64,000 nt of DNA from Auanema rhodensis (Eukaryota; Animalia; Nematoda), in NCBI GenBank assembly GCA_964057225.1, contig OZ059894.1:10540001-10604000 (forward strand), in the 5' to 3' direction. How positions within the stretch are numbered: position 1 is the first letter of the stretch; the number at the start of each line of letters is the position of its first letter. Shown one piece after another: positions 1 through 64,000 of this stretch. The position numbers and the translations under genes are program-made. The notes under the pieces were generated by a model. It was not told the DNA's origin. It searched no databases and worked only from the letters and a program-made list of their open reading frames with translations.

Positions 1-1002
1 TAGAAAATGCTTTACACGATCGAAAATGATTCAATTTTCTCTTTAAATATTCATAATACATCTAATTCATTCAATTAGATAAATGAGTAACTAGAGAAAT
101 TAGTCATATTGTAAAATATAAAATAAATTCTTAACTATATAACTAACCTTCTTATAGTTAAAGACAGTTTAACAGCTTGACCTAATGTTGAATGAATATC
201 TTTTCGTTCTAATGAATGTACAACAATTCTCCAAATTGAAAGAAGTCTAAGAAAAGTCTCATAATATGAAAATTAAAATTAATTATAATACCTATACATA
301 TGTGAATCTCCATATAGTATAATTGGAATTACACGACTGCTACCAGGTTCACCACAGAATGCCTAACCAATAGAATAATTATTATAATAAACTTATGTGA
401 TAAGCATACGCTGATAACAAGTTCTTGCTCAACTCCACGGTTTCTAAGAGCTACTTTAACTGTTGGATCTACTGATCGTAAAGCTAATACACGACGATTT
501 CCTTTCAAACCAGAAATTAATAAATTTCTTTGAAATTGTGTTGCAGATTCAGAATAGAATCGAATTGTTTGATGAACACACGACGGACGTTGATCCAATC
601 GTAAATCTAATATCGACACTGGCTCTCCGTTATCCCAACGACGGAATAACACCTGAAATCAAATATTAGAATATACGTGAAACATCTGCAATAGTCAATC
701 ATTTTCCATTTTTGTTTGAATTTCATAGAAAGAGCCCTTGTTTCATGTTCAAACTTACTTTTGTTTCATTTACATCATCATGTTTACTAATATTGAAATG
801 TTCGTATAGAAATGGAACGTATATTGACTCCATTGGCTTCAGAAAAACCTGAAAATTTGAAAAATGAATGGAATTTTTCAATTTTTAATGAAGTGATTGG
901 CAAAGTAAATCCGAAACAGTTGGTCTTTTAAATAGAAAAAGAAAGAATAGCTCAAGGAACGTGCGTAGGCATCAAACAACGTGCTTCCGTGGCGCAATAG
1001 GC

Positions 1003-1038
<36 letters not shown>

Positions 1039-4000
1039 GAGCCCACCCGGGAGCGAAATCTTTTGCATTTTGACATTACCTCGAAATTTCCATTTTTACT
1101 TGCATGAAACATATTTTTCTCCAACGGAGTTGTCAAAGAGTTTTGTTTCTTATAGAAAGACCATTCTTCCTCATCTATCACCACTCTACAATAACAAGTT
1201 TAACGAAGTTGACTTGGAAAATCAAACTTTAGTCCAGGATGATCAATGATTATAACACAATTGATAGGATCAGGGAATGTATTTTGAAGTAAATATTCAA
1301 AGAAATGACTTTCTCCTAAACTGACAACAAGATGATGTTGTAATGTTATACCTGTTAAATGAAATTAATTTTTAAACATAAAAGAAAAACTTTAAAATTA
1401 CCTTGAAAAACTGCTTGAAGAAGTTTAGCTGCTTTACTTTCATTTCTCAATTTTCGATATGCTTCTAATTGTTCATCAAAAATAAATTTTTTGAACATTT
1501 GCTGAAAGAAAAGACTAAATTAAAGTTTTGGAATAAGTTGAAAATACTTTCTGAGCTGTTAAAGGTATTGCTGATTTCAATCTCTCCCATTCACGTAAAC
1601 GATCGTGCATATCTTCATTAAAGATATTCTCATAACGTTGCTGTATATCCAACCTAATATCAATGAATTAAAGAAAATATTTGAAATTACAAAGAACCTT
1701 TGTGCATGCATAAAGCGTTGTAAAGCATCTTGATGTATAGGATTTAATGGTTTTGCCAATATTCGATAAGTATCCACAGATTCTTCACCGATTCTTCGTA
1801 ACCTTCTAGTAACTAGAGCCGTTGTTCGGCTATAAACCATGTCTAAACAAGTGCACAAGTAGAATTCAATCAAGAACATCAACAATCAAGTTTTATGTTT
1901 CTAACGATTAAGCAATAAAAATCATTTTTGACATGTTATATTTGCTTAAGAAACGCGCAGATTATATGTGAAACAAACTATATTTTGCCCCAATATGATG
2001 TGCTATCCGGATTTTTCGGCCGATATTTCATTCAATCAAGCTATCAAATATATTTTCTAAAATTAATGTTTGTGGTCAACATACACAAACAATTCCAATC
2101 GTTTCCGCATTTTCGTCGTATCAACATACGGAAGCATATGGAAAAAAAATTGGAAATGACAAGCAATCAGCTTTGAACCAGATATTGGTCAGCTGGAGTT
2201 TCATGGCTGGATTCCGTAATCTAGTTCGAAGCTCAACGGTATATAAGCTGAGCAATTCGACTAAGAAACATGCACATTTGCCTTCATTCCAATCTTGTAA
2301 ACCTTCCAATTTACCAACAATGACCATGCTTGCTAAGATTGTTCTAGCTACTGTATTCATTGGCCTTGCTTACTTTGGGCAGATCCAGGTAAAAATCATA
2401 TCATCTATCGTTCTTCATCTTTCCTTAAGGCTGTTCCAATCGGAGAACGTTCTGCTGACCCATCTACTGAGATTGCCCTCTTGGAACCATCTGACGGCAC
2501 TTCCCCAGCAACTACTGCTATTGATACTCTTGGAGAATCAAATACTCGTGTAAAGCGTCAGGGCGGAGGTGGCTGCGGATGCGGTTGTGGTTGTGGATGT
2601 GGATGCTGCTGTTGTAGACCAAGGTTTATCCTATTCACTTATGAACAATCAACAATTACATTCCTTCAGATGTTGTTGCTGCTGTACCCGCTGCTGTACT
2701 TGCTGCACAACTAGATGTTGCACATGCTGTCGCCCATGCTGCTGTGGTTGCGGATGTGGATGTGGATGTGGATGTGGAGGAGGAGGACGCAAGCGTCGTG
2801 CTCTTCAACAACTCCAAATCCGTTTGGCTGATAAGATTGAGAAGGGAAACAGGTAATCTAGCACCATGATCACAAGCAGTCAAAATTCATTCTTTAGCGA
2901 AAATAACGGAGAAAAATCAGTTGAAATCCCAAAGATGGAGAGTGTTGAGAATATTGGACAAGCCGAATCTATTGAAATACCTTCCACTGATTCTATTGAA
3001 GAGACTTCAACCGAATGGCCAGCTCCAGTCTTCGAGCTTGTAACTGAGAACTATGCTTAAACATCCCCCCCGGAACAACTTTTAAATATTTCCCTAATAT
3101 ATATATATATATAATTGTATATTAACAATATAATATTATTATTATTATTATTAAAATAGAATAAATGAACTTATTTAAGAAAATTTTCTTTTTTTTTAAA
3201 AGAAAACATACCAATTTGATTACTTGACGGATGGCCAATATTAGCAATTTTCAAATATAGTATAGCCATTTGATTCTTTTGATCAGAAATAGCAGAACAT
3301 ACAACTGGACATTGTATCATACATTGTACAGCTTCATTACCATTTCTTAATAAACACTGAAAATATTATATTTATATTTTTAATAATATATAAATATTAT
3401 AAATGAAACCTTTAAAGGAATACGAGCTGTTCCTTGAAGTATTAGAGATTGTGAATCCCAGACATCAATAACAAGATGTTCATTATGAAGATATGAAAGA
3501 AATTCATCAATACTTGAGAATTTAGATGATTGTCGATCAATTATATATTTAATCTTAAAATATTTACATATATATATATATAGTTTATTATTATATTTAT
3601 ATATTAGGTGTGCGCAAAAGTTTCTGGCCACCCACATTTAAATTCGAACAAATAATTTGAATTTGAAAATTAGCATAAACCAAATTCAAAATTATATTAG
3701 GTCCCGAACTAAGTCTTGCGCCCCCCCCCTAGTTTTTCGAATTTTTTCGAAAAATTAAAAAAAAATTAAAAATTATTTAAAATTAAGGAAATTTGAATAT
3801 TTTAAAACAATATTATCAAAGAAAAAATTTCAAAAAACAATTTTTTTTGTTTGAAAACGCTTCAGGACATGAAATGGACGGTTTTGAAGCATCCCCCATA
3901 CTCTCCAGACCTTGCTCCATCTGACTATCACTTATTCAGATCAATGGAGCATAGTTTAAGGGGTGAAAACTTCAAAACCTTAGAGGAAGTTGAAAATTTT

Positions 4001-7000
4001 GTTAAAAACTTTTTTGCATCTAAAAGTAAACTATTTTTCAGAAACAGAATTCGAAAGCTGAAAGAAAAGTGGGAGAAGGTTATTGCTTATTCAGATCGAT
4101 GGAGCATTTTTTGAAGGGTAAAACCTTTAGAAATAAAGAGGAGGTCGACGCCTTCTTAAAAAACTTTTTTCAATCAAAACCAAAGGTTTTTTTTCAAAAA
4201 AGGAATAAGAAAATTGCTTCAGAACTGGCAGAAAGCCTTGGAGAATGAGGGGAATTATTTTTAAAAGTTTCTGGGCACACGTTTTCAAAATATGAGGTGG
4301 GTGCGTGTGGGCGGGAGGAGGGCCAGAAACTTTTGCGCACACCTAATATAATAACTAACCAAAAAGCCAGGTGGAAGCTCATTTCCTGATTCACCATCAT
4401 TTTCTGTTAATCTACGAAGTATACTTGCTTCATTTGGATTACCACAATCAGATATAAGTAATCTAAATTTATTATTTTTATATAAAAAATAATTATTAAA
4501 TGTATTTTACTCTTCTGTTGTAATTTCTGAAAAACGATAGAATGTTAGTGTGAAGAATATTCGTCGTGGTGATGATGCATCTGGTCGATTTAAACTAAAA
4601 ATAATTCAAATAAATAATTATTTAAATATTAAACTTAACTATTTATAATATAAAAATTGGACAACTATTTCATTAATATCCAAACGATCATTCTCTTCAA
4701 CAGCTTGATTGAATGGTGCTAATGATCCAACATCAACTAATGTCGGAGCATCACCTTCTCTATCCAATACTTTCGCAAACTAAATTCAAATATTTTGTCA
4801 ATTCTTTATAATTTACAATATTTTTTAAAATTAAAGGAAAAGCATAAGTTGAAAAGGTTAACAAACCTTTTCATTTGCAGCAGAGGCCATCATCACGCGA
4901 TGCATATTAGAAACTCTGTAAATTATTCAAATAATTTATTAAAAAATTTGGAATGTTACTTAGACTCTCTCCAAGGTATATCAAAGATAATTGGAACATT
5001 ATCTCTTGGGCTAGATGATACAACATCATCATCTTCAAAGGCTTTCTCAATTGATTTAGAGAAATCTTGTGTTGTTTTAATGGCAGGTTTCTGAAAAATG
5101 AAATAACATATATATTTTTTGAAATTTATTATTACCTTTACAAGAATACTTGGAAGCTTTTCTTGGCTTAAAGGAATTGCTTTTGATATTGTTTTAGCTG
5201 ATAAAAGTTCTTTTTCAACTTCAATATTATCAGTAACATCAGTAGAAGGAATATGTTCATGATGGGGCAATGGTGTATCAATCTCCTCATCTCCTGGAAG
5301 ATTATTCAAATATTCACGGGACATAGCTAATCTTGAAGAATGACCAGATGCAGGATGTGAAATCTATAACATTTTGGAAAAATTAAATAATAAAAAATTA
5401 ATAGAAATACCGCATCATCTAATGCAAAATTGAAACGAATAAAAATCTTTGGAGCAGTTTCCGTGAGTACACTATCATCACGACGATACAGGTATGTTAG
5501 ATTCTCAAAACATAAGCTTTCTTCTGGATTTGGACGTGATCCACCAAGAAGACAAACTGAAAATAATTAATATGAGATGAAGAAAATGAAATAATATTCA
5601 CCATTCGCTTGTGTTTGTCCTTGTTGAAAAATAGATTTATCAGTAAATGGCTTCCATGCACCCCAACATATAATAATCGATTGTGTATGACTACTTATAT
5701 TATTCTAAAATATAATAAAATATATGAAATATATAATAAAATAAAATATAAAAATACATTTTTAGTTCGAACACCAAGTAGATAATCAAGAGCAAAAACA
5801 AGAGTAATACGTGGATCATCATATAAACATGGTACAGAAACTTTTGATCGTACAAATAAAGTATTTAATTCTGTTCTAAATTATATTTATTATTATAATT
5901 ATTATAATTATAAATTATAAAATACCGAATATCAGTAGAACTTCTACTTAATGGACGTCCTTTTCGTCTTAAAGAATGAGTACCTATGATATGTTCATCA
6001 ATAGATGATAGATGAACCATCATTGGTTCAAATAGAAATGTATATCCATTATGAACTCCAATCTAGAAATTTCTTTCTTTTTTAGAAAAAAAAAATATTG
6101 GAAAACTCTTCTTACTCGAAGACGGCGTTCTAATACACACATAGGTTCAGCTATATTTGTATTTTTTTTATTCTCCAAATTCATTCGTTCAGTATTAACC
6201 TCAAATATCAAATTAAAACTTAAAATATGTTTAAAGCTAGGTACTTCTTCCAGAATAAGTTGCTCTAAACGATCGGCATATGGTCCAAACGATAAGCCTA
6301 TCTCATTAAGCGTCGCTGGTACTTCAGGTAATGTTACGGGATTAGCTAATGTCAGCTTACCATCTAGAAAAAGAATAAACGAAGGTCAATCATAATTACT
6401 AGTCGTTTACTTGTATGTTGTAAGCCAGGAATCTCATCTTTATATCCAACAATACAGAAATCCGGAAAGAAATCAAAGGCTTCTGATAGATTAGGATGAC
6501 TATACAGCATGTATTCGATTGTTCCAGAAGTTGCAGCATCTGCTTCTAATCGAGTCATAAAGATAAGAACTTTAGGAGAACCAGGATGAAGGTGTAATCT
6601 AAAGAAATTTCATATATTCAATAACATATTCTGAATCTTTCTTACTTTTTTGCTTTCATATTATCAGGAGTTAAACCAAATAGTGGAATAGGTTCATTAG
6701 TAGCAAGTATAGAAATCATACCCCATGATATAGTTCTCAAATCAACTCTTAATAGAAGAATATGAAATAAACAAATTTTAAAATAAACAATACTTTGTAT
6801 TCTTCAAATCTTCAACTATTTCTAAAATTAAAAGAATATTGTCATCAACACGAGGACAATGAAAGAAGATAAGCTGAAAATCATAAAATAAACGAAAACA
6901 TCTCATTCAAACAAGCACCTCATTGAATGTGCATTCATGATGAACTGGCTTTATCCATTCTGAATGATATGGGCATCCAAACAGTTGAGCAGTTCTTGAA

Positions 7001-7222
7001 TCATAGAAATAAGCATTTATGCGATATTTAGCATCAGGATGCAGCTAAAATAAGTTGAAATTCATCAATTATATGATATAATAGGAGAAATACTTTAGTT
7101 AGATGTAATTTTTTCACAGATAAAGCAAAACCTTCAGTTGGAGTATTGAGAACGATCTCCCTTTTCAGAGGTATACTACGTTTAGCTAAGAAATGGCTGT
7201 ACCAATCGTTAACACTAGTCAT
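1..7222 (-). CDS. nphp-4: Nephrocystin-4 (ciliary transition zone protein), multi-exon, 3' end runs off the window
   Basis: ATG at 7222 gives MTSVNDWYSHFLAKRSIPLKR, close to the C. elegans NPHP-4 N-terminus as recalled. Internal exons read EFLSYLHNEHLVIDVWDSQSLILQGTARIPLK / CLLRNGNEAVQC...LYLKIANIG and VLFRRWDNGEPVSILDLRLDQRPSCVHQTIRFY...IWRIVVHSLERKDIHSTLGQAVKLSL, matching NPHP4 blocks. GT-AG introns throughout. Confidence 0.93.
983..1055 (+). tRNA. tRNA-Asn (GTT)
   Basis: 73-nt cloverleaf: GCTTCCG/CGGGAGC acceptor stem, TGGCGCAATAGG A-box, TTCGG-CTGTTAA-CCGAA anticodon arm, GGTTCGAGCC B-box, TTTT just downstream. Lies antisense in nphp-4 intron 849-1079. Confidence 0.97.
2240..2246 (+). 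promoter_or_regulatory. Candidate TATA box of the nested Cys-rich gene
   Basis: TATATAA about 80 bp upstream of ATG 2320; AATAAA at 3160-3165 follows the stop. Confidence 0.4.
2320..3060 (+). CDS. Secreted Cys/Gly-rich prepropeptide (4 exons: 2320-2388, 2430-2623, 2670-2852, 2898-3060)
   Basis: Signal peptide MLAKIVLATVFIGLAYFGQIQA, acidic propiece, RVKR, a 61-aa core with 30 Cys, GRKRR, acidic tail. Three GT-AG introns keep the frame. Nested antisense in nphp-4 intron ~1843-3211. Confidence 0.9.
3604..4346 (+). mobile_element. Internally deleted composite mariner element
   Basis: Perfect 26-bp TIRs TTAGGTGTGCGCAAAAGTTTCTGGCC (3604-3629 and 4321-4346) with TA on both sides. Contains the transposase motif HPPYSPDLAPSDYHLFRSM. 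Inside an nphp-4 intron. Confidence 0.93.
3851..4264 (+). pseudogene. Mariner transposase C-terminal remnants (two diverged copies in tandem)
   Basis: YSPDLAPSDY...LFRSMEHSLRGENFKTLEEV...WEKVI, then LFRSMEHFLKGKTFRNKEEVDAFL...(frameshift)...GIRKLLQNWQKALENEGNYF*. No N-terminal part. Confidence 0.88.
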
Positions 7223-7359
7223 AACTTAGAAGTATCTTACAAGAATTATCATAATCTGAAAAATAAAATTAAAATCAAACGAATAGTGCTTTAGTAATAT
7301 GTGTTTAGCACAAATATCAATAAGGTCAACCATCGAGGAATATAGCACGAGCATAGACG

Positions 7360-7387
7360 GTTGCCAAGCAACTTGCCAGATGGCAAC
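7360..7387. promoter_or_regulatory. X-box-like (RFX/DAF-19) elements upstream of nphp-4
   Basis: GTTGCCAAGCAAC (7360-7372) overlapping CTTGCCAGATGGCAAC (7372-7387), 140-165 bp upstream of the nphp-4 ATG. Confidence 0.65.
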
Positions 7388-7710
7388 AAACACATCATAC
7401 ACACACACAAGCCTTGTTCCTGTCGAATTAAAGCACACCTATAATTCAGGAATATAATGCAAAAGGAAATAAATGATCGTATTTGACTGACAAAACTTTT
7501 ATTTTCTTTCTTTTCATATCAGAAATATATTTACAACTTACAGTATAAAGAAGTAAGCAAATCAGTAGTCTCATTCCTTATTATTTTCAATAAAACGTAA
7601 AGTAAAGAGAGAAGTTATTAGAAAGTGAGAAAAAGGTACTCAGACTTTCAAAAATAAGTCATTGAATATATATGATTTGGTACAGAAGGTTAGAGACAAA
7701 GTGAAATAAA

Positions 7711-9092
7711 TTAAAAAATAAATGAACGATCTTCTTTTGATTTGAACATTATCGGTGACAGGCAGTTAGCTTCTTTAAGTACACTAGCTATTTTTTTTGC
7801 AGAAGATAATGGGGAAAATGATATTTTCTTCTTATGTGACAGTATATTTTCGGCAATTTTTAATTGGGTTATGGATGAAGGCGCTTCATTCTCATCTACT
7901 GACTTTTGCAATGGTGAGAAGTATTGGCTTGCAGTTGATTCAGGTGTATCATTCCATGTAAAAGCTACATCTTTGAATGTTTTAGTCTCAGCAGCAATCT
8001 TAGTTCTTGGTCCTGATGAATACTAGAAATATGGTGAAGTCAAGAAAGTCCATCGGATACATAAAACTTACGGTTGGTGAAAAAATTGAGGAATGGGATG
8101 CCCAAGATTTAGGCTTACATATAGGAGTAAAGTCAAATACAGGCGACTCAAACTGGAACAAATCGAAACATATGCCAAAAAATTGAAAGATGAACTCACA
8201 TCTCCTAATCTCTTTAGTTTATCCACAGCTCTGGGCAGAGGTCTAACTCCAGACAGACGAGCCCAATCATGAGCATTTTTCAAAGTATATTCTTCACTGA
8301 AATCCAAAATAGAGCCATCTAAAATTAAAACATTTTTAAAATATTTAGAAATCTTGCAGGATTACACTCATTTTCAAAAACTTCTTCGTCTTCATTGTTA
8401 TTTGGTTTTTGAATACTCTACAATCGATACATGAAAATACGATAAGCAGATCATTCAACTAACCATTTTTACTGATTTTTGATAAAGAGCTTCATAATCA
8501 TTCGAATTGTACAAGTCCATAATACGGGCAACTTCTTCGGCATCAGATGCGGAAGATCTTAAAGTTTCGTTTCTTCCTCCGAGCATGAACATCTTAAGTG
8601 ATCTTTTTCTAGGACTTTGATTCCCAGTAGTCATGATCAGCGACAATTCTCCTTTCATGCTTCAAAAATAAAATTTAAAAAATAATTTTGGAAAGAAGGT
8701 ACTTACTGCTTTTGCTTAGCAGCACGACATCTTAAATTTTTCTTTCCTCTACGTGATTCACGTAATTGATGATTATAAAGATCATTTCTCTTTTTCTTTT
8801 TCTTAGATTCCTTTAAAATGAGGTTATTTTCGAATATGGTCGAAGAAAAAGGATCAACCTTATTCATTTTAGCCTTCATAACTGAATCCGGTAAAAGTTC
8901 AGAAGCAGATAGAACACTATCGCAAGACTGAATAGTAGCATTCACAGTCATCTACATAAAAAATTCCGAATTATATACAAATAACGGTAAATAATTATAA
9001 CCCACGTCTATTTTAGTATTTTCAAGATCGGTATCTCTACGGATCCAGCTAAACAAGCCCAGCATTGCGCTTAATCCACCAATAAATATCAT
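7711..9092 (-). CDS. Uncharacterised Ser/Lys-rich protein, multi-exon
   Basis: Exons splice in frame: MIFIGGLSAMLGLFSWIRRD.../...KESKKKKKRND.../MKGELSLIMTT.../...AHDWARLSGVRPLPRAV.../FESPVFDFTP.../...KEDRSFIF*. No family recognised; start codon uncertain. Confidence 0.7.
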
Positions 9093-9785
9093 GAGAATAG
9101 ACTGAATCTTAACTCCTCTATTGATTTACCGCTTATTTTTGATCTACGCTCACCATATTCGCTAAAGATGGAATATTGTATTGTACTTGTAGATATATTT
9201 ATGTTGAAATAGTGATCAAAACAAAAGAAACTTATCCAAATTTAAATTGTGAAATGACTGTTGTTATTTACTTGTCATTGAAAATATATACTTGGATATT
9301 TTTGAAACTTCTGATATTTCTGCATTCTTTAGCATATTCGATTTATTTTATCTTTTCGCTTCAATAACTGTTTCTGCTTCACAAATCTTAGCAGCCCTCT
9401 ATTAATGACGTCAAGTCTTTTCATTTTTTTTATTTCAGTTCGGTTTGGAACGGTTGTATGAATACCCAAAATATTCATTTCTAACTGCTATAATGTTTTA
9501 AATAATTTAATATTATTCAAAGTATATAAAAATATAAAAGTTTTTATAACACAAAGTTCCTATTTTCTAATAGCTGATGGAGGCTGTGCTAGCCATTATT
9601 TAAACTGAAAAAGTACGCAATGGAGGATGTAATTTCATATTGTTCATTCTTCGAATATAGCTAATGCCTTATTTAAAATTTTTCATCGTAAACCTTTTAA
9701 CTATTTATTTTATATTCATTATAACTTTTTACATGTATATAAATGCAAATTATATTATTTTAAAATTATTCCAGACTTATAGAAA

Positions 9786-10862
9786 ATGGCTCGTAATGCG
9801 GAAAAGGCTATGACGGCGTTGGCCCGATGGCGCCGAATGAAGGAAGAAGAAGAAAGAGTTAGAACACTTGAATTTTTCTTCAAATAATTTATATATTTAG
9901 GGACCTATAGCCAAAAGACCTCTAGATGTTAAACAATGTGCCAAGTTAACTGATGCAGAAAGGTTCAGAAGAGAAGTAAGGATCTTATTCGAAGTTCTTT
10001 ATAAATGATGTTGTTAAGATTGCCAGAGATATTTCTAAAAAGATCGCCTTAATTCAAAATCCTGGTCTTGGAGAATTCAAGATAAGGGATATGAACGATG
10101 AAATTAACAAATTACTCAGAGTAAAAAACCAATGGGAAATGCGAATAATGGAATTGGGTGGTCAAGATTATAGGTATTTCATTGTGTGAGCTTTCTTCGA
10201 CAATTTAGTTTTGCAGGAAATATCGACCTAGGGAGCTAGACAAAGATGGAAGGGAAGTATCCACGGACAAAGGATATAAATATTTTGGAGCTGCAAAGGA
10301 TTTACCTGGTGTTCGAGAATTGTTTGAACAGTCGAAAGAATTAGAAGTAGGGATAAGTAGTTCAAAACAGTTATTCATAAAGTATTTTAAAGAAAATGAA
10401 GCAAACTAGAGGGGATCTAATGAAACATGTTGATGCAGACTATTATGGTTATTTGGATGATGACGACGGGTTGATATTACCTCTTGAAAAAGAGCAGGAA
10501 GTTCGTGCTATCCAACTTGCCAAAGAGGTATTGAACAAATTACGAGAATAGTAAAAATTGGTTTTCTTCGTAGAATTTCCTGAAAAATGGAGGAGAGAGA
10601 CTAATTAAAGAGTTTGGCGACGACGATGATGATGATATTTACAAAGTGAAAGATTCTGATGATGAGGATATTGATACCAAGGAATCTGTAGTAGTCGGTG
10701 AAGACGGAAGAAACATGACTATACGTCATGTGATGGTAAACTTAATATTTTTAATATATATTTCTTATTATGTTTATTTATCAGGTTCCAAGCCAAAAGG
10801 ACATTGAAGAAATGATTTTGGATCGGAAGAAGCAAGCTCTGTTGGAGAAATATCTCACTTAA
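9786..10862 (+). CDS. isy-1: Pre-mRNA splicing factor ISY1
   Basis: MARNAEKAMTALARWRR, IQNPGLGEFKIRDMNDEINKLLR, GYKYFGAAKDLPGVRELF, YYGYLDDDDG, VPSQKDIEEMILDRKKQALLEKY; short GT-AG introns. Confidence 0.96.
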
Positions 10863-10991
10863 TCCGAGAAAACAAGGTTTTTTCTTTGCACTTTTGTAAC
10901 TTTCTTCTGTGGCATCATGTCGCCGGTCTCATTTTAACTTGTTATTGTTATTTATCTGTTTCATACAGGTTGTATACAACAAATGAAAAAT

Positions 10992-11441
10992 CTACATTAA
11001 GTTAAGCATAATCATGGCACATAAAATGTACGTTGAAAAGACGATGGGCGATAAATTGCAAAAATCATAATCTGAGCATAGGCAGGTTTTCTTTCCTGTT
11101 GTTAAATCTGTTCTACAACCCTCTGGGTGATGTAAATGTATAAGAGAATCATGTGGTAGGCACGTAGTAGCTATTGATAGATGACGAGTTGGATGAGGTC
11201 TGTAATATCTTCAATGTACTTATTGTTTTTGAATTAAGTCTATACCCTTGAATCCGTAAGCAAGCTGCTCCTTCACAGATACCACATTCGTGATCACAGT
11301 CTGTTCCGTCTACACACCATAAAGATAAACCTAAATTTAAAAATTTCTAATTAGCCGAGGAAAAACTTCAAAAAAAATAAGAAAAATTTTAAACTCACTT
11401 TCAGGGATAGAGAATACCAATAGAAAGAACAAGAGGATCAT
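10992..11441 (-). CDS. Ly6/LU (three-finger)-type Cys-rich surface protein, probably GPI-anchored (3 exons)
   Basis: Signal peptide MILLFFLLVFSIPESLS, then LWCVDGTDCDHECGICEGAAC...TTCLP...EGC...TCLCSDYDFCN and a hydrophobic tail (IVFSTYILCAMIMLNLM*). The terminal C..CN motif is typical of LU domains. Confidence 0.75.
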
Positions 11442-14400
11442 GGGAGCATTGCTGGCGGTCTGAGTTTTGGACGACCGGAGAAAAATAATATAATAATCCG
11501 ATCTTTTGAGTCTGTAACTATCATATCTTCAATATGAAGAAACATGCATATGTTTAAATATATATGATGAGTTCAAAGAAAATAAGCGAAACCATGAGGA
11601 AACAAAAAAAGTTAAAATAAGGGAACAACCATTCTATGAAGCACTCGACGTTAGTGACGTGAGCATTAGTCTGAATATTGCTAAGATATTAGGGCATGTG
11701 CATCCATATGAATATATTTAAATGTATTAAAGAACGACATAGCTCATATAATTATGATTAAAAAAAGAAAAAAATAGAATTAATGAATCAAGTTTACATG
11801 AAATATCACGAAGCGCTTTGTTTTTGAAACGTGAATGGGTCATTCCAAAACCTATTTCCAGCGTTATTGGTATGGGGATTCTTGAGCCACCATGCTCATT
11901 TCCGTTCACGTAATTAGAAAGCTAGTCTGACCTTTTTAGAAAGAAGAAAGACAAGTTACTTAGAAACGTTAACTATACTACAAACTAGAAGTGTTGAAGT
12001 TATACTTTCAGAAAATGTAGGTACAATAAATTAATGTTTCAAAAAATGAAAGACAAATATGGGAAAAAGCAAGTAGATCAAGGCATATCAATCATAAAAT
12101 GTAGATATGGTACTCTTCTTTGAATTAATTACGTTTGATGTTAAAAGTTTTCGATCATATTTCTTCTTTTTTTCTTCTAATAAGCCTCAATAAGAAATGC
12201 TGGTGGTGATGATGACGAAAGAACAAAAAGAAAAAGAAAAAGATAATTAAGAATATTCCGTCTAATGCTTGAGGGCATATGATTCCGCAAGCCAAATTGC
12301 AATTTTCAATTCTTTAGATTCTTTTAAAGTACTTGTAGGGTTCATTACAATTTCTTTAATTTATCATATGAAGCCGATATTGTTAGAAAATTCGATCAAA
12401 TTTCTAATGAGAGTTAGTGTTGTTGGGGGGAAGAGAAACAAAAAAACGCTAAGTTGGAAAAATTGTAAGCAAATGTCAGACTAAATTGTCAAAATGTAAA
12501 GATACGGCGGAAATTAATACATGAAAAAGTCTCAAATAGTGGTGTGTATACGTGTGTATGTGTGTGTGTCTTCTATATGTGTGTGGTAAATTTACTTAGA
12601 CTGAATGAACGCTGATGCATCTGACAGGCCATAGAGGGATCCTCTGGAATTATAATAAGCATAGAATTGGACTAAAAATTGCTGAAAGGGACAAGCATTA
12701 AGTTCTGAGAGAATTGGCGTCTGCATGCTTTTACTGTGAGAGATTAATAAAACGAGAGAAGAAGCACAATTGAAGCATGAAATGGACAGGAGGGTCCACA
12801 AGCTGCCACCTAGCATCATATCCGTTTATGTACCATCATATGAATAGAAAGAAAAACACCAAATAGCCTGTTGTTAGAAGGGATATAATAGGAACGCATC
12901 TGAAGATGACATCTTCTAGAACTGTCCGGTAACATTTTACTTTTTTAAGAAAAAAATCTGAAAATTTCCGAGAAAGAAGGGAACCAGGAGGAAGAGATGT
13001 TACTTCCCCGGGGGCAACGGCCATATATGTATACTTATACTCTGGAATTCATTTGAAAAAACTTTGGAAATAAAACTTCATATTGAATGTGGAACTTCAA
13101 TGGGATTGTAGTTTCCATAATTATATGAACTACTCTACATGAAATATATAAATTTAACCGAATGAACAGATAAAGAAAATCAATTTAATTTTAAATTTAT
13201 AATTTTGTCTTGAAAGTGAAGAGTAGCTAGTAAACTAAGCAATGAATGAGCAGAAAATTCCACGTCGAAAACGTCTGCTGAGGGAAGTTTTGCTCTTCTT
13301 TTTCGTTTCCAGCATAGTAATTCAGAACGAAAATGAAGAGAGAAAGGGTCACAGAGACGAACGACGAGCAAGAAAGGAAAATGAAGAGTAAAAGGGGATG
13401 GAACAAGAGGCGGGAGGTAGACGAAAATAAATTAATTAGATGTCAATTTATAAGAAAATAAGGTGAAAACTCAGATATATTAACATGTTGGCATATTATC
13501 ATTGCAATATTTTCTTTAGATTTAAGAAATATTTTTCAACTTCTAGCTCATTAATATACTTTAAACTTCTATAAAATGCCTTTTCTTAACGTTCTTATGT
13601 CAGGAAAAGAAAGACTGAAAATACGAATATAGAAGAGAAATGAGAGAGCAAGCAACGTTTTCACAACCTCTCTCTCTCTCTCTATAAATAGTAAATGTAA
13701 CCTTAAGAGTCAAAAAATACGGGAATCTTGATAAAATTCTGAAGCTGTTACTGATTATACGAAATCGTATACCGAATATTTTGAAAGCGCTTACTATAAC
13801 GAGTAGTATTGAAGTCAAAGAATTATTAATCAAAAAAATATTCAAGAAAAAAACGTGCTGAATGCTAATTACAATGATTATTCTCGCTCGACAAATGATA
13901 ATAAATAATTCTTTTTTTTTTGTTAGCCAAACGTAAGAAATCTCAATATTTCTATTTTTCATTCTCGTTTGCTTTAATTTTAGTCTAATATACGTACTTC
14001 TTCTGTATCCACAAAGTGACGAAGTTCTGATATGACTAGAAATGAAAATAGCAACTGAGCATCTTCTTCGAGAAAGACAGAAAGATGTCGAGCCGAGTTA
14101 GTTGCTAATAAATTTATGAGGCATCGATGCAAGTCCAATCCATCCAGTCACTCTTCGCTTCTTGCCAGTGACCAGGCAAAGATCCGAGTAGGATAATATA
14201 AAGATAGGGCATTCGAAGATATTATTTCGAGTTCAATTAGAATTGGAAGAAATATATACTAGAGAATTCAAAACAAGATGCCGAAAACGCTGTTTCAATA
14301 TTAGAATGAGAAATTGAACAATTGACGCAATGGGTGAAGGTTGGACTATAATAGCTCTCATGCTCAATCTTTTATTCTCTAAATTATTCCTTGCTGCTGC

Positions 14401-15395
14401 TTCATACCTTAATTGGCATGTTCTCAATCCATAGAGCTCATTATTTCGAGCCTTGTAGTGAGAATAAAGTGTAGAAAAAAATTGTTCACCCCTTAGGCGT
14501 TATAGTTACACATTTCAATTAAAATTGTTGAAATATTATTAGAAAAATAATAATTCAACCTGTATATTAGCATTTAAGCGATTATAAGCCAATATTCCCT
14601 TTTTTTCCAAAAGAAATCTTGAAAATTAACAAATTCTTTGCTAAATTTCATTTTACTGTTAATACAGCTTTTACAGATTACATAGCAACTTGGATTGAAA
14701 TTTTCATTTGTATCATGAAATTTTGGTCTTCTTTCATCTACTATGATACCCAATTGAGACCAGTTGTTCGAACGGTAATTCTTCTTTTAGCGGTAGAAAA
14801 AGAAAAAAAGTCTTATCAACGCGGAAACTTTGAAGCATAGTTAATTAATCTTTGATAAACCATTACATTCTTAGAAAAAGATTGGTTCATGTAATTATTA
14901 CTGTCATTGCTGTAACAAAAGAAAAATAAAACCATTCTAGTAAAAATACTGAGATCCATGGCTATCAGTCATTTCATCTTTAACAAAGTTGTTTTCCCTT
15001 TTTTGTAATATTGGCATCAACGACCAATTATTTGATTCTCTTTTATTAATGATGAAGCACATTAAGAAAATATTGTTTCATAACCTTGAGAAAAAACTGA
15101 CGAATTATTATATTTTCAAAGTTTCAATGTTTGATCATCATGGAAAAAAGATTTGATACAAGCTTAGAGCAAGCAAATCAAACGGAAGGAGTGTCAATAT
15201 TTTTAAGAGCATTACAAGCTTATGAATAACCCATGCAATGAATAATATTTTCTCCAAAATAACTCCTTCGGACAAATGTCATACGATACGGTATACGTTG
15301 CGTACTCTGTTTTAGTGTTAACGTTGATAAAGCATTTTTTTTGGCTTATTGATTATACATTATTGCTGCAATTTATTCAATTATTTAAGAAAAGA

Positions 15396-15888
15396 ATGGC
15401 TTGTGCCCGAATGTTCACAGCTCTAGGTCGTGTTGGAAATGTTTTGGCAACAAAACCTATGACCAGTTTTTCTAGACCAAGTCTAATTTCAAAGAGTCAA
15501 TACTGTACCGGTAGTGAACTCATTTTTGATGTTCAGTCAGTGGATGATTTTAATGAGAAAGTAATTAACTCTCCTACTCCTGTTCTTGTAGATTTTCACG
15601 CCGACTGGTGTGGTCCATGTCGTGTGCTCGGCCCTCGCCTTGAAGAAAAGGTTTGGTAGAGCATATACCGTTTGGAAGCAAACAGAATTTCAGGTTTTGG
15701 GCCGCAATGGTGAAGTGTTAATGGCAAAGGTAAATGTTGATTATGCTGGAGAGCTCGCTATGGATTACCAAATTTCGGCTGTTCCAACTATAATCTTTTT
15801 CAAAAATGGAGAGCCATTATCACAGTTCGCTGGTGTATTAGAGGATAATGAGATCGACGAGTTCATTGATCATGCTATAAGCAATTGA
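15396..15888 (+). CDS. trx-2: Mitochondrial thioredoxin (exons 15396-15650, 15694-15888)
   Basis: Arg/Ser-rich transit-like N-terminus, [21 protein letters not shown] active site, ISAVPT cis-Pro motif. Confidence 0.93.
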
Positions 15889-16793
15889 ATGTATTATACC
15901 ATTACGAAGTATTATTGTTTTAGATTAGGATTTATTATAAAGAATAATATTATATTTGTACGTATACTTTTAAAAATATAATGGCATCATATTCGTACAA
16001 TTACCGTCATTAACTCTATTCGATTTTGAAATATTGTAGCTCAAAGAACAGAAGGACCGTTTCCGCCATACAAATTTTCCACATGCGAAGGTGGGAGCTG
16101 TAATGCAAACAAAAGAAGACATGAGTTACTAGAAGAATGAGGGCGATGATTGAGTGTGTTCGTGGTTCAACTCTGTCTCTTCTGTTCATCTTACCCTTCG
16201 TATGTGTCTAATCAGCAAATCTTACAATATTGATCTATCTCCGACATAAGCAAGGCTTGTTCCTACAGCTCAGAAGTTTTCCCTTCTGCTGCCTGATCAT
16301 GTTACGTGACTCATATCTTTAGTCTCATCAACAGCGAGTTCTAATTTACCTTCTTTCCGATAGCCTTGAAGTTCATTTGTAAGGAACTGTCCTCTTCTTT
16401 ATCGTCGCCGTCATTGAAACTCGTGTTTACCATTTACTAGCGAAAAGTAGTGCACCTTACTCATTTCCATCGATGGAATGGTTGGCCAGCAGCCATTTTA
16501 TAGTCTATTGCAGTTACTTTCCTGGTTACTTCAGACAGCCCCCGCAGCTATTCTTATCTTCTCAAATTTTTATCTTTTTAAAAAGAGCAAAAACGATTAA
16601 TGGCCATTACTTCATGGATCAATTTTTGTTTCCTTTTTTGCTATGTATTTTCTGTATTTAGCTTTTCTGAATTTTTTTAACGTTCTTTGCATATCTATAG
16701 TTTTACTTTTCTTTAAGACCTCTAAGTAGAAGAGAGGTTGTGCCAGTTGAAGATCTCTTAGTGACAGCTTCGCAGCTGTTACCACTATATGTT

Positions 16794-19700
16794 ATGTGGA
16801 AAGATCCTATGACAAATCAAAACCCTTATATAATGACTCAACACATATCGGCTCAGGTATTTTTTTAGTTTACTTATTGAATAAATTTACTCTCTTTTAG
16901 ACAAATTATGTACCCGACTCTCCAGAAGTGCAAGTCCAATTTCGGAAACGAATGCCAAACCATCGAGGTATAACATACACCATGTCAATACCCATTTTCA
17001 ATATTCAAATTAAGTTTATTTTATTCTTCTCATGTTTTCGTATTCACAGGTGCTCAAAACAATGCCGCTAACAGACATTCATATCACGGTGGGTCAAGTG
17101 TTCCTGATATGTTCTATCAAGACCACCGGTATTCACATGCTCCAGTAGTTCCGGACGCTGCTCATCGAAATGTTCGTTTCTTCCTAATTTTTTTTCTTTT
17201 TCTTTCTTTCACCATAAATTTTCAATGAAATTGCCTTCCTTCTTTGTCTTGCGGACTGTCTCCCGATGAATGCTCATCTTCCGACGAGCCCTCTTTTCAT
17301 TTTATCTATTTCAATTGCAAAGAGCGGTTGGTCTCCACTGTCATTGGCATCTCACGAGCTATTTTGGGCATGAGCATTGTTGCGAAACTATTGGCATTTC
17401 ATTCCCTTGTTAATATAATTCAAGCATTCTTCCTATGAAACATTTGTTTTCGATGTGGAAAAGATGCAGCTTTGAAAGTTTTTTGCAAACGCCGTGAAGA
17501 ATGAATAGACTCCGCTTTTCCAGCTTTCACTCCTTGTCCATCTCTTCATCCCGTCTACTCACTATATATTCAATTCTATCGATTGGCCTCTACACCGTAC
17601 ATGTACATCGCGATCGACAGCTACATACAGCCGGAGGACCAGTCCTTTCGCCTCTCAGTCATCTCATCCTATTTTCTCTTTTTCTCTTGATTGCTCCTCT
17701 CACTCAGCGAACTGAGACAAACTGACATACACTCACACAGTTCGTACAACATCACATCTCCAATTTTAAAAAAATTAATTTGAAATCTTTAAAATAATTT
17801 TATACTTCATAGAAACACTATTCATGTGATCTTTATGTTACACACTATTATACAAAACCGGTTATTTTTTGTATATCCATTTAAAACACTGACTACTTGT
17901 GGCAAGTTATTGCCAACATGTGTTTTCTATTCTTTTCATCAGCTTTATGAATGGAGAATGTTTCCGACTGTCTTATTAATCGTCATAATTATCGGTCAAA
18001 TTGTTTACGGCACATTTACTTTCTTCTTCTATCTTTGCCACCAAGTGCAGCTGTTCACTCTCGGGTGTTCTAGTCAGGTTATTGATTACTTCTTTCGATA
18101 TGTGTGGGTCCTTTTGTTGTCATTCTCAATAAGCACACACATATACATACAAACGATGAAGTAAGAACCTCGTGCGCTTCTTTTGCTTTGTGTTATTTCT
18201 CGAAACTTTACATTTTACATCAACATAGTCATCATCTGCATCATGACGCCAACCGGCGACCACACGACGAGGATAGCGACCTAACGCCTAACAACCATCG
18301 CCAACCGCCGCTGCAAGCGACATACAATCAATAATATCTAACTTTTCCTCAATCATTTACCTGTTTTTTTATTTGGAATTTATTTTCCTTTGGTTCACCA
18401 TAGTACGCTGGCGAAATGTCAAATATTAGTCTCATCATCTGCGTTATAATAGCAAACGCTCAGATTTCATTGCGGTTCTCTTCTTTCTGTCAAGCCCACC
18501 CCGACGCAAATCCTTGCTCTATATTGATCCAAACCCGCTTCGGCTTAGTCACCCAACCTATTTTCCTAAATTGGCGATTTCATATCTGGGACCGGTAGCC
18601 ATATATCATTCTCATAATTTGATTACTCGATCATATCATTTCATTTCACATTGATTTTCGTTTATTTTTTCTTTTTAGTCTTTGTTTATTCCTCGTACAC
18701 AAGACGATAGGGAGCAGGGTCGATGCAATAGACAGCGTTATTCAGGAACTTTTGGATGTTAGTTTTTCGCCTCTGTCTCATATTCAACTATAAAAAAGTT
18801 TTTTAGTGTCACTAGCTGTTTTGCCTGAGAACGGAATGAGTTCCAACGATCCTATGCTGAATAAAAAGGCTGTAGTGGATACTATGCAGCAGGTTTATTT
18901 TTATTTCTTTAGTTTATTATAATTTTATGTTCGTAGGGTCCTGATATTCATGATAGTCCTAGAGAAGGTTCAATTGTTAGCGTGGCTTCAAATAAAAGAG
19001 ATGATGCTTCTCGCGGACCTCAGCACTCTATGGTTCCTCCAGGCGGTTAGATTGTAATACATCTATCTTTGTATGCACTTCTCTTATTTCAGGGTATCCG
19101 CTACAAGGACAAGTTTTAGTTGATCCATCAACTGGGCAACATTATTTAGTACCTCAGACAGCTTTCTATCAACCTTTACAACCTATGTATTATCCACCAC
19201 CTCAACCTGCTCCTATGTATTATCCCTACAACCAAGGAATGGCTCCACCACAGCAAGGTAAACTTTGTTTTTCCATTTTGTCATAAATATTTCTATTCTA
19301 AGGTTATGTTATGCCTTCTGGAACACAAATTCCCCAGAATGGATATCCCTTGGGTGTCCAGCAACACTCTACTTATTCAAATTCACAACGCCCTATGACT
19401 GCAACTGCTCCATATCGTCATGGTTATAGTCACGGTTTTTCATCCACTGATGATGTATCACGAAGAGATCTAGATGAACGTCGTTATGGTTCGTTTGCGG
19501 TGTTTATATGTTCTTAATCTAAACATCTGTAGAAGATCATCCTCCTCCATCACCAACATTGTCAGCAGCTCCTGGAAAACAGATGTTCTCTGGTGCTCCA
19601 TATCAACCTCCTATTACTTCATTCGCTCAGCAATTCCGGTTTTTCCTTGTTTTCAATCTGTCATAATAAATTAAATTTCAGTCAAAATCACTCTTATCCC

Positions 19701-22700
19701 GTTTCGACGGTGTCTGCCGGTACTAATGGCCCAAATGCCCGTACGAGTCCCAGCAGTCAGCCAGAAGACCCCGATTGTAGTAGAGACAATTTCAGGTATT
19801 TTTTCCACAATTTATTTTAAATTGCGTTGTTTTTAGAAGAGACGTTACTCGATCAAGTGCGGAATTCGCTGCCCGATCTTCAGGGGAATTTGTTCGCCAA
19901 GGTAGTGGAAGTTTCCAATTGAATGGGGAACAAGGTCCTCGTGTACACTCTGAAAGAACACCATTATATGGAGGTCCACCACAATGGTGGGGCCGGAACG
20001 GTGACATAGGAGATTCACTGACTGATGTGGAGAGGTATTTCATGCTTATATGATGTTTCTTCAATTGATATTTGCAGCAAGCGACCGATAAATCGTTCAC
20101 CTCCAGCTCAATCTACAGCATCTGATTCTGAAGCTATGCGACCTGCACAAACTATGCTTCATTCTCCAAGAGCTCCTGCAGCTAAACCTGTTCGTATGGA
20201 CTTTGATTTTAAGAAATCAACTAATGAACCAAAGAAAGAAAAACGTAAGTTATCTTCGATTTCAAATTATTTCATTGTGCTACGCTATCCTTTTCAATCT
20301 GCATGTTGCTTATTTTCTTGCTCTTGTGAAGTGTTGTGCTATTTAGCAGCTCCTTCCCGATCTGTGCGACTAGATTTCGACTTATCCAAACCTTTACCCG
20401 AAGAAGAAGAACTCAATGAACAGAAAAAAGGTTCCCGCGTGTTGCATGTTTTCTCTCTTGTCCCTTTGAATACAGAGATTATCATCTCTTTTTCAGCTGT
20501 ACCTAGAGCTCCGGGGACTGCATTTACTGTTTCATTCGATTCACCTGGAGAAGTTTCATTGCAAGATGCTGCCAGAAGATCGGCTCAAGTAATTTGACTA
20601 TTTACTTACTTTTTATATTTTTTTTTGTTTCAGGCTCGTAGAGCTCTTGGTAGACGAACAGAAGTGGTTCAAGCTGCTAACAATACTAGAGTTGAAAGTA
20701 CGGAGCAATCGAATCAAATTCCTGCTCCCTCAACTAATAAATCTTACTTACTCAACAAATTATTAGGTTAGCTTTCAATTTTTAAATATTTAAGTAAATT
20801 GAATTGTAGGCTCGAAAGACAGTAATAATGTTGCTGGTCCTGAAATCGTTGAAAGACATGACTGTGACGCTGTAAGTGAAGCTGGAACATTCATTATTGG
20901 TTCGTCAACATCTTTTATTTTATAATCTTGTCATTGAATCGAATTATAGATATTTCTACAAGACAAGGAAATGAGCGTAATATGCCTTCTCGTATTATAG
21001 AAGATTCAGATGATAACTCAACCGATAGTGATAGCGGGTCAGTTTTTATTAGCCTATAAAAAACTGAGAAACATATTTTAGATCCAGTCGAACTGCTTCA
21101 CCTCCAAGAACAACAACTCATATGCCGGTGTCGAGTGAAAGCAATAATGAAATGTTGAGAGAACTTTGTAAGCTGCGTCAAACTGCTATCGTTAAACCCT
21201 CCACCGCCCCAGGTTAAAGACTAAGTTATTAATTTCTTATCCCCATTATTGTTTTAGCCCCCGCTGTTCCACGTACACGGTTTGGTGATGTTTCTAGACC
21301 TTTTAGTCAATCAAGTACTACTCCTTTGGCGAAAAGGACCTCTCTTGGTTCAACACCAGCTACTCCAACGCCTCCTAGTTCTAGTCGGTCTGTATATGGA
21401 CAAGTTCACTCTCCCCGAGTAACACCTTCCTCAGCCTCTTCAACTGTTTCCTCTAATGCATTCAGGTCTTTTTTGTTGCACTTCTAATTTTTATTTCTAC
21501 TTATCAAAATATTATCCCAAATCAGTTAAATCATGCTTTAAACCCATTTTTTCATAGGAAGGGTAAACGATGCCAAAGTGAAACGTACGTAAGCTATATA
21601 TGGTCGTGCGTACATCAGCATGCCAATCTTTTCTTTTCGCTCAGATTTTTTTTCGTAAAGATGTGTTGCGCAATAGAAGCTTTCCTTTGCGTGTCTTTGC
21701 CCCTTTTTTTACTAATTTGAAATTATAATATAGCTTGCATGTTATAGCGCCTTGTGATGTAATTTGTTATTTAACAGAGGATGTGTTTGAAATGAAATAA
21801 CTTTCATTTGTTTTCAGAAGAGGTGATGGGGGCAGATTCTCTATGAGAGGAACTCCTGTTGTAGGAGGTGGTTCTAGTCCTCAAACAGCTCCAAAACGCC
21901 CACCTTTCCGAGCTGGTGCAGCTCCACTAAAATCAACAGTAATATTATTCTAAGTTACTGAAAGTAATATATATCATTTAGTGCGGAAGTCTTGCTCAAC
22001 AACGAGAACAGGAAATGACTGCATGGCTTCGTCGTAAAGATTATAATCCAATGAAAGCCGCAGCTGAAGCTAAGAAACAGAAAGAACAGCAAACGAGGTA
22101 GATACCCCGAGATTAAACTCTTGTTATATGCCCATTTAGCTTAACTAATATATCACCTAATGATAGTGATTCAGATAGGTTTGTTTCATATGTCGTACTT
22201 GTCACATAGTGTACTTCATTGCATGAATTCAGCCTTGTTCCTGAAAAAAAAAAGAAAACAGATTGTAATTTTTTGTGATTTTTTATGCAACCGGTTTGGC
22301 AAAGTATTTGGAACAAAATAAAAATCGTTCATTAGCATATTGCGTTCAAAACCAATTCGTTTCATATTTTTCATTATTTTTTCTTTCAGAGGAGATCAAT
22401 TTGTTTCCAATAGATCACTATCATTTCATGTTGGGCCTAATCCTGTAAAGGCAAGATTGGTATAACTATTCCCAATATTATTTAATAAATCTGCAACATT
22501 TCAGCCTGATTATGGCGAATTAACTCGCAATCGTTCTCAAGAATCTCTTGCTGTTGAGGATGCTGAACATGTGAGTTACAGTAGAGGAGAAAAAGATATA
22601 GCCTTTTCGAAAAATGTTTTTTTTTTTCAAAGAATTTAATTTTAACAAAATTGAAAAAAAAAAACTTTTAGCATGTTGAAAACAATGTTTTTGTTTTTAG

Positions 22701-23492
22701 TCATTTATTGATTAAAAGCTGTATCAAATTATATAATCAAAATTCCTAATCATAAATACAATCTCGATACTTCGTAGCTTACTCATGAGCTTCGATTACA
22801 TCTTATTAAATAAAGAATAATGTTATCTTATTAAATATCTTACTAAATAAAGAATAATGTTTCGCGATTAAGGCAAGTCAGCAAATTGTAGCAGAGTATT
22901 CTCGTGGAGTTGTTAAGAATTTGAATAGATTATCACAACAGAGTTCAAAAGCTACTGGAAAGGTATTTCTTTATTATTGGTTCATTTTATAATATGTAAT
23001 ATTTCAGCAACTCAGCGGTTTAGAACGAGCTGTAGATATGCTATCACAAAAATGCAAAAAAAGCATAGAATTAATAAGGTTATTGCTTAATCATAAAATG
23101 ATTCTTAAACTTGTCGTAATTTCAGATCTCAAAATAAAGGATGTCTATCTGTTTCGGTAGAAGATTTGTTGGCAGCTGCTGCTGAACCTCCCCGTGATGA
23201 TGAATCTTTAAATGAACAACTGGATCGTCTTTCGAACGCTTTTGATGCTGTTCAGAGATACCTGGAACAGTACTCGCTGGACGGTCATGAATCACCAATT
23301 CCCGAATTCTCAGAAGAAGCCGAAACAAACTCTATTATTAGTGGCTTCTCTGGATTCAAGTAAGCTGAATAATAGGTTATTCTTATTAATGTAAATGCTC
23401 ATTTTAGCTTAAAATCTCACCACCTCAAAACTCCTTCTGAAGTTACATCCACTAACGACAATGACTCAGATAGGACCCAATCATATCGCTAA
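16794..23492 (+). CDS. CEP170-like low-complexity protein without an FHA domain (more than 20 exons)
   Basis: Hand-spliced exons from MWKDPMTNQNPY to DRTQSYR*. Motifs in order: TPLYGGPPQWWG, AFTVSFDSPGEVSLQD, DAVSEAGTFII, WLRRKDYNPMKAAAEAK, then a helical C-terminal region. Gene existence is well supported; family assignment is moderate. Confidence 0.7.
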
Positions 23493-24119
23493 CTGGGAAA
23501 AAGCGATTAAATTCAAAATAATAATACATATTTTTTGACTTGAATATGCTGAAATCCTATTTTCTTAATATATTTAATATGCTCATTTAATGCCTTATAT
23601 ATTTTCATAAAAAATATTATGATAACTTCGGGTATAGAAGAAATAATAACCATATGTATGTGCCGATTTGTTTTTTAACTAGTCCATGAATCCTGATGAT
23701 TTGTGCATTTTAAATGCTAATGTAAATAAATTTTTTATTTTTTAAATTGTTTAAAATTGATTATTTAATACTTTAAAAGTCTTAAACAGATAAAAAACAG
23801 TCTTGATGGATAGTACCCAGTTGTTATCAAATATCAAAGTTGACGTAGAAATAATGTTCAAGGGCGAACGTTGTGTAAAATTGGTCCCACCACGGAGAGA
23901 ACCCTACCGTAATCTCAGTGTTGAGATCTATCATTTATGTGCAGTGTCCTACGTTTTTTGGTTGCTGAGTTATAAATTCTAATTACTCTTGTATATTTGT
24001 GTTGTTTTCTGCATTAAATTGTTTTCTAAATATGAATTATATCATAGTAAAGAACAAGTCTTGTTTTTGAGCGTTTAAGGTTAGAGAAGTATTAACTTTT
24101 CATTTTTAGGTGATTTAAC

Positions 24120-24435
24120 ATGCCTAAGCAAATTGCTGAAATCAAGGAGTTCCTTGTTAAGGCCCGCAGAAAGGATGCCCGCTCTGTTAAGATAAAGAAG
24201 AACAAGAGCAACACCAAGTTCAAGGTTCGCTGCAGCAAGTACTTGTACACCTTGGTCGTTTCTGTGAGTTTTTAAATGCTTTTTTTCGGAATATTCTTAT
24301 TTCGAGAACATTCTCGATTGATGTTCATTCATACTTGTATTACGTGTCTAACTTTGTGTTTTATAGGACAAGGAAAAGGCTGACAAGCTCAAGCAATCTC
24401 TTCCTCCCGGCATCCAAGTCAAGGAGCTCAAGTAA
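24120..24435 (+). CDS. rpl-38: 60S ribosomal protein L38 (exons 24120-24263, 24367-24435)
   Basis: [70 protein letters not shown]; TTTTAG trans-splice-like acceptor about 10 nt before the ATG. Confidence 0.98.
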
Positions 24436-24579
24436 ATTGTTGACATGTTGTTATTTGGCATGATAATAAATGTATCAGGTCATATATCTTTATTCTCTCA
24501 TATATTTTATATATTTATGGAATGCATGAGCATCAGTTCAAACATAGAAATCACTATAAACACCCGTTAAAATATGGAA

Positions 24580-27500
24580 TTAGTTATAAGTATTGTGTTC
24601 ACATTGAGGATCTTCTGAGATCGGGACCATCCAGGGGCATTTGAGATTGACTTGTCCGCACGGATTGTGTCCAATAGCGCAATACCTAAAAGCAAAAATT
24701 GATAATCATTATACTTCATATTTCAACGAACCAGTCATGGTAGAAGAAGAGATACATTGTGATAAAGAGTACTGATACGTAAAATACAAGAGATATGATT
24801 TCCAGTCTTCTTATAACTGTTTGCCATCTGCTATTAAGATCATCTTGTGGTACAAGAGAAAGCATTTCTTGTCTAAATTTCACATTTAGCTTCTTAAAGA
24901 CTACTCTGTTCACCTTATTCCTGAGACACTTTTTTCGATATGAGTTACGCAACTGATGAGATCTTCTAGAACTTGCTCGAAATATTGGTAAAGAACCATA
25001 TTATCGTATTGAGTTACACTCAGTCGTCGTCTTAGAGAATGTCTTTGCGGTGTTACATTCTTGAAAATCATTAGGTAAACCATATCAATAATTGCCTTGC
25101 TACCTCGCTTGAAATTGGCGGTTGCATCTGGTATGAATTGTTGTTGTCTATAGACTGTCTAGGTAGGAGACTCAACAGGGATACGGCTACACCCCGTGCT
25201 TTATCACGGATACCGCTTTGTACGTGCCCATTGGATAAGAGATGATCCTGAAATTATGATTTCAATAATTTGAAATTAGGTATCTAGGTTACGTTCGCTT
25301 GTGGATCTTCAACATGTCGATGATATTGGCTTAATCTTCTAAAATATAATTATCTGTGAATAAGGGAACTGATATTCATATTCACCTTGCTATTCGTCGA
25401 GTGTTAATGTCAAACGCTAACCATTTCAAATACCAAGGAATATCATGCTTCACACGTACATCTCGTTCCAAGAATACAAACATCGATGTAGTAACTGTTG
25501 ATAATCCAATAATTGCCAATAAAATAAAGTAATAGAGCCCTTTAAATTATATTTTAAATGAATATTAACTGAAGTTTTTACCAATAAGAGGTATTCCAGA
25601 AAAGGAACCTCGACCTTTCCGAGATGTTGACATGCTGAACTTGGGCATATCCTCCACAATAGCTAATAAAATGACAGACATACTCATAAGTGTCATAATA
25701 CCTAATCGGAATTTCGCATCTCTACAAACATAAAGTAAATGTTAGATATCGGCTTTAAAATATGAAAATAGTTTTAAAGAAGAATTACTTACCGAACTCT
25801 TCCACTTGTACTAGGAGTATGGAATCCAACAACAGCTACAAGCGTTATAATGGTACTAGGAATTACCAAATTGAATACTAAAATCAAAAAATATGAAATT
25901 TAATGAAAGTAATTACAAAGATGCTGTAGTACAGTACTACATCATGACATCCGAAATGATTTGAAAGTGGTAGAAAGCACGAATTTGAAACAAACAAACC
26001 ATAATAGAAGCTTTGCCTCTCCACGACAAGATCAATGATAATCATTTCCCAAAATAATGGTGGATCCAAATAATCATACAAGAATCCATTAGATTCCACT
26101 TTACTTTCATTCTAAAAAAATAAATATTTATTTAATAGAATAGTCTATAACTTACAAATACAAGTTCCCATTCTTGATTGTCATAAAAGTCGATTAACGA
26201 TAGTGTTGGTGAATATAACGAGTACTTGATAGAATCATTAGAATGAGCCCAAGAACCAAACAAAAGTGTACATTTTTGTCTTCAAAAGTAAAGAATTATA
26301 TGAAAATTTTGTTTTTATTCAACATACTTATCAAATGGGAAAAATTTGACATCCAATTTACATAAACTTTCCGATGAAAATGGAATATAATACCGTACAT
26401 GTCCAGTATAGTTAACGCGTATATCATTATTTGATTGTAATTTAACAGCATCATTGAAGTTTAAACTATAAAATAAAATATTTGAATTCTTTTTAATTAA
26501 AAGAAAATTATATTTTTATTGAAATATAAATTATGATTTGTGTTTGAATATGGCTGGAACGATTTGTGATGAAGTGTTCAAGGCAACTTTTCTTACTAAC
26601 TGTATCAAATATCATATTCAGTTAGTTATACTTTCCATTTCATTTTTCATTTTTTTTGTCTCGTCAATAATAAGATGAAATGCTTTATATTCATTCATAT
26701 AAAGAATATAAAAAGGAAATTAAACAAGTCAAAATGAAGTATCTTTAGTATTGTTTTTGTAATTTCAATAAAATAAGTTCAACTTGATTAAAAACTTTTT
26801 TTATAATAAAGTTTATAAAAAGTTTTTTTATGCTCCTTGTTATGATTATTGGTGTTTATATCTCTTTCAACTTCGTATAATCTTTATATTTCAATAAGAT
26901 ATGTATGTACAAGTTGTTTCTAATTCAGAAGAATTTCATTCATTAAATTAAATAGATTTAGTACCCTAGTAATGTCTTTCTAATCAAATTTTCATTTTCA
27001 AAGTATTGAAAGTTCTTTTTTCCTTTAGGACTATATACAGAAAAGTTGTGTAATACTTGGAAAACAAAAAAAAAGGAAATGATAAAGCTTAAACTAGATT
27101 GAAAACCCGTTTTTTGAGAACAGTGTTGTCTTATATGGCAATCAATTGGCTATTTTACGTATTTTAGTCAATTACCTTGCTACATTTGTCTTAGTCTTTT
27201 CATCTTAAATCATAATAAAACTTAATTTATACAAGTTAGTTAAGTTATTATTAACTTTAATTATAACATATATGTTTATATAATAGATTTTCAGTTCAGA
27301 ATATCTTTATCTGACCATCGGAATTGATTCAAAAATTGAAAAGAAACTATTCGATTTGTGATAATTGAAACGAACACTGTTGTTCCTTTTAGTCATTAAT
27401 GCCAATCTATCACTATTTGATATCTGAAGATAAAGTAGGAAAAGTCGCCCAAGAACAGAACAGCTTTTCTCTCTCTTCATTCCTCTTTCTTCGACACTTT

Positions 27501-30500
27501 CTTTTCAAACGCAAAATAACTGCTTTTCTAACACATTGAAGACGGTGTTATACTCTCTTATATATATCTTTTTCTCTTTATATATATATCTAAATATATA
27601 ATTTTCTTATTTTATTTATTAAAAAAATATTTCTTTCTTAATATTTCTATTCTTAGAAATATTCTTTTTCTTTTACCTGTAATATAATGAAAATTCTGGA
27701 ATCCATATATCTGATGAAGTTAAGAAGATTTCTGTTGCACCTTCATAGCTTTCTGGAGACCATCTCAAGAATTCGTCAATCCAATACTGAAATATATTCA
27801 ATTTATCATTCATCTTTTCAATATTTTCATTTTTGTTTTCTTGATTTCAATTTAAAATAATGTTTCTTATTCACTTCTTTAGATGTGGTCCAGCATACTT
27901 TATCAGATTATTTTGATTTGTTGCTTTCTAATAGCATGGTCATCAGCTCAAGTTGCTAGCAAAACAGGTTTTTTCAATTTTTTCTTTGGATTTATCAAAA
28001 AGAAAAAAACAGATATGATTGGTCAACACTTCCTTTTTTGTAATTTTTATCCGATCATCCTTTCATGAACTTTAAAACTTGAATATGGAAATGCTTATCA
28101 GGTTATTATATGAACTTCCTCTAACTTTATTAGTTGAACTATTTTATAAAATTAAATGATGACTTTCAACTTTTTTTGGAAGTTCAACTGAGTTCACGAC
28201 GATTTTTTGTTCTTTTTTCTGAGAAAAAAACCTCTTTGTCTCTCAATCTCTCGATTTGTCTCTCTTTGCTAGATATCCCTCTCTTTCGTTATTTTCTTTT
28301 TTCCTCTTTTCTATATATGAGTGACGGATAGCCTACTAGGTCCTGAGGGAACAGTTCTGTCTGATTTTGTTCTCGTTCCCTCTCTCTCTCTCTCTCTTTC
28401 ATCCTCTGCCCTCTCATAGTATATCTATAGATCTGTCCGCTTACATCGTTTCTTAAAAGAAGTTTCATCAAAGATTTCTTTTTTACTTCTATCCGTGTCC
28501 CTTATGACCGGAGAACAACAAAAATTCAAAAATAAAACTAAAAACTGACGTCACTCGTTTTCTATCAAAACTGAGAAATTTATAGAAATTATATTTTAAA
28601 GCAAAACGGAATCAATAAACGTGGTTGCTTGACATTTAAAAAAACGAAATATGACATAGGTTAATAGCCTATATTAGGATTTGCAGAGTCTAAAGTCTAG
28701 AGAGCGATTTTTCATATTTTTTTCCAAGCGCTCCTTTGCAGCCATCGATTTCTGCTCAGTGGAACGACAAGACTGTGGAACTGGCATATGTGAAGCACAT
28801 CGACTAGGTAACAGGTGTAGATGTCCACGTGGTTGGATGGGTAGAGGATGTTCTCGTGGGTTTCATTGACCAAATCTCAATGTAGAAAACAATGCAAATT
28901 GAAGGACCATGTCAAGACGTGTATCGTAGTTGTGCGAGATGGAAAGAAGAACGCCGTTGTAGTTGGACAAGGCCGATTAGTCCATTCTTTGCTGACAACT
29001 GTGCTTTAAGCTGTGGATCTTGTGAATCTAACGGGAAACGTATTAAGAATTCAATATATTGATAGATTAAAATGGGAATTATTCAGGATTGCCTCTTACA
29101 TTACCACCTATCCTGGATAATATTTCTTGGCTTGTAGGTAGATGGGAAACACATACTAAAGCTGGTGACAGGTAAAAATCGTTAGGAACAGACAGTATAA
29201 ACGACTTGAATAGCTTTTCGATTTGACATATAACAGACAAGAATATGTTATTTTGCTTTTCCCCAAAAGAAATTTAAGTTATAACTCTTAGTAGGAAACT
29301 GCTTTTTGATATATTGCCAGAGCAATAAAATGCAATAACTCTTCAAGGCTTCCACCCATACTTTTTTCCATTTTAATCGTATTACTTGAATAAATCGCCT
29401 CAGGCTTTCCTTATATATATAGTAATTTTGCAGATTCCCTGAATTTTTGGATGGAGCTTATCGGGAGATACTAGAGGTTCAGATTTCAGATGTTCCGTCA
29501 TTTGATCGTCCCCCAGTTAATATCAGGTAAACAGCAAGTGATGTCAACTGCTCAAGGTTTCGAAAGGAATCTAGATGTTTTCTAATGGGATTGATCAATG
29601 AAGTTTTAGAAAATTCATCCATCCAATAGCCACTTTCACTCTCTAAAAGTACTTATGAGATTGAACGAAAATCAATTCAAATACTTGACTTCAAATTGAA
29701 GTTTAAATTGAAATGCTGACCGTATTTCAAGTTAGATGAGCTTTTACTTAAAGAATGATTATTAAAGTTCAAACATAAAAATAGAAAGATCAGATTGTGA
29801 ATGATGATTTTTCCATTACCAATTTAAATTTCTTCAGTACTTTGGCTATTTCTGTAAATGGAAATGATATTCATCGTGAACTTGGCTTCATGACAAGCAA
29901 ACCATTCAATGAAGATACCGGATTTATCGATTCTAATAAGCCTGAAGTTGGAGAAGATAAAGTTGCTATTGAGACAGTAGGAAATACTGGTAAGATTCAT
30001 ATATACGTTTTGTGATTTTCTTTGATTTATTTTCAAAATAACCCCTTTTGGTGGAAACGAGGATTGAAAATCTAATGTAATGTTTGAGTTTCTGTTGCAA
30101 AACCAGAAAAAAAAATTTTTTAAGGTTCAAAAACAGTTTTAGATTTGTTTTTTCATTGAGGAACTTAAAAATAATTGAAAAAACTGACTGTTTACCATAA
30201 TAATACATCATCTCTTCAAAGAAAAATGAGACAATTATGAATGATGTTAATGAAAGAATAACGTTTTTTCCAAATATTACAAAGTTCTTGATGATTTTTT
30301 TCCTATTTTTGTGATTGAATACATCCGTAAAAGTGAAAAAAATACAAAACAAAGCATGTAATGATAGGAAAACGAAATCTATTTTGAATCTTAGCTTCGC
30401 TTAATCACGTCTCTCTCGTTCACACCAACCCATAGCCCTATAGCACTAATCATATTCCTTCATACATACATCATATTTCTATTATTTTTTATAAAATAAG

Positions 30501-33500
30501 TAATATATTCATCATCTTCTCTACTCCCTTCCTTATAAAACTACATAAAGAGCAAAAACTTTTGCATTTAAGGAATTTAACCTCGATAAAGGATTAGATT
30601 CCCTCGTTGTACTTGATAAAATACTCAAAAGGAATTCTAAAGCTTTGAACAATACGTTGAGAGCTTGAGTTCCATGCTCTAAACTGATTCTCTTATTGAC
30701 ACAAGAGGTTACATTTTTTGTCCTGAGGGTACTCCAAGGCCTCCATACCATGTCCCCAGGGGAAAAGGACATGCAGAAACTGGTGGTGGTTTTGGTGCTT
30801 TTCTAAGGATTTTGTTGTATATTGTGCGTGAATGTAGGAATTGAAAAAAAAGAAAAAAAAGACTAAAAAAGAGGAAAAAATGAATAAAAATACTATAGAC
30901 TTCAACATACAACTATCCCATCAGCTTGTTTGACAAAAAATTGGAACTTCAGGCTTTAAGAGAGCATGGACGTCTAAGAGAGCTTTGAGTACATTACTCC
31001 ATTAAACGTTTTTTTCTTTTCAAATGTCATTTAGATCATTAATTGAGCTAGCTTTCTCTTTAGGATATTCAATTAGAAATTCACTTGAATGCCCAATATC
31101 CTTTTGAAATAGCTTCAATATGACTTCAACCGTGCATGAAGACGTCAGCGTCCCTCTCCCCCCTTCCTCTCATCGAAATGGCTCATTGAGAAACTTGTGA
31201 GAGCTTTATATGACCTCAGTGAAATTCAAGTCGAGTAATTTTTTAGTTCCTATATTGATGAAGCAGTAAGATATATGTGCATATACACGACATGAAAACG
31301 AAAGCTTTCAAGAGATATGGAAGGAGTTAGAAAATGCGTTCTTCTGATCCTGATTCCTCCGTAACGACAATGACGAATATCTTGACAACATTCTGTCGAT
31401 CCGTCCATCATTCATTACAAAGCTGTTCCGTAGTAAAGACAATAGAACCGAAGTAGTTTCGAAATGGCCATAGACAGATCATAGCAAAGAATGAAAGATC
31501 ATGTTTTCACATTGACGAAATAACTTTTCCTTTTCCTTCCCGCCGTTCTTTTCTTTGGAAGTAAAATGTAAGGAAGTATACAAATAATATGTATGGCAAT
31601 GTTTAGTATATTGAACTTTAGCTTTTAAAGTTTTAAAGTTTAATGAGGTTTTTGAGTTAAAATATAAGTAAATGTCAAAAGAATATTATTATTATTATGA
31701 TTTGATCATCATCATTCCTCTACAAAACTAATTAGTTGAATGAAGAATAAACTGAGCTAATCTTTACAGGAAGTATTGAACACTATGAAGAGTCAATGAG
31801 AGTTGATTCAAATATAAAGAATAAAGAATATGCTCTTAGAATTCAATCAATAATTGCATTTTAATAAAATAAAACCTTTTTTTATAGGAATGATAATCAT
31901 TGAAGAAGGAATTATAAGAGGACAAACAATTAAACTTGAAACAACTTATAAAAAATCTGTTTTGGGAGCAGGAAAAGAATTTCAAAATGTAAGTTTCCCC
32001 ATTTTAAAGAAAACGTTGCAAGTTCTTTATGATCTTCTATAGTCTCGACGTATGTTCCTTCTTATTCAACCTGATTTACTAGAAGAAAGAGTCATCATGA
32101 CAGATGCAAGAGGACAAACAAGAAAATGGCTCAAAAGGTAAAGTTCGTTAAAGATTTAAAAAAATAAAAAAATAAAATTTAGATATCGTCGAACATTTGA
32201 TTATTTGAATAATGTAGTTAGTGTTGATGATGTGGATATTCGTCTTCCTTAAGCTTTAAACAATTCAATGAGATCAAGAGAATAAATAGTAAATGAAAAA
32301 CTATATGATTAGAAATAATATAAAAATAAATATTAAATATAATAATAATAATAATAATAGTATAAACATACCAATTCAAAACTACCAGATAGGCTAATTG
32401 TATTTTTAACAGCATCCTAAATAAGGAAATATATAAATATATAATAGTATATACATATAATATATAAATAATAATAATATTAAAACTTACTAATTTAATA
32501 ATTTGATAAAGAAATACACTCATTGAAACTGATACAATCTTATTTGGATGAGTAACTGGACGTGTTCCTTTTCTATAATTATAAAATATAAATAATATAA
32601 TTAGCATATTAAATAATACGTGTACGTAAATATACGTGAAAAATTAAAATATATTTTGATTGATATAGATAATGAGATGAAAAAGATTATAAATATTATT
32701 TTGTTTATAATAATATAAAGAAATAACAAAATGAATATTCTTTTGATTTATAAATATTTTATTATTATTTATATATTTATATATACTTACTATATATAGT
32801 ATATGTTTTATATACTTCATATCTATTTATATCTTTTCTTTTAAGCTCAAAATTTTAATATTCTGTCATCTATGACTACAATCAAGTCTCTAAGGGCATA
32901 ACCAAGTATATGTATGTATGTAGTTGTCTAATATCTGATGTAATTCTTTATTTCTTTATAAAGAACATGTTAAAGATAAAAACATATGTATATAGTAATA
33001 GAAATAACCAAAAATGAATAATCTATTACATGAAAATTAGAAATTTAAGTTTTTCTTATTTTAAAATTTTTAGTTTTAAATATTCTAAATAAAGAATTTT
33101 TTCAGTTATTTTAGAATTCCATTTAATATCAAATAGTTTTGGCTTCAGTAGATTTGTCAAGAAAAAACTAAATGAAGTGCATCCATTTTAAATGATATTT
33201 GATGTTAAGTTGGGATTATGTATGATCCGAAACTATCGTTTCACATGCAAAACAAACAGGAAGTGACTGCTTTAGCAGTTTAGTCATACAGAAAGGCTTT
33301 TCTATTCAAATACTTCAGGGTTATTCGTTGTAGTTTTTACTTATAAACACATATATTCACACACACACACACATACACATACACACATATCTATATATAT
33401 ATAGTTAGTATAGTATAGTATACGTATAATAAATCAAAAGGTTACTACTTAAAACTCTCTTTAAAACAAATAAAAATCTTTTAATATTCAAATAATATTT

Positions 33501-35127
33501 ATATTAACTATTATCATTTAGATATGTATATATGTATGTATATCTATGCCCTTTTAGTAGATAATGCAACAGCAGTCTCAATTTTACATTGCAAGGTGTG
33601 CAAGCTTTTTAAGCCGGAAATAACTGCGAGCTGGCGATCATCTAATATCCGAGAAAAAGAGTTTCCGGTTTAGCAACTTACAAATATGAGGTGGAAATGG
33701 TTAAAGAAACGAAAAATGTATGAATTCAATTATGAATATTTGTACTTTCACAATGAAAAGTGAAGATTTTCATGAAAATGTGTATTCATATTGATTTCAA
33801 CAACATTCAGCCTCTAATATATGTTAACATATGTTTGATTTATAACATGCCATTAAGCTTTTTTTGTGTTAAAACTTTAAAACTTTTGAGTTTTTGCATG
33901 ATGAGCTTGAGAAGCTTTTACTAATCCGGAAATATTTTACCAATTAGCAACATTCCTTTCCTGATTTTGATGTAAATGAATATCTGCTACATATATACGT
34001 TCCCTTTTGCTAAATATTATTTTTTTTTGTTTATTTGCTGTTGAAAAGTATGAAATTCCTTTTTTTATTTCAAATTTCGAACAGCTGAACATCGACTCAT
34101 ATATGAAAAAGAGACATGAACGAGCTTTTGGTTAAGGCCCGTGCCATGAGGTCCGTGAATTGGGCGAGAATACAAGCTTTACCCTTCAAACCTCAAGCAG
34201 GCAGCTTAAAGTGTCAGAACGGAAAAGGAAAATGAGAGCAATAGAGAGAATGAGAATAAGAGAAAGATTCGTTGTGACCAATCAACTGTTCAGAGTTGAA
34301 ACGAAGAAAAGCAAAAGAAGACACCAACAAGAATAATGGCTGGCTATATCCTCTTTCACTCTACTGATACTCTTCGTTTTTTTTTGGCGTTATTTCCCTT
34401 TATATAGAAATAGAGAGAAAAGGAAAAAGAAAATGAAAAAGAGATTTGAAGCAAGTAGATGGTAGTAAATTCATTTTTTCTTTTTAATTTCCCTCTTACA
34501 TCTATTCTCTTCGTATTTAGCCTCTCATATGCATTCTCTCTATCATGACTTTGTGAGAGAGAAAAGAGAAAGAAAAAGAAAATCCTTTTTTTCCCATTAA
34601 TTCGTTGTTTTGCTCTCGCAGACTTGTATATCCTTTGCATTTTTCTCATCTGAATCTCATAAATCTACTCCGTATATCTTGGGCCTATATCAATATTTAA
34701 AAAAAAAAGAAGTTTGTGACCTTATCCATGGAAAATACTCCAAATACTATGTTCTTCTTCATTCAAAATATGTTACTCAGAAGATAAATGAAGGTAATAT
34801 GAAACACATGAAAGACTAAATTTGAAAACTCTGATGTTACACATCAGGACAGCTTTCCTCAGGCAACAATTCGGCCTAATTACGAAGCTTAGGCCTACCG
34901 AGATTGCCTTAATCGACCATTGTGTCGTCTCGTGTAAACAGATATCGATGAAGCTTGGGGTCGTCCTTCTTATTCTGAGGACAGACGGAACGTTTTGAAA
35001 ATCTGTTCTGGGTTTGATGGCTTTGAGCCGTTCTTCCGGCATTGATTTCTGGTTATAAGGAATCGATTAACTTAAATAGACATGAATAAATTCCGGTCAG
35101 ATCTTTACAGAGGGATAACAAGAAAGT

Positions 35128-35171
<44 letters not shown>

Positions 35172-36153
35172 GTGGATCATATAGGGAGAGAGATATATAT
35201 AGTGAGAGAATAGTTAAGATATAGAAAAAGAAGATAGAAAGAGAGTATTTGAAGTTGAATAGAGTGAAGAGCCGGAAGAAGAAGAATAGAATATGTGACA
35301 TTGGAAAAAGACAGAATTGTAAAGTTTATACTATAAATACTACTTATTCGTTTTACTTTTAGTATAAAAACTGTTAACTATACCTATAGTAACGAAGTAG
35401 ATCATCATGTAATCGATATGTAACAGGAATATCCTGTCGTTTTAATGTTCGAAAGTTCTCTGGTAAGAGGTAGTCGTTACGTCCGAAAGCACGACGATTA
35501 CGTGAAGCAATTGCATCATCTAGATGTTCATCGTCATCATAATCATCGTCATCCAATGGTGCACCTAATGGCATATGATATTCTCTGTAATAAACGTATA
35601 AACATATATACAATGTATATGAACATTTTCAAAATTTTGTTTATTACTTCTCGAAACTTTTAGATTTGAAAATGATTTTGATTTAAATAAGATTGAATAG
35701 AATACATATAGTTATAGCTAACGAGATCCTCTGTTTTCTGAGTAGTAATTTCATATTATTAGGATGGCGTTTTGGGACAAAATCTATTAGCTGTTGTTTC
35801 AGAGAATCTGGAGACAACTGAATTGTGATTGTCAAGCTAACGGACAGATAAAGTACATGTATTATGATTTTTATTTTATTTTCTGAGTTGAAAAATACGT
35901 TTTTTGGGTTTCTGACTCACTTTTATTGGGCAAAAGCTCAATTACTCACCTGGGCTTGAGTTGTTTCTTTTTTGAATTTGTAGAATCTAGGGCTATTGGC
36001 TCAATAACACTGTTGCTGTTGCTCTCATTTTGATCTTCCACCACAACAAACTTTGTATTTTGGCTATAAATGTAATCGGTCGGTACTGATGGCTGTTGTT
36101 GGCCTTCTTCTTGTCTAGACAGCAACGACGGCGATGATGCTGACGAAGAAAAC

Positions 36154-36184
<31 letters not shown>

Positions 36185-36383
36185 TTGTCGTGACAGTTGA
36201 CTTTGGAAACTTAGACAACGACGACGACGACGTCGCTGTGCTTTTAATGGTGTAGTCTTGACCATCAGTCCGAACATAAGGTTGTGAAGACGTGACGGCA
36301 GAATGGGAACGACGCGCCCAAACGACATCGTGTGATGACAGACAGCAAAAGGCACAAAGTAAAAGCAACAAACGACGTCTCAT
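24580..36383 (-). CDS. Cys-loop ligand-gated ion channel subunit (non-alpha, nAChR-like lgc group) with a long N-terminal extension
   Basis: Signal peptide at 36383. YRLHDDLLRYYR|KGTRPV spans the ~35385-32574 intron. WIDEFLRW..IWIPEF, Cys loop CKLDVKFFPFDRQKC, FGSW, M1 YYVFNLVIPSTIITLVAVVGF, M2 DAKFRLGIMTLMSMSVILL, M3 IPLIGLYY, M4 WQTVIRRLEIISLVFYV. No vicinal Cys in loop C. Confidence 0.9.
27883..32252 (+). CDS. MAB-7-like protein: signal/TM + EGF + ShKT + THAP4/nitrobindin-like (DUF1794) domain
   Basis: MWSSILYQIILICCFLIAW; EGF CSVERQDCGTGICEAHRLGNRCRCPRGWMGRGC; ShKT CQDVYRSCARWKEERRC...NCALSCGSC; LPPILDNISWLVGRWE...IHRELGFM...GMIIIEEG...YRRTFDYL. Lies entirely in channel-gene intron ~27790-32372, opposite strand. 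Confidence 0.85.
35131..35168. repeat. (GA)19 microsatellite
   Basis: Read directly; intronic in the channel gene. Confidence 0.9.
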
Positions 36384-37743
36384 CTCCACATAACAACTAC
36401 TAGAAAAATAAATAATTAAAAATTATTTTCATATCTCTCATTCTTTATATAGATAGATAGATAGATAGATATATATAGATAGATGTTGAAAATATTTAGT
36501 TAGTTATATGATATAATAAAGAAAATGTTTTTTTAGAAAGAAACTGAAGAACAATAGATAATAGGAAGTATAGGACGTAGGAAGGAAAAAAGAAGAAAGA
36601 AGATGTCCGTGGATATGCTGCTAAGAAAATACTTTTATTTTTTTTATAAATTAAACAACATTATTGTTTAATTAATAATTTATAAATTAAGATATATTTT
36701 ACTTTTTCTTAACTATATGTATATATATATATATACTTCTATTTACATATAGTATATATACATATCCATATATTTGAATTCTTGTTAAAGTCTTTCGAAG
36801 AAGGTTGTGATGGGCTAATGATTGTGATGGACTGACATCCAGCCAAACTTCAGAAAACGCCGAAGATTTCACAAAAAAAAAGAAAATAAACAGAACAATA
36901 TTGTTGAAGAAATGGGAATTCTAAGATTATATATATACATATATATCTAACTATATATACATATAGTTAAGTTGAAAGATAAGTTTATGAATTTAGTTAA
37001 AAACTAACATTAAAGGAATAATTAAATGGAAGAAAAATCAATTTCAACTAAGTTGAAACCAAACTTTCTGTTTGTTTGAGGATAAGGGAACTTTATCTGA
37101 AAATCTCATGAATGTATGAGATTCCATCAAACTTTTTACGAATTAAATGAAAAGATTATCATACAAATATAGTTAATTTTACTAATTTTAAAACAAAATT
37201 AATAAGAAAACATAAAAGAAATATGAAAACGTAAAAAACAAAACTGGAAAATAGTTGTACAAATTATAAAAACTATGGAATATTGTGAAAAGAAAAAGTT
37301 TTTAAAATTACGGAAAAAGAGAAGGATTTGTACAATTAACATAATAAAAAGAAATAAATAGAGAATATTAGTGATTATAGTATAAATAATTAAAAATGTG
37401 CTTTCTTTACCACATAGTATAGTAAATATATATAGGAACAAATCTTTAGAGTCTCTGTTATGCCTCTCATTCTCTCCCTCTCTCTCTCAACCTTTCTTTC
37501 TACCTCTCTCTCTATATGGTTGTGTGAAGATTGCTTGTTTCAGGACCTCTAGCAAAGTTAGTGCTTGCTGAGAGGGGTGTGCCTTCTTACGTCTTATATG
37601 GGCGGAGCATGCAATGGATAGGACTCCAGGGAAAGCTGGCAAGCTAAGCGGCTGCCTCTTTCTCTTTCAAAGCTTTGACTAAGGAGTAAACTCCTAGAAT
37701 GTTAAAACAAAGGATATTGAAGAGTGAGAAATACTGAGAGAGA

Positions 37744-37779
<36 letters not shown>

Positions 37780-38706
37780 GAGATAATGATGAGAATGTGA
37801 AAAACTCTGTGAACTGAAAAATTATGTTTAAGATAATTTTCTAGTAGATATGAAACTACAAAAAAAGATCAAAAGTTTGATAATATCATATTCATATTGT
37901 ATATATACAAATACAAAATATATTAATATTGTATACTATATCCTTTTATTAAAGTTCAAAATAATATTTTGAATTATTACAGTATGCTTATATGAACATT
38001 ATAATCTTAATTATATTAAATATAATAAAAGAAAAATAATTATTTCCATAAGAATATATGAAGTTGTGTGTTGAGAAATCTTTATCAAACTTCAAATATC
38101 TTCTATTGGCTGTGAAAGTGTTAGACAAGATTGAAGATTGGTAGACGGAGAGACGAATAGAAAGCGGGTAATATATGGATATACAACGCTTCGGGACAAT
38201 CTCATCTGGCTTGTCATGCTTTGCCCTCAGGAGGACGATGACCCTGAAGAGGGAAGAAGGCTATCGTTCCTCTCGCTTTTCCTCTGTTATTTCCTATATT
38301 TTTCCCTTTTCTTCTTTATCTTCCTAGACATACATATTTGAGTTAAAGCTATGAAACTATGGAAGAGCATCGACTGAAATTATATTTGAAAATATTGAGA
38401 TACGTAAAAAATTATTTGTTTTCTGTTCATTTTGTAATTACATCATATACGTATAAATACATATATTCATAGACATATATGTATATATATTATTATATTT
38501 TATACTAATTATACATATAAATTAATTATATTATTATTATTATTTTTCAAAAAAATTTAATGAATTGATTTTTGATTGATATCAAATGGAATGATAACAC
38601 TGGCATAGATCGGGTAATTAGCATATTTTATGACTTGAACAACTTCATTTTTATTGTTAAAATCAAGAGAATCGGTTGTATTTATTAAATATTTAATTAA
38701 TCATAA

Positions 38707-41700
38707 TTAGTTAATACAATTACAAAAACTTTCTAAAAGACGATATTGAGCACATCGGTTATTGATGTTCCTGGATGTTACCATTGGTGCATGATTAATC
38801 ATATAACTATCATCTTTTTTTCCTATTCGATATTGTATTCTTAGATCTATAATATCATTTGTTGTTTTCAAATGAATTTCACAGTTTTGCCATACATAAA
38901 CAACCTAAAATTATTATTTTTTAGTTTAATATCTTATATATATATATATATAATATGTTTAATATAATATTGTTGTATAAAAAGAAAAAAAGAAAAAAAG
39001 AACTAATGATCAATGTTTAGATGTAATTAATAGTTAAATTTCATTAAACATACTGGAGAAGAAGTATAATTAAGGTTCTGTAGTTGTTCAATTAAATTCT
39101 TTTTATTCCGAAATCCAGTACGAACTTGAAGATTTGTTGAGTATGGTTGTTCCTTTAAATAATTTAATTTTCTTTTTTTTTTATTTTTATTTGAATAAGA
39201 ACATAGAAATATCTATCTTACTGGCTCTTGACAAACAAATGAATTCATATCTATACAATCAGAAAATTTAAAAAGATATTCTGTAAGAATATCTTCAATA
39301 TGATTTTTATTTAACCAATTTATATCTTCAACTAGAAAAAAATTAAATTATAAAAAAAAAAAATATATATATGAAACATACAATCATCTTTTTCCTTTTC
39401 CATACAAAGGCAAAAGTTAGTTATAACATTATTTGAGAGACATGTTCTTTCTAATGTAATTGGTGTTAATAAGCTTTTACCTTAATAAATTTTATTTTTT
39501 AAGATACAAAAGATTATTATACAGTCATGTGCGATAAACGTTGGACACTCTCCCTGTAGAAACCTCAGAACACCACTTCAAACTACAAAAAAATATTTTT
39601 TTTGTAGTTTGTGTGTAAAGATATGAGGGTTTCTATTGGGTGTCCAACGTTCATCGCACATGACTGTATATGCAAATAGGTAATACCTCTTGAATTCCTT
39701 CGATCTGTTGTTGTTGTTCTTCCTTCAATAATTTGTAATAAAGTTTCATAAACATCAAAATTACTGTAAATCGGGAGAGAGGCCAAGTTTTAGAATAAAC
39801 AACTTAACAAACCTTGTAATCCTGTTAGAATTATCAAGTAAGTTTTGAAATAATTGAGGAAATTCTTTTCGAAAACCAATAGGCACATATATTGACATCA
39901 TAGGTTGTCGTTCTTCTTGAAATTTTATTAAAAATTATTCGTTTTCCAAGTAATATTACAACCTATTCTTCCAGCAAAAGTTGATTTTATTGGATGAATT
40001 CGATTACCATGATCACCCATAATGATTAAGATTGTATTTTCCAACGCAGCCATATTCTATAAATTTTTATTATTATTTATGTAAATTATTAATAATATTA
40101 TAACAAACTTCAAGTTTTAGTAATCTCTCAGCAATAGGTTGATCCAAAAAACGTAAATTATTTGGATTATCATGAGTAATTCTATATTATTTATAAAATT
40201 ATTTATTATTATAAAATAATATAACTTACGTTGTAACAAATGTGAAACCAAAATGTTGACGATAAGCCATCTTTGAAGCAAATTGATACCAAGGATCCAT
40301 AAAATCAATTCCTAATATTCGATTATCATAACATAATCTCCATTTATCTTTAAGTTTCTAAATGATTTATAAATAAAAATTTCAATAAAAAGTTAAATTT
40401 TACCCTATTAAGGTATACATAGTATGGACGATAGTAATGATCTGTTGGTTTTTTAGAAAATCCTGCTTTAAAGTATTTGGGTGGATAATGAAAAACGCCT
40501 CGGGATGTATGTCCAATTTCATCGTTAAACATCGTTTTTGCATCTATTTTTTACATTTTTTTGTTTAAAAAATAAAAAAAAATAGAAGTTAACCACGTAA
40601 TTCTTTCCATATAAATGGTATTGTATCAGGATCAACAGATTCATTATACGGCAAAATATTTCTTAAATCAATATCTTGTTCTGGATCAATCTTTGGATAT
40701 TTTTTAGCTAATAATACAAATATTAAAATAAAAATAAATTTAACTTTACCTTCATTTACTTGATCAGCTAATAATGCTAAAAGATTAATACAACTATTAT
40801 CTCCAATCTAAATATTAATTATAAATATATAAATTATATAAATAAATACTTTATTATATCCTTTTAATGTAATAAATCCAAGTTTTTTCATAATTTCACT
40901 TGTTGATATCATATGTCGTTCAAATTGTGATCTTGAAACACTGTCAATAGCTAATATATCAACTGATATTTTAGAAAAGTTATAACTTGCTGGTCTAATT
41001 ATCTTTGGTTTTCCTGCGAAAAAAAAAAAGAAAATTTTAGTTAAATCATAATAGAAATATGAAAACCTTCAATTATTAATTCTGATAATGAATTGAGATG
41101 AATTCCCATATATGATCTTTCAAATATAATTGTAAAATTATCAAGACAAGTTATGATATAGTTATCAGCATTTATCCAAAAACTTTTAAAATGCATTGGA
41201 ATCTGTTATGAAATGTTGTAAATGATTCATTCATTTGCTATTGTTTTACCTGACGAATCTGATTAATATGATAAGATCGTTGTCTAGGACGAAGAGATCC
41301 ATCAATCTCTTGTATTAAGCATGAACGAGCTTTAATTGGCATAATCCAAGTAAATGTTCCATCATCTGATCTATTGAATATATCAATAGTAAATCGTTCA
41401 CATTCAATAGTTGTTATATTATTTTTAATATAATTCTATAAATAAAATAAAATATATACATATAGTTAAAATATTACTTGAATTGATGGATCAATACTTG
41501 GAATCCATGCATAATGACATGTATTTTCAAATAAATGTGTTTTTGGTTCATATTTTAAAGATTTATCTGATATTCCTGTATAACTTAATAATATTTCAAG
41601 ATTTCCCTATAAATAAAAAAATAAAAAAATATCATCTAAGATTATAGATTAACATCAAAATTTATAATAAGTTGTTGATGTTGATTTCTTATTAGAAATA

Positions 41701-41759
41701 ATATTGATAAACAGCATACAACCAAATACTGAAATAATTTTTTTATATAAATTATTCAT
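38707..41759 (-). CDS. DUF229 (alkaline phosphatase/sulfatase superfamily) protein, multi-exon
   Basis: [103 protein letters not shown]-terminal FCNCIN*. Confidence 0.88.
39522..39666. mobile_element. Tc1/mariner-type fold-back MITE
   Basis: TA-CAGTCATGTGCGATAAACGTTGGACAC ... GTGTCCAACGTTCATCGCACATGACTG-TA: 27-bp TIRs with one mismatch, TA target duplication, 145 bp long, in a DUF229 intron. Confidence 0.88.
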
Positions 41760-44700
41760 TTTATAATTAAAAATATTTATTTTTATTCACATGATCTTCT
41801 TTATTAAAAACAAATATGATAAAACCTATCAAATAATGTTTCATTTTTATCATTTATTAGATATTTTTAAAACTTTTATTATTATTTTTAAATTTTAATC
41901 TTTAATATGATATTTGAACCTATATTCGAGATTATTCTATACATACATACTATATTCAGGATATAAGAAGCTGATAATTCAATAAATTTTGATTATAATT
42001 ATACATATGTATAGTCTTGTATACGATGAAAGTGGGACACTTCTTGAAAGAGTTCAGACAACCTCCTTCAAACTTTAAAAAAAATTAATTTATGCTATGC
42101 TATGAAGTTTTTCAATACTCTTTATATATATTTTTGAGCTTTTTCGATCGTTTATTCAAACAAATACAAGAGATTTTTGGAGTTTCCCACATTCATCGAA
42201 TATTACTGTATATTATATATATAATTTTATAATTTATAAATTAAAATTATTTTTTAGCAGATTTTCTTTTTTCTTTTTTTTTATTTTATTTCATTGAAAT
42301 GAAATTGTTCTGAAATCATCATTGACAGCTTTAATGCGGATACAAAAATAAGAAGAAGAAGAAGAATTTTACAAAAAAACTTATCAGATAAGAATGATAA
42401 TACTGGTGGTTTTATTATAATTTTTTTTACTTCTTTTTAAACTTTTAATTCTAAAAGAAAATTTAAAAAGTTCAGACTAAATATTGAAATGACGCCTATT
42501 ATATCAAAAAATTTAATTTGCACTTTATCTATGGTACTGCTGCTGCTGCTGCTATCATATAATCAGATGTTTTAATATCAAATGAACAAAAAAAAAAGTT
42601 TTATATTATCATCACACATTTTTCTATTTATTTCTATGATATTATAAGAAAAAAAAAGTTCCAAAAATACTATATTTAGATAATTTTATTATATAAAATA
42701 TATAAAATTCTTTAAAAAAAAACTATTTAAATGAAATAAATAAATGTAAAACATACGAAGATTGTAGAATGACGACGATTCATAGAGGGAATCATTTTCA
42801 TTATAGATTTAGATTGTCTATATACTATTCATATAGTTACTTGGATTTAAATTTCTATCGTTTATAATTCCAAACTAGATTTCATTTCAATTTCAAATCA
42901 TATTGACTATCTTTCAATCGTTTTTTATATATTTTTCAAATAAAAAAACCTCTTGAACCTTTGAATATTAAACTAAATTACTTTAAATTATTTATATTTC
43001 AATTTTTTTATTAAAAAAATATTTTTTTTCTTCAAAAAAAAAAGAAAAAACTATTTCGGTACTGTACGTAATTCATAACTTTTCATCTTTATTAACTGAA
43101 GAAAATTAATCGGAGAAATCATCAGTTCTTATCATCAATGGGAAATCATTTCAATAGTTCTTTCTCTTATCTCAGATGAATATTTCTTTTTTAAAATAAA
43201 ATAATCCATAGATCTTTAGAGAAAATTATTATTTTTATTTTAAATTTTAATTATAAATTTTTTTATATTTTTATTGTTTATTTTTCTTTTTTTTTATATT
43301 TTTTTGTTTGTTTTAGATTTTAGGAAATATATTGAAATTTATTATATAATTATATTTATATTCTAATAATTCTTTATATTTATCTAATGATAAACAAGTT
43401 TAAATTTTGATTTTTCTTTAAAATTAGCATATTCATTGTACGGAACCATTTGCCGTTCACGTGGATTTCACGTCTCAGCTGTTATCATTTCATTTGGAAC
43501 GGGTACAAGCTCGGCTGTGTATGTGTGTGATGTAACCAGGAAAATACAAAAAACATTAAATCACAAAAGAAAATTGAAAATGCTTGAAAAAAAAAACATT
43601 TTTTTCTTCTCTTTACTACTGTTTATTTAAAAATTTTATTTGTTTTTTAATTCAAATATTATTCTTTATTATATTATTATGGGAAACAATAAGCTCTCAA
43701 TCTATCAAAGATTATAATAATATAATTCTTTATTTGAAATAAAAACGTTTAGAACAACAGTTATATCATAACGATACACATAACCAGCATACAAGCATAT
43801 TTTGATATTTCCTATTTAGAATTTAAGAATAATAAAATATAATTTGAAGGAAAATAAGAAGAAAATAAGAAAAAGTTGATAATTACTATATGAATTGAAT
43901 AAGTGATTTCAAATATTACGTATAGTCATTTCTTATCAATTATAACAATGAATTGATTATTGGAACTATTAAGTTGCTTCATAATCATTTTTCTTTGAAT
44001 AATTTGATTAAAATAGGAATAGTGTATGCTAATAATACTATATATATTATATATATTGTATATTATATATATAGTTATAATTTTATAATTTATTTTATTA
44101 TATAAAAAACTTTTTTGATCTTTTAATTTCGTTTGTAAAATCTTTTCTTAAAAACTTTTTAAAGATATATAAAAAAAAAAGATTATCGAGTTACAAGAGA
44201 GCCGGAAGGATGAAGGTATTCCTCGTTCATTTGGCCATTTATCTTTCTTTTTTCTTCCACAGAACTGAAAAACGCAAAAACTGATTCACGAAATCATTGT
44301 AATATCAGACAACTGTTCGTGGCTCGAAGACGTGATGATCGCAAAATATCTGCAAATAATGAAAATTCATTTGCACCCACGATCATCACGACCTTTATCC
44401 GGAAGGATATCCCTGCCTACTCTTTGAAAATACTTACAAAATTCAAAAATTGTTATTAAACTTTACAATTTCTGATGTTCCATCATATTCGTCCTACACA
44501 GTTATTAGACTGTTGAACTAACCCTAATGTCCCGTTTTTCTCTCATTCTCTGTCGCTAAAATTCGTTTTCGCTAAAACAATTTTTTTGTATTTTCCGGAA
44601 ATTTGAACCTCGCAACGTTGATAAAATCTTTTTTTGGCCTTAAATCTCTTTTGTAAAGGCTTTGCGTAGTTTGACCGGATGTTCTTGGTACTGAATAGTC

Positions 44701-45026
44701 AGTTTGAGCACCTGTATTGACGTCGTCACCAGTGGAATTGTCGACACTGTATGTACTTTTCGACGTCGTCGTACGTCAGCAATACTAGATGGTCTAGAAG
44801 CAAATAAAGAAGGCAACATTTCTCTTTTTTTATTCATCTTCTTTCGTATTTATTCCTACGTTCCGCATACTCTTCATCATCTTTTGACTTTATCATCTCT
44901 TTCTCTTTAACTCATCTCGTTATCAACTCTTATATCTTTTTATACTTTTAGAATCTATATTCATTGTTTTTCCTCATTTCCGCTATCACTTGGAATTTTG
45001 CTTGAGCTTTGCACCTAACTCCAAGT

Positions 45027-45039
45027 TCTCTCTCTCTCT

Positions 45040-45082
<43 letters not shown>
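45027..45082. repeat. (CT)n microsatellite, one interruption
   Basis: Read directly; similar tracts at ~37735-37775 and ~45409-45440. Confidence 0.9.
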
Positions 45083-45085
<3 letters not shown>

Positions 45086-45406
45086 ATCCTCTACTGTTTT
45101 CCCTCATCTCCTAAGTTTGATCTCATTGAACAGTATATGAATATCCCTCATTTCTTCATTTAACACTTTTCTCTCAATTGAAAGCAAAACCGTATTATTA
45201 GAATGAAAATCATAATCATCTCTTAAGCTAAATGTCCTTTTTTTGATTAAAAATCACATTTTCTCTTTGTAACTGATCAGGTCACTGAGCAGATTATATT
45301 TGAAAAAAGAAAAAGATGAGAAAAGCTATTCAAAAGGTTTTCAAACTTTCTTCACACTTCAACACTAATTCTTGAACTCTGATTATTTGGTTTAAATCTA
45401 ATTATT

Positions 45407-45443
<37 letters not shown>

Positions 45444-48400
45444 GTCATTTGTCTTTAAACCTTAGAATCTCTTTGCTCTGAACTTTTCTTTCTACATTCC
45501 GCTTATTTCCGTCGACTATTTCAATACTTTTGTAAAGTTTTAAGTAAAAATAAAATAAAATAAACAGAGAAGTTCCAGAAAAACAAAGACAACAAACATA
45601 TTGCAGCTGCTTTTTTTTAATTTAAAACTTAGTAACAATGTTGTCAAATTCCTCATTTAAAGCTAAAATTGGCAACTTTTCTTCGTCTTCTATATCATTT
45701 CCGGGATTTTTCGATTGTCTCCAAACTCACTATATAATATGCAATCAACTGATAGATAATACGTTGAAAAAACCATGTGATCTAATAATCTATTCTGATT
45801 GTAGAGGTTCTAATGATTTTTGAGTCAAAGACTTTTTGCAATTTTATGATTTACAACTATCATTCTCTTTGTCTTTTCTCTTTTAATCTATTAGAAAACT
45901 ATAACCTTTCAATATCATTACTACCTTTCTATCATCAAATCATTTAATTTTCTTTCATTTTTAGTCAAAAAATGGTTTTATTGTTACTGTTTTCTCACTC
46001 ATGATAGATGATTCATGTGAAGCTAACGATATGAGGCATCATCATCAACCCTACAACCACCCAACCACAAAACCATCCAACCACCCACACATCATAATCA
46101 AATACATGATTGTCATAATCTATTTAATCTTATAAATTACATTTAAACAACATTTCATAAACTTCATAAAGCTTTTTCACTTTTTAAAAAGTATCCAAGT
46201 AATTCAAATGAATAGCACCCAGTTTCTGAGACCAACTACGTCAACTAGATTATTTCATTGCGAACGTACGAACGTTACATCTTCCGGTTTTCCGGTCAAT
46301 GTCTCTTTTCTTCTGTTTCTTTCTCCCTCCTTCTCTTTCTCTCTCCCTCTCTTCTTCGTTTTCCATCTATTCATCTTCTCTCTTTTACATCATCTTGTGT
46401 TGTACAAGAGATGATGAAAAAGACCTTTTTTTTGCTTTATCTTCATGTGAACTCTACATATAAAATATTTTTCATATATAATACAAACAATAATATTCAA
46501 TTTTTATTTATTTTTGTGGCTTTTTTTCACATTACCCTACCTCCTCCTCCCCCTCCTCCTCACACTTCAAATAGCTTACAATAATTAAAAATTGATGATC
46601 ATATGATATATCAATCACATGTTATACTTAATAATCTTTAATAATAGGAAAAGATTGATTTTACATATTCGTGGATATATACTTATACCGAGAATCTGAG
46701 TATCTCTTCTAATTGTTTTCGATAATTTAAACTTTTTTTTAAAAATACGCAATTACGTCTAATGTTAGGAGGGGGGGGGGGGGGAGTAATGTGAAGAAGT
46801 AAAGAAGAGCCATTTTTGTTTTATTCAATGTTTTCTGATCAAATCTTTCTCTCCTTTGCAACTTCATACTACCCACGCTTCCATCTTGTTCTCCCTACCT
46901 CACCCCCCCCCCAACCTCTTCTAGACCTCATCCTTACTTGCACTTTCCTTTTTCCAATTTTTTATTGTTTATGTTTCTCTCACTTCTCTAAAATTCCTCC
47001 AACTTTTTCTTTTTTTTCCTATTTCGATGTCAGTCATCATTTTCCTTCTCTTTATTCATTTCTGTATTTCGTATACATGTGTCTTTGAGAACAAGACTGA
47101 CTATATATGAAATCAGAACCCACTTAAGCAAACTTTTCTTTCTTCTCTATTATTTTTTTATTTTTAATTTATAATATTATATAAATTATAAATTATTTCT
47201 ATTTTATCTTATTTCATCTTTTTTTTTATTTCATTTTAGTTTAATCCTACAAATCATACATACATTCATTCAAACGTACATACAATACATAGCTAAAACG
47301 GAAAAAAAAATAGAAAAGTTGTAAACAAATTTCTTTTAAATCAAAAATTAGTTTTCTATACATTAAATATAGTTTTATAAATATCAGATATTTGAATTAC
47401 AAACCTCATAGGTCAGATGAAATGCTGAATCATCACATTCATTTCTTCATACTATTTTCTTTTTTCCATCCTCCTTCGAATGCTCCTCCTTTTCCTCTCT
47501 CACTATTACTCTTTGCCCCTTTCTCTCCGTCTCTCTCTCTCTCTCTCTTTCTACCTTTTACTACTTCTCTCTCTCTCTTTTTGAAACTCGAAAAACAAAT
47601 TTTTAACTTAAAAAACAAATAAGGCCTTCTGATTGTTTTGACTTTTTATATACTTTTGATGAGATATAATCTCACCTTTCACCTATTATTCATTTAATTT
47701 CTGATATAATAAAGGGTAAACAGATCTGTATGGACGTTTTATAACCATTTAGAGGTTAAAAAGATGATATCAAGTTGAAAATATGACATCATATTCAAAC
47801 ATTATATCGCACAAAACCAACTTTTTTTCAATTTCTAATACTATAAGCCAATATCAGCTGATTATTTTTATATTCACAATCCTTTTTTTCGTTTGTATGT
47901 ATATTCTTTGAAAATAGCCAAAACCGCACTCAACAACAATTCCCAAACCTTATACATGGTTCGGACAAGCAAATGTTTGCAAAAGTCATATACAGCAAGC
48001 TTGTAAGCCCGTTTGCAACGTTTCAATTTTAGTGAAAAGTTGGGGGAAAAAACGTTTCACTTTGTCAATGTTCTCTCTCAATCTCTCCTATTTTCTCTCT
48101 CTAATGATTTTTTTCTTTTTATAGTTGATAGTTTCATTTGTATCGTTCAATGTATGAATTTCATTTGGCCTATGTATGTATTTTCTTTTTTCTTATCTAT
48201 CACCTCTTCCCTCTCTCTTTCTCTCTCTTTCTCTCGCACGCTCTATCTCTCTCTCACTTTCTCTTCAGCGATTCTTTTCTCTCCTGTTCAAGCTTATCCA
48301 TGTTTTCAGCTATTTATTAACTATACGATATACTTTTTAAAATCATAATCGTTTAATCCCTTTTTCCGGAAAAAAATTAGCAATTCGTCATATCCAGCCA

Positions 48401-51400
48401 TTGTATTCTGATTATTGATCAACAATTTTCGAAAATGTCTACGAAAGTTAATGCAGTTGAACCCTTTTTACAAGTAATAATCATATTCTTCATTGCTTAA
48501 CATCATCTGATGACAAAGATGATTTTTGCCCTTCGTGCGTGAAAGTGGACTTACATACGTCAACTCAACTCTCACGTGGTTTTACAACAACCAATGGTCA
48601 CTTTGCAGCAACGTCAATCGGTTGTTTCATAGTTTATTTTGTCTTTTTTTTCAAATTTAATTCTTAAATTTCATTATATATTTTATATGAAAATCAATTA
48701 TAATATTAAAGAATTATATTTATATTTTATAATTTTTTGAATGATGTTCTCGCAACATCGTCGTGAAAATATTTTTTTGCGTCCAAAATAAGTTAAAACT
48801 ACTATAATCCGTAGTTGTGATCATAGATTATGTTCACGCTTTAGTTGAAAAATCTCTATCAATTCATACATATGGGTCATGTTTCACCTTCGTGCAAATC
48901 TGTATTTTCAATTCAATTCTATGTTCGAGCAGATTTTCGTATTCTTTTAAAATCTGATTGGCTTAATTTCATTAACACCTCGTGAATTACTTTGTTTCTC
49001 CCTCAAAGCACAGCTTAAATAGTTTACGAACAAAGTAAATTCCTTTGAACGGAACTGGTTGTTTTCATGATTTCGTCATCTGCTTCTGGTTATGAAATCG
49101 GATGACTGTAAAGAACTCTTGATATTCTGACGAATTTTGACTGTTTTGGTAACGTCTGAAGGGTAATCTCTCTATTCTCTCGCCTCACATTTCCCCTCAT
49201 TTTCCGGGCATGTATGTATGTGGCAGCAAGATCATGTCAATATTGACAGTAGTCACTTAGTTCCTCTCGTTCTTCTGATGCTCCTATAATACTACCCTAC
49301 AATTTCCCTCCTTCCCTCGTTTTTCCCTCTCTCTCTTTCTCTGTATCTTCGTACCCTTTTCTCATCTTACTCATCCCCCTCCTACTCCTCCTCGTCATTC
49401 GATGTTCTCTCTATCTTTTCTGATTTCTCTCAGTTTTTTCTTTACTTCTTCAACTAAATGGAATGAAAGGCAATTTTTGAGACTTTAGGCGGCACTGGAT
49501 AAAGAGAAACAGACTGTTGCACTTTGCACTTTCTCTATTCTCTGCATTCTCATCGAATTCTTTTGTGTTTTTCCTCTTCTTGCCTTCATTCAGAGTCAAA
49601 TCATTTAGAGAAAGAATAGGAATAAGAGAGAAAAAGATGAAAAAATGACATGTGGTACCATTGGCTTAGTGCCAGAACATACTGTTTCTTTAATCTTAGA
49701 CCACATTGCACGATTATATGACTATGGCAATAACCTCGTTCATGCTCCTGAAGTCATGTAGTTTTATGCTTCACGTGAACATTTTCTTTATCTCATTTTC
49801 GTTCAGGAGAAGACATAGAAAGGAGTAGAAAAACCAGATTATTGTATTCTCTTTTATCTATTCTGAATGACTATTACTTAACTATTCTTCTAACATTATG
49901 GATTGATTGTTTAGACTTCTCTTGGTCACATGTATATATGCCAATAATCCTGAAGAAAAGCCTCTTCATTCTTATTTCTTATCAACATCATCATCACCTT
50001 TCTCTTTCTTATTTTTCCCTCTCTTTATTTCTCTCTCATTCACATTCTCACTAGTAACAAGGGGATACAAACAAAATCAGCAGGTCGTTCCTTCCACCAA
50101 AGAGCGCTGACTTCCTGATGGCAACACTGTCATCGACAGAAAAGTCTATGATCACGTGGTGCAATTAGAATTTTTTTGGAAAAAATATTATCTTCTCTAT
50201 CTTGTCTATTCAATTATAGTTTCGTTTATTGAAATTTAATTTACAATTACATTGCAAATACTGTTCTTTTGTGCTGATTATTAATAGAAACATGACTGTA
50301 GTAACAGTATTTATTTTCTAATTTTCGCTGTTTCATTGTTTGAATTTGGAGTTTAAACCATGTCATAGAGTTCATGAGTTCTGCAATCTGATCAGGTTAA
50401 CATATGAACTTCAAGTGGCTAGCTAATACATCAAGATTATAATCTCATCTCTCAAGCATTTCAATCCTCTTCCTACTTCCTCACTCCAAACGATCAAAAT
50501 CACAAATCGTTGTTTAATTCTTCAGAATCTTATAATGGAACTTTAGGTTATGCTCAGCAATGAGTATTTGCACTTAAAGCTCCAGAACTACACTTGTCTT
50601 CACATTTTTTCTTTACTTCTCTTAAGTTTTGACACGCTTTTAACATTACATCATCATCGTGCCAGTCTGTCTCCTTACTAACATCTATTAATTCGATCTC
50701 TGCTCCTAATTTGTCAAGACAACCATCTTTCTCTTTATCTCTCTCACTCAATTCTACCCTCTCTCTATGATACTTTCTTTCGTATACACCTTATACCCAA
50801 AGTTGCACATCTTACACACGTATCATCAGGAAGTCTAGATGGCGTTGTTGCTAATTCTACTTGTCTTTTCCTCTTCTTTCGTCTATTTTCAAATCTTTCT
50901 CATTTCATTCTCGAGAGTTCCACCCTGTTCTTCTGTCCTTCATTCTCTCACATGAAAGCTTCTGATCCACCACGTGTTCTATACCCGATCGTATTTCCTT
51001 TTAAAGTGTTTCCTACACTTATCGCCTCATTAGCTCATTTGATGATTGTCATTGTTTATAGAAGAAGGACTGAACGACATCTGAGCTTCAAATACACAAC
51101 CGATGTGACATCTTCAAGTCACATGCTGCTTCATTTTATGCTCCGTTCCCTCAGGAAGCTTCATAAGTTGTTATGAAATTGTGAAACCTAAGCTGGACAA
51201 CCTATATCTCTACAACTTTGTTTTCTTTCATATTACTTACACTAAATATTGTCTTTATCCTGTCATATTTGAATTTTCCAGCTTAAAAATAATCATTTAT
51301 CATCAACAACGTTTTATTTTTTGAACTTTTTAAGCTTGCGTTCCTTCCTATTTTTTATTTGAAAAAACTTGAAAAAAATGACAACAGTAGGCGGAAAATT

Positions 51401-54400
51401 TGGCTTCGAAATGCCAAATGATTTATGCCAAAGGTCGCAGAACAACTTGTTCCTCTTTCTTTTTCTTGGGACACATTTCAAAAACTTTTTATTACTATCC
51501 AAATTATAATATTGTTTAAATTGTTTTAATTATTTAAATTATTAAATATTATTATAATTTAAAATAATATTTGTTGTTGATCTGTGAACTTTAATCCTTT
51601 TTTTGGCAAAAACCGATTTTTTTTTTGTTTTTGGTTTCCGACAATAGTATCTCCAATATTTCTTCTATTTCTTCTTAATATTCAATCAAAATCTATCATT
51701 TACTTCTCTTCATGATTATCAATTTTAAGTTTCACGTGATTCTTAAACGTGGATTTATTAATTTGAATATTCAATTAATTCTTTTCTCTTCTTCTTCTTC
51801 TTCTTCTTCTTCATATGGTGCCAATAAGTTTCCATATAATCAGTTTCCAATTAGCTATATCACTTTAACACCTAAGGCGAGTCAAGTTATAGGACAGGCG
51901 AGAAGTGCTTGACAGGCTGGACTGGCTTGGCACTCTCCCAAACGACCTTCTACAAGGTCAGCACCGTCTGGCACCAGCTGCCCAGTCAACTCCGCCCAAA
52001 CTTCGTTGAACCATCGTCGGTTCTTGTCGTTGTGTCTCTTTTTTAGTTTTTGTCGTCTGAATCAGTTTGCAACAATATAATAGATATTTTCTAATTCTAT
52101 AAATTTATAAAGAAGATTAAGAATTATTTATCTGATGGTATTATATTGAATGGGTATAATATATATATATTTATTTATATATAATAAAATATAAAAAGAA
52201 AATTTTAAAAAATAGTTAAAAGAGACTTGAAATGTGATGAAATGAAAATGGGTAGTAGATGGTGTAAGAAGAATTAGTTGATTACCTGATAATGTAGATT
52301 CTTGATCATTCTTCCTATTATCATCTCTTATTTCCTCTCTTTCTCTCTCTCTTTCTCTCTCTTTTCTCTTCTTTTTTTACTTCTTTTCCTTATTTCTTCT
52401 TTTTAATTTTTCATGACAAATCAACGTCTGAAAGAGAGCGGGAAAAAAATTAAAAACATTGCCCAAATGCATTATATGCATGAAAGAGAGTAGGTTGACA
52501 ACTTGAGCTTTCTATTACATTCACTGATATTCAGTTTTCTCTTATTCTTTTGATAATTTTGGTTATTCATTGTTTCTCTTCTTATGCTTGTCTCGCCACG
52601 ACATCTTAGATTGTCTCCCACATTTTCTTCAAAAATCTATATTTCCCGAATGTTTTCTCTAAACGTTAAAATCTTTTCTTCGTAAGGGATGGTCTGTCTT
52701 TTCTTTCTATCTAGTTTGCATCCATACCGTCATCAATGTCTCTCAAAGATTGCGAAATTCTTTGATTTAGCCTGAGAAATACGAGAGATCATATAAACCT
52801 AAGAGGGAAAGAGAGTACGAACACGAACCTGAGGTTAAGTAGAGTTAGAAGAGACAGATAAGGTTTAAGAGAAACATACAACTGTTCAATTTGCCTCCAA
52901 TTCGAAAATGATTGTTTGTTGTTACATCAAACATTACACGAATTTTCATTTGTGTACAATTCATTTATCATTACTATCTATTACTCAATTTTACATGTTT
53001 CATAATTAAATTATAAAAATTAAAAAAACTTATATCATATCATTCTATTCTCCGTATTAATTTCATTTACATAGTCGTTTTTTTTTCAAAAATCATGAGT
53101 GCAAAGATACAATGGTCAAACGATGATACTTGATCTTCTCTATGATCTAATACAAAGTTCGTATAAATTAGCATAATCAGCATACTCTATACTCTATATG
53201 TATAGTTAATACAACTGTATTCATATGTTAGTTCTTTTCGTATATCATTTCATATTCTGTTTCTTGCCATATTTGTAAAAATTCCCAATAATACTGAACC
53301 TTCCCCGGATATCCGGCCTTCCATGATTTCGATATTCAAAAAAAAATCTTTGTCTAAACAGCTTTATTTGAAAATTTTATTTGAAAAGCTTTCTGTACTA
53401 TTCGGATATTTGCCCTTTATGTGTTGATCTGATGATTTTAATCTAAATACTATAACAGATATATAACACCAATATCCAGCGATTTCTTGAAAACATTTTG
53501 AACTTTCTTCTCTTTTTCTCTCTCTCTTTATCTTTCCATCTCTCTCTCTTCCTTTCTCTCTTTCTATTTTTTTATTTTATATTCTTGTTAGTATACACTC
53601 AATTTGCTTTACCTTCTTTTTCCTTTTCTATCTCAAAGCTCATTTCTTGCTCATATCCTTTACTCTCTTTCCTTCTCCCTCTCCCTCTCCCTCTCTCTCT
53701 CTCTCTCTCTTCCAATTTCATTTTTTTCTTCTTTAGCAGTCATTGGTAGCAGCCAGCTCTTAAATGAGCGCATCGTCTGTCCTCATGAATTATGGAAAAT
53801 GCCATCATGCGCTCTTAACCCGTATGACCTCTCAGCTTTTAGTCCTTAGGCTATATACATTGTATCTTGATGTCTGTTCTTTTCTTTTCTGATAAAAGAT
53901 CACACTGATCTCAAATTATCTTTGAACATATCAAATTTTGAAGTTAGTTCGGAACTTGCAGCAGCAGACATCGCAAATTTCTGAGAACAAATGTCCTCAT
54001 TATATGAACCAAAAGTCAGAGCAAACGTCAGTTGCCCCCCAGCATTGTCTGCCTTTTTCATGATTTGTCAACTCTTTATACTAACTTGTTCAACTACCTA
54101 ATAGGACCATTTCTCTTGTTTTGTCTTTATTTTTCTTCTCTCATGTTTACTATTTTACTTTATTCCTAAGTATATTTCTTTCGTAAAATCTGTTTCTTTT
54201 CAATTTTATATGCTTAATTAAGGTTTTTATGATTCCCACTTGAAATTTAAACTTTATTTCTAATAGTTAAGTCGTAAGGAATGTTTTCTTTTTCATTATC
54301 CTCATCTTCCTCACATCATCATCATCATCATCATATGCTCAAGTTTTCTGACAAGTTGAAACATCTTTATAATTTATTTTTGAACCATATGTACTATACA

Positions 54401-54857
54401 TATATATAATATATGATAGACATATTAAATCTTATTTCATATCTTATTCCTTTCTTTATATTTACATTGAAAATTGAATTAATACAAATATAAAAAATAC
54501 ATTAGAGAAATGATGTAATACTTATTTCATTTCATTTATTCATTATATTCTTTTTTTCTTTTTTTTTGTATAGATTGCAATAGTGTTTTTTCTACACAAC
54601 TCCCCCCCCCCCAAACCCCTTAATAGGGTTGCCCACATCTGGAGTCTCTGAGCTCTTTTAGATGGGTTCCGAGGTTCCTCTCACCGTCCTCTTTTTTCAT
54701 GCATGAGACGAAATGAAGACAGAAAAATAGAGGAAGAGGTAGGATAGATGGAAGAAAAATGTGAAGTGCTCTCTTTCAAATTCTAACTTTTTTTTTAATT
54801 TACTGTTCATTCATTAAAAGAATTATTATTTGTTATTGTAAATAGAACATTGAAAAT

Positions 54858-54884
54858 GCCACGTGAGCCACGTGAGCCACGTGA
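54858..54884. promoter_or_regulatory. Three tandem GCCACGTGA E-boxes
   Basis: Perfect 9-bp x3 repeat, each with CACGTG, ~4.9 kb upstream of ATG 59794. Confidence 0.6.
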
Positions 54885-57800
54885 AAATCCACTTGTAGTT
54901 AGTTTTGGCCGGAGTTTTTCATTTTTCTCTTTCTTTTTCAATCGTACAATAATTTGTCTTCCAAACTTTCTCAAATATATGTAGATTCTCTCATTCTTTA
55001 TTTTCGTTTATTTTAACTATAAATAACAAATTAGCATATTAATTATGAATTTTAAAATCATTTTCTCATAAAAAACTAAGAATTATTTTAAAAAAAAGTG
55101 TGTGATCTCTCCACCCCTCATTTTATCTTTTTTTTCATTTTTTTTCATTTTCTTTCTCTCTTTTCTCTTTTTTCACTCATTAATAATGCATAAATTCTTG
55201 GTACAGTTGCCATTTCTTCTTCACTTCTCTCTCACTTTTTCTTGTTTCTCGTCAGATTTACACGCAAACGTATAATGCATTGGTTTACAGCTCCAACCAG
55301 CCGACGTTCTCGCTCATCAAAGCAGCATAAGCGTAGAAAACCTCAATGATGGCGCCAGCTGGCGTCTCATATCGCTCAACGTCATTTTTTTTGGCGGAAA
55401 GCAGCTGCTATCGCTCGTTTATAACGTCACCGACGTCATGCGTCATCTCCAAAATCTTACACCGTCTTGAAAACCTTCACGGAACTAGTCATGCCTATTC
55501 TGTTACTTAGTTAAGTTGTCTGGCTAGTTGCCAACTAAGTTTTCTGCGTCTCTGCCATGCTTCATTCTCTCTTCCTCACCGAATTTGCTTTGGCTTTTCT
55601 GTTGCTATTCGGCCGAAAATATTTGGTCGCGCGAGCTGCCGTTGTCGCAGCCATTGCTTCGCTGGATGAAGATAGTGGGAATAAGAGGCTGAAATAAAAT
55701 TTGAGAGAGATTATAGGGTGCAAAACATTAGAAAAACGAGAGAGGAGATTCAAGAGAATGAGAGATAGTATGCAAACGAGAGAGGGGACGTGTATATGGC
55801 CAGTGACGACTGAAGAATTGAAGCGCTTAGGCGGCAGCGTTTTCGTCGCTCTTGCTTCTCGATGTCGCTCGCCGTTATAATTTTTGTGTTTCTCTGCTTG
55901 TCTGTCATATCTCCACTGTTCAAATATTCTCTTGCACGCCAAATCGCAACAAAATGCTCTCTAGAATTCTGAGGCCATGCTCGCGGCGGCTATCGATCAG
56001 TCGCTGAGCGACAGCTGGCGTCAACTCGCGCATCTCATAGCCTTCCACCTCTTTGCCTCTGTGTTTCTTCCTCTTTCTATCCTTCATTTTCTTCCTGTCC
56101 TTCTCTCGTCTTCCAATACACAGATGCGCTATCTCCTCTTACTTTTTCTTTCTCATGGCAATTGAATGAAATGATTAGACTTCACGAAGAGAAAGTTTTC
56201 ATGTAAGCATGGATATGTAGATCGAAGAGAGAAAAAGAGAGAGAGAGAGATAAAGAGAGAGAGAGAAGATTACATAAGGATTGGGATAAAGAAAGAGGTT
56301 AATAGAGAGAAAGTAAAATTAAGAAATAGAGAGAGAATAAGATAGTAAATTCGAATTAAAAGGAAAGTAATGAAAAGAAAGGCTCTCTTCAATGCTTGTA
56401 TATAGAGAGAAAAAAGAGAAAAAGATGAAGAATGTATATTTCAAGAAACTAACAGTATGTAACCAAAAGTAATTAATTTCATATTTATAACATTTGAAAT
56501 TTCACTCATTTCATTCTCAACTATACATATCTTTTATTTGTCTATTTTGGAACATCTATTTTTGGATTATCATCTATTTTAAATGAAAATATTCTTAAAT
56601 TAGTATTTTTTTTTATTTTATTTTAAACTTTATTTATATATAATTAAACTAATAATAGAATTCATAATATAGTTTAATTAAGAATATTTTTTATGATATT
56701 CTTATATTCTGAAATGTTGTACTTCCTCTTACTTCAAAAAAAAAATTAGTTCAAACTTGATTATCTAGCACAATCTAAATTTTTGTGAATATAGATCGCA
56801 TTAGGAGCTTAAATCTGATGAATTGTTGACCTTTCATCTCATTCAGACTCGACGCAATATAAGAGTGCAAAGCTCTTTAATGTGAATCGAATTGCCCAAC
56901 TTTTCCATTAATTATATGATATAGGTTAAAAAAATTGGCACTCACTTTTCTGACTTTCATTAGTTTTCCTTTATTTTGAACTATAATTTCAGACGATTTC
57001 ATATATATATCTAATGTTCCTTATCAAGGTTTCATTGCCGTTTCATATAGACAACATGTCATTGGATAAGATCACCTTGATTTTCAATTACTTCCTTGTA
57101 TCTTCTAAAATCTTCCATTTTACACATTAATCAAATGATTTATATTATTTAATATATACTAATAGTTTTATTTATTTATATTTATATATTATTATTATTA
57201 TTATTTCTTATTAATTTAAAGAAATTAAAATATTTCTTCTTTTTCTTTTTCTACAACTACTACTTCTTATTTATTTATTTATTCTCAAGATCATACATAC
57301 ATATTTAGTTGACTAAAAAGAAGATTGAATGTTTAAAGTACAGCAGAGCAACATGATTCACTTCCTTATGTTAAGCTTTAAATGAATTTTTGATCATCAT
57401 CATTTTGCATATTCATTAGTTATTCATAGATTTTTAACTTTATATTTACTTACTTGCATCTTTTCTCGTTTCAATTTGCTTGGTAAAAGAACAAAAAAAT
57501 CTTTCAGAATAATAATTATTCCCATTAGCTTGTCTTAACCCTCTAGACTAATAACATCCACCACATTCATCTGCTTTAGTTGTATTCGGACCCCGATCTC
57601 CCAACTGCAGACTACTCCATTTGGGGCCACATACCCTCAAGGCTCAGTTGTTAGATGAATTTTCATCAATATGCCGGAAAAAATACGAAGCCTTTATAAC
57701 ATCTGCTTTCCACCTTTTCAAACTATTCTTTCACCTAATGCCGTATGTTTAAAGCTTCAACATAATGGCTTTTAAATTTTAAAAAATCATATTAATTCTG

Positions 57801-58006
57801 ATTATTCTTCATATCTAATAGGGAATATTTAATCATTTGCTTTAATTACTACGATTTTTCATATTTAGTATTGAACAAAGTTGCGTCAACTTGCATTTTC
57901 GTGTTCTAACTCATTCAGAAACGAACAGGTGTGAATTCTACTCACATATGCCTTTTGATCGCCCTTTTTAATCATTTTTTTCCTTTTATTTACTAAAATC
58001 AAAGAG

Positions 58007-58010
<4 letters not shown>

Positions 58011-58060
<50 letters not shown>
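58011..58060. repeat. (AG)25 microsatellite
   Basis: Read directly. Confidence 0.92.
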
Positions 58061-58064
<4 letters not shown>

Positions 58065-58182
58065 TGAAGAGAAAAAGAATATCACCGCTACTAGGCTTCT
58101 ATGACAATCATCGTGTAAACAAGCATGTGGTTAGTCTGCAAAAAAAAACTATCAAACAGATATAGAGAATTACTGAAGAATA

Positions 58183-58232
58183 TTACTTCCGTATTTTAAT
58201 CTTTATTCCTATTTATAAATTATTTCCTTATA

Positions 58233-58276
<44 letters not shown>

Positions 58277-58328
58277 TATATAAGGAAATAATTTATAAAT
58301 AGGAATAAAGATTAAAATACGGAAGTAA
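58183..58328. repeat. Near-perfect 146-bp palindrome centred on (TA)n
   Basis: TTACTTCCGTATTTTAATCTTTATTCCTATTTATAAATTATTTCCTTATA-(TC)n(TA)n(GA)n-TATAAGGAAATAATTTATAAATAGGAATAAAGATTAAAATACGGAAGTAA. Confidence 0.92.
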
Positions 58329-59793
58329 ACTTTATTTCTTTTTAGATCTTCAGCTATTAGGAAATCATTTGCATCTTGTTTTTATTGATTTTTTTAATTT
58401 TCATATTATAATTACCTATGTATTATGAAATTATTTCAATCTTTATATATTTAAATATTACCACCCATACATAAAAATTAAAGGTTCTTATTTCATAAAA
58501 AGATATTATTTGAGAACTTCCGGGAATTGATTGATTAGTAGATTTACATCCTTCTCACGAACTTTTCATTAAACTCTCATTACCATAAAGCATGGTCATG
58601 TTTTCACTTCGACTTCAACTCTTATTTTCTCATAACATTTTGTGAATAAAAAAATTTATTTTTTTAAAGTTTGAAAACAAAACAAAACCTTCACGTGACT
58701 CTACATCACGTAAGTTAACGTGGTTCTTTCCTTTTACTACTATTTCATTTGTCATTAGCGACGTTTAGTGTTTTTCTTCTGTAAATCGAAGAGAAAATAA
58801 CAAAAAAAAAGTTTAATTCGTGAGTTATTTTCTATTTTTTTCTGTTTAATAATGAAGAATAAGACTTATATGTTTGTTTTTTCTTTCATCAAATGGCTTG
58901 TTTTTAATTTTTTTATATTTTATCTTAACTATTCATATATTAAAAGTTTTTTTCTTACTTTACTTGAATTTCGACTTTTCAGAGATGTCTTTGATGGGAT
59001 AGTAATTTAGTATTTTCCAAAATAGAAAAGCAGCTGTCGCTTTGAGACAAAAAATTAGCTTTGCCATTCAATTCTGTTTGTTTTATAGCTTTGTAGTCAA
59101 GTATGATTATCGAAATCTCTTATTTTTCGATGTTTTGACATCTTTTAAACCGCTTGACCTCTTTAGACTACTTCCGTTTTTTTGGTTTTTTTTCTGATGA
59201 AAAGAACAGCTGGAACATGACTGTTCTTCCTGACACCGTGCCATGATCTTCACGATCATCCTCTCTTTCTCCTCTTATTGTCCTTGATATTGAACATGGC
59301 AGTGTATATTGCTACACAGCCTTCCTGATGACATTCTATATCATTTTTCATTCAATTTTTCTTCATCTACACGCTTTTTATGCTCTTTTTTCGTAGATAG
59401 GCTAGTAGCCACTGCAATCTTCTTCTTCAACGTCTTCTTCTTCGTGTTCTTTCCCGCCCTTCGTTGTTCTTTTGGTTTCTTTCATCATCTTTTTTAATTT
59501 GAAGGACATCATCATCATCTACCATCCTATGGTCAAGGCATTGTCTTTTATTCCTAACCATACGCTTTCTGTCATAATCACTTATTTTATCGTAAATTAT
59601 TGCTCATTTCCGGATTGTTACGGTATCACTTCACACAATACTGTACGCAATGCATCTTTCCTTGTTCCCGCCTTTTTGAATTGCTTCTCTGAACTTTATT
59701 CTAAATTTTATGAATCTTAATTGATTAATTAATTCGATTTGTATCATGTATTTTGTAGATTGGCTTATGTACGTTGTTCATTTCTAAGTTACA

Positions 59794-61920
59794 ATGAGCT
59801 TTCTGAATCTTAAAGCTCGTTTGTCCCAGAAATCACCGACAGCAGATTGTGCACTTACTCATTTCCAGAATAATGAGAGAGTGTAAGTTGTCTTTCACCC
59901 CGTCTTGTGTTCACAATGATTAATTTCAGTCGGCGTAAGATATCATGTACCTCGGGGTGTGAATTGCCCCAGGTAGTTGTTGGCTCTCCTGACAGCCAAA
60001 CGTCCGATTCGTCCTCTGTCCCTTACGCGTCTATCGTTAGACAAGAAGAAAGTACCCGATTGTTCATATGTGATCGACGAAGGTTTTCGCAAGCAATTCG
60101 CAACCAATACATAACTTTTCGTATTTAGAGCTATTTTGGAGAAGATTATTGAGACTTCAACTAATGCTCCCAGCGGTTCTGACGATGTGAGTCCTGTAAC
60201 GCTCTTAATTTTCTTATTTTTTTACATTTAGTTACCTTCTCCCAATATCTTTTTGGCTGATCAGTATGCTGATACTACCACTAATCCTTGGGCGTACCGT
60301 TTTGATTTCAACTGTTGGAATGAACAATATAACATTACTGAGGTATCCCGTGTATCGATTTCGAATTCTTCATTTGTTTCTTAGTTGTGTTTTCAAAATT
60401 TCTGTTCCTTCTTGGACAGGGAACATGGAAAAATGGAAATGGAGGGCAGTCCTGGCTGCTTAGATAGCCGTCGTGGCGGAAATCCGCAGAATAATACGAT
60501 TGTAATTTTTCTGTTTGCTTAAAAATAATCCTTATCAAAAAATTTGTAGCTGACTCCCCCTTGGTCGGGTGATTCACGTTCACCGACGACTGGCCCAAAT
60601 ACTGTGGGCCCTACAGAAGGAAATACAGCGTATCACCGCCTCCCTTCTAGTCAATCGGCGAATTGTCAAGAGCAGCATGTAGTACTAGATGACGAGGTTA
60701 GTTATTTTACAAGCTTGAAAGGTGCAATTTTTCCTTGATTAGGCTGCTAATGTGATGTCACAGTTATCAGCTGGCAGGTTGGAACGTTTAACCAAAGCCT
60801 TATCTTTGTTGAGTCCCTCTCACATTGTATTTCGTGATCATTGCTGTTATCCTCATCGCCCCACACTTTTATTGTTTTGGTTTTTACATTTGTAAGTTTG
60901 ATCTTTCATTGGTATATTTTGAATTTTGATATTTAGATTACCGTATAAAGTTTGTCGATTAACTTTTGATGGAATGCAGGCCGATTCTCGTGTTAAAATA
61001 CACGAGGTTCTTGATATGAATGAACTAGAAGAGTTACATGTTATACAGCCTGTAAGCCAGAGTTCTCGATTTTGCTTGTATTCTCTGTTTTTTTAGACTC
61101 AACGTCCTGCCTTTGCAGTGACTCCCGAACTTTTAACCAAATGGCTCAAGGCTTCTTCATCAGAGTATATTTTTCAAAAAAGTATTGTTCTAATAGATTT
61201 CCTTTTAGCAAACACTTACGTTTATCTATTACTGGAGCCTCTGACGTAACTCCTGCGGATTTGGCCAATTTCATACGAGAATGGCGGGCTACTCCCGTTG
61301 CTCGTATTTTTGACACTATCACTTTCGACGCAGCTTCAATGTCTGTGATTGATTTTGTTCATGAAATTTCTGGTCCAGGAAAAAATGTCGAGGTAAGCCT
61401 TCAGTCCGTTACTTTCCGAACCCCTTTTGCTGTTCTAGTGGGAATCTGATTGGCGTCCTCCTACCCCTCCTCCCTCTGGTTCTCTGAGTCCTATGTTCCA
61501 GAATTCGCAGAGTAGACAGTTTACGTTCAAGCATAAGAAAGGGCAAGCACGCGTTCATTATGAGCATATCGACGGGTATTATTTTTGTTGTTGAATTGAT
61601 AAACTTTCCTGCGTTTTAGTCAGCTGATTTTCACTTGCGTATGTGCACCTCAAGGAGCATCTCTTCCTAGTCTGCCTCGAGCGGCTTCGGAGCAAGCGTT
61701 TGCAAATTACCGTAAAAACAGTACTGGAAATTTGAATGGTAACGTTCTTTTTTCTTTTTTTCAAAAATTGAATTGAATTTTTGCAGGTACTCGCACGTTA
61801 CACAGGATAACTACCTTCAATTCTCCTTTAGCAGAAACACCTCAGAAGAGCCAAGATCAATCCCAAACACTAAAGTTTGTGGACCGCATGTTCGGCTTCT
61901 TATTGCGTTCGAACGCATAA
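59794..61920 (+). CDS. Uncharacterised protein with a possible nematode F-box-associated (FBA_2-like) region, ~13 exons
   Basis: All introns are GT-AG and preserve frame from MSFLNLKARLSQK to DRMFGFLLRSNA*. VTPELLTKWL and VTPADLANFIREWRA resemble FBA_2-type motifs. AATAAA at 63012 implies a ~1.1-kb 3'UTR. Confidence 0.8.
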
Positions 61921-63241
61921 GCAAGACCTGGTTGTTTTCAACCTGATTGGTATGTAAATATGTTATTTTGTATGTTTATTGTTCCTCTAGATTGTTATCA
62001 TAGCTCTGACATATGTTCTATCTTAAAGTATATTGTGTTTTGTACAGTTGATCTACCCGGGAATTTATCATCTTGCATCTTTCTGTAATTCCTCCTTTAC
62101 TGCTCAGTGTAATTTGCCGTGTGGTTGAATTGTTGTTTCTTACCATACCCCTAATCTTTCGCTCCTCACTTGACTGCCTTCAGTGCTGTGCTCATTATTG
62201 ACATCGCTTTTTACCTACTTTTGTACATAATCTTTTTCTGTATGTTTTGTCGGTTGTGAGATATGATTTGCTTGCTCGATTGTAACTCACACCCATCCTT
62301 CTCTCTCTTTGGCCATCCAGCCACTTGACTATTACTTTGATAACCATTCAAAGTAACATCAATGATTGCTATTTTTGGCTCATTTACTAACGTTTCATTT
62401 TTACTTTATTTGTTCAAACTTGTTCAAAATTTTATTCAGAGTTTTGGGAAATCTTTTTTTTTACTTTTTTTTTCTTTATCCCCATTACTTCCCCTCCTCC
62501 TCCTTCTTCTTCCTCATACAGGTTATTTTTCGAGTGTTTTCAAATGGGCTAATCTTTCCGGTTCATATCTCTGTAGTCATGTAGATAGTTAAGTTTATTA
62601 GCCATTCTAATAACCGGTGACCTATCCAGTTAATACGGTTCTGGTTTCAGTAGGAACGTTCTAATCGTTGTTTCTTTCTATTCTTTTTCTCATCATCAAC
62701 GTCATCATGTTATGTTTTAAAATACCAGATTTGTGTTTGCCAAAAGTTTAATAATGCATACATAGGTACTACTAGTTCTAATCCTCTTGTCATTGGAGTT
62801 AGTATATTAATGTATATAGATAGCCACCACTATCATCATCATCATCATCATCATCACCACTCCTCTTTCGGCCTTGCACAAAATTTTAAACCCGTTGTAA
62901 TATATTCATGTATAAGTACTCGGTGTATCTAATGTGGCCTATATATCTGAATTAATATAAGATCTCAATAGAGCACATGGATTTAAAGAATTTGAAAATG
63001 ATCGTATAAGGAATAAATCTTTTTTTTATTTTATGTTTTTCTATATTATTGATGAAATTATTACTTAAAACATGCTACAAGTATTCACTATATACTGCTT
63101 AAGCATTAAATATTAAATATAATACATATATAAACTAATAATTTATTTTTATACATTTGAATCTTAATAAGCTTTTGATAAAGAGAGATTTGAGTTTACT
63201 TCACTATTTTCTACCAATAATTAGTAAAACTCCCTTTTCAT

Positions 63242-63628
63242 TTAATCATCAGCAGACCAAACTTCAGCTTGAGTTTGTTGTGGTTGATCTGAACTTTGTT
63301 CTCGATTTTCGTGAGGGCTCAAACTCTGAAAAAAATCCAAATCTCTAATTTAATAAAAAAAAATTGAGAAAGTGGTTTGATTGCAACATACTCGACCACT
63401 TCCTTGATCTGAATCATCATTTCTAGATGGCTGTTGTTTAGCCTGTTCTTCTTCTTCTTCTTCTAAAGCTTTCATCTGAAGTTGTGCTTCTTTTTGCATT
63501 TCTTGAAGTTTTTCCATAGTATATGTCTTCATAGGTAAAAGTTTTGGTTTACAAAATATGGGAGCCCAATCTTCTTCTTCAAATATCATACAATCAGTAT
63601 ATGGTACCTTCTGAGTTAACTCTGCCAT
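63242..63628 (-). CDS. BBIP1: BBSome-interacting protein 1 (BBIP1/BBS18) homologue (exons 63628-63392, 63325-63242)
   Basis: MAELTQKVPYTDCMIFEEEDWAPIFCKPKLLPMKTYTMEKLQEMQKEAQ matches the BBIP1 core (human, as recalled, [26 protein letters not shown]); consensus X-box upstream. Confidence 0.88.
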
Positions 63629-63776
63629 TTATATCTAAAAACAAATATATTTTTAAAATATAAATGAAATACAAAGTTTAAACTTTAAAAAATGTTTAAA
63701 TTGCTTATATATATATAGAGAGAATAAGGTTTGTTTTGAATGCTATACATGCATGCAAGCTGACATATAAAATTAC

Positions 63777-63790
63777 GTTGTCATGGTAAC
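63777..63790. promoter_or_regulatory. X-box (RFX/DAF-19 site) of BBIP1
   Basis: GTTGTC-AT-GGTAAC fits the 14-bp X-box consensus, ~150 bp upstream of the ATG. Confidence 0.85.
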
Positions 63791-64000
63791 GTATAAAAAA
63801 TTATTGATTGATATACGAAAATTTATATAAAATCATATATATTTTAAAAGAATACAATAATAAAAAGAAAAAAAAAGGAAATATATAAATAAATATTTAT
63901 ATATTTAGAAATAGCTTGAAAATTATTTGAATGATGTATATAGTATGTATTATTAAATTATAAAATCAATAATAAATAATATCTTTTAAATTATTTTATT

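What the first reader, a model, noticed from the sequence alone, without database searches (positions are those of the whole stretch)
16794..23492. Candidate nematode CEP170 homologue that has lost its FHA domain
Seen: three motifs in order, TPLYGGPPQWWG (19958-19993), AFTVSFDSPGEVSLQD (20520-20567) and DAVSEAGTFII (20866-20898), then WLRRKDYNPMKAAAEAK (22024-22074). As recalled, human CEP170 has TPLYGQPSWWG, ASFTIEFDDSTPGKVTIRD and DDQSDKGTYTIE in the same order just after its FHA domain. Here the N-terminus is Pro/Gln/Tyr-rich with VLVDPSTGQHYLVP instead. CEP170 is a subdistal-appendage and microtubule protein, and nematode centrioles are described as lacking such appendages. Inference: a divergent orthologue with a non-centriolar or ciliary microtubule role that standard orthology calls could miss. 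I cannot confirm whether it is already annotated.
Basis: partly seen in the sequence, partly recalled or inferred. Interest (0 to 1): 0.75.

Follow-up and report, generated by a model that had tools for sequence, protein, structure and literature searches.

The report
FHA-less nematode CEP170-family gene
This expressed 27-exon nematode gene most likely descends from the centrosome and microtubule protein CEP170 but has lost its phosphopeptide-binding FHA domain, which gives worms, C. elegans F53C11.5 included, a previously unnamed CEP170 relative to study.

Summary
All four motifs are at the stated coordinates, inside one + strand gene: 27 exons, 16794-23492, 1046 codons. The gene is spliced and transcribed in four runs of one study, and it is single-copy.

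Orthologues exist from Plectus through Spirurina, Strongyloides, Pristionchus and Caenorhabditis (C. elegans F53C11.5). All are labelled hypothetical or carry inconsistent automatic names, and none has a Pfam domain.

The key result is the Plectus sambesii orthologue. It is homologous over its whole length (hhalign E 1.5e-81) and keeps an N-terminal FHA domain. The best solved match to that domain is human CEP170 (4JON, E 1.5e-12; next best 1.2e-6).

No rhabditid member has an FHA domain, and neither the window nor its genome has a CEP170-type one. RNA contigs start about 70 nt before the ATG, with no upstream exon.

Weak points:
- Pfam CEP170_C never matches.
- No tool supplied a CEP170 sequence beyond the FHA domain, so the human motifs remain recalled, not tested.

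The parts
16794..23492 (+). Coding span of the gene, ATG to TAA: 27 exons, 3141 nt, 1046 codons. Introns are mostly 41-50 nt, with larger ones of 66 to 1507 nt.
   Evidence: Exon table with GT..AG and no in-frame stops. Colinear tblastn of P0001. Spliced RNA contigs. Single copy in the genome.
16720..16793 (+). 5' untranslated leader. The RNA contigs begin here, next to AG acceptors at 16716-17, 16725-26 and 16728-29 (possible trans-splice sites). There is no ATG before 16794.
   Evidence: Contig lengths and pieces, and no loose 5' end. Sequence. The contig start is computed from record offsets and is approximate.
16794..18757 (+). Exons 1-4 (16794-16856, 16901-16967, 17050-17171, 18679-18757). 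This is an N-terminal extension containing NRHSYHGG. It occupies the position where the Plectus orthologue has its FHA domain and is not recognisable as FHA.
   Evidence: Alignment A1. hhalign against P0060. No FHA hit at E<=10.
18807..19045 (+). Exons 5-6: the MSSNDP...DSPREGS block. In Plectus this block directly follows the FHA domain.
   Evidence: hhalign of P0060 against A1. RNA joints.
19113..19154 (+). VLVDPSTGQHYLVP motif in the Pro/Gln/Tyr-rich exon 7 (19093-19257).
   Evidence: Conserved in all 21 species. Weak sub-threshold Pfam DUF4585 hits on this motif in four orthologues.
19958..19993 (+). Motif 1, TPLYGGPPQWWG, in exon 11 (19837-20034).
   Evidence: Conserved as (R)TPL[YF]G..P.WWG from Plectus (GRTPLFGQPPSWWGEDE) to strongylids.
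20190..20384 (+). Two tandem VR[ML]DFD[FL] motifs: 20190-20210 in exon 12 and 20364-20384 in exon 13.
20520..20567 (+). Motif 2, AFTVSFDSPGEVSLQD, in exon 14 (20497-20588). It is followed by a short predicted helix, LQDAARRSAQARR.
   Evidence: T, F, T, L, Q and A are invariant in A2. Helix at 139-153 of the A2 model.
20745..20765 (+). YLLNKLL motif, a short predicted helix, in exon 15.
20866..20898 (+). Motif 3, DAVSEAGTFII, in exon 16 (20810-20899). It is followed by an acidic Ser-rich patch in exon 17 (20950-21037).
21082..22459 (+). Exons 18-22: a basic region (net charge about +20), rich in Ser/Thr/Pro in exons 18-20. It contains RGDGGRFSMR (21819-21848), KRPPFRAG and WLRRKDYNPMKAAAEAK (22024-22074). 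It is the inferred microtubule-lattice-binding part.
   Evidence: Charge table.. Invariant columns of A3. The function is inference.
22873..23359 (+). Exons 24-26: the C-terminal helical domain (AEYSRGVV, MLSQKCKKSIELIR, SVEDLL, AFDAVQRYLEQ). It is the most conserved part of the family.
   Evidence: A3. The AlphaFold2 model has helices at 123-154, 159-186, 193-202 and 212-235, with pLDDT 62-80.

Best explanation
The gene encodes a 1046-residue, mostly disordered protein. It is the rhabditid-nematode descendant of the CEP170/CEP170B family. The ancestral N-terminal FHA domain is still present in the Plectus orthologue. It was lost on the branch leading to Rhabditida, and in Rhabditina an unrelated short extension takes its place.

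The conserved parts are:
- a series of short linear motifs in a disordered region (TPLYG..WWG, VRMDFDF twice, AFTVxFD-LQDAAR, YLLNKLL, SEAGTYVVD);
- a basic Ser/Thr/Pro-rich stretch;
- a C-terminal helical domain.

By analogy with CEP170 and CEP170B, the protein is inferred to bind microtubules through its basic region and C-terminal part, and to recruit partners through the short motifs. Kinesin-13 (KLP-7 in worms) is the obvious candidate partner. It would do this without the phosphopeptide-dependent docking that an FHA domain provides, and so probably away from subdistal appendages: at spindle poles, non-centrosomal minus ends or the ciliary base.

Shown here: the gene structure, expression, motif conservation, absence of FHA, and the Plectus link to the CEP170 FHA. 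Inferred: microtubule binding, the partner, and the site of action.
For: - Gene model and transcription.
- Family from Plectus to Caenorhabditis with all blocks in the same order.
- Plectus P0060 is homologous to the rhabditid profile over residues 59-915 (hhalign probability 100, E 1.5e-81).
- P0060 has a Pfam FHA domain at residues 29-96 (E 1.8e-16).
- The best solved match to P0060 is the human CEP170 FHA, 4JON_A. It scores E 1.5e-12 and 50 bits and starts at residue 5 of the chain, as the FHA does in Plectus. The next hits are bacterial at 1.2e-6, and other eukaryotic FHA domains score 0.03 or worse.
- A second Plectus entry, P0051, also joins the end of the FHA to the same downstream sequence.
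- No FHA domain in more than 20 rhabditid members scanned, in the window, or as a CEP170-type domain elsewhere in the genome.
[quoted passage not shown] The motif region is disordered and the C-terminus is helical.
That is memory, not a tool result.
Against: - Pfam CEP170_C (PF15308) matches no exon, none of about 30 orthologues (not even Plectus), and nothing in the genome.
- Profile and single-sequence searches of the large protein databases returned only nematodes. The word-based tool cannot reach relatives that share fewer than a few 5-mers, so that blank is weak evidence.
- The link to CEP170 rests on one genus (Plectus) and on predicted gene models from a single source.
- No CEP170 sequence beyond the FHA domain was available, so similarity outside the FHA domain is untested.
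- No functional data exist. No paper in the library mentions F53C11.5.
Confidence: 0.8

Rival explanations
1. This is a nematode-specific disordered protein unrelated to CEP170. On this view, the Plectus FHA is a gene-model fusion or an independent domain gain, and the motif resemblance to human CEP170 is chance among short motifs.
For: No Pfam CEP170_C hit anywhere. Only nematodes appear in all database searches. The human motifs are recalled only. The Plectus locus could not be fetched to inspect the gene model.
Against: Two Plectus entries join the FHA to the same downstream sequence. The FHA sits at the extreme N-terminus, as in CEP170, and matches CEP170 about 20 bits better than any other solved FHA. 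The block right after the FHA aligns with the rhabditid MSSNDSL...DSPR block.
Confidence: 0.1
2. This is a descendant of a different FHA protein family (not CEP170) that lost its FHA in Rhabditida.
For: FHA domains are widespread and the solved set is incomplete, so the best solved match need not be the true orthologue.
Against: The solved set holds many human FHA proteins, yet only CEP170 scores below 1e-6. The N-terminal placement, long disordered middle and C-terminal helical end all fit CEP170/CEP170B.
Confidence: 0.05
3. This is a CEP170 orthologue that still has an FHA domain, encoded by an unrecognised upstream exon or used from an alternative promoter.
For: The reading frame is open from 16701 to the ATG, and AG acceptors lie at 16716-16729. 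An upstream exon could therefore join in frame. Contigs cannot prove a 5' end.
Against: The contigs of all four runs start at the same place with no loose end. Only about 800 bp separate this start from the thioredoxin gene. There is no FHA signal in the window or on this contig near the gene, and no CEP170-type FHA anywhere in the genome. The Auanema model starts at the same MWKDPM, and three curated C. elegans isoforms lack FHA.
Confidence: 0.03

Closest known systems
Human CEP170 (centrosomal protein of 170 kDa; FHA structure 4JON)
   Same: The Plectus orthologue of this gene has an N-terminal FHA domain closest to that of CEP170 (E 1.5e-12). The overall plan is the same: a long disordered middle with short conserved motifs, a basic region and a helical C-terminal end. 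By recollection only, the same three post-FHA motifs occur in the same order.
   Different: The window gene has no FHA domain and no Pfam CEP170_C match. It is about 540 residues shorter than the human length as I recall it, and it has a Pro/Gln/Tyr-rich N-terminal part with a VLVDPxTGQHY motif. In humans, centrosome targeting runs through C-terminal binding to CCDC120, CCDC68 and taxilin (PMC13019896). Whether nematodes have those partners was not examined.
Human CEP170B (KIAA0284, Cep170R), the microtubule minus-end regulator that works with KIF2A
   Same: [quoted passage not shown] Its N-terminal part is minus-end specific and its C-terminal part binds the lattice (PMC12731735). The disordered-motif plus helical-end layout predicted here fits that description.
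   Different: FHA is absent. Minus-end binding and kinesin-13 recruitment are untested in nematodes.
Plectus sambesii A0A914W7Z5 (P0060), labelled 'FHA domain-containing protein'
   Same: It is a full-length homologue with every motif block in the same order (hhalign E 1.5e-81).
   Different: It keeps the FHA domain (residues 29-96) and lacks the rhabditine NRHSYHGG extension. The KCKKSIELI block is divergent.
C. elegans F53C11.5 (NP_001041120-22; Q93763, Q1HAZ9)
   Same: It is an orthologue (E 6e-44 to the C-terminal region). It has no FHA and no Pfam domain, and it keeps motif 2, motif 3, WLRRKDYNPMK and the C-terminal helices.
   Different: It is shorter (830-891 aa) and has lost motif 1 (TPLYG..WWG) and the RGDGG block. 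It carries only automatic names ('Zf-C3H1' and 'USP domain-containing'). No paper in the library mentions it.

Membership tests
CEP170 family (CEP170/CEP170B) | N-terminal FHA domain (Pfam PF00498) | tested here: not met
   There is no FHA in the window exons, in P0001 or in more than 20 rhabditid orthologues. There is none in the window or on this contig, and no upstream exon in the RNA contigs. The feature is met in the Plectus orthologue P0060 (E 1.8e-16). The absence is the finding itself.
CEP170 family (CEP170/CEP170B) | Pfam CEP170_C (PF15308) match | tested here: not met
   No hit at E<=1 on the window exons, at E<=10 on the 13 members of A1, or on 21 further orthologues including Plectus. 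A six-frame genome search found no candidate. The model covers a largely disordered region, so a miss at this divergence is weak evidence against descent. By this domain criterion, however, the gene is not a member.
CEP170 family (CEP170/CEP170B) | Descent from a CEP170-type ancestor, shown by an intermediate that is homologous to both | tested here: met
   P0060 is homologous to the rhabditid profile over 794 columns (E 1.5e-81). Its FHA domain is closest to human CEP170 4JON_A (E 1.5e-12, against 1.2e-6 for the next hit).
CEP170 family (CEP170/CEP170B) | Post-FHA motifs shared with vertebrate CEP170 (TPLYGQPSWWG, SFTIEFDD.., GTYTIE) | not testable with these tools
   The nematode side is confirmed. 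No tool returned a vertebrate CEP170 beyond residue 127, and the motif strings occur in no paper of the library. The human side is recollection only.
CEP170 family (CEP170/CEP170B) | Long disordered middle plus C-terminal helical or coiled-coil domain | tested here: met
   The A2 model has mean pLDDT 51 with only two short helices. The A3 model has four helices with pLDDT 62-80. This matches the description in PMC12731735.
CEP170 family (CEP170/CEP170B) | Microtubule binding, kinesin-13 binding and centriole or minus-end localisation | not testable with these tools
   Only the composition could be examined: exons 18-22 have a net charge of about +20.
Pfam DUF4585 (PF15232) | Match above the curated cut-off (27 bits) | tested here: not met
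   There are recurrent 14-15 bit hits (E 0.03-0.055) on the LVDPxTGQHY motif in four orthologues, all far below the cut-off. It is a lead only.

The most novel reading that the evidence does not exclude
Rhabditid nematodes, whose centrioles are described as lacking subdistal appendages, keep an FHA-less CEP170 (F53C11.5 in C. elegans). It would act on microtubule minus ends together with kinesin-13 KLP-7, opposing Patronin/PTRN-1. That would mean minus-end regulation, not appendage building, is the ancestral core function of the family, and that the FHA domain is a dispensable docking add-on lost when its phospho-partners disappeared.
Probability: 0.25. Interest if true: 0.75.

Novelty: new variant of a known kind. 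Interest (0 to 1): 0.62.

Why it matters
CEP170 and CEP170B are studied almost only in vertebrate cells. They mark mature centrioles, bind microtubules and partner with kinesin-13 depolymerases.

Nematodes are a main genetic model for centrosomes, cilia and non-centrosomal microtubule arrays. In the sources seen here, the worm gene is unnamed, has no domain annotation and appears in no paper of the library.

Recognising it would have three consequences:
- It gives a tractable knockout and tagging target.
- It provides a natural 'FHA deletion' experiment, showing which CEP170 parts evolution keeps once the FHA is gone: the short motifs and the C-terminal helices.
- It dates the loss to the stem of Rhabditida, after Plectus split off.

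C. elegans itself has also lost the TPLYG..WWG motif. A less derived species may therefore be the better model for that motif.

Tried and rejected
1. Pfam CEP170_C on the exons, about 30 orthologues and the genome: no hit.

2. Large protein searches:
- The representative library with the stop-free stretch 20079-20588 gave 6 hits, all nematode.
- The word-indexed database with P0001, with profile A1 and with the C-terminal region of P0008 returned only nematodes.
- These blanks do not show absence. The word index needs several shared 5-mers and scores only the top 8000 candidates.

3. ESM Atlas, with the whole of P0001 and with P0060 lacking its FHA: no usable feature hit, and the structure rows were meaningless (TM<0.2).

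4. Profile A1 against the solved structures: nothing.

5. Foldseek of the C-terminal model against PDB: only generic helical bundles, E>0.1.

6. Attempts to verify the recalled human motifs in papers or supplements: none found. The EMBO J paper on CEP170B is not held.

7. Fetching the Plectus locus: not on record.

8. Looking for a CEP170-type FHA elsewhere in the genome: the Plectus FHA finds nothing, and eight Pfam-FHA loci show at most 25 bits to it.

9. Considered and dropped: exons 1-4 as a degenerate FHA remnant. hhalign extends into them at low to middling confidence only, and the FHA model does not hit them.

10. The automatic UniRef names (SUZ, MIF4G, bHLH, USP, Zf-C3H1) are mutually inconsistent and unsupported by Pfam.

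11. Complex prediction was not used. No spliced kinesin-13 sequence of this genome was at hand.

Full report
**Observation**

VLVDPSTGQHYLVP lies at 19113-19154, in an exon that is 57% Pro+Gln+Tyr.

The window is AT-rich eukaryotic DNA with very short introns. I built an exon table by eye and checked it exon by exon. It has 27 exons from 16794 to 23492, totalling 3141 nt. All introns are GT..AG, and there are no in-frame stops.

The flanking genes are a thioredoxin (15276-15888, +) and ribosomal protein L38 (from 24120, +).

**Expression and the 5' end**

Four runs of one study hold spliced contigs that are 100% identical to the window. Twenty-three joints were reported, and the 15 listed are all GT..AG and match the exon table. 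Coverage of 0.41-0.44 of the sampled words fits the exonic share of the stretch.

The runs are only guessed to be RNA, but a spliced form is hard to explain otherwise.

The contigs begin at about 16720-16730, next to three AG acceptors. No loose 5' end is seen, and there is no ATG before 16794. The frame is open back to 16701, so contigs alone cannot exclude an upstream exon. The other evidence against one is given under 'Absence of FHA' below.

**Family**

The stop-free stretch 20079-20588 (three exons read through two in-frame introns) found six proteins in the representative library. All are from nematodes. The best is an unnamed 1043-aa protein of Auanema sp. JU1783, P0001, at 86% identity. 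P0001 maps colinearly over the whole gene.

Word-indexed searches with P0001, with the 13-sequence profile A1 and with the C-terminal region of the Nippostrongylus orthologue gave 40-odd members. These include:
- strongylids, Auanema, Mesorhabditis, Diploscapter, Pristionchus and Panagrolaimus;
- Strongyloides, ascarids and filariae;
- Caenorhabditis (C. elegans F53C11.5, three isoforms of 830-891 aa);
- Plectus.

All are labelled hypothetical, or carry mutually inconsistent automatic names. None has a precomputed Pfam domain. No paper in the library mentions F53C11.5. The gene is single-copy in this genome.

Fourteen sequence blocks occur in the same order in 21 species. Motif 1 is lost in C. 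elegans, C. briggsae and Strongyloides, and it is degenerate in Pristionchus fissidentatus, Panagrolaimus and Mesorhabditis. P. pacificus still fits the loose motif 1 pattern, although its TPLYG part is degenerate.

**Link to CEP170**

Direct tests failed. Pfam CEP170_C matches nothing, and no database search left the nematodes.

The decisive result came from a cluster look-up. The Plectus sambesii orthologue has a longer sibling entry, P0060 (943 aa), named 'FHA domain-containing protein'.
- P0060 has a Pfam FHA domain at residues 29-96 (E 1.8e-16).
- It aligns with the rhabditid profile over residues 59-915 (hhalign probability 100, E 1.5e-81).
- Against all solved structures, its best match is the FHA domain of human CEP170 (4JON_A, E 1.5e-12, 50 bits), aligned from residue 5 of the chain.
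- The next matches are bacterial FHA proteins at 1.2e-6. Other eukaryotic FHA domains score 0.03 or worse.

The truncated entry P0051 also runs from the end of the FHA domain into the same downstream sequence.

Plectus carries GRTPLFGQPPSWWGEDE, ATAFTVTFDSEKETLSLQDAARKS and DTLSDAGTYVIDNEE. That remains a recollection, because no tool or paper supplied the human sequence.

**Absence of FHA**

- No FHA was found in more than 20 rhabditid members.
- The Pfam FHA model finds nine sites in this genome, none on this contig.
- The Plectus FHA finds nothing in the genome and nothing near the gene in the window.
- Eight of the genome's FHA loci resemble it only generically, at 25 bits or less.

Together with the RNA contigs and the 800-bp gap to the upstream gene, this makes a hidden FHA exon unlikely. 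Because Plectus branches outside Rhabditida, the simplest reading is a single loss on the rhabditid stem. Rhabditina then gained a short extension (NRHSYHGG, exons 1-4) in its place.

**How it probably works**

AlphaFold2 with a 21-sequence alignment predicts the motif region as disordered (mean pLDDT 51, pTM 0.16). The exceptions are two short helices at LQDAARRSAQARR and YLLNKLL. The C-terminal 115 residues are predicted as four helices at pLDDT 62-80, with no specific structural neighbour.

Exons 18-22 carry a net charge of about +20, and exons 18-20 are rich in Ser/Thr/Pro. An acidic Ser-rich patch follows motif 3.

Published work describes the following:
- CEP170 has two microtubule-binding segments in its C-terminal half, and it binds Kif2b (PMC3521686).
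- Its centrosome targeting runs through the C-terminal region (PMC13019896).
[quoted passage not shown] Its N-terminal part is minus-end specific and its C-terminal part binds the lattice (PMC12731735).

The nematode protein keeps that layout minus the FHA. I therefore infer a microtubule-associated scaffold that recruits partners, most plausibly kinesin-13, through its short motifs. None of this was tested.

**Verdict**

By Pfam domain criteria the gene is not a CEP170 member. By descent it very probably is (0.8).

It is a new variant of a known kind. Interest is moderate to high because it gives worm genetics an unnamed CEP170 relative and a natural FHA deletion.

The joined protein model was never sent to a search tool.

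Noticed in passing
window 22097-22390: The RNA contigs of runs X1 and X4 show two donors, at 22097 and 22178, joined to the same exon that starts at 22390. Using 22178 would read one codon and then a TAG. That gives a truncated product lacking the C-terminal roughly 210 residues, or a decay target.
   Followed up: partly
window 21436-21842: Low-depth contigs (8-16, against 30-100 for the exons) run unspliced across the 352-nt intron 19. This may be intron retention or pre-mRNA.
   Followed up: no
window 19113-19154; P0004 68-97, P0038 120-153, P0034 65-98, P0040 85-118: The LVDPxTGQHY[IL]VP motif gives recurrent sub-threshold hits to Pfam DUF4585 (E 0.03-0.055, 14-15 bits). It is conserved from Plectus to Caenorhabditis. 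I do not recall it in vertebrate CEP170.
   Followed up: partly
P0048, P0054 (C. elegans), P0035 (C. briggsae), P0052 (Strongyloides): These orthologues have lost the TPLYG..WWG motif. C. elegans and C. briggsae have also lost the RGDGG block. C. elegans is therefore a reduced representative of the family.
   Followed up: yes
window 17172-18678: Intron 3 is 1507 nt in a gene whose other introns are mostly 41-50 nt. It holds a 112-codon open frame (17826-18164, +) and has zero RNA depth.
   Followed up: no
window 15276-15888 (+) and 24120-24275 (+): The neighbouring genes are a thioredoxin with WCGPC, possibly with a mitochondrial presequence, and ribosomal protein L38.
   Followed up: no
window 44000-62000: Strong negative GC and AT skew suggests a long gene or genes on the minus strand. 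A weak FHA-like tblastn hit (E 0.1) lies at 50904-51014 on the minus strand. Open frames there were uninformative.
   Followed up: partly
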